This document shows positions 1-64,000 of a DNA stretch of 64,000 nt, in pieces. The notes under the pieces were generated by a model. The model ran no database searches. It had not been told where the DNA came from and saw only the letters and a list, made by a program, of their open reading frames with translations. The position numbers were made by a program, and so were the translations under genes. Origin of the DNA: Botryllus schlosseri (lineage: Eukaryota); NCBI GenBank assembly GCA_051294905.1, contig CM119371.1, forward strand, positions 34,164,001 through 34,228,000, given 5' to 3'. How positions within the stretch are numbered: the stretch's first letter is position 1; each line of letters begins with the position of its first letter.

Positions 1-356
1 TAAGAATTAGAGTCGCACCTTAACGCAAATTATGCAGGTATTCTAGCAGACTTGTCACATTTTCTGTATCTGAAGTCGAATTTCAGCATCGTTATTCACT
101 ATAAGCCGAGAAATGTACCTTCGCGCAATCTATACAGACAGACGCATACACTTTGCTGCATCTGAAGTAGAATTTCAGCGTCGGTATTTGTTATAAGCCG
201 AGAAATGTACCTTCGCGCAATTTTTACAAGTAGTCGCACATACTTTGCTGCATCTGAAGTGGAATTCCAGCGTCGTTGTTTGCTATAAGCCAGGAAATTA
301 GAGTCGACGCTTCGCGCAATTTTGACAGGTAGTCTCACACACTTTGCTGCATCTGG
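1..356. repeat. Diverged ~91-bp tandem repeat (about 4 units, runs off window start)
   Basis: Motif block ctttgctgcatctgaagt..gaatttcagcgtcg..ctataagccgagaaatgtaccttcgcgcaat recurs at ~70, ~161, ~252 and ~345. Confidence 0.8.
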
Positions 357-776
357 GCTTCATACTAATACATGCATGATTTTGGCATGTCGAGAATACG
401 GGTAATTATAATTAAATCATCAATAAACGCCGGAGGCGAGTCATTTAAACCTTGTTGGTAGATTATAGCGCTTTCGACTACAACAAAGTTGCCCTGCCAC
501 AAAAAATAGAAGCCTTAATGATCATACAGAGGAAAGTTCAATTTTACATCGAATTATTCGAATCGACTACGTACATTGCATAGGTATGAGGTGAAATAAA
601 ACGGATTTACGCAAAAGTTCGACACTAAAACGCCGGCGGTGTCTTATAAAGTAATAATGTAAGCTGCGATGGATGCTGCTATATAATGCTAGTAGCGAAT
701 ATAGTAGAAAGTCCGCGTCTGGATGAATGTAAGCAGGTGCGCTTAGTAACGTAGTAAATCGCATAACAGAATTTAC

Positions 777-2680
777 ATAAATAGCTACTTCTACCTTAAT
801 TTAATGGATTTATCTGAGATCATTGCTTTACTTAATCTGTCCAAAATGTGCATTATACAAGTACGTCACCATCGAAACCATCTGCCTATAACTATCTGGC
901 AGTATAATTGCAGCAAATTTTAAACTTATCACCCAGCACGGACACTCAATGAAGAGCACCCTGGAGCACCCACATAAATGCTCTACAATTCTTGACATAT
1001 AATATACTGATCATATAATAAGCTTACAAAACTTATACTTGAGTACTCCGAAATGTACAAGTACTTTACCTTCACACGATGTTTTTGTAAAATGATACTT
1101 TAAAATGACGATTACACAAGTACTTCCCCTAAATCCGAAAGACTTATTCGCTCGAGTTACAGCCGTAGCGCTTGGACCAATTTCGCGTAGGCTATGCATA
1201 CAAATGAGGAAAGTTACATCAACCCGTGTTAATCAGTTGTATTATGTAGCTTGTAATTCATGCAAGTAAGTCGGACAACCCGGAACGAGTTAAAGCGTAT
1301 GATGATGGAACAGATTGCACAGCCATGAAGGTGCGTTTTATCATTTCTCAACTATATTGAAAAAAATCGCCAGCGTACCGAGATTTTCCCTATATCGTAC
1401 CATTTAAATAGCTAATAACGTAATAATGAGTTCTGTGCGCGGCTATAATGTTAAGAGGCAATATTGCCGAAGTCGCATAAATTCGAATGTATATGCTAGC
1501 TCTCTGTTATGTGTAGACTCTCTAGCCCTGCTTATTACTCGAATCTCGCTGTGGTTACAATATTATGAATTAATTAAGTAGAGCTACTGTATATTATTAA
1601 TCACCTATATTTAAATTCTATATGCTAATGCGTTGAGTTTGAAGCTATCGAATCGTGCTGTATGGTTACAATATTGTGTATTAATTAAGTAGATCTACTG
1701 CATAATATTTAACGCCTATATTTAAATTCGGTATGCTAATGCGTTGAGTCTGAAGCTAAAACATCCTTTTTCATGCGCCCAAGGAGACTAGCACCGCGTA
1801 TGCATGACAGACTTCACGCAAAAGTTGCTATTCCGAAAATTTTGTAAAGTTATTAGTTTAAAAACTTATACTTCAGCACTACGAAATGTACAAGTACTTT
1901 ACCTTTACACGGCGTTTTTGTAAAATGAATACTAATTTTAATAAAAAATAGAAAAGAGCGAAAAATTACATTTTATCCCGGAACGCAACAAGAAAAATCG
2001 TGTGAATTTGTAAACTACTTATTGATGCCATAATAATAATTCTACTTGTACACTTTTTCACATTTTATAGCACTTTTAGTAGTACTTAACAGTTTCAGTT
2101 TTAAATAAAATTCGGAATATAAACTAATCTAAAAATTCGGTAACCAATTTCGCGTAGACTATGCATACAAATGATGAAAGTTACATCAACGCGTGTTAAC
2201 TAGTTGTATCGAGTTATCGAATGATTTTTTCCTTACATCAAAACAACTAGCACGTGTGACTATAAAAAAACGTTCCGAACCCTTTACACACCAGCGATAA
2301 ATCGTACAAGCAAGTTTCGAGAATCGAGTTTTTTAAATAACGTGAAAGTATCACACCGCAAACTGCGCTAGCCTTCAAGGTTGTTAAGTAAACAAGTACT
2401 TGCACTCCATCAGAATACTAAAGTAGCTTATCACGTATATGTTCCTAATACTAATGTGTTTATGATTTCAGATCGCTTCAACTTCATGACATTTTCAGTA
2501 TTAAACAGAAGTATAGACCTAAAATGCTAACTTTCTTCGTAAATAGCTACTTCTAGTTTAATTTAATGGATTTATCTGAGATCATTGCTTTACTTAATCA
2601 CTCCAAAATGTGCATTATACAAGTACGTCACCATTGAATCCCTCTGGCTATAACTATCTGGCAGTATAATTGCGGCAAAT
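777..2680. repeat. Shuffled local duplications
   Basis: 777-920 resembles 2540-2680, 1027-1100 resembles 1860-1935, 1177-1242 resembles 2145-2210, and 1553-1650 resembles 1663-1758. Confidence 0.75.
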
Positions 2681-2725
2681 ACTCGAGTACTAATTTTAAA
2701 GTAGCTTAGGTATCTAAATGAGCTC

Positions 2726-3740
2726 TAGGACATTGTGATTATGCAGCATACCAAATTTCATCACACATTTCATGATGGTACAACTTTAAAACTAACGCAG
2801 TTCTATAGCAACTTTTGCCTAAATCTGTTTTCGGTAGCGTGTACCGATACATAGTCAGCTTTAATAACGGAATTACCATGCTAATATGTTACTCCTCACC
2901 TTGAAACTTGGTACGTAGTTGTAGGACATTGTGATTATGCAGCATACCAAATTTCCTAGGAACGCATTTCATAATGGAACAACTTTAAAACTAACGCGGC
3001 TCTACATCGGCTTTTTGCGTACATATGTTTTGCAGGAGCGTATAGCACATACCTATACATAGTCAAATTTAATAACGGAATTACCACGCTTAACATTGAA
3101 TCCCAACTCGAAACTTGATACGTAGTTGTAAGACATTATGGCAATGCACCATGCTAAATTTCATCACACATCTAATGATGGAACACCTTTAAAACTAACG
3201 CAGTCGAATACCGACTTTTACGCATATCTGTTTTGCGTGAACATAGCATATACCTATACATAATCAATTTCAATAGCAGAATTACCATGCTAAACATTGA
3301 ATTCCCACCTTGAAAGTTGGTACGCGGTTACAGGACATTATAACAATGCACCAAATTCCGTCACACATTTCATGATGGAACAACTTTAAAACTAACGCGG
3401 CTCTACATCGGCTTTTTGCGTACATATGTTTTGCAGGAGCGTATAGCACATACCTATACATAGTCAAATTTAATAACGGAATTACCACGCTTAACATTGA
3501 ATCCCAACTCGAAACTTGATACGTAGTTGTAAGACATTATGGCAATGCAGCATGCTAAATTTCATCACACATCTAATGATGGAACACCTTTAAAACTAAC
3601 GCAGTCGAATACCGACTTTTACGCATATCTGTTTTGCGTGAACATAGCATATACCTATACATAATCAATTTCAATAGCAGAATTACCATGCTAAACATTG
3701 AATTCCCACCTTGAAAGTTGGTACGAGGTTACAGGACATT
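2726..3740. repeat. ~200-bp tandem satellite, 5 units, with ~401-bp higher-order dimer
   Basis: Unit starts ((t/c)a(g/a)gacatt) at 2726, 2922, 3129, 3331, 3530 and 3732. Units at 3129 and 3530 are near-identical. Confidence 0.9.
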
Positions 3741-6429
3741 GAATTTCATCACAGACAGAGTCAATGCGAAAATTGCGCTTGACTTCTAGCGCATATCCTT
3801 TCAATGTCTGGACGCACATTTGATAATGCTACTCTCATCTCTTCTTCAACGGCAACTCCTCCCTTTTTTGGTTTTTATATTGACCAGAACGGAAAATACG
3901 GCGTGGAAAATTGAAGTAAAATCACAATTGCCTTTTCTCCAATGCAGGAATATTAATTCTAGATTCTAATCCAAAATTCTTCGAGAGCCATCTCATTGTA
4001 CCACAGCTTCAAGTTTCCGTCATTTCGGATGTCAATCAGCTCTTCCTCTTCTTTGAGATTTAAAGTAAAATTGGTTTCCTGCGGCAAAAATCGGTTTCTT
4101 ATCCATGCATAGTTTTCTGTTTTCAGTGTTGGAAAATATGTGTTTATTTTTGTATGCAAACATTTGAGATGCTGAGCAATCAATGGCAAGATTTCCCTGT
4201 TATTCGTTTCGGAGAAATTGGAGAACATGCTATAAGTTCCTGCTTCTGCTCGTACTAACCACACTTCTAATTTCTCTTGCAGTGCTCTAATCTTGTCTGT
4301 TGAAGTTACGAGATTTTCATTCCTGCCTTGCATACTGGAATTTGTCTTATTTAGGAGGTCAAAGATATCTACCAAATATGCTAATTTGGAGAGCCAGTTG
4401 TCATCGCAAATTCTTCCAAATTCTTCTTGTTTTTCAAGCCTAAAAAATAACAGCATTTCTTCCTTCAGCTCGTATACTCGCGACAACGCTTTTCCAAGTG
4501 ACAACCATCGTACCTCAGAGTGGAGCAGGAGATTATCATAGTTCGCTTCCATTTCCTTGCAAAGTTTAGTGAATAATCTGGACTTAAGTGGTCTAGATTT
4601 GATGTAATTTACCATTTCAATATCTTGTTGTAGTACTTTGTTCAAATCTGCGTCTAATGTTTTCCCCACAAGCACTTCACGATGAAGGAAACAGTGAGTT
4701 GCTACGATATCACTATTTACCCTTTTTGCAAGTGAAACAAATCCTTTGATTGATCCAACCATGGATGGAGCTCCGTCGGTACAAATACGTACACATTCCC
4801 CCCAAGACAATTCATTTTCTTCCTAACACTTGCTTAAAACATCAAATACATCTCCACCAGTCGTCCTTTCCTTGAGTTCTTTACAACAACAACAAAAATG
4901 ATCAGCTATTTTCCCGTCACTGACAAACCTGATAAAAGCCAATAACTGGGCCTTGCCACTGATATCAGTAGACTCGTCAACTTGCATCGTAAAGATTTTG
5001 CTCTTCTTCGAAGAAGATATTACGGTATCTTATATATCTTTGGACATGTCACTAATGCGTCTGCGAATCGTGTTATTTGACAAGGGAATTGTTTTCAATT
5101 CCTCTGCAGCTTTGGTCCCGAACATTTTTTTTACAATTCCAGTGCAAGCCGGAAGAAAAACTTTCTCCGCCTCCGTGTGAGGCTTTCAATTTTTAGCTAG
5201 TACCTCCGCTACCACATAACTGGCCTGTTGTGATCTAATTGAAACTTCAAATGTTTTGGTAAACGACTTAGATTGGTGTTTTCGCTCATCCAAGAGTCTT
5301 TTGAAATAGCTCGGCGGTTTGTCAGCCAAGTGTTCTTGCTTTCTTCAAGGTGTCTTTTCAATTTACTTGGCATCATAGCTTCATTCGACAATTTCGCGGG
5401 ACAGATAAGGCAATCTGGTACAGGTGCGATTCATCTTCACACCAAGTGAAACCCATATTTAGATAACTGTCGCAATATAAGCGTGCTCTCTTTGCGTTCT
5501 TTTCTAATTTACCTCCACCTCCAAAAGCTCTCTTTTCTTTATTGCAATGATCATTACCGTTTGACTTCATTTCTTTTGAACTAAACTTCTCCATTTTAAT
5601 ATTTCTAAAAGTAAACTTTTGTACAAAGCATCCCTTATATAGCTTACTAAGCTCTGATAGGAAGTCGTCGTTTTCCTCAGGCCAGAATACTGTACCTTCG
5701 TGATTACAATAAACAGAGCGTATTCAGACGAAAGTAAAAGGGGGTTATTTGGATTTAGTCATGATTTGCGACTTCACTGATGAATACAGAGGCGGAGGCT
5801 ATACCATGCATTTCCACACAGAGCGCGCTAGGATATAGCCATACCTCAATAGCCACCTGAAGCTCAATATTTTTCCGACAAACCAAGTTAATAACCTCGG
5901 CGGCGAGGAAGTTTGCTAACTATTATAATTAGATCAACCTTACTTCTCAATTCTCATATTCATCGCCGGTAACAGAACGGTAGTGCTGTACAAGCCTACT
6001 TTTTAACGGAAGTGCCGGCACGCTACCTAACAGATTCTAACAATCACAATGTTGATTGCTATGGAGTTCAAAGGAGTTCATTTCTCGCTGGTGATCGTGG
6101 AGACAATAAGGATTAGAAAACCGCATTGTCATACAGGCGACGCCATGTCTACTCTTCTCTGTGCAAAACTGATTCAGCCGTCCAAGCACGAGATATGTCG
6201 GGTAAGGCTAATTCGCGAGGGATATTGATTGCGGACATTACATCAATTTTGAATTGTTAAATGCGCATACAAACTTCACATCAAGCTCGACATTAGATTA
6301 TTGATCGTTTGCTATAGACTAGAATTATTTTGCGCATGATTTCAAAATTTCGATGAAACCGCTCGCGGCACACTTGGAAGACGTAAATGGTACACTAGTG
6401 TGCCGCGGCACACCGGTTGGGAACCACTG
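3741..6429 (-). mobile_element. Buster/Charlie-type hAT DNA transposon, copy A (3' end lost)
   Basis: 5' TIR ends ...gttgggaaccactg at 6429, followed by gtgtaagg (NNNTANNN target). Contains a transposase remnant. Confidence 0.9.
3800..5594 (-). pseudogene. Frameshifted hAT transposase (ZBED8/SCAND3/Buster-like)
   Basis: Motifs YLNMGFTW, SNEAMMPSKLKRHL, CTDGAPSM, HCFLHRE, LLLHSEVRWLS and LAYLVDIF are split across ORFs 5373-5594, 5209-5391 and 3959-4810, with a stop before the dimerisation domain. Confidence 0.92.
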
Positions 6430-6682
6430 GTGTAAGGCAACGATGGTATCATGCTCAGGCCAGCGATGGTATCGTGCGCACCTGTCCTATTGCAAATACG
6501 ATTCTTCAAGCCAGTGGAACTGGGTTTGATGGAGACGCGATAACTCAGGCCAGCGAAGATTGTCGAGCGCCGGCAATCAATGACATAATTTCGCAATCAT
6601 CTCAGCGCGAGATCGCGTTGCGTGTTTACAGACGAATCTCGCTGCTCGCTAAGTGGCCGTGGTCGCGCGCAACACTGATAAA

Positions 6683-7544
6683 TAGGACAATTTTTTTTGA
6701 CATGACAAAAAAAGTCAAAATTAGGTCAAAATTGTAGCGTTAGGTCAAAATTTGTCAAAATTGTTTACAAAGTCAAACATCGGTTGACCTCTCCATTTCG
6801 TTTGTATCGTTTGAACTTATCATTTGATATTTTACAGCTTGTAGCCTACTTTATAGGCCTACCGTTGTAAACGGGCCATCGTCTGCTCATTGTGAATCAT
6901 AAATGGTCAAATGAAACAAATAGTGACATGGTTTTATGGTCAACGTACCGCAATATCCTTGCTGAAGCAAGACTGCTTGGACATTGCATGGTTCTTATAT
7001 CAAGAAGCGCAAGTTGAAAAATTGTGATATAGACAACATTGTCAGAAGGCAGCAACACGGTTTGTCACCAGCAGTGTGCGCACAACTTGAGTGTTGTCAG
7101 CCAACAAATGCTGCTGTTGAACGTTCTTTCTCCGTTCTTGGCAAGCTACGTAGTAAGGACACGCACTTTCTACCCGAGAATGTTGGAAAGGATCTTTCGT
7201 TGTACTACAACAAATTTTAATTATTTCCACCAGAATACGTTATGTAACTACTGGAATTCTTCATAGGGCCAGATTTCGTTAAAATACTAGTTTTTCATGT
7301 AAAAATCTGTCAGTTTTTGAGCCAAAAACGTTTTTTCAGGCCAATCTACTTTGTAAGGACAGACAGTTCCAACCAGAAATGAAGATAAGTAGTACAATAT
7401 TAACATTATATGCGAAAACACCTAATTTGCATGCGTGAGGTCAAAATTCGGTCAAATTTCAGTTTTTTTAGGTCAAAAAAGGTCAAAATTTAGATTTTTT
7501 AGGTCAAAATCTTCCGTTTTTTAGGTCAAAAAAAAAATGCCCTA
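6683..7544 (+). mobile_element. Non-autonomous hAT-like element with GGTCAAAA subterminal repeats
   Basis: Imperfect TIR (taggacaattttt / aaaaatgcccta), exact 8-bp TSD ctgataaa (6675-6682, 7545-7552), and internal PTNAAVERSFS transposase C-terminal motif. Confidence 0.85.
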
Positions 7545-9519
7545 CTGATAAAATACGACTAGCTGAATTGCAACTGAATTTTAGCGTCAGAATTGTCATT
7601 TCAAACGGACGGGGTTTTGCTACGCGCCTGAATGTATTGCTGCTGGTTTTCTTGCGTGTTCAGTAGCAATACGAAACACATTGCTTATTTGCAAATCGAT
7701 CAATTCACCAGCCAGTCAGTTACAGACCTCGCCGAATTTTGGGAATGCCGCATACCCAAAAAAATTCCTAGGTATGCGCGGCATACCTAGCATACCCGAG
7801 TTCAGCGCCTATGTGTAGAGGCACACGCGGCACACTAGTGTGACAATTGGATTTCTTAGGGGTGTCGCGACAGAACGTGGTAAACAAGGTCGACGTATAG
7901 CAAAATTTAGGAATCCAAATTCTGATTATGGCAAAGACCGCGATTCGATTATTCCATCCGCTCAAGACACACAATGTAGAAACGCCGTGTAATGAACAGA
8001 TAGAAGAATGTCGAAACGACCAAGTAAGGTCTCTTAATCAGGCAGCCCATCATCCCAGTGATTCCCCACCAATGTGCAACGGCACGCTATAGTACCACGA
8101 GACGATGTAGTAAATAAGGTCGATGTATCACAGAAATGAAGGTGCGATGCGATGAACATATAGGAGAACGACATAATACTGCTATGCTCGATCTTTATTT
8201 TAGGCCCCCTCGGTCGGCAGAGGAGGATAATCTCAGATCAACCTCCGACGCGCTGAGGGCTCTTGCCGTGAGTGGCGGTGGAACGGCAAGTCGCCTACAT
8301 TTTGTAGCATTTATTACGCCAATAACTAAATAAATCAAATTACGAGTAGCGGACTTAAGACAGTTTGGTTTTCCAGCGACGAGTAGGTCGTCACTCGGGC
8401 AATTCGAAGTTGATGATGAGGCTTACCGAAGCTGTTGACCTTTTTTCTAGTCACATCATCATCATTTTATTAATTTTTTATCAAATGAATACACCTCAGG
8501 ATTGCGAGATAATGAAAAGATCCATCCATCAGAACCATGGTCTGAACAGTGTTACAATTTGTGAAATCTTGCTCTCACATGGTACTGGTTATATTTTCAG
8601 TGTTCATGGTATTTCGACTATGCTGTGGTCAATGGTCATATTACACCACATCGATATTGTTTATTATGATTCGTGAGATGGCAACTTACAGCACGACCCA
8701 CGGTGACATATTTTATCACGCCGATACAAGGTGATGAGTCATGTGTTTAAAATCGATTGTGTTATCCCCCCTTGTGTACGTTGTATTGTATCCGTAACGG
8801 CGAATCATTTCATTATTGTCTGCCCGGAATATTAATTTCATCGCAGATTTATGCACGGCGAGTGTACTAGGTTCAACTTTCATTTACGCTGTTTGAGGTG
8901 TTATCTAACCCCGCCGTATCGTCCGCGATCGCTGAATTTGTTCTCTCTAGTATTAGATTCATTTGAGTGCCCTTTCCCTGAATTTATTTGCACTGTAGAC
9001 CGTGGCATACCAGACCTTAACAGGTGATAAGTGCCACCCTAAACGTTTATTATTAATAATAATAATACACCGCTATTATTATTATTAGGGCATTGTGAAG
9101 CGTTAAATTAGCTACTTAGCTCGCTCATATGTTTTGATGATGACTCATTCTTTGATATGATCTGGTTTCTCCATATGCTTGAGTTCAAAGTGTTTTTGTT
9201 CTTATAATAATAATTATGGTATTAGTATGGACTTTGGTAAGAGACCCCGACTGGTTCGATATTCATTTGGACTCTCGTGAGATACTGCCGCGTGGTAGTA
9301 CGATTTCGATTATGGCTGCTGAACAGGTCTCGCTGTATGTAGTGTGTTGGGTATATATTTAACTAATATTTTCAAGTATGGAAACGGATTACAAGACGCA
9401 GGTGTAACGGTACAGATTCAGAACTTTATCATTCTCTATCTTCTGAAAAGGCGCTTTCAAAGAGTGCTACACAACAATATCCTAAAAAGAGACGCAAATA
9501 AGAGAGCATTCAGACATTC

Positions 9520-9760
9520 TGGATAGCCCTCGTACCGAAGAATCAATACACTTCATTAATTTTGTTTGCCGATAACATTCTTACCTGCTTTGGGTCTACT
9601 TATTTATGTGAAACCTCTTACTCTGCCATGGGAATGATAAAGTCAAAATAGCACTTTCTTATAACTGACGGACATTTACAGATTTCCATGTTAGCAGCTA
9701 CAACTGAGCTGCAACCAGATTTTAAAGTACTTGGGAACGAAATCCAGACTCAGAACAATT
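9520..9760 (+). pseudogene. hAT dimerisation-domain remnant
   Basis: Reads FADNILTCFGSTYLCETSYSAMGMIKSK*. A paralogous copy lies at ~57550-57790. Confidence 0.75.
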
Positions 9761-11380
9761 GTGTGGCGTTTTTAAATTGTAATAACAAACATTGTTGCTC
9801 TTAGGTATCATTCGCACTAGGATGAAGTTGCAACTGCAAATTTACGAACCGTGTCCAAGTATGTACGCCACTAATGTTTTAAAATGCATAGAAATGAATG
9901 GAACACCAGTTTAGGACTGGCGAATAGACCTATACAGTGAATCAAATAGTACAAGTATTTGCAGGGCCTTAACTGCCACACCCCAAACTCCCCAATGGGG
10001 TGGAGAGCTTCAATGGGACCAAATATTATTGCGCGAATGAACATAAATAATAAAGTATGATGAGAGATTTCCTAGAAGTTCATAATTTTCTTCGCGCTTG
10101 GCGAGATTTAATAGATTTCAATGTATACATTTTAATATGGGTACTCTCCCCACCCAAGAAAGAATGAGCATAATTTATGAAAGAAAATAGGCATTTCAGC
10201 GCCGGTCATTACCAGTCCACAACACACCAAGACTCATGAAGTTTCGGCCAACATGCGACTTCGCAAAATGTTTTACAAAAAAAAACTTTGGCCGAAGATG
10301 ACCGATGCATATGGGCCGAAACGATCAATATATATTCAGGGCCGTAACAGCACTTCTTCAGCCCCCCCCCCTAAAACGTTGGTCTTGGGCCCCCCATATG
10401 ATGATAAACCGAACTTTTGGAGGGCGTTACATCAGGCTATACGCTGTTTACCGTTAGCCTACTTATTATATACATTGGGAGGCGTTACTGAGTCTACTTA
10501 TCTCGCCTAAACGCCCTAAGTGCGAAAAATTTGGTGTGTAGGCTTAAATTAGGTAACCTAACAATTTTATCAAGTAGCCAGTACGATATGAGAAAAAAAT
10601 CATTTTTGAAGACCCCTACTGTGCATGCTTTTTCTCTTGAGGGGGAGAGATGTCCATTTCAAAATCAAGCTATCTAGAGACTTTGAATTGCGAAGTTCGA
10701 AGAAAATTTTCAAGGTAATTAAATCTCTAGAAAATACTCTTATAATTTATGGGCGTTTAAATTAGGCCCTTTCATCGACATCCTTAGATTGTCTTTCAAC
10801 ATCTCTTCTAAGATTAGTTGCAAATGTAATCGCGAGTAATCGTGATTACTTTTCCTTTCCAATCGTAATCGTAATCGACTACTTCCTGATTTTGCTGTAA
10901 TCGTAATCGCCATCGAATGCATTCATGAAGTAATCAAATCACCTATTGTCTGGTTCACACACAGAACGCGAACGTGAACCTCACGCTCACAACATCCCTA
11001 GTAATCAACATCACGTCTATTAAAAGGCATCGGGCCGAAAATACTGTAAAGACGCAGCTCTTCAGGTCGTGTCTGCTCTGATAGATACGCCGATGACCTA
11101 CGCTCTACTTCATACCTTGGCAAAGTGCGGCCAGCCAGCCTACGTACCTCGCATGCTTAATCCAGATTCAAAATAAAGTCAATGTAACAAATTATGCCGC
11201 AACAATTAAAGTAACAAGAAGTCAGCAAACCTTCTTTGTTGCAATTGTCACATTACGGAGTACACGGTCTGTGCTTCAGATTGTTACGCGATACCGCTTC
11301 CTTAACCCTAATTTGTAAGTTAAGTCAATCAATGTCCGTGATTACTATGAGTCATCATCACCCATGAAGGATGAACGGGC

Positions 11381-11650
11381 ATGTCAAAAAAAAAACGAAA
11401 GCTAAATCCACAGAAGGTTTGGAGCGCTAAATATTTGTCTACTGGAGTCAGGGGTAAACCCGTATTTTTAGTAGTTATTGCCGAGCAGGTCGCCATGTTT
11501 AAGGAGTATAATTCAAGTCGGTCTTATGACAAAAACACGAAGACAAACACTCGGTCAAGGGAAGGCGAATTTCAGAAGAACCGTAAGCTTTGCTCATGAA
11601 CAAGGCTGTTTCGCCAAGCTGCACACTGCTCGGAAGGCAGCGACCAAGAT
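11381..11650 (+). pseudogene. N-terminal remnant of a GTF2IRD2/SPIN-like hAT transposase
   Basis: MSKKKRKL..W..KYL...GKPV.LV...VAMFKEYN..R.Y resembles a degraded BED-like finger of this clade. Confidence 0.65.
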
Positions 11651-11815
11651 AATAAGCTCTGTAGTATACCAAATACATTTCTATATCTTGATAGAAAAAC
11701 GCGAATAGGGGTTCAGAAGGGTTCAGAATGTATCATTTTTAACATTGTTTCGAAATATGACGGCAAATAATATTATTTTATGGTAATTAACCGTCACGTT
11801 CTCATTTCCTTATAT

Positions 11816-14351
11816 AAGCGGTCGGGAACCTTTTTCGATAGAAGAGCCATATTGACCCGATATTTTCAAATGTAACTCCCAGAGAGCCATAATTGTCAAT
11901 AAACAATAACGTCACAATTGAAAAATTCGTGACGTAGGCTATTGGTAGCACTAATACCTGGAATTCGTAGTGCGCGCCATATTTTCTCTGCTCACATGCG
12001 TGCACACTAGGGTTGTCCAAAATTTGGAAAATCTCAAAAAGTCTCCGTGATTGTGTCTCATTCTATAGATTATTGATAAAAAACAACAATTAGCCTGAAA
12101 GAAGCTTACAGGAAAGCCGTTAAGATTTCAACCAAAGCGTTTGAAAGTAGCTGCTCAAGAATGGGCGTGCCACTGACCATAGAACGGCGAGAAGACTAGT
12201 AATCAAATAACCACGGCTCTTGATTGGCTAATCGGCTATGCTTCAATGACCACGGCAGCAGCAGCTTGCTGATCAGGTGTTCAAGAAGTCTGCTACCGGC
12301 GGGGATTCTGAGTGCGCATTGTTAGTAGTTTGGCAGGTGATGATTTAAGATTAATTCAGGACATGTTGAGGTACGAAATACATGATGAACAAACAACACC
12401 TGCTTCACAGAAGCTTTTACAGCATGACTGCTTCATTGTGAAGGAAACGGCTGAAGCCTACATGTCGTGTTTTCATCGAGAGAAAGCAAAGGCGCTTATG
12501 CAAGTGTTGAGCGAATTCACCGTTTCAGTACGGATCCACCATCAGTGAATACAAATATATAAAGCTTCACAATGACACTATACTTTGTGTGATCTTATTG
12601 GATCCAAGTTCTAGTATATAGTGAAGTATTGAAGGTTCTAGGGATTGACTGAATCGGCCGGTTATGCTTGGCAGTTATACTTACAGCAAATTGAATTCAC
12701 TTATAAGAGTTGTCAAATTCCTTAATGATGCTGCAGAAAAGAGGTTTAAGGTAAGCACAGGCTATGCTGGATATGATATCCAAACTATGCTGGATACTAT
12801 ATGCAGCATAGTCTGTGCTTTTCTTTACACCTCTTTTCTGCGGGATCAATAAGGACTTTGACATACCATATCCAGCACAGCCTGTGCGAGTGTGCGTACA
12901 TTACCACCTCTTTTCTGCGTTATCAATAAGGACTTTAACAACGCCTACAACTGCATTCAATTTGTTGTAAGCATCTGATAAGGGCCAAGCATAACCGGCT
13001 GATTCCGCCGAGCCCTGGAGCATTCAAAACGTCACCTATATACTACAGCTTCAGCCCAATAAGATCACACAACGTTAGTGTCATTGTTAAGCTTTATATA
13101 TTTGTATTCACTGACGGTGGATCCGTACTGAAACGGTGAATTCGCTCAACACTTTCATAAGCGCCTTTGCTTTCTCTCGATGAAAACACTACATGTAGGC
13201 TTCAGCCGTTTCCTTCACAATGAAGCAGTCATGCTGTAAAAGCTTCTGTGAAGCATATGTTGTTTGTTCATCATGCATTTCGTACCTCAACATGTCCTGA
13301 ATTAATCTTAAATCATCACCTGCCAAACTACTAACAATGCGCACTCAGAATCCCCGTCGGTAGCAGACTTCTTGACCACCTGATCAGCAAGCTGCTGCTG
13401 CCGTGGTCATTGAAGCATAGCCGATTAGCCAATCAAGAGCCGTGGTTATTTGATTACTAGTCTTCTCGCCGTTCTATGGTCAGTGGCACGCCCATTCTTG
13501 AGCAGCTACTTTCAAACGCTTTGGCCGAAATCTTAACGGCTTTCCTGTAAGCTTCTTTCAGGCTAATTGTTGTTTTTTATCAATAATCTATAGAATGAGA
13601 CACAATCATGGAGACTTTTTGAGATTTTCCAAATTTTGGACAACCCTAGTGCACACTGCACAGGTGAGGCACAGAGGAGCCAAGCCTCACCTATGATAGC
13701 GCCACACATCGTAATTACCTTAGAATTTATAATCACTGATATCAATCGAATGTAATTGTCTCACTGATTCAGAATATCTAAATATTGATCGACTTCTCCG
13801 GTATTCGGCTAACAAAACGTTGCGCTTCACCCCTACGTTTTAACGGCGGTATATTAGAAAGCTATACTTACCAATCAAGAACATGGATAGCTATGACGTT
13901 GTTTTTGATTTGAATTTCTAATTATAAAGGTCACTTCCAAGGCAGTTCATACATTACATACTGCATTGTCATACAAGCGTCGCCATGTCTGCCATTCTGT
14001 AATATTATATTCTAATCAAGGTATCGTGCAATCCAAAATTTCGAAGCGCACGATGTCGTGAAGATCGAATTCGCGATTGATGTTAGTCGCCACCGCGACA
14101 ACAACTTGAAAATCTGAGGAATTTGAATAGGGGATACGAGACCCTAACCCTGGATACCCCACTGTCTTGACCTCTCAAAGGCATGTTTAGGCTGCCACGA
14201 GAATAACTATATTCTGGACGTAATGAAAATTTGCTAAGAAGTTGCTGCAATATTGATAAATTTATTACAAAATTGAAAATTTGATAAAGAGCCAAATCTT
14301 ATACCCAAAAGAGCCATATATGGCTCGCGAGCCATAGGTTCCCGACCACTG
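11816..14351. mobile_element. hAT-type MITE (host of the fold-back element)
   Basis: TIR aagcggtcgggaacc / ggttcccgaccactg with exact TSD ccttatat (11808-11815, 14352-14359). Confidence 0.85.
12008..13648. mobile_element. Fold-back (near fully palindromic) non-autonomous element, hATm-like ends
   Basis: tagggttgtccaaa...ttggacaacccta ends, ~600-bp near-identical inverted arms with a more diverged inner part, and exact TSD gtgcacac (12000-12007, 13649-13656). Confidence 0.92.
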
Positions 14352-14751
14352 CCTTATATCAACGCATCCACGGAGAAGCATGTATTAACAGTGTAATTCA
14401 GTGCTTTCAATTTAGAAATAAAATTAATACGCTGGAGAATACAGCTCAAATTTTTGACTCGGCCCGCCAACGTTTTCTGCTTCTCACTTGGCCCGAGGAG
14501 AAGCTATGTTAACATGAGGATGCAAATGGCAATAAAATTCTGATTGCTTTCGGACTCATCATGATATAGGATTTGAAATATGGCAGCCATACCTCACCCA
14601 TTTTTGTGGAAACAGCGTTTTAAAAAACGGGTCATTTCGTATATCAATGAGCTGTTTTCCTGAAAAAAGATTACCTGACTCATTGCTTCCAAATGGACAA
14701 ACTACCGATATAAAGTTGTGACCAACAAATCCTGAGAAGGAATGTTGTAAC

Positions 14752-16880
14752 CAGGGCTTTGGAGCAGCCGTAAATTTGCATTGCTCCAGCTCCGGCTCCG
14801 GAGCTTTCTTTTATCATACATTAGCTCCGCGAGCTAATTTCCCATTATATTATCGAAATTCTGTTATATTATCGAAATTAAATTGCTCAGATTGTGAACT
14901 TGCAAGGCCAATTAAAATTATGATTAGTCTGCCAGCGACACTTGGGATGTTGATACACTAAAATATCAGTTTCCACGCATTGGCAGATCCAAGGTCCAGT
15001 CACATTTTTAGTAAATCGTCGTACATTACAATAAACTAAAATAGTAGTAAAATTTTTCTTCACGCTTCTCGTGTTTAATTGTCACACGATATCTGTCTTT
15101 GTAGCCTACCCCCACCTGAAAATGAAAAAACGCCTGATTTAGCCGACTGAGTCCAACTATACTCGTAATTACGAGAGAAAGTATTTTCGCGTTTGCGCTC
15201 GCAGAAAGATCTTCGGCGATGAAATGTAAGCACAAAATGATTGTCGTATATTAGCGGAAATCTTCGATATCGATATGTCCAGATGCCGAATAGTCCTGTC
15301 CTTGGAAACTGTGTCCAGAGGGCGGTATATAGTCGACCCGCAATATACCCAAGTAATAATGATATTACCTTTGAAAATTTTACGCGCCTGGCGCGGCTAG
15401 TGAGCATCGCACTCGTTCGTCAATTTCATGTGGCCCTTTAGCCGAAAAGGTGGGCCACCCCTGTTCTATATAGATTACTAATTTGAACTGTAGGTTAGTT
15501 ATCTATAGGAATCTAGAGTCTGTCAGCCATCAGCAACATCGGATGCAGCAACGAAGACATAAGTGCCGCCGTACTGGCTTGTGACGACATAATGAATACT
15601 TGTCAATTGTCGATAACATCATAGTTGCACTAGAACGCACTTTACTCCGTGCCATTGCTGTGTACAGCATTAAAATTCTGATGTGGCGTTTTAACACTGG
15701 CACTGTACTTGTTAACATTAAGCCATACAGCTCAATTCAATTTTTAAATGTGCGATTATTATTCAACTGTAACTGTAGTAAGAGCAATATGGGCGGATAT
15801 TACGACGTGATCAATAGAAATTCGATTTGTACCAAATGGCCAATGGTTTGACGTTCGATATTGGTGCACTCGTTACCTGTCCATCCGGTACCGATCAAGT
15901 TTATCTGAATATAATATTTTCCGGTTGAAACAAATCGAATGATCGAATTGAACACTGTGCCATGCACATTGCGCCTTGCCCATAACGAATTAAACTATGC
16001 AGTATGCACATTGCACATTTACAAGTCTAAGAGCGCGATAATCCGGGAATACTAGAGTATCAAGCAGACATCAAGAATGAATTAATGGAACAGATGATTA
16101 CAAATTGGAAATCGCGTATCAAATCAGTAATTTGTCTCCAACATAAAATACCACGGGGTTTTGGGCTACTCTTCTGCCATCCCCTATTTACGCTCGAAAA
16201 TTCTTACTGGAGTGAATGACGATGATGCGCAGTAATGAATTCCAATTAGCATGCATAATTGCATACTCAATAACACTGTCCAATTTCGCGGCCTGATTAA
16301 AGAACTATCACGAAATAACGAGTTTTTGCTCATCCGATTTATAGCAACGATAAGATAGAATTTCTAGGCTCGTGCTCGTCATATCGACATGTGCAACGAA
16401 ATCACGTTTTTATCCTCTCTCCCATTTCGCGTAATACATAGCGATCATTATTTTCGAACCGTATACAATTGGCCAACAAGGTAGTGCTGATGATGAAATT
16501 GAGGGTATGCCGAATACCCACAATATTCACAGGCATATTTCGCATACCGAGGTTCGGCACTCATGTATGAAAATTGAAAATTGAACATATGACTGCTCTG
16601 CTGTTAAATCCCCAGGAACATGGTTAGTCGGAAAAGGTAGAGACAAAGAGGAAAAGATTCCTAATTTCGCGAAGGCCTGATATTTAATTATGTGAACTCA
16701 GCAGATATGGTTGTTGCATATATAATAGCATCTTATGAAATACGTCGGAGCCGGATCTACCCCTCAAATAACTGGCTCCAACTCCGGCTCCGGCTCCGGC
16801 TGAATTTTATGTAGAGCTCCCGCTCCAGCTCCGGTAAAAATGCACAGATCCGGGGCTCCGACTCCGGCTCCAAAGCCCTG
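14752..16880. mobile_element. Non-autonomous hAT-like element with (GGAGCC)n subterminal repeats
   Basis: TIR cagggctttggagc / gctccaaagccctg with exact TSD gttgtaac (14744-14751, 16881-16888). Confidence 0.88.
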
Positions 16881-17410
16881 GTTGTAACGCAGGTGGAAAT
16901 CCAGGCAGTGTGCTCAGGTCTTGTGGAGTAATTATTGTTTACGAGTTGCTTCACAAGAAGCATGAAACGAATCTTCGACATATAGCGGCCCGCTTATGAG
17001 TTGACAATCACCTAACTTATAGGCAATGCCATGATTGGTTCTATTGTAATGGTTACATGTGCTTATTTATCAGCTATGAAGCATGTGCTTTCCAACGTGT
17101 CTTGAGTTAAATATTTATCAAGTTCTTTCCAACAGTACAAAAGGATTCGCGGAACACCTGAGAATCTGTGGCGGCACACTGATGTGCCGCGGCACGCAGT
17201 TCGGTAATCACAGTCATCAATACTGGCTCATTCGAGAGAAATTCGACACGACACACTACCTGGGTATTCCTCATTTCACTTCAAATTGTCTCGGCTTATA
17301 TAAATGCCTTGCTTCTGATATCGACATCATGTTATAGCTGAAAGACGGAATATCTGAAAATACTACAGAGAAGCATCTCGTCGGTAGAAACGACAGAGGG
17401 TTGATATTTT

Positions 17411-17765
17411 ATGGCGAAGAATCGGCTGCAGTTCGAGTGTCGAAAGATCGCTCAAGAAATACAAGCGAATCCCGAGATTTTACAAGCGGGACCACTCGAC
17501 GACTCAGACATCTACGTTTGGAAAGCCATATTGAGCGGACCATCGTACACACCATACGAGGGAGGAATATTCCAGCTGCGAATAGAAGTTCCTACGGAAT
17601 ATCCATTCAAGCCCCCGAAAATCATATTCGAAACCAAGGTTTACCATCCGAACATAGGTCGAGACGGGGCGATATGCAAAATTATGCAAAAATAATCTTC
17701 CTGTCTTTCGGACGAAGGGGCGAAAGTGGACAGAAATGTACGCCATGCGGTTGAATCCCACGTGA
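17411..17765 (+). pseudogene. Intronless UBE2D/Ubc4-like E2 pseudogene with internal deletion and frameshift
   Basis: MAKNRLQFE...GPSYTPYEGGIF...YPFKPPKIIFETKVYHPNIGRDGAIC, then resumes in another frame as AKLCKNNLPVFRTKGRKWTEMYAM (E2 C-terminal helix). The segment between is missing. Confidence 0.9.
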
Positions 17766-18444
17766 ATATGATTACAAATCGCAAGTTGCCTAACGTGGTT
17801 ATTCATCACTTGGCCATTTAAATTTATATGCTCCTAGATCCGGTTATATTGTAAATATAAGACAATAATGTGGAATGTATTTTGGGAATTTTTACCACGA
17901 ATCTGAAGTTCTTGTGGAAATATGTCACTTGTTCATATCGCAGGAAACATTGGCTTTCTCGACAAAAATACGTTATATCGGTGATCGGTTAAAATCTAGA
18001 TATCGGCGTTTACATAATCATTGTTGATATTCCGAGGAATCTGTACTCTGGTGATGCAACAGGATCTATATGTGGTTCTAAAACTTTTCAAGAAAATTCA
18101 CGATGCGATTCCATGTCATTTTTAATGGCTCACGGTCGATTTGGTCCGTTACCAAACAACACAAAACACAAATGGATTTTATGGTGTCAATGTAGCGACC
18201 GGGTGTAGCGACCAGCTCGGGTATGTTTGATTGCGTTTTTGACAACGCAACCCTAATACCGTGAATCACAATCAAACTCTTCAAATTCACATTCAGCTTC
18301 CAAAAACGCTGTCCTTGGCCTTCATATGGCCTCCAGACCCTTATTACCTCTTCGGGTAATTTCATCACTACCCCGCAACGTGACAATGTTCATAGAATGT
18401 TACCATTCTACCGCCGTATGCAGGGGTAAGATTACGTGACGATA

Positions 18445-19445
18445 TACAGCAAATTGTCGCGTAGAATTCCACGCCTCGCGCTCGGCGATACAATGCTAAC
18501 ATTCGGTGAATTGTTATGTAGATTTAAACGTCCCGTGCTCGGCGATGCAGTGCAACTATTCAAATGTTAGAATTATATCGACAAGCGCGAGACGTTCATA
18601 TACGAGATAATATTCATCAAATGTTAGCATTGTATTGCCGAACACGGGGCAATTAAATTCACGAGACAATATTCATCGAGTGTTAGAGCATTGTATCATA
18701 GTGTCCTATATGGTGTGGACACAAGAAAATCTCACGGCTCAGTGAAATTGGTCGACGTCACACTTTCTATTTGGCTAAAGGCAATTTGACAGTAGTTTTT
18801 GACCGGCTTGCCGAGCATTAAATTTGATAAAACGGAGATCAATCGAAAGCTACCGCGGTACTGATTGCGTAAATATAAATTTTGTTCTGCTCGTGGCCCT
18901 GGAACCCTCAAAATCATCCTCGAATGCTGCATTGTCACGAAGTTTCGTATTGTGACGCAGCCATGCCGTCTGAGCATCTGAGTAGCAAGTGCTCACGAGA
19001 GTGAGAGCGTGAATGCTCAATCGGTTGCGTAACAATGACCAATACGCTTGCAGTTTGCGCTGCTTCTCACCTGTTCCCTGACAGCATGGTAGCGTCACAA
19101 TACCAAACTCCGTTCCAATGCAACATTGAAGGTTGATTTTGGGGGGGTCGCAGAGCCACGAGCAGAATAAAATTTATACTTTCGCAATCAGTACTGCGGT
19201 AGCTTCCGATTCATACCCGTTTTATCAAATTTAATGCTCGGCAAGCCGGTCAAAAATTATCGTCAAATTGCCTTCAGCGGAATGGGAAGTGTGACGTAGA
19301 CCAATTTCACTGAGCCATGAGATTTGCTTGTGTTCTCACCTTATAGGATACTATGATTGTATCGCCGAGCACGAGGCGTTTAAATCTACGCGACAATATT
19401 AATCGACTGTTAGCGTTGTATTGCCGGGCCGAGCCGAGCCGGTTT
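18445..19445. mobile_element. Long-TIR MITE (~18711-19340, PIF/Harbinger-like GG..CC ends) inside a palindromic array of ~55-bp repeats
   Basis: 18711-18910 is the diverged reverse complement of 19145-19340. The flanking gcattgtatcgccgagcacgaggcg..acgcgacaatatt units occur in both orientations. Confidence 0.7.
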
Positions 19446-19670
19446 TGCGGATATTCGTAGGTCCCGCTTTTAACACTATCAATTACGATCCTAATCACCC
19501 AAATTCCTTCGTGCACTGGTGCTGCAATAGTATTATGCCAATGCCCAAGTATGAATAGAATGTTATTTATGTGCGAAATCCAAGCGGTCTTTATATGCAA
19601 AAAGCGCGTGTCAATTATTATCCGCATTACATTGAGAATGACAAAAATAGTTTTGGATTTGGATACAAAC

Positions 19671-19798
19671 CGTAATATATTTGTAGCCGACGACAGAGAG
19701 AATCCCAGCAGCCGTTCCTATCATCAAAGCACCCATCGGAGATATGTAGAGATTGGCTATCGCGCCAGCCGCTACGTCACTAGCAAGAGTTATTGAAC
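19671..19798 (-). pseudogene. Orphan Rh glycoprotein / ammonium transporter exon (equivalent to Rh exon 6)
   Basis: TLASDVAAGAIANLYISPMGALMIGTAAGILSVVGYKYIT matches the Rh-family (N)ATLAGGVAVG...PYGA.IIG...GIIS..G..YLT segment. Bounded by AG (19800-19799) and GT (19670-19669). Length 128 bp is not a multiple of 3. Confidence 0.8.
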
Positions 19799-20064
19799 CT
19801 ATTGCGGATAAAACATATATCATTTCAAAGTAGTGTATTGTGTTGGCAATACATCATTGTCATTTGTAATTAACATGTTAGTGTGATATAAACAAGAATA
19901 GCTAAATCAATCAATCTATATCTTTAAAATCTCATTGGGAATAATCTGACGAATGTTGGTAAATGCTGCTATTAGATCTATTTTAAGAACAGGCTCGCGG
20001 GCTACTCATCTGGTCCTCGCGGGCTACCTGGGGCCCGCGGGCACCGCGTTGGTGAATCCTGGAC

Positions 20065-20290
20065 TAAACCACCGCGACCAGGTAATTCTGGTTCAATTCC
20101 GACCAATAGAAGCCATGTAATCCAATATCGAAATGCTGGGTATTTTTTAAATAAGAGGATTGACGGTAGAACATTTCGTGTTCATGCATCGTGTTCCGGA
20201 TATGCCTGATGGGAGAGCGATGCTTTATTCACGCATTTACGGCCTGTCACAGAGTTCGGATAAAGACATTGCTAATCAACGACCAGATTA
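20065..20290 (+). mobile_element. Possible tRNA-derived SINE remnant
   Basis: B-box-like ggttcaattcc at ~20090. The mirror copy is at ~39540-39745. No A box was confirmed. Confidence 0.3.
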
Positions 20291-21844
20291 TGATGCTTAT
20301 ACGCTGGATATTATATAAGTATTTATACAAATAACATTCAGGACGATCGTCTTCGTTCCTTACGATACCGCACCTAACGTTGGCACAAACGAGTTGTTGT
20401 AATTGGTAATGTTGTTGTTGTTGGCGGTGGTCTTGTTGCTCTGGTTTGACGGTAATGATACTTCGACATCGATGGTTATTTTACACCGGGTTCATATTCT
20501 ACTTCATATTCCCGTATATACGGCTGCCTTAGAGCGCGGTCCACTTTCGCTCCAGGTTATTGAAAGGCACGACTTGCCGCTCGCCGCTCGGCCATTTAAG
20601 AATGGAATCGCATCTATCAATCCAATAGTGGAGTCGCATAGACCAATCAACAAATATTGGGAAAGAGTACAAGGAAATACGAATCTAGGTACATGAAAGA
20701 CTTCCTGCCGTGGAAACAAGGGTTGGAAACTTGAATGAAGTGCGGTAAGAACGACGCATTGCAGACTAAATTACAATCTGAGCAAGACCGGATGCAGCGA
20801 CTCACGACTATGCCATGCTGTAGAGCACTATCTGATAAAGTGCCGAAAATACCACCTTCAAAGGGAGTGATTACGACGCCCGCCATGAAGAGGTGAATAA
20901 TATAACTAGCGATATGGGTAGACTACTTACAGATCCGCAAATATTGCAATATGTGGTTTAACATGTTAGATCGAAGGGAAGAACATCATAAATCCTATCT
21001 ATGATTTTTATATTTACACGTGCAGTATGTTATTTTCGTGATATATTATGAATGTTCTGTAACTTCACACAAACAGCCTTTCGATGTGATAAGCGCCACT
21101 CATCCCAGTGATTCTATCTATAATAGTAATAAATTGGGTTTTGGGATCGGATGGTAATGTAAAGACAATATTGGTAGGAATTTTTTTGGTGTTAGAGGCA
21201 GAAGATCGCGTCACTGTGCCGCTCGCCAATGAAACTTTATTCTGTATCATCGATAAGATGATCATAAATTATTACACGCGGTGGCGATAAAGCATCGAAT
21301 TTCTCCATCAAATTTAACAACGGAAATGTAGCCAATGTGTAACATCGCAACAGCGTCGGCGTTCCACATCAACAACTATCCGCGAAGCAAAACCATAGAA
21401 ATGTTCAAAGTTAGTGTGGGAGTTCTCAACCCACATACTGTATGTGTAACATACTTTCCTGCATGTTTCAAATCTTGCTTTCGTTTCTTAAATATGTTCA
21501 TATTTTTCTCTGCACAGTTACTTGTTCATTTAGTTTGAGTGGCAATAATTATTCAAATTACGTCCAGATATGTTGTTATACATATTGTTTCATTATATAA
21601 TTCACAATATTTATTTACATATACCATAAACATATAGGCCTATACACTATCGTGATTATATCTTCCATCACATGACTTGATGACATATCTCATAGTTTTG
21701 AGATAAACTCCTGCCGGTTTATAGATGACAGTGACATATGGACTTAGAAGTACGGTGCAGCACCCTCGCAACATATCATTAGGCGATGAGACGGCCACTT
21801 ATACAAGCCAGATTATGTGCATCGTTTCCAAACACCACCTAGAT

Positions 21845-22029
21845 CTGTAGTTCCCAACATGGGCGATATCGCCCCCCTCTCATCAACAATTACAACCTTC
21901 CATGCCATTAAACTATCCGTTGGCATTGCCAGCATTCTGGTTTCATTTTGTGATATGATGTTAGCGGGCGCGCGAAATTTTTCACTCTCATAAATGGGGG
22001 CGTGTCTAAAAATGTTTGCGAACCACTGG
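21845..22029. mobile_element. Short decayed hAT-type MITE
   Basis: Imperfect TIR ctgtagttcccaac / gtttgcgaaccactg, present in both palindrome arms (mirror ~37727-37913). Confidence 0.55.
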
Positions 22030-23836
22030 TTTAGAGACAATGCCGTTAAGGGTATAATGATTAAGGATCGTTATGTCATGATTTTTTAACAGTGTTATCG
22101 CAATACAGAATGACATCGAATAGTAAAACATAACTATTCACGTTCTGCGAATGCATAGTGCGTACTATGCATGTGTACAGGCTTTTCCAATAATATACAT
22201 GTCATTTTAAGCGTGCGTATGATACATGGAAAATTACGGCGGGCGCTACGAGTCTAAGTTTATTAAAATTACATAACATCACAACAGTACAAGGTTGCGA
22301 TCCACTAAAGAAGTAGTTTATTCAAGCAAGATGGTGATTGCGCAAAGCTTTGCATTAGCTTGAGAAATCGTCAAAAAAGGCTGACTCTATTAAATTATTA
22401 TAGGTTCCGTATCGTTTGCTTTTCACAGTCGTTCATGACATGGCGTAGCGGTTGTGAATTACGTATTGTCATAGCTTATTCCATCTGCTTTCAAATATTT
22501 TATCTCAGCATGAACATGACATTATTTTACGAATGCCATAACGAGATGATTCCTCAGGTACGGAACACAATTCAAACAAAAATAATTAGGCTTTGATCTC
22601 GCCGTGGCTTGAGTCAGTACCCGAGCGCATGCAAGTTGAAGTTTATTATTATGGTAAGTACATTATTCCCATCGGCATTCCGGAAGTAAAATGTACTGTG
22701 AATGCGGATTGTTTTCGCTAAATGTATGTGGCCGCCAAATAGTTACACGTAATAGAGCTGAGTCTTGTAAAAATCCTGCTCGGAAATGCAGCTTCTTCAA
22801 AGTAGAGAATAATCTAGCATTGCTATACATTTCATCGAAGTAAATCAATAAATGCATACGCCTGACAATGAAAGGTTGCAAATTGCATACTTGAATGCAG
22901 TTTTTATTTACAAAAGTGCACAGTTTCACAGATATTTTTGAAACAATATCTCACCTTTAGTCATATTCGACTTCGAACTGCTCCCCGCATGATATCAACA
23001 AAAAATAAGTAACCACCACTGCACATCCAGCAGATCAATCGAACATACACATCTCGGCCTAAAGCTAAGGACTTCAACACGCTACCCGCCCCAAGAATCC
23101 GCAATACAGTTTAGCAGCCCATGTTCAATCCTTCCAGAATGCTGATATATAATTATTATCCTACACTACAAGATCCTCATGCAACACTATTACAATCTGT
23201 TAAATTGTTTAATAGTTATGTCATCATTCCCTTGAAAAGCATGGCCGTATACGTGAATTTAGTGGTTGCAGATTTTCAAGAGTCATAAGGTATAGGCTGT
23301 AGTAGGCATATGTATTATGATGACGGTCAGGTAGATATTTTGTGGTTTTTTAAGCTACAAGGGAGCTACATTAATCGTGTCTCCAAGATTTACATTTCTA
23401 TTACTGCGACACAAACATGGAGTCGGCTATTTCCAGGAGTTAGCTTACTTTATCGGAAGCAATATTTTATAGTCTTGCCTTATAAACGTAAATTACTTTA
23501 TTATTAAATACTTTTAGGCGAAATTTATCGTCAGCGTCACTGCTTATGGTTTTCTTGACGATGAGTGCGAAATATGTCGGCTCACTTTCAATCTTACACT
23601 TTCATCTCTCAAATATAGCATTCGTAACAGCACTATTCTGATACTGCGGCCCGGCATCTATCAACTTTAAAATAGGTCGCGACTGCCTTTGAGTCGGAGA
23701 GCCCTAGCACATTCCGGCTACATGAAAATAATACACATTGCACACTGAATGAAATAAAAATGAGTAGCACGAGAAATCGACATCAAATGAAATAAAAGAG
23801 GTCCGTATGGATATGTGCACTCCACATTTCAAAAAG

Positions 23837-24445
23837 CTAATGATTGTCCTGTAGGTTTCTTTCAGATATAAACGACCATATGCGCTCTCCTACGTCGAAA
23901 AGTGGCGTCAAATATTCCACCGGCACGCAAAATAGACTGAATAGTTCGGTTTGATGGGGGGCGACTCCGCCTCGGGCTTCCGTGACGCCAACGTCGGCGC
24001 TAGCGTACATTTGCGTCCAGCACTTGGCCTTCTCTGAATATAGCACCGGGTTCTCTCGGTACATAATTGCGCTCTCGGCGTCCATGGGGTTATCGAGATC
24101 AGGAGAAGCAAGCAAGGAACATATCGATAAAAGCACTTTCGACGTCATGAGTGCCGGCGACCATTGCGCTTGCAAAATATCCACGCATATTGCACCCCGC
24201 CTGTCGACATTTGGATGGAAAATCTTCGTGTCGAATCGCATCTTCGGAGGTTTGAAAGGATATTCTGTCGAGTATTCGATGAGAATTCGAAATAACCCTC
24301 CCTCAAATGGAGTTCCAGCAGGCCCTTCTATCGTTGCCCACCAATGATAGAAATCGGATTCAATAACAGGTCCTGCTTTAATAAGCTTATTCCCGGGCTC
24401 TTGTAAGAACTTTTTATACTTGTATTGTAACCTTTTCGTAGCCAT
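23837..24445 (-). CDS. Intronless ubiquitin-conjugating enzyme E2 (UBE2D/Ubc4-like), 202 aa with ~54-aa C-terminal extension
   Basis: MATKRLQ start, GTPFEGG, YPFKPPK, HPN motif plus catalytic Cys (HPNVDRRGAICVDIL), QWSPAL and SKVLLSICSLL, in an uninterrupted frame. Confidence 0.9.
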   Translation of the reverse strand: MATKRLQYKYKKFLQEPGNKLIKAGPVIESDFYHWWATIEGPAGTPFEGGLFRILIEYSTEYPFKPPKMRFDTKIFHPNVDRRGAICVDILQAQWSPALMTSKVLLSICSLLASPDLDNPMDAESAIMYRENPVLYSEKAKCWTQMYASADVGVTEARGGVAPHQTELFSLFCVPVEYLTPLFDVGERIWSFISERNLQDNH

Positions 24446-24758
24446 CACTCGTTTAACCTTTGTTGTACAGTCGTAGACCGTTTTAGTGATCTGATTGCGA
24501 TTCGTTATCGGCATTTACGCTTTATGTATACGGCACACGAAAAGTCGTATCAACTCGGGGACTCCCCAGGTAACGCGGGCCATCACATACCGCTCAACAA
24601 GCATGTTGGACTTTGCTTGAATGCAAACAGTGGGATTTCTCCAGAAAAAACGAATTTTCCCGATAGTAGATATCTGCAGTCAATTTTTACAATGCCGAGA
24701 CGCAGACACCCAAGAAACGATTATTCCAACTTGAAAAAAAAAATGAATTTGCCACAAT

Positions 24759-25287
24759 CAGTGTTGGAATGACTCGAGTCAACTTTTCATTTGATTTGAC
24801 TTGACTCGCGTCCATTTGCAAAAATGACTTGACTTGATTTGACTCGACGTTTCAGAAATGCGGATTGACTCGTTTTTCGATGTAAAATTTACGAGTCTAT
24901 TTCAAGTCATCAAGTTATCGGTATCGACTTTATTATTATTATATTCTTTATTCACAGTAAATCTGGTGAATACACACATTAATAACAATCTGACTGTATT
25001 ACTGAAATTTTAAAAATTTACTCTGATCTCGCCATTATCCTTTGGGGGCAGGTCGCTCCCCGGATAATGTGTGTATTCACCAGTTTTACTGTGAATAAAG
25101 AATATAATAATAATAGAGTCGATGCCGATAACTTGATGACTTGAAATAGACTCCTAAATTTTACATCGAAAAACGAGTCAATCCGCATTTCTGAAACGTC
25201 GAGTCAAATCAAGTCAAGTCATTTTTGCAAAGGGGAGCGAGTCAAGTCAAATCAAATGAAAAGTTGACTCGAGTCATTCCAACACTG
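24759..25287. mobile_element. Two mirror-image ends of a GACTCGAGTC/GACTT-rich MITE at the palindrome centre
   Basis: cagtgttggaatgactcgagtc at 24759 and its reverse complement ending at 25287. Flanks are inverted (gccacaat / attgtggc) rather than a direct TSD. Related sequence occurs at ~40100-40200 and 61611-61810. Confidence 0.75.
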
Positions 25288-25601
25288 ATTGTGGCAAATT
25301 CATTTTTTTTTCAAGTTGGAATAATCGTTTCTTGGGTGTCTATGCGTCTCGGCATTGTAAAAATTGACTGCAGATATCTACTATCGGGATTATTCGTTTT
25401 TTCTGGAGAAATCCCACTGTTTGCATTCAAGCAAAGTCCAACATGCTTATTGAGCGGTGTATGATGGCCCGCGTTACCTGGGGAGTCCCCGAGTTGATAC
25501 GACTTTTCCTAGGCCGTATACATAAAGCGTAGTTGCCGTAAACGAATAGCAATCAGATCACTAAAACGGTCTACCACTGTACAACAAAGGTTAACCGAGA
25601 G

Positions 25602-26036
25602 ATGGCTACGAAAAGGTTACAATACGAGTATAAAAAGTTTTTACAAGAGCCCTGGAATAAGCCTATTAAAGCAGGGCCTGTTATTGAATCCGATTTCTAT
25701 CATTGGTTGGCAACGATAGAAGGGCCTCCTGGAACTCCATTTGAGGGAGGGGTATTTCGAATTCTCATCGAATACTCGACAGAATATCCTTTCAAACCTC
25801 CGAAGATGCGATTCGACACAAAGATTTTCCATCCAAATGTCGACAGGCGGGGTACAATATGCGTGGATATTTTGCAAGCGCAATGGTCGCCGGCACTCAC
25901 GACGTCGAAAGTGCTTTTATCGATATGTTCCTTGCTTGCTTCTCCTGATCTCGATAACCCCATGGACGCCGAGAGTGCAATAATGTACCGAGAGAACCCG
26001 GTGCTATATTCAGAGAAGGCCAAGTGCTGGACGTAA
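25602..26036 (+). CDS. Second intronless UBE2D-like E2, truncated at 144 aa by CAA>TAA (possibly a pseudogene)
   Basis: 14 substitutions in 435 nt against the 23837-24445 copy (8 missense, 5 silent, 1 nonsense, counted by eye). Catalytic HPN/Cys is intact. The downstream extension still aligns to the TAG at ~26210. Confidence 0.8.
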   Translation: MATKRLQYEYKKFLQEPWNKPIKAGPVIESDFYHWLATIEGPPGTPFEGGVFRILIEYSTEYPFKPPKMRFDTKIFHPNVDRRGTICVDILQAQWSPALTTSKVLLSICSLLASPDLDNPMDAESAIMYRENPVLYSEKAKCWT

Positions 26037-29000
26037 ATGTACGCTAGCGCCGACGTTGGCGTCACGGAAGACCGAGGTGGGGTCGCCCCCCATCAAACCG
26101 AACTATTCAGTCTATTTTGCGTGCCGGTGGAATATTTGACGCCATTTTTCGACGTAGGAGAGCGCATATGGTCGTTTATATCTGGAAGAAACCTACAGGA
26201 CAATCATTAGCTTTTCGAATTGTGGAGTGCACATATCCATACGGACCTCTTTTATTTCATTTGATATCGATTTCTCGTGCTACTCTTTTTTATATCATTC
26301 AGTGTGCAATGTGTATTATTTTCATGTAGCCGGAATGTGCTAGGGCTCTCCGACTCAAAAGCAGTCGCGACCTATTTTATAGTTGGTAGATGCCGGGCCG
26401 CAGTATCAGAATAGTGCTGTTACGAAGATTGAAAGTGAGCCGACATATTTCGCAAGCATCGTCAATAAAACTATAAGCAGTTGCGCTGAAGATAAATTTC
26501 GCCTAAAAGTATTTAATAATAAAGTAATTTACGTTGATAAGGCAAGATTATAAAATATTGGTGCACTTCGATAAAGTAAGCTAACTCCTGGAAATAGCCG
26601 ACTCCATGTTTGTGTCGCAGTAATAGAAATGTAAATCTTGGAGACACGATTAATGTAGCTCTCTTGTTGCTTAAAAAACCACAAAATACCTACCTGACCG
26701 TCAACATAATACATAGGCCTACTACAGCCTGCCTTGTGACTCTTGAAAATCTGCAACCACTAAATTCACGTATACGGCAATGCTTTTCAAAGCAATGATG
26801 ACATAACTATTAAACAGTTTAACAGATTGTAATAATGTTGCCGGTGGATCAGGTAGTGTAGGATAATAATTATATATCAGCGTTCTGGAAGGATTGAACA
26901 TGGGCTGCTAAACTGTATTGCGGAGTCTTGGGGCGGGAAGCGTGTTGAAGTCCTTAGCTTTGGGCCGAGTTGCGTATGTTTGATTGATCTGCTGGATATT
27001 GTGCGGTGGTGGTTATTTATTCTTTGTTGACATCTTGCGGGGAGCAGTTTGAAGTCGAATAAGGCAAAAGGTGAGATATTGTTTCGAAAATATCTGTGAA
27101 ACTGTGCACTTTTGTAAATAAAGACTGCATTCATTATAATACAATTCTTGGACTCGAAGGCTTTTTGTGTGCCCCTTATCGACAGTTGCCGCCACAATAG
27201 CTAACATAAGTCGGCGGAGGTGTCGATATCCTCGACAATAAGAGATCGCTCGCTATGGCTGTTGTAAAGGTGATGGTGTCGATTTCATCATTACAAGCAT
27301 AAACGAATCCAGACGATCTATTCCAATGGATGCCGGAAGCGCTCAGATGTATCGAGTGTATTGCACTTGATCAGACGATGGATTGACGGATACGTATGCC
27401 CGATGAATCCAGCTATGATTTTGACATGAGTTAGATAACACTGCGCAACAATTTGAACGAAATATTTGTAGACTTTGATTTTGCACTTGATTTAGGCTAA
27501 TTTTTGCGCGCTGATTCCCAATATGCCGCTGGTTTTCTTATATCACTTCAAGGTTTTGCGCTACGGCATATGCCCTAAATATGCAAATTTTCACGAATTT
27601 AGCCATGTTACTTTTCCACACCATGTAGAAATCATCACTTTTATGATATAATAAGTGATATAGCCAATGGCCCATTTGTATTATTAAGACAAAAGGTACT
27701 GGTATCGATCTAACCCGATGCTTTCACCAATTTTAGGTTAGAGGATGCAACCATCCGAGAATATTTTAGACACACATTTGATGCAAACCGCCGGATTTGG
27801 CAAGAAAAAGAAACGTTAAATTTACCATCAGGTATAGGTCCAATGCTCCATTCAGCTTATCCAGTGTTACTTGAAACTACTCTACGCTCAATAATTTGGA
27901 TCAAGATGAAGATCTTACTGATAGCAGGCCTAAAGATGAAGATTTTGAAATCGACAGAGGTGGTCAAAGTAGTCAAGAAAGATACTCAAGTATAAGTATA
28001 AGTAGCGACGAAAAAAACTACTCAAGTACGAATAGAAGTACTTCTTCAATAAACCACCTAAAACTACTTGAAGTAGAAGTAGAATTGACTGACTTTAAAT
28101 CTACTCAAGTAAGTAAGTAGTTTTGAAAGCAATCTTAATTGGTTCGCATGGACTGTCAAAAGCTGCGAATTGAGCTATGATGCAGGTGCAGAGAGCTTGA
28201 TTCGTATTGATGCATATCAGGAAGTATCAATTTTCGACAGAATAAGCATTTTTTCGCATCATGGGATGCAAAATTATAGTATTGATATGATAATGCGACA
28301 CTAACCCTTTGTTGACTAGAAGACCCCGTTTTTAGAGAATATCATGGTATGGCGCCCTACCCCATTTATAAGGCCCCAAGTTCATGCGAAAAACAATACG
28401 TAGAAGTTGTATCGGATACGGTTTCATCACTTTGCCCGATTAGTATACGTTAATAACAAATATTGTGGATCGTAAAAGTTATGTTTTGTGTAGCTTTATT
28501 TTCGGAAAATAGAGGCATTACTACACTTGCATTTATGCTTCAACATGTATGTTCTGCAGACAAAAGAACTGAAAGTAATAAGAACGTAAAGTATGATACT
28601 CGCAATTGAAAGTGAAATATAAATACCACTTCTAAAACGCCGAAAATATGTTTCATGTCTTTTGTCCATAAAGCTTAAAAGGTGATCTGCTAAACCAGGT
28701 GTAACGTGAAAAAATGCTGGATTTTCCAGATTAGCAAGACACGTAACGGGTTCCTAGATTATACGATATGATAGGTAATTGCTAGATTGAGAAACGGTAG
28801 TATCAAGCGTTATGGTGGGATATATTTACTGTGATGAAATATTTGATATGGGCGACAATGCGGTGTGAGAGGAACCAAGTAATCCGGTACCTAAATTATA
28901 TTCATTGATACTTTCGTGAAAACATATTAGTCACTCCATCATTACTATGCGCGAAGCGCATCAAAATTTCTGGGCTTTACTTGACTTTTATGAATATTAA

Positions 29001-30835
29001 ATGTTGGTACTCCGTGAAAACAGCCCCGAAATTCCTCAGGCTATCTTTGGTATTGGGGGATTAAACTTCTTCTACTTGACAAATTGAAAATAGCGAAAAG
29101 TAAGTAAGTAGATCACAAAATATTACGAAGTCGAAGTAGAAGTAGAGAGAATCAGATCTACTTGAGTAAGTACCAGAAGTAGAGGAACACTACTTGAGTA
29201 CTTCCAAAAAGTAGAAGTACTTCGTTAGTGACCGCCCGGGGCCTACGATATTCACGGCCTTATCTCGCACAAAACACTTGAAAGAGCTAACAGGCCGACG
29301 CTGCAAAACAGATTGACTCAGCGATTGACTCAGGAATTGTTTTGATTTCGCTTCTCATAACAGACTTCTCGCATTTTGAAGCGCGCAGTTTTCATTATTC
29401 GGCAAGTTCTCGAGTTGAAGGGATGTTATGAGCTTTTAAGACCATCTTATAGTATTAGCTAGGTTACCGTTATGCGATTGTGCTACTATGGAGCAGTCAC
29501 CTTGGCCAGTTTTTGAACTAGTGGCCGAGTTAGAATTGTTATAGAATGATACTGTGACTAACTAATACTACAGGGACGACTGTTTCCTTATTGTAGTGGA
29601 GATATGTTTAGCTGCCGTTTTGAACGGCTTATAGCATGAGGTAAGATGCCGTTATGCAGTTGGTAAATAACTCTTTATGTTGCGATATTCTGCACGCACA
29701 CCACAATATTTTAAAAATTTCCGATGGTAGTTCATGTGGCCTTTCTCACGGTGACTGACTGTATACTTGGTGACTCAGGTTTGGCTTATGGCTAAATAAT
29801 CGATAATGGTCAACAAATGCTGTGTGTATGGTTGTAAGTCTGGATATTTGACAACTAAGAAAAACGTTTCATCGTTTCAATTTCCATTTGATGATATGAA
29901 GTTACAAATGAAATGGATAGCTTTTGTGAATAGACGTGATTGGACACCAACTAAGAGTTCTGTAATTTGTGCGTTGCACTTTGAATCAAAGTACATCAAA
30001 GACTGTGGCTTACGAAAAAAGCTACTTCTGGATAGATAGAAAGCCAGTCCCTTCCATTCGATCCGAGCTGGAGCTGCTAACGGCCGTCACTGATCCCGAC
30101 TGTGTCTCCTTGCAGAAAACCACCAAACGAAAGGATATTTCAGAAATATGAGTTGAAAGATGTCAAGCTGGCATATAAAATAAGCAGCTTATCAGATTTG
30201 ACTGAGTCACATGCTCCACAAGGCTATACCATGTACAAAAGAGATCATGAATATGTGATTTTCGACCATTTGTAATCCAATGATTTCCCAAAGGTGTCAG
30301 AGAGCATAAGGATTGATGATAAGTTGTATGCCAAATTGCAGTGTGATGGAAATCTTGTTCCTTTGCCACCTTGGTTCACACAAGGCACCAATGCTACCCT
30401 GACTAGATTTGGTGCTTTACTCAACTTTCCGCAATATCTCAAAATCATCTCAAATCTCAATATCATCGCCCGGTGGATTCATTGCATGGAGCGATCTTTA
30501 CAAAATCAGAGATTGTGACGATAAGCTGGATTCGAATTTGTGTAAAGAGCCAGAATCAACGTTTGTCTCGTTGCATCCAAGCAATAACAAACATAATGTC
30601 AATTTTGCTCTTGCTCCATTCCATGAGTCGACTATTGCAGCTTGCAAAAGTTACTTGTCGCACAGGGTAGATATTGCTTCATTTTTGAGTCTTATTAATG
30701 CTTGGTGGACGATTGTAATTTCGTGTGACAGAAATTCAGGAAACCCCATTGGCCAAAGCAGTGGTCCCACAAGATAGCAAAATCAATTTCCTACAAGATT
30801 TCGCTAATTGGCTGATAAAATGGAATGGATGTAAC

Positions 30836-33800
30836 CAGTGTTGCCAACTCCGGATGGAAGAAAATCGCTAAAACTGGTGTCAAAAATCGCTAGATGTCGC
30901 TAAATATTCAGAAAAAAGCGCTAAAAAATAGCGCTAAATTTGCATTAATTGCTAAAGGTGTTAAATTGAACCATAAAATTAATACATTCTTCTCAGCTAT
31001 ATTTTACTCGTCTGGGGCCAAAGTCACTTATCATATTTCTAGTTCATAATACGTAATAGTCATCTCTAAGCGGGAAAAAACGTGCAGTGCATTTCGATAA
31101 AGCAGATCGCTTTGCGCAATGCTCGGTATACGTGACCACTGACCAGGTTTGCAGGCATAACCGCTCACTATATAAGCGTGCCTTGCTCGATGCGTCCGTG
31201 AATACGTGAGGCGATGTACCGTGGAAATGCGCTTGACTTCTCTAAACTGTGTTGGAGTACTTGAACACGACATGCGACTTGACTCGACACAACACGACTT
31301 GAACCGGGTTTGCCAGCCACTATACGTAGAGACCTTAAGAAAATAATCCTAGGACCAACCCGGGGTATAAAATTTAATGAATCTGGTTTAAACGAAAGCT
31401 AGTGTCACACTGATTCCGAAAATGCGAATTAAATTCTTGTCAAGACAATGGAACGACCTCAAAACAGCCCCCAAAGTCTAAAAATCGGCATTGATCAGAA
31501 CAATCGCTGGACGAAATTGGTCATTGTTATGTTCATCGTGTTGCGGCGGTGCCATTGTTGGAGCAAAATGCCGGTTTTCAGACTTTGAGGACTGCTTCGG
31601 GGTGCATGCATGGTTCCATTGTCCTGACGAGATTTTATTTTGTATTTTCGAAATCACTGAGACACTAGCTCTAGATCAGTGGTTCTTAACCTTTTTTCCT
31701 CCAGCGCCCCCTTTCAAAAATTGTCGTGCTCCAGCACCCCCCATCTCATATTGTAAGGACTGTAATAAAGACAATGGGTAAGAGGGCGGGCCGTAACAGC
31801 ACTTCGTCAGCCCCCTAAAAAACGATTGTCTTGCGCACCCGCAGCGTGATAAACCAAACTTCAGAGGGCTTCGCCCCCAAGAACCCCGTCACGTGATTTC
31901 GATGGTCATCAAAGTTTGTGTGGCCTGGTCGCCCTAGGCGCCCAAAATTCTTTATAATGCATGAATGAAGAATAGGTGGTAATTGCATATATCTGTCGCT
32001 ATAAACTTTCTATGCTCTCAGCCACGTAATCAAATTTACCATAGTAGCGCTGAGTGAGCTGTTGCATTGGAAAATGAAGGTCACGTAATTAATAATTGAG
32101 CATATTCGGCCGTGCCCGTTGGTACAATTAATTCGTTACCATGTTGTTATTTTGTCACCTCTTGTCCGCTATATAGTCAAAAGATATTGAAACGCATAAA
32201 CGTATTAAACTAAAGTAAGCCCATGCTTCAAAATTGGTATTTCTTCACTGGCAAATAATTTTCTTTGATGGGTGTTATTTGTCCTGTGGGGTGCAGATTG
32301 CGACGACATGATAATTCGGCACGAGCGATTCAAGATATGGACAATTAGACTTATATTCATCGAAGTTTACTGTCAACATAAGGGCAATCCTCTTCGGCTA
32401 AGATTTTCTGGCTGACGATCTTTTTGACACACTTCTCGGTGTCCCATATTGACCGGAACTTCATATTTCTTCGTGCATCGTGGCCTGGTAATGTCCGACG
32501 CCAAAATGCCTATTTCTATTTTCTATAATTATGCGTATTCTTCCGTGAAGGAGTCGTCAGAACATTTAGTGTAATTTATGTTCATTCACCAAATAATTTA
32601 GGGCACCCTTCGAGCTCACCGATTGGGGGTTTGTGTTGGAGCAGTACCGGTCCTGGTAAGAGGTCAAAGTCCAGTCGGCCTTTCCGGAACTTTCCTATTG
32701 GAAATATTTCGCGCTTTAATCGAGGACCATTCGACTATAATAAACTATGTAATAATTGTGTGTGGTATATTCAGGGTCAAATCAAGGTCTCATACCCTGT
32801 GGTTCGAACCATCCCGAATTCACATCTGCGATTGGCAATACGGGGAAATTAATGGTATTGGATTTTTACTTGTTGCTTTGTGTAACTACAAGTAAGTCAA
32901 CTGAGAATGGGAGTCATATATCTGCTCTCATTGAATTTTGTGCTGTACCCAGTTATTAATTTTAACATGAATGTATTCCAAACAAAGCAACTCATATTAT
33001 ATATTACAACGTTCATATGAGCCTGTGAAACACAACACTAGATAGTATCATCCTTTTATGATACGACAAAGAAATATTCTGACGCTTTAATTTTGTAGCT
33101 CTCAAATACAAGTATATTTAGTTATTCACTTCGTGTACAAAGCTTCAAAACTTATTTTATGTAGAAGGGGGCTCTCACTCTCAAAAGTGATATACAGTGC
33201 CTCCTTCTTCGCTGCGGGATATAATACTTAATTCGAAACATTTTGTTGAAAATAACCCAAGCAAGCGTGACGGCAGTGTTTTAACGGGAAATTGGCGATC
33301 TAAAAGTACGCGTGATTCGTTTTACATGAATTATAATAACCCACTACATTTATGAAAACATATGTAGCAAAAATCGACGCGTAGCGCGACCAAAAATTTC
33401 GAGATTTGACATGTTCTGTGGAATGTTAATTTGCTCTGAATACTCATTAAGGATATGTCATACTACCGCATCATCTAATGCAAAGCCATTTTTTTTCAGC
33501 GCCCCCCATATCGCCCCACTGAGCCCAGTGCCCCCCATATCGCCCCCTGAGCGTTACCGCCCCCTTAAAAATCGCCAGCGACCCTTGGGGGCGCTGGTGG
33601 CAAGGTTAAGAACCACTGCCCTAGATCAAGGCCAATTTCATTGAATTTCAGCGCTCAGGTCGCCAGATGTGGCACAGCCAATGCCAATTATGCTACTTTT
33701 AGATTACTCAGCAAGAAGAGATACTGTTTACCCATGCGTAACCGCCAGGAGTTGCGTATCTATCCATAGATAACCTTAGGTTAGTTATCTATATATCATC

Positions 33801-34015
33801 GTAGTCCGGACTCTGGTGGCCGGTATAGCCAATGCAGTCGTCGGCCAGAACTGATATTTATTAGTTATTTTCGGTAAAAAAGCGCTAAATAATCGCTAAA
33901 TACTTCTTCAAAAATCGCTAGATTTATCGCTAGGCGCTAGATCCATATTTCTTGTCGCTAAACCGGATGAAAAATCGCTAGATCTAGCGCGAAAATCGCT
34001 AAATTGGCAACACTG
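30836..34015. mobile_element. hAT-type MITE with ATCGCTA subterminal repeats
   Basis: TIR cagtgttgccaa / ttggcaacactg, with TSD gatgtaac / gatataac. Confidence 0.88.
31677..33618. mobile_element. hAT (Buster-type) MITE, innermost of the nest
   Basis: TIR cagtggttcttaacct / aggttaagaaccactg, with TSD ctctagat / ccctagat. A partial second copy lies at ~40550-41058. Confidence 0.88.
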
Positions 34016-35912
34016 GATATAACCCCCAGAATTATTGTTTGCCAAAGCAAACCTCCAATGCTCTGATCGAAACCCTGCTCTGGCAAGCGCTGCTTATTAA
34101 GGACTTGTTAGCAGAGGGGTATGAATATGTGATTCTGAGAAAATTCCAAAGTGACCCAATTGAAAGAAGGTTCTTACGGTATAAGCAAATAGTGGGGGGA
34201 GGTTTCTGGTTGGTTTGACAGAAGTTGCCAATTCTGAAAATATAATACTTCTCGTTTCATCCTTAAAATTGACATTAATTACTGGGAGCATGATATTGGT
34301 GTTTCAAGTTCAACACATTTTGATCATTTCAAACAAGTCATTGAAGGTGTGGCTACTGACATTACCGGATCAGTTCTGTCTCCTGATAGCGAGGAGGTGT
34401 CGTATTTTTTTGCAGGGTACATTGGTAAGAAGGTTCTCGTAAAATCGGCTAGCGAAATATGTTCTGAGTTAATTTTTGATGGGTTTGATTGCGTAAGTTT
34501 AGGATATTTCGATTTACTCGATCGTGGGGGACTGCTTGCTCCCTCAGAACAACTCGATAAGCTTGTTGTATCCGGTTTTTCAATACTAGAGGGCTGTGAT
34601 AAAATCATCTGCTCTCATCCTCAGGTTGCAGTGAGGGAAGCTGGCGAGCATGTTTTGCATCGTTTTGGGGGTCCTTGCACTTTGCATGTTGTGATCATCG
34701 AGATCGAGCTTTGAAATTAGCGAGCAAAATTATTGTGAATATATATTACAATAACAAGCATAAGCTGGTAAATTCTTCTGTGGGAAAAGATGCTGTGAAG
34801 GACTTTAAAAACGGCAGTTGAGGAAAACGTAGCTTGCATATTTCAGTGTTGAATTTTATTAACAGTACTTGTGATCGAAGCTTATATGACTAAGCCACAT
34901 GTTCGCTTTTAATTATTCTTCACGTGCTTTAATTGATTCTCCATGCAATAAAATAATTTGCATGAGCAAGTAGACGTGTTCTCAATAGTTAGCTTACTTG
35001 GTGGATAACTGCATCTACGACGCTGTCACTTGTCACTTTGTGTTCTTTTGTGCGAAAGTACGGCTTTCGCCTGTTATACGGCTCTGTTACACTTATCTGA
35101 GGAAAGGCGTCTGGTAGCGAGAAGCAAAATCGTACATAATCGCTGATGTCTGTTTTATGAGCATCAGCCTGTTAGCTCTTGCCGGTGTTCTGTGCCAGAT
35201 AAGGCCGTGAATATCGTAGGCCCCGGTCCACCTGTGGAAATCGCAGATGACTCAGAACTTGGAGTAGTCCATCAACACAAGGTAAATAATTTTACATAGG
35301 CTTCGGGGCTTGGAATTGGAATATTCGGAACTTTTAGCATCCTTGCGAATTGAGAAAAGATTACTTGTCAAGCGAGAGAAGATATCTCACTATCGATCAT
35401 GAAAAACGGCGTTTTCATCATAAGGGCTAGTTTCAGTATAGCTTTGTGTATTGCCGTGATACTGGCATTAACACGATACTGGTACCTTGGGTTGCTGGAG
35501 GAGTTAGGAATCCTGATTTACAACTCAAGTGAATGGAAATGTCTATTGGTATAACTCAAAAAGGATCCTATTGAAGTGCAGCATTATCCAAAATGACAAC
35601 TTCTTTGGTGAACTAACAATTGCACACTCAGTTAGTCTTGGTGAATAATACAGAAACGTTGAATTGTTGCAACATCACAATCCCGATTGGATCATATCTG
35701 TCAGCTTTAAAATATTGTGTATCTTACTGGCCATATACAATAAGGATGAAAATGTAACCCTGATACACATGCGCCAGTCCCATATGTTTATGTCGGACAG
35801 AAGACATTGACATTAAAAAAAGCTGAATATCGAATTAGGTTCCCGGAAAACCTTGGAGCAGTCAGCGATGGGCCCCAAGAAAGTGTCACACACTATCTGA
35901 AGATGTTTGGGG

Positions 35913-36084
35913 CAATGTTCCCTCTAATTTTGACGAGTCTGCGCACACTCACCAACTCATTGCGCAGACCATTGTACAACAGTGCGTAACGACTAAAAAG
36001 TCATCACTTCGGATTTTTGTGCGCAACTTGGACTTTCTGTGCGCAAAGACCGTGTCAGCACTACGCAGCTTAGAGGGAACATTG
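35913..36084. mobile_element. 172-bp MITE
   Basis: TIR caatgttccctctaa / ttagagggaacattg with exact TSD gtttgggg. Confidence 0.9.
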
Positions 36085-37155
36085 GTTTGGGGTAAGATAC
36101 CAGTGAGTATATCTGAGCTGACATATATGTTAGCTGACTATTGCTCCACTATCAAACGAGACAACCCACAGAATTATGAGTTATTAGCGTAAATTTAGAC
36201 CCTGGAACTCGCTCTTTATTTGTCCTGCAGAAGCAATATTATTTTAAATCAACCAAATATAGCAGTACAGAGGTTTATTTGAAATCTATTGACTCACTTT
36301 CGACTGCTAGTGGTTTTTCAAACGTTTTATGCAATAAACGCAAAATATTAAACGTAGTGCTTTTATGTGGATTATGAGACAATGTGGTTGGTGCCTAGCC
36401 CAAAAACTTGACGTGATAGAGAAAAACGCAAGTCTTTTTTTTAATTCAGCGCCCAAAAGTTAGTTAACACCAAATTGTCTGATTAAACTCAACGAAAATT
36501 GTGTTGACCAGTGCAATAAATACAATCGATGGCATGAAATTTGAGGCGGGCGAAATATTTAGAGCAATGCCATGGCGTTCCGAATATTCATTGTGCCGTA
36601 GTGAAAACGAATAACGTCGTAATGCGTGTCTAGTATATTATGAGTCGAAGACGACCAAGTGAAGACCCCGTTTTGCATTGTATTTGCATACATTCATCAA
36701 TAACACACGGGTTTGGGGTCATGTAGGACATGTGGGACAATGCGTTGTGCGTGAATATTCAGAATCATATGCTTTACAAGTATGCAATTTGTAACCTTTC
36801 ACTGCCAGGAGTTTGCATTTATTGATTTACTTCGATGGAATGTATAGCAATGCTAGATTATTCTCTACTTTGAAGAAGCTACATTTCCGAGCAGGAATTT
36901 TACAAGACTTAGCTCTGTTACGTACAACTATTTGGCAGCCACATAAATTTAGCGAAAACAATCCGCATTCACTGTACATTTTACTTCCGGAATTCTGATG
37001 GGAATAATGTAATTACCATAATATTAAACTGCAGCTTGAAACACTGAAATAAAATATTTGGAAGCAGATGGAATAAGCTATGACAATACGTAATTCGCAA
37101 CCGCTACGCCATGTCACGAAAGACTGTGAAAAATAAACGATACCGAACCCATAAT

Positions 37156-37349
37156 CAATGTTCCCTCTAAGCTACGCACGTGCGCAAATGCGAAGTGCTG
37201 ACATGGTCTCTGCGCACAGAAAATTTAAGTTGCGCACAAAAAATCTGAAGTGATGACCCTTTTTTTAGTCGTTATGCACTGTTGTCCAGGGGTCTGCGCA
37301 GTAAGTTGGTGAGTGAGCGCAGACCCGTCAAAAATTAGAGGGAACATTG
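37156..37349. mobile_element. Second copy of the caatgttccctctaa MITE (opposite orientation)
   Basis: Same TIR, TSD cccataat / tctataat. The empty site (cctataat) is visible in the left arm near 22400. Confidence 0.9.
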
Positions 37350-40265
37350 TCTATAATAATTTAATAGAGTCAGCCTTTTTTGACGATTTACCAAGCTAAT
37401 GCAAAGCTTTGCGCAATCGCCATCTTGCTTGAATAAACTACTTTTTCATTGGATCGTAACCTTGTAGTGTTTTGATGTTATGTAATTTTAATACACTTAG
37501 ACTCGTAGCGCCTACCGTAATTTGCCATGTATACTAGGCACCCTTAAAATGACTTGTACATTATGGGGAAAAGCGTGTACCCATGTATAGTACACACCCT
37601 GCATTCGCAGAACGTGAATAGTTATGTTTTAGTATTCGATGTCATTCTGTTTTGCGATGTCACTGTTGAAAAATCATGACATAACGATCCTTAATCATTA
37701 TACCCTTATCGGCATTGTCTCTAAGCCAGTAGTTTTCAAACATTTTCAGACACGCCTCCATTTTTATAGTGAAAAATTTTGCGGCCTTCTTAATATCATA
37801 TCACAAAATGCAACCAGAATGCTGGCAATCCCAACGCATATAATAGTTTAATGGCATGGAAGGTTGTGACTGTTGATGAGAGGGGGTCGATTTCGCCCAC
37901 GTCGGGAACTACTGACCTAGGTGGTGTTTGGAGACGATGCACAGAATCTGGCTTGTATAATTGGCCGTGTCATCACCCAATGATTTGTTGCGAGGGTGCT
38001 GCACAGTACTGCCAAGTCCATATGTCACTGTCATCTGTAAACCAGCAGGAGTTTATCTCAAAACTATGAGATATGTCATCAAGTCATGTGATGGAAGATA
38101 TAATCATGACGGTGTATAGGCCTATATGTGCATGTTATATGTAAACAAATATTGTGAAGTATATAATGAACCAATATGTATAACAACATATCTGAATGAA
38201 ATTTGCACAATTATTGTCACTCAAACTAAATGAACAAGTATCTGTGCAGAGAAAAATATGAATATATTTAGGAAACGAAAGCAAGATTTCAAGCATGCAG
38301 GAAAGTATGTTACACATACAGTATTTGGGCTGCGAACTCCCGCACAAACTTTGAACATTTCTATGGTTTCGCTTTGTGGATGGATGTTATTTTGAGACGC
38401 CGACGCTGCTGCGATTTTACCCATTGGCTACATTTCCGTTGTTCAATTTGTTGGAGAAGTACGACGCTTTATCGCCACCGCGTGTAATAATTAATTATTA
38501 TCTTATCGATGATACACAATAAAGTTTCAGGTGGCGAGCGACACAGTGACGCGATCTTCTGCCTCTAACACCAAAAAGAGTCTTACCAATATTGACTTTA
38601 CATTTCCATCCGATCCCAAAACACAATTTATTACTATTACAGATAGAATCAGTGGGATGAGTGGCGCTTATCACATCGACAGGCTGGTTGTGTGAAGTTA
38701 CAGAACATTCATAATATATCACGAAAATAACATACTGCACGTGTAAATATAAAAAGCATAGATAGGATTTATGATGTTCTTCCCTTCGATCTAACATGCT
38801 AAACCACATATTGCAATATTTGCGGATCTGAAAGTAGACTACGCATAGTTATATTCTTCACCTCTGCATGGCGTCGTAATCACTTCCTTCGAAGGTGGTA
38901 TTTTCTGCACTCAGATAGTGCTCTACGGTTTTTATCAGTACAGCATGCATAGTCGTGAGTTGCTGCATCCGGTCTTGCTCATATTGTAATTGAGTCTGCA
39001 ATGCATCGTTCTTACGGCGGCACTGCAATCAAATTTCCAACCCTTGTTTCACGGCAGTTAGTCTTTCATGTACCTGGAGTCGTATTTCCTTGTACTCTCT
39101 CCCAATATCTGTTGATTAGTATGCGACTCCACTATTGCATTGATAGATGCGATTCCACTCTTAAATGGCTGAGCAATGAGCGGCAAGTCGCGCCTTTCAA
39201 TAACCTGGAACGAAAGTGGACCGCGTATAAGGCAGCCGTATACGGGAATATGAGGTAGAATATGAACCCGGTGTAAAATAACCATCGATGTCGAAGTATC
39301 ATTACCGTCAAACCAGAGCAACAAGACCACCGCCAACAACAACAACATTACCAATTGCAACAACTCGTTTGTGCCAACGTTAGGTGCGGTATCGTGAGGA
39401 CGACGAAGACCGTCCTCAATGTTATTTGTTCATATTTGTTGTCGATGATTTAAGTGTGTAAGGGATATTATTTGCAAATTATATCACCATCGACTAATAT
39501 CCAGCGTATAAGCATCATAATCTGGTCGTAGATTAGCAATGTATTTATCCGAACTCTGTGACAGGCCGTAAATGCATGAATAAAGCATCGCTCTCCCATC
39601 AGGCATGTCCGGAACACGATGCATGAACACGAAATGTTATACCGTCAATCCTCTTATTTAAAGAATACCCAGCATTTCGAAAGTGGATTACATGGGTTCT
39701 TTGGCCGGAATTGAACCAGAATTACCTGGTCTCGATGGTATAGTCCAGGATTGACCAACGCGGTGCCCGCGGGCCCCAGGTAGCCCGCGAGGACCAGATG
39801 AGTAGCCCGCGAGCCTGTTCTAAAATAGATCTAATAGCAACATTTACCAACATTCGTCAGATTATTCCCAATGAGATTTTAAATATATAGCTTGATTTAT
39901 TTAACTATTCTTGTTTAAATCACACTAACCTGTTACTTACTAATGACAATACATAAACACTTAAAATGACGATATCAAATATCCTCAATTACAATTAGTA
40001 ATATACCAACACGTAATAAAATCACAAGATATCGAAGACGTATTATACCGCGCACTGCCTATACAGGCGACATGACGGATGGAATGCCATCGACGATCTT
40101 CTTGATTTGACTTGACTCGAGTCACTTTGCAGAAATGACTTGACTTGACTTAACGTTTCAGAAATTCGGATTGACTCGTTACGCGAAGTAAAATTTACGG
40201 GTAATCTGAAAAGAGGACACTTTTTAAAAAATTTGATACTAAGAAGGCAAAAACTTATGACGCTG

Positions 40266-40389
40266 CGTATTGTTCGAGCATGAATAGGCATAACGAGACA
40301 CTGTGTTTACCTTAAGTGAGGCGCATATTGCGTATTGTTCGAACATGAATAGGTATAACGAGACACTGTGTCTACCTTAAGTGAGGCGC
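40266..40389. repeat. Tandem duplication of ~60 bp
   Basis: cgtattgttcga.catgaatagg.ataacgagacactgtgt.taccttaagtgaggcgc occurs twice. Confidence 0.85.
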
Positions 40390-41257
40390 GACACCGTGAA
40401 AATGCGCAAACCTGTTGGGCAATCTTAGGTGAAATCAACTTCTAATTGAGTCAACATCACTACGTTTGCAGAGTTAGTTCATATTTATATTACTCTCTAC
40501 CCCATCAAATTGTAACTTGTTATTGCCGTATCCATGTATGCACAATTGCACATCCCGAATTCACCTGTGCGATTGGCAATACGGGGAAGTTAATTGTATC
40601 GGGTTTTGTCTTATTGCTTTGTGTGACTACTAAATCAACTGGGAATGTGGTTGAGACCTTTGCTCACGTGGAATTTTAGTCCTGCACCAATCTCTCGACT
40701 TTAACATGAATGTATTCCAAACAAAGCAATCTATATTATATAACAAGGGTTCTTAATATATGGGTCGCGTAGGCTACAGCTGCTGTCTGCGCGTTCTCTA
40801 CGCCCGTAAAATGTAGCATACTAATATTAGATAAACCGCTGCATTCGTGGAAACATCGTTGGTGCAGGTTTCGCGCGGATCGCGACGAAAATATTCGAGA
40901 TTTAACAGATTTTGTCGAATGCGAAGCCATTTCGTTTAGCGCCCCCATACCCCCCTGAGCCCAGCGTTCCACATATCACCCCTGAGCGTTTACGCCCCCT
41001 TCAAAATCAAAATCGCCCCCTGGAGGGCGCTGGAGACAAGGTTAAGTAAGAACCACTGGTGTAAACGATCATAGTTGTCGACAAACACCATGAATACCAC
41101 AAACAAACGTTCAAACATGGTGTCGCTGCTGCGCTCGTGATTAGCCATATGTCCATGCTGTGTGCACTGTGCAACCTTATTTGACTGCCCCTGGCGCAGA
41201 GCCATAGAGATCATACACATTGCTATCCCGTGTGACTTGGTGTTATGAGGTCAAAAC

Positions 41258-42020
41258 TAGGGATGGTATGAACGTGACGTTCACGTTCGCGTTCTGTTTG
41301 TAAAGCTCTGAAATTTAGAGGTCATATACACATACGAACCTTGGTAGGTTAAGTGAACCTTTTTCATATATTACAATTTTCATATCATTACAACATCTTT
41401 GGTTGAAATTTATTGCATTTCCACTGCGGGCTAGCATAAAAATCAACACTAAACGAGCATGCATCTTCACAATTTCGAAATTTTTACCTGCTTTGTTACA
41501 AAAGTTTGCTCGAAATATCCAGCTTTCCATATTTGTTAATATTTAGTGACTCTCTGCTGTGAGCTTGACCCGAAATCACAAAACATCAAGAACGAAATAC
41601 GCTACGTGAAGGTAGTCAGCGAGTGATGTTTATTCAACCAATCATTGAAACTGATATCGTTGTCAGATGCACAAAATCTAACAAGCGCCCGGGGTCCATG
41701 TCGATTTCATTTGTTTATTGTATCATCAAAATCAAATCCGTACGATTGGGGTGTTCGCTACTGCTGTATAGCTTGTTAATAGGGTAAAACCCGTTTTCCA
41801 CTCAGCTTAATATCAATGTAGCAACACTCAGACGTCGAATATATTGTCCAGTCTGGCCCCGACCGTTAAGGCGTAAGTCTATATGCCCTTGCATGTCCTC
41901 GTCGAAATTGTTGGCAAAGCGACGGAAGATACTGATTTTATGGGATTATTACGTTATTTGATTCATGCATTTAATACATTTGGCGACGTTTAAAAAGTCA
42001 GTATGTACTTCAGAATTGTA
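41258..42020. mobile_element. Partial TAGGGATGG-family MITE (inverse of 47358-48364)
   Basis: Starts tagggatggtatgaac. Internal sequence is reverse-complement similar to 47570-48364 and stops at the Harbinger end. Confidence 0.7.
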
Positions 42021-43064
42021 GCGTTAAGGCCTCTGCACACTGAACTCGCGACGCAACATCGCGAGTTGCGCGTCGCGAGTTGCGAGTCGTAAGTCGCGAC
42101 GCAAAGCACACTGCTGCCAAATGAGTACTCGGCAGTGCCCACAGGCGGCAACTACCTCAAGCGCCAGTTCTGCCAGAAATCTCTCTGAGCAAAAATACAC
42201 ACTGCTATGGGCGATCAACATCAATGATCATACGAATGAAGTCGCACAATAGTATGCGCTTGTCCGACAAAAAAAACAATGTATTGCGTCATCAGCCATT
42301 GTAGATTTAGGCTTGGCATAATTCAAAACTATGACTACACACGACACAAACTTAATATCCTCTGCATACTGCTTCAGTCAGACTTGGCCATTTAGATAAT
42401 TCTATTTGTCAATATTCTAATTAAAGCGAAATGATTGCAATTATGATCCAATTTATGACATCTTACTTTGCTATAATCTAATTTCTGGTTTCCTGTAAAC
42501 GCTGCAGAGCTGTACAGTGCAAAGCGAGCCAGGGCTGCTGTACAGACGTTGTAATTATGATCTAAGTTATGACATCTTACTTTGCTATAATTCGAATTCA
42601 ATTGTGAAAAGCTGAGAATTTTCTAATGGTCCAACTCTGGTTAAGTGACCAGCAAGTCTTCGTATCCCGGTGCACAACTTCTTACATAATGTAGAGTCCG
42701 ACATTCAACAGCAATTTCATTTTATTTTTCAATCAGTCTTCAAAGATAATCTCAGATATTTTTTTTTCATTTTGATAATGGATTGCTCTTCAGGCATCAA
42801 CCGCAACTGGTTTGTGATGAAGTCGCCGAAAGTTTGAAACTGGTCCGTGGGCTGGCTCACTTCTTCAGTCGAAGCTCTCAGGAACTTTATCATCTCCTCC
42901 TTAAAAATAGATTTATGAACATAATTACAACAGCAAAGCTAATAGGAAGCTGTGGTAGGCTTATATGACATACGAGCATAACCAACCGCCAATTACATAT
43001 TCATTGTTGCTGTTGCATCCAGCTCCATTCCATCGAGCAACGGACGAGCAAGCACTGTTACGAA

Positions 43065-43376
43065 TTGTTTCGACGCGACACTCCGATCTAATGAATGCCG
43101 ATTTAGCAGGCGTCGAATCCTGTCTGCTGCACTAAAATCTGCTACCGTGGACTAGGCAAACCTTGCGTATCACTCTCTCGATTAGGCCTACGCATCTTCA
43201 TTCTTCATGTTTCAACCAAAGCCTTGTTCAATTCGGAGTGCTCGGTTGTGTAAGATTGAATATAAGAGTGATACGCAAGGTTTGCCTAGTCCACGGTAGC
43301 AGATTTTAGTGCAGCAGACAGGATTCGACGCCTGCTAAATCGGCATTCATTAGATCGGAGTGTCGCGTCGAAACAA
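43065..43376. repeat. Perfect 112-bp inverted repeat with 88-bp spacer
   Basis: 43065-43176 is the exact reverse complement of 43265-43376. Confidence 0.95.
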
Positions 43377-43974
43377 CTATCAACATACTGCAAAAACAAT
43401 GGTCTACTGCCTCCCATTTATCTCTTTCATTTAGCTCCGTAAAGTTCAAAATAACCAATCATGACTCTGGCCACACATCTTACACTCATAAATAAACTTA
43501 CACTCATAAATAAACTAAGTAGTTTTGGTTATACGCTTAGTTGACGTTTAGTTGGGTAATGGTATAGTGACTATTGATACTGCCTTTGACACGAGGTAGG
43601 CCTACTGTAATTACTTGAACTTTGCTTTTGTCTGCATGACAATAAGGCCTCTTTTTATTTTGGTATCGTTGGGCAGTCTGATTCTGCGAATCTACATCAG
43701 CAGCAACTGGGGATTCTAGATTTGCAGCAACTAGGGAGACGTTGATCGAGCCCCCTGAAACTATCAAGCACCATGAGGATCTACATGTCGTATTGAAAAT
43801 ATCTGAACTCATGTCACCATCGCTAGATGCCGAAATGCTCACACCCGCCTGATCTGCCAGCAGCACTGGTTGTGAACTCAAATTATCAACTGAACTAAAA
43901 ATAAACCAGCAACAATTTGAAAATTACTCAATTTCTGAACTAATGACAAAATGGCATCCATTACTCCTTGTGGG

Positions 43975-44492
43975 TAGGGCTGGGCACAATGATTCGAGTA
44001 CTCGAATCTGAATCGAGTATTAATTTTAATGATTCGAGTCGAGTAGTAAAATACGATTATTTCGAGTACTGAAATTTTACCCTACTCGCCATAGAAAGTT
44101 TATTTGTCAGCGAGAATGATAGTTTCAATACTGATTTTCACTGTTGAAGCATTGGAACCTTGATTGCCCGTATCGTAGCATACGAAACATATAGTACAAA
44201 GATACGTACGTTACTGGGAAAAGCATCATTTTCGAAAACATGATCATCCCACAGCATTCTCACCAAGTGCAATGAAATTGGTCTGGTCGAAAAAGTACCG
44301 AAGGATATTTAATGTAATGGAAAACACGCATGATATTCTTCGTGGTCGCATAAAAGGGACATATTTGAACCTAAACATGTTACATTCTGTTATGGCATCA
44401 TAATGAGTGATACTCGATTACTCGACTCGACTCGAACCATATTACGTGATTCAGAATCGAATCACTCAGATACTCGATTTTGCCCAGCCCTA
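43975..44492. mobile_element. TAGGGCTGGGCA-family MITE, copy 1
   Basis: TIR tagggctgggca / tgcccagcccta with exact TSD cttgtggg. Confidence 0.92.
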
Positions 44493-45024
44493 CTTGTGGG
44501 TCAAGACTGGGCCCAGAAAACTCATTTGAGAGTAATATATCCAAGTTTCGGGAACGGCTGCAGCCGACCCACTGGGAATACCCTTCCGCTTCTTGTGTTT
44601 TCTACCATATTGTGTCCGTAGACTTGTCCAACGTCGCTGGCAAATATCAGCTTTAATAGAAGGTCAGAGTTATAAATGTCTGGTCTCCCAGCTGACTATG
44701 TGTAAGTCCATATACTTACGAGCAACTGAGAGGGTAGCTGCGATATCTCTCCACGCATCCTCGATCGATGGCCAGTTTTTGTGTTGATGCAGTTGAACAT
44801 CCCAGATTGCTGCATGCTGATTGCTGGGACACAAGGTCGATGGTTAAAAAAGGAGTCCGTTTAATAATCTTGAATACCAACTTTCAGACAGGTTTAATTT
44901 ATAGACTACCAATCTGTGGAGAAAATTCATCATAACAGTAGTGGAGAACTTTCTTCACCAATACAAAAAGAATTTATCAAACAACACAACAAAATGAAAT
45001 CTGCCAAGAAACACTCAAACAAGT

Positions 45025-45560
45025 TCACTGCCAGGGAACTGACCCAACCGTCTCAAAATATCTCATTAATATATTTCTATAATGTCCAACTTCCCTGTTG
45101 TAGTTATTTGATCCCATGAATGATAAAGCGGCCAAGTGGCCGTGGTGGATAACTGTGGGAAATTCGGCTCGCCAATTTCCATCAATGATACTGCCATTTG
45201 AACCAACAACGTCCCCTTGAATACCAATGTCGGCCCTTCTGCTACTGTTACTGGATTGAAAAAAATTATGCAAAACAACTGCAGCTTGCACAACAATTTT
45301 GGCCCGCTCAACATCACAGCTGATTGGACGATAGAAAATCTGAAATCGAACTGCTAGTATCCCAAAAGCATTTTCTACGACCTGTCTAGCTCTACTGTGC
45401 CTGTAGTTGAAAATTCTCATTGCTCTCCCCAGAAAACGTCCAGGGTATGGTTTAAGCATACCAATTTGTAGTGGAAAGGCATCATCACATGCAAAAAAAT
45501 AAGGCATGATAATGTTGGTCGAAGGCAAAAAGTTGGCTGGAGGAATTGCCGAAGTGTTAT
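45025..45560 (-). pseudogene. Harbinger (HARBI1-like, DDE_Tnp_4) transposase C-terminal half
   Basis: PYFFACDDAFPL...LKPYPG...RIFNYRHSRARQVVENAFGILAVRFQIF...LHNF. The N-terminal half is absent. Confidence 0.9.
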
Positions 45561-47357
45561 TTTCAAATCTCTTATACTACTGCTCTACCTCCATACACGG
45601 AGAGTTTCGGGCTGCGGCTCTACGCTATGATTGCTCCACCTATGCGGTATTTCCGAGTTTGCCTATCCGGAAGATGGCGCTGATGAATCGAAGCAAAAAT
45701 ATCCTGGATAGCACTAAGTTGGTGAAATCATATCCGGTAACTGGTGCTAGTCAGTTGCGAGATAGGTTGTCACACTCATGTTACTAATTAGAAAGCATTG
45801 TCGCCGTGACTTTACCACTAAATTTCTTTGATGCGTGCCGACTAAGGTTATATTCACTAACTCTCTGTTTTCGTGCACCACCGTTTCGGCATTTTGGCTA
45901 TGAATTCAAACTCTATTCACAAAGAATGTAGGTCTTAACCATCTGATAATATAAATCGTTTATATATTTCACGTGATTGAGCAAACACCATAACATTTCA
46001 GAGACACACAGTCAGGATATAATTAGTGATCGTCCACACGTTCTACATTTCAATAACACTCGTTAGGCGAAGTCCTAATTACTGACGAGATCGTCGTTAC
46101 GACAGCACAGGAATTGACTTTCAAACTTTTGGGTATACTTAACGGACGGTGGATTTGTGATAGTGAGGTCGCGAAATATCGAATGCGACTCAATGGCTTG
46201 ATTATTGAGGTCCCTGTATCAGCATACCAGTTTTTAACACTGAAAATATGGCGCACACGACAAATCCGATGTAGTGAACGTTAATATGACGTCATGAACG
46301 TTCAACCTTGCAAGAATAAATAGCCTACAAGACCAAGGTTCTTTTTGATACCGCACTTTGGCCAGCCATATGTTAGTCAAAAATTCATGTCTTCATGTGT
46401 CCAGGCGCGGAAGGGGTTTTCCTCGAAATGCCTGCATCTCATAGTCCTACACCCACTCGTTGCACCCGCCTATATTAAAGAATCCAAACGGTCTCCGGCG
46501 GAGTTTTCCAGAGAACCAATGTCGAATTACAATTTTCCAGGTCATTATAATATCTTTGGTTTAATTCTTTGCGTTTCAACTTCAGACCACTCTCCGCATG
46601 GCTACTGGCGTTCATAGTGACCGAGGCACCGCTTTCGTTTCCAAGGATTATTTACTCTCTCGTGGGGTTGCATCTGCAACTAGTTCACTGCGCCTTATCA
46701 CCCTATAGGAAATTCGCAGCACAAATGTCTTAATCAAACTATGTTTTGAGGTCGAACTTTTTGAAGCGAACCCGACTTCCGCACGTATCCGTTTTCCCAA
46801 CGGCCCCGGGTCCAACATCTTGCTCAACGATTTGACCCGTTTCTACTGGAGAAGAAACACCTTCGAATATTCAGGAAACCCAACAAACTTAAACTTTACC
46901 AGTCAACATTGATGGCCACGAGCAAAGTCGCGAAGTTTCGAACGGTGAGCTGAAGTCATGTGATGAACAGCCTCAATAATCCAACCATTCAGATGGTGCA
47001 CCAGATGATTCAAGTAGATATGTAGAGGCATAGGCACTGAACTCTAATTTTCCCTAGGTATGCGGGATCGATGACGTCACAAGGAGCTGACGTGATAGTG
47101 CGTCAGAATCGACAAATGAGCCGACTCGCAAGCGTTCAATATCACCTGCCACTTGTATATGGTGACAAAATTACGATACTATTAAGCAGGCGCGTAGCCA
47201 GCCGGCCGCTTTCTGAATTGATTGAATTCATTTCAAATTTACCAAGGTAGCATCAGTTTATTATGGTCAAGTAGGCTACGTCCACCAATGCCGATAATGC
47301 TTCGATCGGACCAGCATCCTTGTGTAACGGACTCGCACGTATGATATACATAAATAC

Positions 47358-48364
47358 TAGGGATGGTGTGAACCTCTGAAAGGTTCAGGTTCGTGTGAAC
47401 GCGAACCTTTTTGAAAGGTTCTGTGTGAACACGAACGTGAACCTCGTGACGTCACGTGACGTCATATTGCTAATTCAAACCCTATCTTCCAATGAAGTGG
47501 TAGCCTATATTAATGTACAGTGTACACGATACCTAGCGAAGACTCGGTCCACATAATGCCACAATGCTGAAGTACATATTGGCGTTTTAAACGTCGCTAA
47601 ATGTATCAACCGCGGTAATCAAAGGATATAATAATTGCATAAAATCAATACATTCCGTCGCTTTGCCAACAATTTCGACGAGAACTTACCAAGGAATATA
47701 AGCTTACGCCTTAACGGTCTTAGCCAGACCGGACAATGTGTTCGGAGTCTGAGTATTGCTACATTTATATTGAGCAGAGTGTACAACGGGTCTCTATACT
47801 CGATACCGATACCACAAACAGCAACAAGTTATGCAGCAGTAGCAAGCACCTTAATCGCACGGATTTGGTTTTAATGATACAGTAAAGATATGAAGTCAAG
47901 ATTGACTCCGTACGCCCGTTCGATTTTTTAGATCAGAAGACGATATCAATGTCATTGATTGGTTGAAAAAGCATCATTCGCTGACTACGTATATATCGCT
48001 CGTGATGTTGTGTGATTGCGGGTCAAGCTCACAGCAGAGAGTCACTAAATATTCACAAACGGAAAGCTGGTTTTTCCGAAAAAATTTTTGCAACAAAGCA
48101 AGTAAAACTTTTAAGGTTGTCGAGGTGCATGCTGCATGCTCGTTTAGCGTTGATTTTTTATGCTGCCAGCACCATGCATGGAGTGGCCCGCAGTTGAAAT
48201 GCAATAAATTTGAGCCAAAGATCTTATAATGGAGTGAAAATTACAATTTACCAAAAGGTTCACAGTGCAGAACCTACCAAGGTTCTGTTGTGAACGCGAA
48301 CCTCTAAATTTCCGAGGTTCACACACAGAACGCGAACGTGAACCTCAGGTTCACACCATCCCTA
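47358..48364. mobile_element. Complete TAGGGATGG-family MITE with GTGAAC subterminal repeats
   Basis: TIR tagggatggtgtgaacc / ggttcacaccatcccta with exact TSD ataaatac. An end fragment also occurs at ~10950-10999. Confidence 0.92.
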
Positions 48365-49252
48365 ATAAATACTCGACACATCACGCTACCACAACCATGA
48401 GATTACTAGCGAGCCCGACGGTGCAGTCAATTAGCAAGCAAGCTCGCAATCTCCCACAACATATTCGGCAACACGCGCGCCGACAATCGGGAGATTTCAA
48501 TCACTCCGCCCGAGAACAAACGAGTCTTTGGTGACGGCTAATAAACTTAAGTTACAGAAAATATTTTCCTAAATGGAAAGTCTGTTTCAGAGGAGTCAGA
48601 AGTTTCGATCTCAAGCCAACAAGAAATTTTCCGACCGTTCTGTTTTAGTATTAGCGTTAATCAAACTCAATTACGCCGCTGTCTTTTCACGCCGTTCACG
48701 GTACTCAATCAATTCCGTCCACGTTGAAAGTTCATTGTCTGAGCCAGTCTGACATCACAATCACAGAAGTCGCGATTGTTCCTGCCTGCGCATCAGCTAT
48801 CATATTCCTAGTTCCTACACATAGCCTATACAGCAGATGACAATCGCCACATTTCTTCAGTATCGGGGTCTCGGTCTTGTTGCCTAGCGTTGCGTCTTCT
48901 AAATAGCGAGCATTCGATCAATAAATTTAGGCTCATAGCCGAGTTATGGAGTCTGTTCTATAATAGCATCGTTTTCAAGTGGTTCAAAGCTTTCTCCTCT
49001 TTTATAACTCAAGCTTTGACATACATCTTCTGACGGTTATGTTACAGTATTAGTGGAGATGAAGCACGCGTACATTGTACGTACGCCTCGCACATGTTTA
49101 CGGACATTCGATGTCATTTTATTTTGGAGATGTCAATCTTTAATCACAATCGAGAGATAGGAGCCAAAGCATGCTAGGCTCGAGACGCAATAGTTAGGTC
49201 ACCGATGATATATGTCGTATCGGGCCTATATTGCAGATGCAATTGTGTAAGG

Positions 49253-51518
49253 CAGTGGTTCCCAGCCTTTTTGACCTCGCGGCACCCTTTGGAAATGAAA
49301 AATTGTTCGCGGCACACTAGCACAGTGGTTACCAACTTTTTAGGCTTACGGCACCTGCAAATTACCAGACTACTTAACAGCACCCACTTCAGTAGTAACG
49401 CTGACTGATGTGACCACCTCTGCAGTCATTACAAGATGTTTCTGTATTCAATTGAACAGATCTCGCGAAAACATTTATTGAATTTCATCACAGACAGAGT
49501 CAATGCGAAAATTGCGCTTGACTTCTAGCGCATATCCTATCAATGTCTGGACGCACATCTGATAATGCCACTCTCATCTCTTCTTCAACGGCAAGTAACC
49601 CCTCCCTTTTTTGGTTTTTATATTGACCAGAACGGAAAATACGACGTGGAAAATTGAAGTAAAATCACAACTGCCTTTTCTCTAATGCAAGAATATTCAT
49701 TCTAGATTCTAATCCAAAATTCTTGAAGAGCCATCTCATTGTACCACAGCTTCAAGTTTCCGTCATTTCGGATGTCAATCAGCTCTTCCTCCTCTTTGAG
49801 ATTTAAAGTAAAATTGGTTTCCTGCGGCAAAAATCGGTTTCTTATCCATGCATAGTTTTCTGTTTTCAGTGTTGGAAAATATGTGTTTATTTTTGTATGC
49901 AAACATTTGAGATGCTGAGCAATCAATGGCAAGATTTCCCTGTTATTCGTTTCGGAGAAATTGGAGAACATGCTATAAGTTCCTGCTTCTGCTCGTACTG
50001 ACCACACTTCTAATTTCTCTTGCAGTGCTCTAATCTTGTCTGTTGAAGTAAAGAGATTTTCATTCTTGCCTTGCATACTGGAATTTTTCTTATTTAGGAG
50101 GTCAAAGATATCTACCAAATATGCTAATTTGGAGAGCCAGTTGTCATCGCAAAGGAAATCCTCAAATTCTTCTTGTTTTTCAAGCCTAAAAAATAACAGC
50201 ATTTCTTCCTTCAGCTCGTATACTCGCGACAACGCTTTTCCAAGTGACAACCATCGTGCCTCAGAGTGGAGCAGGAGATTATCATAGTTCGCTTCCATTT
50301 CCTTGCAAAGTTTAGTGAATAATCTGGACTTAAGTGGTCTAGATTTGATGTAATTTACCATTTCAATATCTTGTTGTAGTACTTTGTTCAAATCTGCGTC
50401 TAATGTTTTCCCCACAAGCACTTCACGATGAAGGAAACAGTGAGTTGCTATGATAACACTATTTACCCTTTTTGCAAGTGAAGCAAATCCTTTGATTGAT
50501 CCAACCATGGATGGAGCTCCGTCGGTACAAATACGTACACATTCCCCCCAAGACAATTCATTTTCTTCCTAACACTTGCTTAAAACATCAAATACATCTC
50601 CACCAGTCGTCCTTTCCTTGAGTTCTTTACAACAACAACAAAAAATGATCAGCTATTTTCCCGTCACTGACAAACCTGATAAAAGCCAATAACTGGGCCT
50701 TGCCACTGATATCAGTAGACTCGTCAACTTGCATCGTAAAGATTTTGCTCTTCTTCGAAGAAGATATTACGGTATCTTATATATCTCTGGACATGTCACT
50801 AATGCGTCTGCGAATCGTGTTATTTGACAAGGGAATTGTTTTCAATTCCTCTGCAGCTTTGGTCCCGAACATTTTTTTTACAATTCCAGTGCAAGCCGGA
50901 AGAAAAACTTTCTCCGTGTGAGGCTTTGAATTTTTAGCTAGTACCTCCGCCACCACATAACTGGCCTGTTGTGATCTAGTTGAAACTTCAAATGTTTTGG
51001 TAAACGACTTAGATTGGTGTTTTCACTCATCCAAGAGTCTTTTGAAATAGCTCGGCGGTTTTTCAGCCAAGTGTTCTTGCTTTCTTCAAGGTGTCTTTTC
51101 AATTTACTTGGCATCATAGCTTCATTCGACAATTTCGCGGGACAGATAAGGCAATCTGGTACAGGTGCGATTCATCTTCACACCAAGTGAAACCCATATT
51201 TAAATACCTGTCGCAATATAAGCGTGCTCTCTTTGCGTTCTTTTCTAATTTACCTCCACCTCCAAAAGCTCTCTTTTCTTTATTGCAATGATCATTACTG
51301 TTTGACTTCATTTCTTTTGAACTAAACTTCTCCATTTTAATATTTCTAAAAGTTAACTTTTGTACAAAGCATACCTTATATAGCTTACTAAGCACTGATA
51401 GGAAGTCGTCGTTTTCCTCAGGACGGAATACTGTACCTTCGTGATTACAATAAACAGAGCGTATTCAGACGAAAGTAAAAGGGGGTTATTTGGATTCAGT
51501 CATGATTTGCGACTTCAC
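49253..51518 (-). mobile_element. Buster-type hAT transposon, copy B (5' end lost)
   Basis: 3' TIR cagtggttccca at 49253 is preceded by gtgtaagg. The body is near-identical to 3741-5778. Confidence 0.9.
49540..51335 (-). pseudogene. Frameshifted hAT transposase, duplicate of 3800-5594
   Basis: ORFs 49702-50556, 50938-51132 and 51114-51395 show the same motifs and largely the same breaks. Confidence 0.92.
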
Positions 51519-51879
51519 AAAAATTTCGGGCTGCCCCCAGATACCGTTGCATAAGATTCGTTTGACAATATACTCAGCCCACTGCCGCATTGTAGATGTA
51601 ATTAACCATCGCCACCACGTAAGCTAGGGTTGTTTAGAATTGATCGACTTTCAAAATGTCGTGGTTTTCAGTCCGATTCCCATGCCTTATACCATAAAAA
51701 CATATTCTAGGTACTTTTTTCGTAATTCATCCCTTGCATCCGTGTGCACATTGAGCTGGAAGAATATCGGCTAAAAATAGGAGATTCCCCTAAAATTTGA
51801 GTGTCGCTAGTCGGACTAGGCTAGTAAAACGTCATATATAAGCTGGTTTTATGTAGCTATTGTGGTTGGAGTGCTACAT

Positions 51880-52128
51880 AACCTCACTATAGAAAGTATT
51901 GTCAGTTCAGGACACCATTGTCATGTCCCACACTGCCTTAGAACTCCTCAAAACTGCCTAAGACTGATAGTCATTTTGTTGGATCACCTATCCTACACTC
52001 CTCAACCCTACCCAAGATTGTTCATCAATTGCCGGGATCACCACGTGCAAGAATACAACTGTAAATGTATCATTCACTCACAGCCACATTATAAACATCG
52101 CATTGTTCAAAGTAAGTAAGTAAGTAAG
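51880..52128 (+). mobile_element. Possible non-LTR retroelement 3' end with (AGTA)n tail
   Basis: Ends aagtaagtaagtaagtaag exactly where homology to duplication copy A resumes. Confidence 0.35.
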
Positions 52129-52684
52129 CTTGTAGCCTACTTTATAGGCCTACCGTTGTAAACGGGCCATCGTCTGCTCATTGTGAATCATAAATGGTCA
52201 AATGAAACAAATAGTGACATGGTTTTATGGTCAACGTACCGCAATATCCTTGCTGAAGCAATACTGCTTGGACATTGCATAGTTCTTATATCAAGAAGCG
52301 CAAGCTGAAAAATTGTGATATAGACAACATTGTCAGAAGGCAGCAACACGGTTTGTCACCAGCAGTGTGCGCACAACTTGAGTGTTGTCAGCAGGGCTGT
52401 GGAGTCGGAGTCGGCGGAGTCGGAGTCGGAGTATGGGTAATTTTCGCTTGATGGAGTCGGAGTCGGAGTCGGAGTCGTGAAAATTATAATAGCTGGAGTC
52501 GGAGTCGGAGTCGGAGTCGGTGGGAAAATACTGACTGGAGTCGGAGTCGGAGTTTGTGAGAATGACCCTGACTTCGACTCCGACTCCGACTCCAACTTCT
52601 CTATCACGAAAACATTTTCTTTCAAAGAATTTTCAGTAGAATTTTTATTTACTACCAATCACTGTTATTAATAACCATACAGAT

Positions 52685-53567
52685 CAGGTGCGGCCAGCCA
52701 GTGGCACGCAGGCCAAATTTGCCACACGAGAAGGTTAGGTGTGGCCTGCGAGGTAATTCTCGAAATAATCTATGACATCTTGTTTGAACAATAACTCATA
52801 CGACGGTGTCAAGTACAATTCCAAGGTCAACCAAAATTTGATTAGCATGACCGCGAAATTTGATGATGACTAAAACAACAGTTCTGACGCATTGGCGTAT
52901 CCAGGGGCCCGCCACATTTATCCCAGATCTTCGTATATGACCATAAAGTAGAATTTTTCATAGCCGATTTATTTGACTTGAAATTGTTCTCGGTACTTCG
53001 TATGATTCATTGTCACTAGATTTATTGCATTCAGTATCTGAGCCCCCTTCTGAAAATTATAAGTAGGCCTACATATTATTCACATAATTGAGACTGACTA
53101 TATTCGCAATTAGGAGATAACGTGTCGTCCAACATGAGGCTTCGCTTGTGCACTCGCAGCGAGATCGTCGACAAAACATTTGCACAAAATGATAGAGGCG
53201 TGTTCACTGATACCGTCGATTTTGCTATGTCTAAACGTCGAATAATCCTGTCCTTGCCAAATGAGCCCCGTGGTATACAGATGCGACCCCCAATGTATGT
53301 TAGCAACATATTTATTGATATAATTCAGTCATTATCTTGCAAAAAATTTCGCGCTTCGCGCGACCAGGACCTGGTTGCGCACTGCACAGTTGCATGACAT
53401 ATTGTTATCAATTTAAGAGCGTATTAATATAAGTCTTGTTTGCAATGTCACCTAATTCGGTTCGCTCCTATCGACCGACTAAAAAAAGGCTATCAACATT
53501 CCAGTTACCCACGCAATGGTTCGTAAATCTCATGTGTCCCTTTGGCCGAAAAAGTTGCCCACCCCTG
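52685..53567. mobile_element. Nested hAT-type MITE
   Basis: Imperfect TIR caggtgcggccagc / gttgcccacccctg, TSD atacagat / atatagat. A related end lies at ~15463. Confidence 0.7.
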
Positions 53568-53758
53568 ATATAGATTAAATTAGACATTACTTGCAAATTA
53601 CAACTCAGTTGCACAGAGGAAGAAAATCGCAATATGCGTTTTCGCGATGCAGTCAAAATTGATGCATATTTTGGAATTATACCGTGATACTGTGACAGAG
53701 CAAATGCATCGGCTGATTTTGTATAATTGTAAAAATGATGTGAATATGACCAAACGAT

Positions 53759-54275
53759 TAGGGCTGGGCAAAATCGAGTACTTGAGTGATTCGATTCTGA
53801 ATCACGCAATATGCTTCGAGTCGAGTCGAGTAATCGAGTATCACTCATTATGACGTCATAACAAAATGTAATACGTCAAAGTTCAAATATGTACCGCTTA
53901 TGCCACCAAAAAGAATATGATGACTGTTATCCATCTCATAAACGATAATTTGGTATTTTTTCAACCATACCGATTTCATTCCACTTGGTGACAATGTTGT
54001 GGGATAATCATGACTTCGGAAATGTGCTACGTCCGGTAACCTTCGTAGCTTTGTACTATATGTTTCGTATGCTACGATACCACCAATCACGGTTTCATGG
54101 CTTCAACGGTCAAAATTAGTATCGCAACTATAATTCTCGTTGATAAATTAACTTTTAAGTATTGAGAAGCTTAAATTTCAGTACTCGAAAAAATCGTCTT
54201 TTACTACTCGACTCGAATCATTAAAATTATTACTCGATTCAGATTCGAGTACTCGAATCATTGTGCCCGGCCCTA
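53759..54275. mobile_element. TAGGGCTGGGCA-family MITE, copy 2 (inverted)
   Basis: TIRs plus exact TSD caaacgat. Confidence 0.92.
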
Positions 54276-56405
54276 CAAACGATGCTTCCCACTTCAATAA
54301 AATTAAAAATATTTGTAGTGTAGCTTTGCTGTTTGGGTCGAACAAATGATTAAGAAAGACTGCAAGTCCCAATCCTTGAATATTTGATTAAGTACATGTA
54401 GACTGGACACAGGCAGGTCTTTGACTACTTAACTAAATTCCATTTATGACTAATGTCTATTAGTAGTAAGAGTGTGTGTGCTTGTCATCAGGATAGTGTG
54501 CAATGACAAAATTAGTAAGTTCAATCTCTTTATTAGTTGCTGACTCATACACAAGAGCTACACTTGGATTTTTTATCTACATTTTTATCATACAGGATTG
54601 GATATCTGCCATATTTGAATGATTCATACATTTCAGGATATTAGAGAGTCCATGTTATAAAAACTTGAAACAGGAAGGATAGTTAGCAAATCTTTATTTC
54701 ATGTTAATTGCATAGTGGATAATTCGAGCTATTCCACAATGAGACAATTTAGCATGCCACCGTTAATCATATGTTTGCATATGTTTAATGGTTGTATGAT
54801 AGTCATTCAACCGACAATGTGGCATATAATTTTCGAAGTGAATTGGTAATAATGCTGGAGTCGGAGTCGGGAGTCGGAGTCGGAGTCGGTACGTTTAAAG
54901 ACCCAGGAGTCGGAGTTGGAGTCGGAGTCGGTACGTTTAAAGACTCAGGAGTCGGAGTCGGAGTTGGAGTCGGTATATTAAAAATGTGTGGAGTCGGAGT
55001 CGGAGCCGGAGTCGGTGGTAAAATTTACCGACTCCACAGCCCTGGTTGTCAGCCAACAAATGCTGCTGTTGAACGTTCTTTCTCCGTTCTTGGCAAGCTA
55101 CGTAGTAAGGACACGCACTTTCTACCCGAGAATGTAGGAAAGGATCTTTCGTTGTACTACAGCAAATTTTAATTATTTCCACCAGAATACGTTATGTCAC
55201 TACTGGAATTCTTCATAGGGCCAGATTTCGTTGAAATACTAGTTTTTCATGTAAAAATCTGTCAGTTTTTGAGCCAAAAACGTTTTTTCAGGCCAATCTA
55301 CTTTGTAAGGACAGACAGTTCCAACCAGAAATGAAGATAAGTAGTACAATTTTAACATTATATGCGAAAACACCTAATTTGCATACGTGAGGTCAAAATT
55401 CGGTCAAATTTCAGTTTTTTTAGGTCAAAAAAGGTCAAAATTTAGATTTTTTAGGTCAAAATCTTCCGTTTTTAGGTAAAAAAAAAACTGCCCTACTGAT
55501 AAAATACGACTAGCTGAATTGCAACTGAATTTTAGCGTCAGAATTGTCATTTCAAACGGCCGGGTTTTGCTACGCGCCTGAATGTATTGCTGCTGGTTTT
55601 CTTGCGTGTTCAGTAGCAATACGAAACACATTGCTTATTTGCAAATCGATCAATTCACCAGCCAGTCAGTTGCAGACCTCGCCGAATTTTGGGAATGCCG
55701 CATACCCAAAACAATTCATAGGTATGCGCGGCATACCTAGCATACCCGAGTTCAGCGCCTATGTGTAGAGGCACACGCGGCACACTAGTGTGACAATTGG
55801 ATTTCTTAGGGGTGTCGCGACAGAACGTGGTAAACAAGGTCGACGTATAGCAAAATTTAGGAATCCAAATTCTGATTATGGCAAAGACCGCGATTCGATT
55901 ATTCCATCCGCTCAAGACACACAATGTAGAAACGCGGTGTAATGAACAGATAGAAGAATGTCGAAACAACCAAGTAAGGTCTCTTAATCAGGCAGCCCAT
56001 CATCCCAGTGATTCCCCGCCAATGTGCAACGGCACGCTATATAGTACCACAAGACGATGTAGTAAATAAGGTCGATGTATAACAGAAATGAAGGTGCGAT
56101 GCGATGAACATATAGGAGAACGACATAATACTGCTATGTTCGATCTTTATTTTAGGCCCCCTCGGTCGGCAGAGGAGGATAATCTCAGATCAACCTCCGA
56201 CGCGCTGAGGGCTCTTGCCGTCAGTGGCGGTGGAATGGCATGTCGCTTACGTTTTGTAGCATTTATTGCGCCAATAACTAAACAAATCAAATTACGAGAA
56301 GCGGACTTAAGACAGTTTGGTTTTCCAGCGACGAGTAGGTCGTCACTCGGGCAATTCGAAGCTGATGTTGAGGTTTACCGAAGTTGTTGACGTTTTTTCT
56401 AGTCA

Positions 56406-56513
<108 letters not shown>

Positions 56514-58249
56514 TATTTTATTAATTTTTTTATCAAAGGAATACACCACGCGATTGCGAGATGATGAAAAGATCCATCCATCAGAACCATGGTCTGAACA
56601 GTGTTCTTGCTCTCATGGTACTGGTTATATTTCTAGTGTTCATGGTATTTCGACTATGCTGTGGTCAACGGTCATATTACACCACATCGATATTGTTTAT
56701 TATGATTCCTGAGATGGCAACTTACAGCACGACCCACGATGACATATTTTATCACGCCGATACAAGTTGATGAGTCATCTGTTTAAAATCGATTGTGATC
56801 CCCCCCCCCCCCCCTATGTACGTTGTATTGTATTGTATCTGTAACGGCGAATCATTTCATTATTTTCTGCCCGGAATATCAATTTCATCGCAGATTTCTG
56901 CACGGCGAGTGTACTATACGTTCAACTTTCATTTACGCTGTTTGAGTTGTTATCTAACCCCGCCGTATCGTCCGCGACCGCTGAATTTGTTCTCTCTAGT
57001 ATTAGATTCATTTGAGTGCCCTTTCCCTGAATTTATTAGCACTGTAGACCGTGGCGCACCATACCTTAACAGGTGATAAGTGACACCCTAAACTTTTATC
57101 AATAATAATAATAATAATAATACATTGCTATTATCATTAAGGCATTGTGAAGCGTTAAATTAGCTACTTAGCTCGCTCATATGTTTTGATGATGACTCAT
57201 TCTTTGATATGATCTGGTTTCTCCATATGCTCGAGTTCAAAGTGTTTTTGTTTTTATAATAATAATTATGGTATTAGTATGGATTTTGGTAAGAGACTGG
57301 GTTGAAATTCATTTGGACTCTCGTGAGATACTGCCGCAGGGTAGTACAATTTCGTTTATGGCTGCTGAACAGGTCTCGCTGTATGTAGTGTGCTGTGTAT
57401 ACATCTAAATGATATTATCTAGTATAGAAACGGATTCCGGAGCGCAGGTGCAACGGTACAGATTCAGAACTTTATCATTCTCTATCTTCGGAAAAGGCGC
57501 TTTCAAAGAGTGCTACACAACAATATCCTAAAATACGGGAGCATTCCGACATTCTGGATAGCCCTCGTACCGAAGAATCAATACACTTCATTAAGTTTAT
57601 TTGCCGATAACATTCTTACCAGCTTTGGGTCTACTTATTTACGTGAAACCTTTTACTCTGCCATGGGAATGATAAAATCAAAATAGTACTCCCTTATAAC
57701 TGACTGACATTTACAGAATTCCATGTTAGCAGCTACAACTGAGCTACAACCAGATATTAAAGTACTTGGGAACGGAATCCAGACTCAGAACAATTGTGTG
57801 GCGTTTTTAAATTGTAATAACAAACATTGTTGCTGTTAGGTATCATTCGCACTAGGATGAAGCTGCAACTGCAAATTTACGAACCGTGTCCAAGTATGTC
57901 CGCCACTAATGTTTTAAAATGCATAGAAATGAATGAAACACCAGTTAAGGACTGGTGAATAGACCTATAGGGTGAATCAAATAGTACAAGTATTTGCAGC
58001 GCCTTAACTGCCACACCCCAAACCATCTAATGGGGGTGGGGGAGCTTCAATGCGACCAAAAATTATTGCGCGAATGAACATAAATAATAAAGTATTTGAG
58101 GAAAGGTTTCCTTCAAGTAATTATTTTCTTCGCGCTTCGCGCGATTTAATAGATTTTAATGCATACATGTTAATATGGGTAGTCTCCCCACCCAAGAAAA
58201 AAAGGCATAATTTATGAAAGAAAATAGGCATTTCAGCGCCGGTCATTAC

Positions 58250-58766
58250 TAGGGCTGGGCACAACGATTCGAGTACTCGAATCTGAATCGAGTATTAATT
58301 TTAATGATTCGAGTCGAGTAGTAAAAGACGATTTTTTCGAGTACTGAAATTATGCGGTCCTCGACACTGGAAGTTAATTTGTCAATGAGAAGTATAGTTT
58401 CGAAACTAACTTTCACTGCTGAAGCCTTGAAACCTTAATTGGCGGTATCGTAGAATACAAAACATATGGTACAAAGCTACGAAGGTTACTGGACGCATTT
58501 CCGAAGTCATGATTATCCCCCAACTTTTTCACCAAGTGAAATGAAATCGGTACGGTATGGTCGAAAAAATACCAAAGTATCATTTACGAGATGGATAACA
58601 GGCATTATATTCTTTGTGGTGGCATAAACGGTACATATTTGAACTTTGACGTATTACATTATGTTATGACGTCATAATGGGTGATACTCGATTACTCGAC
58701 TCGACTCGAAGCATATTACGTGATTCAGAATCGAATCACTCAGGTACTCGATTTTGCCCAGCCCTA
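58250..58766. mobile_element. TAGGGCTGGGCA-family MITE, copy 3
   Basis: TIRs plus exact TSD gtcattac. The empty site ccggtcattaccagtc is at ~10203. Confidence 0.95.
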
Positions 58767-59444
58767 GTCATTACCAGTCCACAACACACCAAGACTTATG
58801 AAGTTTCTGCCAACATGCGACTTCGCAAAGTGTGTCACCAAAAAAAATTTGGCCGAAGATGACCGATGCATATTGGCCGAAACGATCAATATATATGCAG
58901 GGCCGTACCAGCACTTCGTCAGCCCCCCCCCCCCAAAAAAAAACGTTGGTCTTGGGCCCCCATATGATAATAAACCGAACTTTTTGGGGCTTCGCCCCCC
59001 AGCCCCACCTCAGGCTGTACGCTGTTTACCGCTACTGATCATATACATTGGGAAGCGTTACTGAGTCTGCTTATCTCGCCTAAACGCCCTAAGTGCGAAA
59101 AATTTCTATAATTCATGATTGAATCAGTCAATATGATCGGATATATATATATATATATATCTTGCTATCAATATTTATCCTCTCTCTGATCACGTAATCA
59201 GATTTGCAGGTAGAGCTGAGTGATGTGTGTTTGAAAAGGTCGGACCCCTCAATAATAATTAAACATCTTCGGGCGTATACCCGTTCAGGAACGAAACAGC
59301 ACTTCGACAGGCCCACCCATAGGGTGGTAAACCTACCCGCATTCACGTTGTTAGCTTTTGCCACGAAACTAGTCGTACTGTTTAGTGAGCCAGCGCCAAG
59401 CGCGAAAATTTTCGATATTTCATGATAAAATCAGTCAATAAGAT

Positions 59445-59595
59445 CGGGAATTGCATATGTAATGGGAGTGGACATTTTTAGCAGGTATGAAAAAGTCACC
59501 AAATACAGGAGGCAAACTATTGGAAAAATATTTGTGAATGACTTTTGATACTTCGAAGCGATATAGTTCGTCAACTCGCAAAATTCGATGCTTAC
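59445..59595 (-). mobile_element. CR1/L2-group LINE ORF2 C-terminal fragment
   Basis: HRILRVDELYRFEVSKVIHKYFSNSLPPVFGDFF...VHSHY resembles the conserved post-RT tail of L2/Crack elements. Confidence 0.6.
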
Positions 59596-60487
59596 GGTAG
59601 TGAGGCGATAGTTCGTACAATTTCGCGCATTTTGCCCGCGAGCCGCACATGCTCACGTGCAGCGTTCTTAATGCCTAGTCAGTAAACACTCGTATGTATT
59701 TGAATGGCATATTCATATTGAAATGAACCCGAATATTTTCGGCTGACAGTCCTCAACAACTAGTAGAGAATTGGAAAGAACAATATATATCAACATTCGT
59801 ATCTCGAAATATGACACCGTATGTGTCCATGCGGTTTCGTTGCCACAGACAGTAAAGTCCATGTAAATTTGTGAATTGGTCGCGATAACAGCACAACGAC
59901 ATATCGTGCGTTGGCATTGCTATTTGATTTTCAATCAGCGATGGCAATACTAAAATAATGCTGCCTTCAGCATTGTGAAAATGATGCGAAGTGACTAGAA
60001 TTTCCATGTATAATTTTATACTAGATTCTACCTCTGGCAAACGTTCTTGCGTAATCCATGATGGATTGCGCAATGTTTACTATCATTGTTATTGTCTAAC
60101 GCAGGTACTGTGTGCGTTGTAGTCGGTACAATACCATTTGCCTGGTTTTCGGAGCGTCACTGAATAGCAGCAGAAAGTTTTTATGCCTGATCTGATTATT
60201 ATTAGCCAAGTATTTTTATTGGGAACAATGCGTCTTCATTCCGATCGATACTGCAACGACACAACAAATTGTTTCTCATCTAGAAGGCGTTAATGATCAG
60301 CAATCCACTGACTGGCTCTACTTCAACCTTCAACACATATTTGTAGATAGACATTTTACAATCTGCCCATACATGCTGGTAAATCAGATCTGTTTAAATC
60401 ATTATTAATCAAGTTGCGAAAAGCGAATACTTCGGCGAATATGTCTCGGCCCTACGCCATACTAGAACAACCTACTATACTTATCAG

Positions 60488-61595
60488 CAGGGTTACCATA
60501 CCGTCCTTATTTCTAAGATTTGTCCTTATTTTGAAGGGTCAGGTCCTGGAAAACTCAACTGCCCTTATTTTTAGGAAAGGTCCTTGTTTTCGACTCCGCC
60601 CTTATGTTGTCTTAATTTCAACAACTACAGAACTTCGATCGTTTTCCTCTGGTATCTGTGTTGCATAATATTCTAAAATTATGCTTTTACGTCGAGATTT
60701 ATTGGCATCATAAATGAACGGAACTTGACTTCAAAGTGATGAGATATAGCAGTTGCAGCTGTAGCCGACCAAGATATCGCAGCCGACGTCAATTTAGTAG
60801 TACACAGCAGCATAAGGCGCCAACTTGCGAGTTAACGTGCGCCACCTCGTATAAAATACTCAAAATGCCCCAGTAATTTGTAACTAGTCATTAGTAGTTA
60901 GGCGAATCCACGCGACCTCATCAAAGATGTTGTCGATACAATCAGAAACAGTTGTCGGGAGGCGAGCTACTCAATACGATGACGCAATCATAACCCATTT
61001 GTGCTGTACACAAGAGACGAGATACTAATTAGATCTGGTCTGGGCAAAGTGCGGCCTGCGGCGATATTCTGAGCGGCCCTCGATAAGTTGCTTCGAATTC
61101 GAAACATAAAACCTACTTTTGAATGTTGATGAGTGGATTAAAACCACAGGCTGTAAAAACTGAACTGCAAATTCGTTTACTACGTACCTCGCGTGCGTAA
61201 TCCATATTCAAAATGAATTCCATATAGCAAAGGGTGGCCGTAGCAAATAAAGTCACTAGAAGTCACTCTTTTCATATAGTTTATTGTTAAAATTAAAGAG
61301 TGTTCTCTCTGGTTTCGGCGAAGTGGACCAAGGAAAGGAACAGACTTAGTGAAAGGACAGTCAAATCCCAGTTACAAGTAGGCTATAGGCAAACCTAGAC
61401 CTGCGCTGTCGTGATGAGATCCCTGAAGCACTTTTTAATAGTATGGAGTTGCTTGAGCAGATTGTATCTGGTAAAAAGTATGGAATGTTATATGCCACGG
61501 CTGGTATAAATACAAAGTAGGCACAAAACGCTTTTGAGTGCTAATCTAATTTTTCGACTGTCCTTATTTTTTGATCCATGTCGATGGCAACCCTG
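60488..61595. mobile_element. hAT-type MITE with GTCCTTATTT subterminal repeats
   Basis: TIR cagggttaccat / atggcaaccctg with exact TSD cttatcag. Confidence 0.9.
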
Positions 61596-61610
61596 CTTAT
61601 CAGTTATGAG

Positions 61611-61810
61611 CAGTGTTGGGATCAAGTCACTACTTTCGAGTCACGAGTCATCTCGAGTCATTGCAGATTTTGACTCGAGTCAAGTCAAGTCAATCGATTT
61701 TTGGAAGTGACTCGAGTCAAGTCAAGTCACTCGATTTTTGGAGGTGACTCGAGTCAAGTCGAGTCAAGTCAAGTCAAGTCATGAGTCAAGTCACAATTCA
61801 AGTCAAGTAG
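61611..61810. mobile_element. End of a GAGTCAAGTC-rich MITE
   Basis: Starts cagtgttggg, followed by arrays of gactcgagtcaagtc. No partner TIR was found. Confidence 0.6.
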
Positions 61811-62351
61811 TCTTTTTGAAGTATGAGGCATGATTACGTCATTGCATTTTGCTAGCTGTTTGAAACACAGATTGGGTGGTCATTGATTCTGAACCAATTG
61901 CGAATATAGAGTTAAATATACACGCAATAAGGCGATGTATCGCTGACATATACGTAGAACTGCTAAACTACGTAAGTAATTACACAGACTCAGTTTATAG
62001 TTACTAGCGAAAATAGAGAATAGAGAAACGAAATGATAAGATGCAATACATTACCATTTACAAATTGATATGATACAATTCAAACCTACGCTAATGGATG
62101 AGGACTGTATTAACTATATTTGAATTCAATTTCAACAAAACATGAGGTTTGGTTAGGGAAAGAACAGAGAACAGAAATAGACATTTTGCTATTAAATTAC
62201 TTTACTGTACTAGTTTACGACAACGTAATCTGTAAAATTCGATCACTTCGTTTGCGGTCAATTTATTTGTGAGAGAACAATGGAGGTTCAGTAAGGCGCA
62301 CGATCATTGAAAGACTGGTCGCTCTCACGGGGTGCCTTTATTTTGTGCTAG

Positions 62352-62481
62352 GAAACTTATGAAACTTATGGAAACTTATGAAACTTATGAAAACTTATGA
62401 AACTTATGAAAACTTATGAAACTTATGAAACTTATGGGAGCTTATGAAACTTATGAAACTTATGAAACTTATGAAACTTAT
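62352..62481. repeat. (GAAACTTAT)n 9-10 bp minisatellite
   Basis: About 14 units. The reverse-complement array occupies 63950-64000. Confidence 0.9.
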
Positions 62482-64000
62482 TAAACAGAATTTGAAATTG
62501 CCTCAACGGATCGGTGATCCGCTAAATGTGTACCACTCATTGAGTAGTGCTCGATTTTGACGACGGATTTCGTTTCTGCCGTTACCCTACCAGTTTATCA
62601 GGGGCTGGATATTGGTACTGGTGTTACACACCTGTGACTGGACTACCAGAGACAACGAGACTAGACTCACTAGAGGTTTAACCAGAGCAACGATGGGTGG
62701 CAATGGGCAATTGCGCATCAGCGATTATTGGTCGATGTGTGGTGAATCTACCTACATATAATATAATATCATTGGGAACGATAAGAAACAACATATTCAT
62801 ACGTCATATATGAGTATATCACGACTTCACGAGTATTTTCAATAATATCCAGAACCGAAAAGGTTGCTTTAAAGATTAGCAGCATAGTTTATCCAAATAC
62901 TTGAGTGGCATTGACGTCGAATATTATTTCAAAGACACCAATTCAGGGTCAATCAGCAAACGCGACTGTGTCGCAATCTTAATATGCTAACGCGCCACCC
63001 GATATGATTGCCGCACGGGGAAAGTTCAAGATTGTGCAATGTGCACAATATCTCAGATGCGCTGGTAGACGTCACATTGTTTTGATGTACTCTCTATTCT
63101 CCACAACAGATCATATAAAAATACTAACTCTCCGGACGCGAAGCTTTAATTCTTCCACAATTACGAACAATGTGTATGTAAATTGCAATGTTAATTTAGG
63201 AGAATAGCCTACCAGATACCCTGATTCCGACATAATCGTCTACTTAGAGCGAAATGCTGGTAATCTTCTAATTTATTTCTGATATTTTTCAATGCTTTAC
63301 AATTTTGAATTTAATCTACTTCTGGTTTTCCGGAAAATACTATACAGAACTGTATAGTCCGAAACGAACCGAGCTTGCTGTACAGACATTTGTCATTCTC
63401 GTGCTTATAACAAAGAGCTCTGACTTGGTATGAACTGAACTTATCTCAATTTCCAACTGGTCGCGAAAATTTTCCGAGTTATCCAACTTCACATTGACAA
63501 CGCCCACGGTTTTCACTTGGCATTCGAATTACATTTAAGCAAAGTAAAGGTGAATGAGTCCAGTATAATAAAATTTATTACCAGTCAGGTTTATAATACA
63601 AGATAAAGCGGGTGTATGCATACTGAACTCTCACCATTGCGCTATGAAATAGGCTAAGTAGCATTGGTGTGCGCGATGCCATATGCGTTCATATCAAACA
63701 TGAGACACAGCACATATATGCGAGGACAATAAGGTACGACATATCTGGACGGTTTCAACTAAAATTGATTGGTTATTTACTGGCTTGTATTCATTATGTC
63801 ATTGCGATTGTTGCTATACAATGTTCTTTTCAATTCTCTACTAGCTGCTGACGATTATCCCTGACGTGTTTCAGCCGAGAATATTCGAATTCATTTCAAT
63901 AGGAAGATATTCTTAAATCGAACGGCTCTTCCTCCAAGAGTCTCTTTATCTTCATAAGTTTCTATTAGTTTCATAAGTTTCATAAGTTTCCATAAGTTTC

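Follow-up and report, generated by a model that had tools for sequence, protein, structure and literature searches.

Among the described systems closest to the present locus are the head-to-head gene pairs of Caenorhabditis: in the accessible part of that work, the pair F44E5.4-F44E5.5 is reported with inverted-repeat intergenic DNA and a 126-bp spacer, and the wider set includes pairs symmetric only near the centre as well as pairs broken by insertion (PMC1803023). Fold-back duplications, as set out in the available sections of a human study, bear the signature of a single-copy spacer between inverted copies (PMC3907307). Furthermore, excerpts of a study on yeast report that lengthening the spacer from 12 bp to 100 bp lowers inverted-repeat recombination in double-stranded DNA 300-fold (PMC10164571). 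The locus analysed here lies in a window of 64,000 nucleotides from Botryllus schlosseri (assembly GCA_051294905.1, contig CM119371.1) and is likely an ordinary, old inverted duplication within a birth-and-death cluster of E2 genes. On balance, we favour an origin in a break inside a MITE followed by fold-back or sister fusion, with later re-copying of the inner part and probable decay of both genes.

Inverted homology connects 19856-24981 with 25065-39950. The left arm (19856-24981; 5,126 bp) is likely the inverted copy, and the right arm consists of two parts, an inner one of 2.07 kb (25065-27133; likely the template) and an outer one of 3.17 kb (36779-39950; about 92% identical to 19856-22891), between which lies a right-arm-only block of 9,645 bp (27134-36778). 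A preliminary description of the locus had spoken of arms of ~5.1 kb around an 83-bp spacer, which is accurate for the left arm and for the spacer (24982-25064, exactly 83 bp), but not for the interrupted right arm; owing to this split, the continuous hairpin measures only about 2.1 kb. On either side of the spacer, the two arms mirror each other to the base. To the left of 19856 the homology may fade out over about 50 bp more (29 of 2,000 random pairs score equally), and over 350 bp past the arm ends it is not significant (39 of 300 shuffles equally high). Tandem arrays were not found in the arms, nor Rfam families in 17000-41000 (0 matches), nor tRNAs within the window. The strong instability initially expected of such a palindrome is at odds with the yeast data as far as they were available, by which a spacer of 83 bp with 2-8% mismatch would not be very fragile (PMC10164571).

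The centre of the palindrome falls inside a high-copy MITE, whose interior forms the spacer, about 310 bp upstream of an E2 gene without introns. One end of this MITE, which we take to be hAT-like from its type of terminus, is present twice and facing outward in a central unit of 529 bp (24759-25287), the 8-bp flanks of which are inverted copies and not a direct TSD; sequence comparison places another fragment of the family at 40102-40202. Summed contig depth exceeds 200,000 at 25024-25037, and the spacer, together with the beginning of the right arm, is covered thousands-fold. Other copies of the MITE run from the spacer into the right arm and diverge at 24981/24982, where 22, 63 and 65 reads form loose ends; since their reads leave the window sequence there, the MITE is cut at that point, and as spacer and right arm hold native MITE sequence, the fold-back copy is likely the left one. 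The non-duplicated spacer is thus native and contiguous with one arm, as in fold-back duplications. A 13-mer of the missing MITE half has one match in the window, against 2.07 expected, and none near the palindrome. We therefore propose, tentatively as to mechanism and direction, that a break inside the MITE would have started the process and that the left arm would have arisen as a copy of the right side when this break was repaired by fold-back or sister fusion. Against this stands the inverted microhomology at the centre, which, judged by the consensus of the loose ends in other MITE copies, amounts to 0-1 base and is less than the 2-8 bp given in the sections consulted of the human study (PMC3907307).

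Seven arm-specific segments were checked with approximate bounds, one of them beyond the arm end. Only one of them, a MITE of 194 bp in the right outer arm (37156-37349), shows both terminal inverted repeats and an 8-bp TSD; the TSD is decayed, either copy being one letter off the left arm's empty site, and the element was inserted after the duplication. The decayed TSDs initially ascribed to arm-specific insertions in general are confined to this one of the seven segments; the 9,645-bp block has no TSD and shows a 2-bp CA overlap at its ends. This block begins with low-copy DNA holding an E2 remnant, continues with nested transposon-like elements and would have been lost from the left arm; the contig at 27093-27500 is unique, with a depth of 45.5.

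The locus could alternatively be a decayed palindromic mobile element with Maverick ends and one E2 per arm. Such elements are, we presume, marked by AGTAGT and ACTACT at their two ends and by a 6-bp TSD, and an AGTAGT does lie 27 bp beyond the left end, at 19829. Nevertheless, this hexamer occurs 24 times in the window, weak inverted homology continues past its copy at 19829, and the right end is without ACTACT (nearest at 37908 and 40626). The depth of non-repeat arm bins in the DNA run X1 is about 20-200, compared with 10^4-10^5 for repeats, at a likeness of 92% that older copies would escape. Moreover, none of the six viral E2s placed in the tree falls in the window clade, so that a Maverick origin appears very improbable. 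These six come from E2 relatives in viral contigs, of which the best 80 of 368 are at most 52% identical.

The join inside a very high-copy repeat, crossed by none of the listed contig pieces of X1, leaves a gap in the case for the fold-back origin and gives some weight to an assembly artefact, for instance two haplotypes or paralogous loci joined inverted at the MITE. Five of the eight listed X1 contig pieces (of 13,067) overlap the left arm; four lie wholly inside it, with 20-40 arm-diagnostic sites each and no difference from it, and one spans the left arm end with a single difference. On the left outer arm, the low-depth variants listed for X1 have the right-arm letter in 11 of 11 cases, and another junction, at 27133/27134, is crossed by one contig piece. 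The letters specific to both arms thus co-occur in X1, from which the window itself may derive. A chimeric fold-back read, furthermore, would yield identical arms instead of arms with 4-8% divergence and a dated insertion. Taken with the exact symmetry at the spacer, these observations make an artefact highly improbable, and the arm divergence, the dated insertion and the two arm versions in X1 bear out the earlier view that the structure is old and no fold-back of a read.

Overall, the arms are 93.2% identical (335 of 4,954 columns differ), with the mismatches distributed over two levels. A better-matched core (23365-26659) with 3.8% mismatch is set off from the outer arms, with 8.1-8.3%, by a change point placed near 23365, with 23061-23628 of the left arm as its support interval; this change point was matched in strength by 0 of 200 permutations and, with adjacent mismatches merged, by 0 of 300. 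The contrast between inner and outer stretches that had been noted at first is hence confirmed, at 96-97% identity inside, about 92% outside and about 88% in the lowest full 200-column bins. The low mismatch of the core extends to non-coding DNA (42/980, compared with 239/2,894 outside; p=1.7e-5), and therefore protein-level selection cannot account for all of it. The inner 1.6 kb was likely re-copied once later from arm to arm, by gene conversion or by a second fold-back that would have re-made the centre, as judged from the identity pattern of two arms compared within this one sequence.

An unlikely, though not negligible, alternative is a single fold-back devoid of later re-copying, in which past purifying selection on the genes and their regulatory flanks kept the core. 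Non-synonymous sites do differ far less often than the outer arm (12 in about 460-470, with p between about 2e-7 and 6e-7), and synonymous divergence, at 4.7-5.2%, is not significantly under the outer 8.2% (p=0.07-0.14); this non-significant deficit and a dN/dS of 0.49-0.56 leave room for selection. The stretch 24446-24600, just 5' of the left ATG, has 14/155 mismatches, which is at the level of the outer arm, and identity accordingly shows no steady outward fall, a point against the favoured account; a patch as extreme was met in 63 of 2,000 permutations, or 511 of 2,000 once clusters were merged. The change point also lies away from the 9.6-kb junction, where the log-likelihood is 4.7 lower. 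Selection would, however, require constraint on 24601-24981 (9/380 mismatches; p=7e-6), which is mostly transposon DNA and whose MITE part has 7/222 mismatches (p=0.004 in comparison with the outer arm). The 12 non-synonymous and 7 synonymous differences between the E2 copies do not depart from neutrality (p=0.10-0.17, a weak test), and both a nonsense codon and replacements of invariant residues have been tolerated. Of the two forces previously suggested for homogenising the core, some re-copying therefore fits the low non-coding mismatch, whereas selection on the pair finds no support in the 12:7 ratio, which is compatible with neutrality.

Both E2 copies are intronless and match Pfam UQ_con, with ATGs at 24445 (minus strand) and 25602 (plus strand), 1,157 bp apart. 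The left gene (23837-24445, minus strand) encodes 202 aa, including a C-terminal tail of about 55 aa, and the right gene (25602-26036, plus strand) encodes 144 aa, Q145 having become a stop at codon 145 with the former tail frame open to 26210. As the tail is shared with the related protein P0001, the long form is ancestral. In the left copy, K9 replaces an E found in 10 of 10 aligned relatives, and M100 a T found in all nine with a residue there; this copy could be longer by 23 aa through an in-frame ATG at 24514 that the right arm lacks. These features suggest that both copies are likely decaying and would have lost function, against which speaks an uninterrupted left frame of 202 codons in which HPN and the catalytic Cys87 are intact. 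The divergent arrangement of two intronless genes initially described is thus correct, but they are not two intact UBE2Ds, given their unequal lengths, the nonsense codon and their membership of a divergent subfamily.

The best PDB matches of the window E2 are of Ubc4/UBE2D types, and the UBC fold, the HPN motif and the catalytic Cys are shared with these class I E2s. Unlike them, the window proteins (about 51-55% identical to such E2s) derive from a form with the tail, conserved with P0001, which sets them apart from core-only E2s, and form with P0001-P0006 a separate long-branch clade (support 100/99), apart from canonical Ubc4/UBE2D proteins in a midpoint-rooted tree of 31 rows (22 of 120 hits, hand-picked). 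Position D117, to which the available part of one report assigns a lysine-orienting role in E2s (PMC5095918), is not acidic here, the alignments having Asn119 in both window copies and His in P0001. Two more broken E2s lie within 7 kb of the pair. A third member of the subfamily (17411-17750, plus strand), outside the palindrome and sister of P0006, is disrupted by a deletion inside the gene that follows the catalytic Cys; its reading as an intron-split gene was dropped on account of the deletion seen in translation. The other is a heavily decayed C-terminal half (27222-27400, plus strand, end approximate; tblastn E 1.5e-5, profile E 4e-4, three-frame translation), and a DNA profile built from three E2 copies gave no further convincing remnant. 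Searches with the left E2 in metagenome contigs gave 77 pattern hits and one locus at 43% identity, with no ortholog among them. For the tail, the 90% protein collection gave one candidate and none that scored, and the 50% representatives gave four matches, of which P0001 is a true relative; an SdrD-B repetitive protein, a LysM protein and a homocitrate-synthase-domain protein were rejected as weak matches. No Pfam family was found for the tail, and the literature searches listed no account of the locus or of the E2 subfamily.

A functional role, as a conversion-maintained pair or as a hairpin-RNA locus regulating the expanded E2 family, seems improbable. The core can indeed fold into a stem of 651 nt (-324.6 kcal/mol, z=-47), which follows from symmetry alone; the RNA run X7 contains transcripts of related E2 paralogs; and maintained head-to-head pairs are known in Caenorhabditis, from the part of that report available (PMC1803023). 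On the other hand, RNA depth was zero in the bins 22610-23731 and 26350-27097 on the unique arm flanks in all three RNA runs (weak evidence, as 3-13% of each run was read and the animals may lack this haplotype), with no sign in that portion of transcripts from either E2 copy or of read-through, and the reads over the spacer derive from other MITE copies. The four E2-coding sites listed in X7 carry letters of neither arm (26/26, 11/11, 5/5 and 2/2 reads). Transcription of a divergent pair runs outward from the centre, so that a hairpin would also need a separate promoter, and the read-through hairpin RNA proposed at first finds no backing in these partly read runs.

As it stands, the locus is of little importance beyond being a small, clear illustration of the way in which a break in a transposon may duplicate a gene head to head. 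Its two identity levels would nevertheless provide a test case for arm-to-arm conversion off the sex chromosomes, if more haplotypes were compared, and the by-product with more potential is the E2 subfamily, which is divergent and expanded, carries a conserved tail and is altered at the D117 position. A wider reading, rather speculative, would have MITE breaks seeding gene-bearing fold-back palindromes in the genome, with arms re-copied from the centre outward, as in Y palindromes, on a hemizygous autosomal block that lacks a partner on the other haplotype, and acting on an E2 subfamily devoid of the lysine-orienting Asp117.

Compared with known systems, on the basis of the accessible parts of the respective reports, the locus resembles the Caenorhabditis pairs in its divergent genes, its short spacer (83 bp here, 126 bp there) and arms that run through the genes; there, maintenance is shown by orthologous palindromes in three species, whereas here a stop truncates one copy and a cut transposon makes up the centre (PMC1803023). 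With human fold-back duplications it shares a single-copy native spacer between original and inverted copy, and some of their junctions also lie in interspersed repeats; those are new, large and pathogenic, with spacers of 766-70,466 bp and microhomology of 2-8 bp, while the present one is old, about 5 kb in size, and has an 83-bp spacer and 0-1 bp of microhomology (PMC3907307). Genes within inverted arms and possible arm-to-arm copying recall the palindromes of mammalian X and Y chromosomes, whose arms, unlike the 5-kb arms here at 92-96% identity, exceed 10 kb and 99% identity (10.1101/800185, PMC3723533). With arms of 5.1 kb at 93.2%, a nonsense codon in the right gene and damage in both copies, the Y-chromosome-like maintenance once considered finds no support, and the locus is likely an ordinary ageing duplicate.

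On balance, the locus appears to behave as an inverted duplication of the fold-back type, part of which was homogenised later. Self-BLAST and global alignment recover inverted homology between a left arm (19856-24981) and a right arm (25065-39950) across a spacer of 83 bp (24982-25064), with 335 of 4,954 aligned columns mismatched (93.2% identity). The right arm lies in two pieces split by 9,645 bp (27134-36778): 2.07 kb adjoins the spacer, and the remaining 3.17 kb is found about 12 kb farther out. The two E2 (ubiquitin-conjugating enzyme) genes of the preliminary description stand head-to-head about the spacer, with ATGs at 24445 (-) and 25602 (+). For sequencing evidence, one DNA run (X1) and three RNA runs were compared with positions 17000-28200; four DNA-type runs of one sample, X1 among them, contained 58-69% of the sampled words, and this sample, possibly the source of the window, does not count as independent. 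Among the 8 X1 pieces listed (of 13,067), 4 fall wholly within the left arm with 0 differences and 20-40 arm-diagnostic sites each, one spans the left-arm end with 1 difference and one spans the junction 27133/27134; in the left outer arm, all 11 listed low-depth X1 variants equal the right-arm letter. As the pieces match the left arm and the variants carry right-arm letters, each arm version is present as DNA. As had been argued, the structure is no sequencing fold-back artefact; the central join, crossed by none of the 8 listed pieces, rests on the assembly.

The palindrome centre (24759-25287) bears one and the same terminus at both ends, facing opposite ways. The 8-bp sequences on either side of it mirror each other and are no target duplication; the type of terminus points to a hAT MITE. 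The summed contig depth of the spacer exceeds 200,000, 31 contigs cover 25066 (at least one of them reaching 35 bases beyond) and reads of other MITE copies depart from the window at 24981/24982, which together argue that the spacer and right arm form the native MITE, the left half having been replaced by a mirror copy. Fold-back inverted duplications, as treated in the relevant passages of PMC3907307, have the same layout, although the junction microhomology is 0-1 base here; asymmetric sister fusion would give the same layout as a fold-back. An 8-bp spacer stem (25033-25040/25062-25069) is perfect in the window, and nearly all other MITE copies show T at 25037 as well as at 25066; the two private changes, one per stem side, mend two adjacent mismatches and could reflect hairpin-templated repair or a rare subfamily.

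Arm identity is uneven, as anticipated, with the inner core better matched: a single change point near 23365 (support interval 23061-23628) separates 8.1% mismatch outside from 3.8% inside, with 0/200 permutations as strong and still 0/300 after adjacent mismatches were merged. Mismatches number 239/2,894 in the outer arm and 35/471 in 22892-23364 (equal to the outer rate), then 19/445 in the 3' flank, 19/609 in E2 coding sequence, 14/155 in 24446-24600 and 9/380 in 24601-24981; the step lies ~470 bp inside the junction of the 9.6-kb block, not at that junction. Selection on the E2 gene is a less likely account of the better-matched core, and at the protein level it cannot explain the core's transposon part; non-coding core DNA on its own has 42/980 mismatches (p=1.7e-5). 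Because of that transposon part, the identity pattern is taken to favour a probable later re-copying of the core.

The preliminary description had also reported arm-specific insertions with decayed TSDs. This holds for a 194-bp MITE (37156-37349), a true dated insertion in the right arm with both 8-bp TSD copies one letter off the empty left-arm site each; the TSD of a relative at 35913-36084 is still perfect. It does not hold for the 9.6-kb block, which has no TSD, has low-copy DNA at its start and contains a decayed E2 remnant at 27222; native cluster DNA lost from the left arm and grown by nested transposons is more likely here than one insertion. Within the block lies a 6-kb element (29236-35226) with inverted ends of ~90 bp, nested MITEs (30835-34016 and 31677-33618) and decayed coding sequence, putatively THAP/P-element-like by eye. 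Further palindromic or inverted elements, with arms 69-92% identical, occur at 12005-13651, 18695-19357 (high-copy), 43065-43376, 31397-31670 and 41258-42026 with 47554-48364. A DDE_Tnp_4 (Harbinger-type) transposase fragment was found by Pfam at 45025-45507 (-). Duplicated 267/268-aa frames at 3959-4762 and 49702-50508 (-) resemble, by eye, remnants of a hAT transposase; the one searched against Pfam matched no family.

Both E2 copies are intronless frames matching Pfam UQ_con with HPN and Cys87 kept, but the right one is cut by a stop at codon 145, which qualifies the earlier claim of two genes. They differ at 19/203 codons (7 synonymous, 12 non-synonymous including this stop), with a dN/dS of 0.49-0.56, indistinguishable from 1. 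The left C-terminal tail recurs in P0001, a 205-aa relative, so the left form of 202 aa represents the ancestral state and the right one has been truncated within its last helix. Pfam matched no family to this ~55-aa tail (23840-24004 (-)), and P0001 is the one true relative of it found. Of the two, the left copy sits on the longer branch (0.039 vs 0.018), and at positions 9 and 100 it is unlike every aligned relative. In a tree of 31 hand-picked rows, one clade (100/99) unites both palindrome copies with the broken third copy (17411) and P0001-P0006 (protein relatives); canonical Ubc4/UBE2D proteins fall outside it, as do six viral E2s. X1 contigs at depth 56-97 carry E2 letters of neither arm, implying at least one further close copy; it matches 25856-26206, lies outside the window and shares two letters with a few X7 reads, and one X1 contig links 26206 to the mirror of 26402, with ~196 bp gone, including the tail stop. 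The presence of four E2 copies or remnants within 10 kb fits a large birth-and-death family. At residue 119 (25956-25958 and mirror), the UBE2D1 D117 position, both copies have Asn and P0001 has His, Asp being retained in most other aligned subfamily members; UBE2L3, with His there, is described in PMC5095918 as reacting with thiols only.

Window-matching X1 pieces have a depth of 40-51, and 13 of the best-supported 15 listed joints (34 further) have 82-103, these joints being mostly repeat copies from other loci. From contig depth, a poor copy-number measure, we infer that a single haplotype of the X1 animal carries this palindrome-bearing block. The E2 cluster and the palindrome lie between the copies of a direct segmental duplication (3738-11224 and 49477-61265), mostly 97-99% identical, 80-90% in parts and with differing insertions; recombination between these copies could remove the intervening DNA, which would account for the apparent hemizygosity. 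Within the 3-13% sampled of each RNA run, from unspecified tissue of animals that may lack this haplotype, reads match the window only partly (565/568 in X7, 278/278 in X11, 1,084/1,192 in X5). X7 reaches depth 2-6 across three E2 frames, every read bearing letters of neither arm at the four listed coding sites; in these samples, X11 and X5 have zero depth over both palindrome E2 frames, and all three runs have zero depth over the unique arm flanks. Hairpin RNA from read-through, as once proposed, is accordingly unsupported, the data being an absence of support for transcription and not proof of silence.

Among known systems, the sex-chromosome palindrome class does not include this locus, which fails on arm length, identity and gene integrity; Y-like maintenance is unsupported. 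For a published B. schlosseri assembly, PMC12448946 gives a heterozygosity of 3.63% and describes large palindromes that bear genes and were judged real. Short-spacer head-to-head gene palindromes, maintained or decaying, are described for Caenorhabditis in part of PMC1803023, and in yeast, according to passages of PMC10164571, inverted repeats in double-stranded DNA are far less unstable when they diverge somewhat and have a spacer close to 100 bp.
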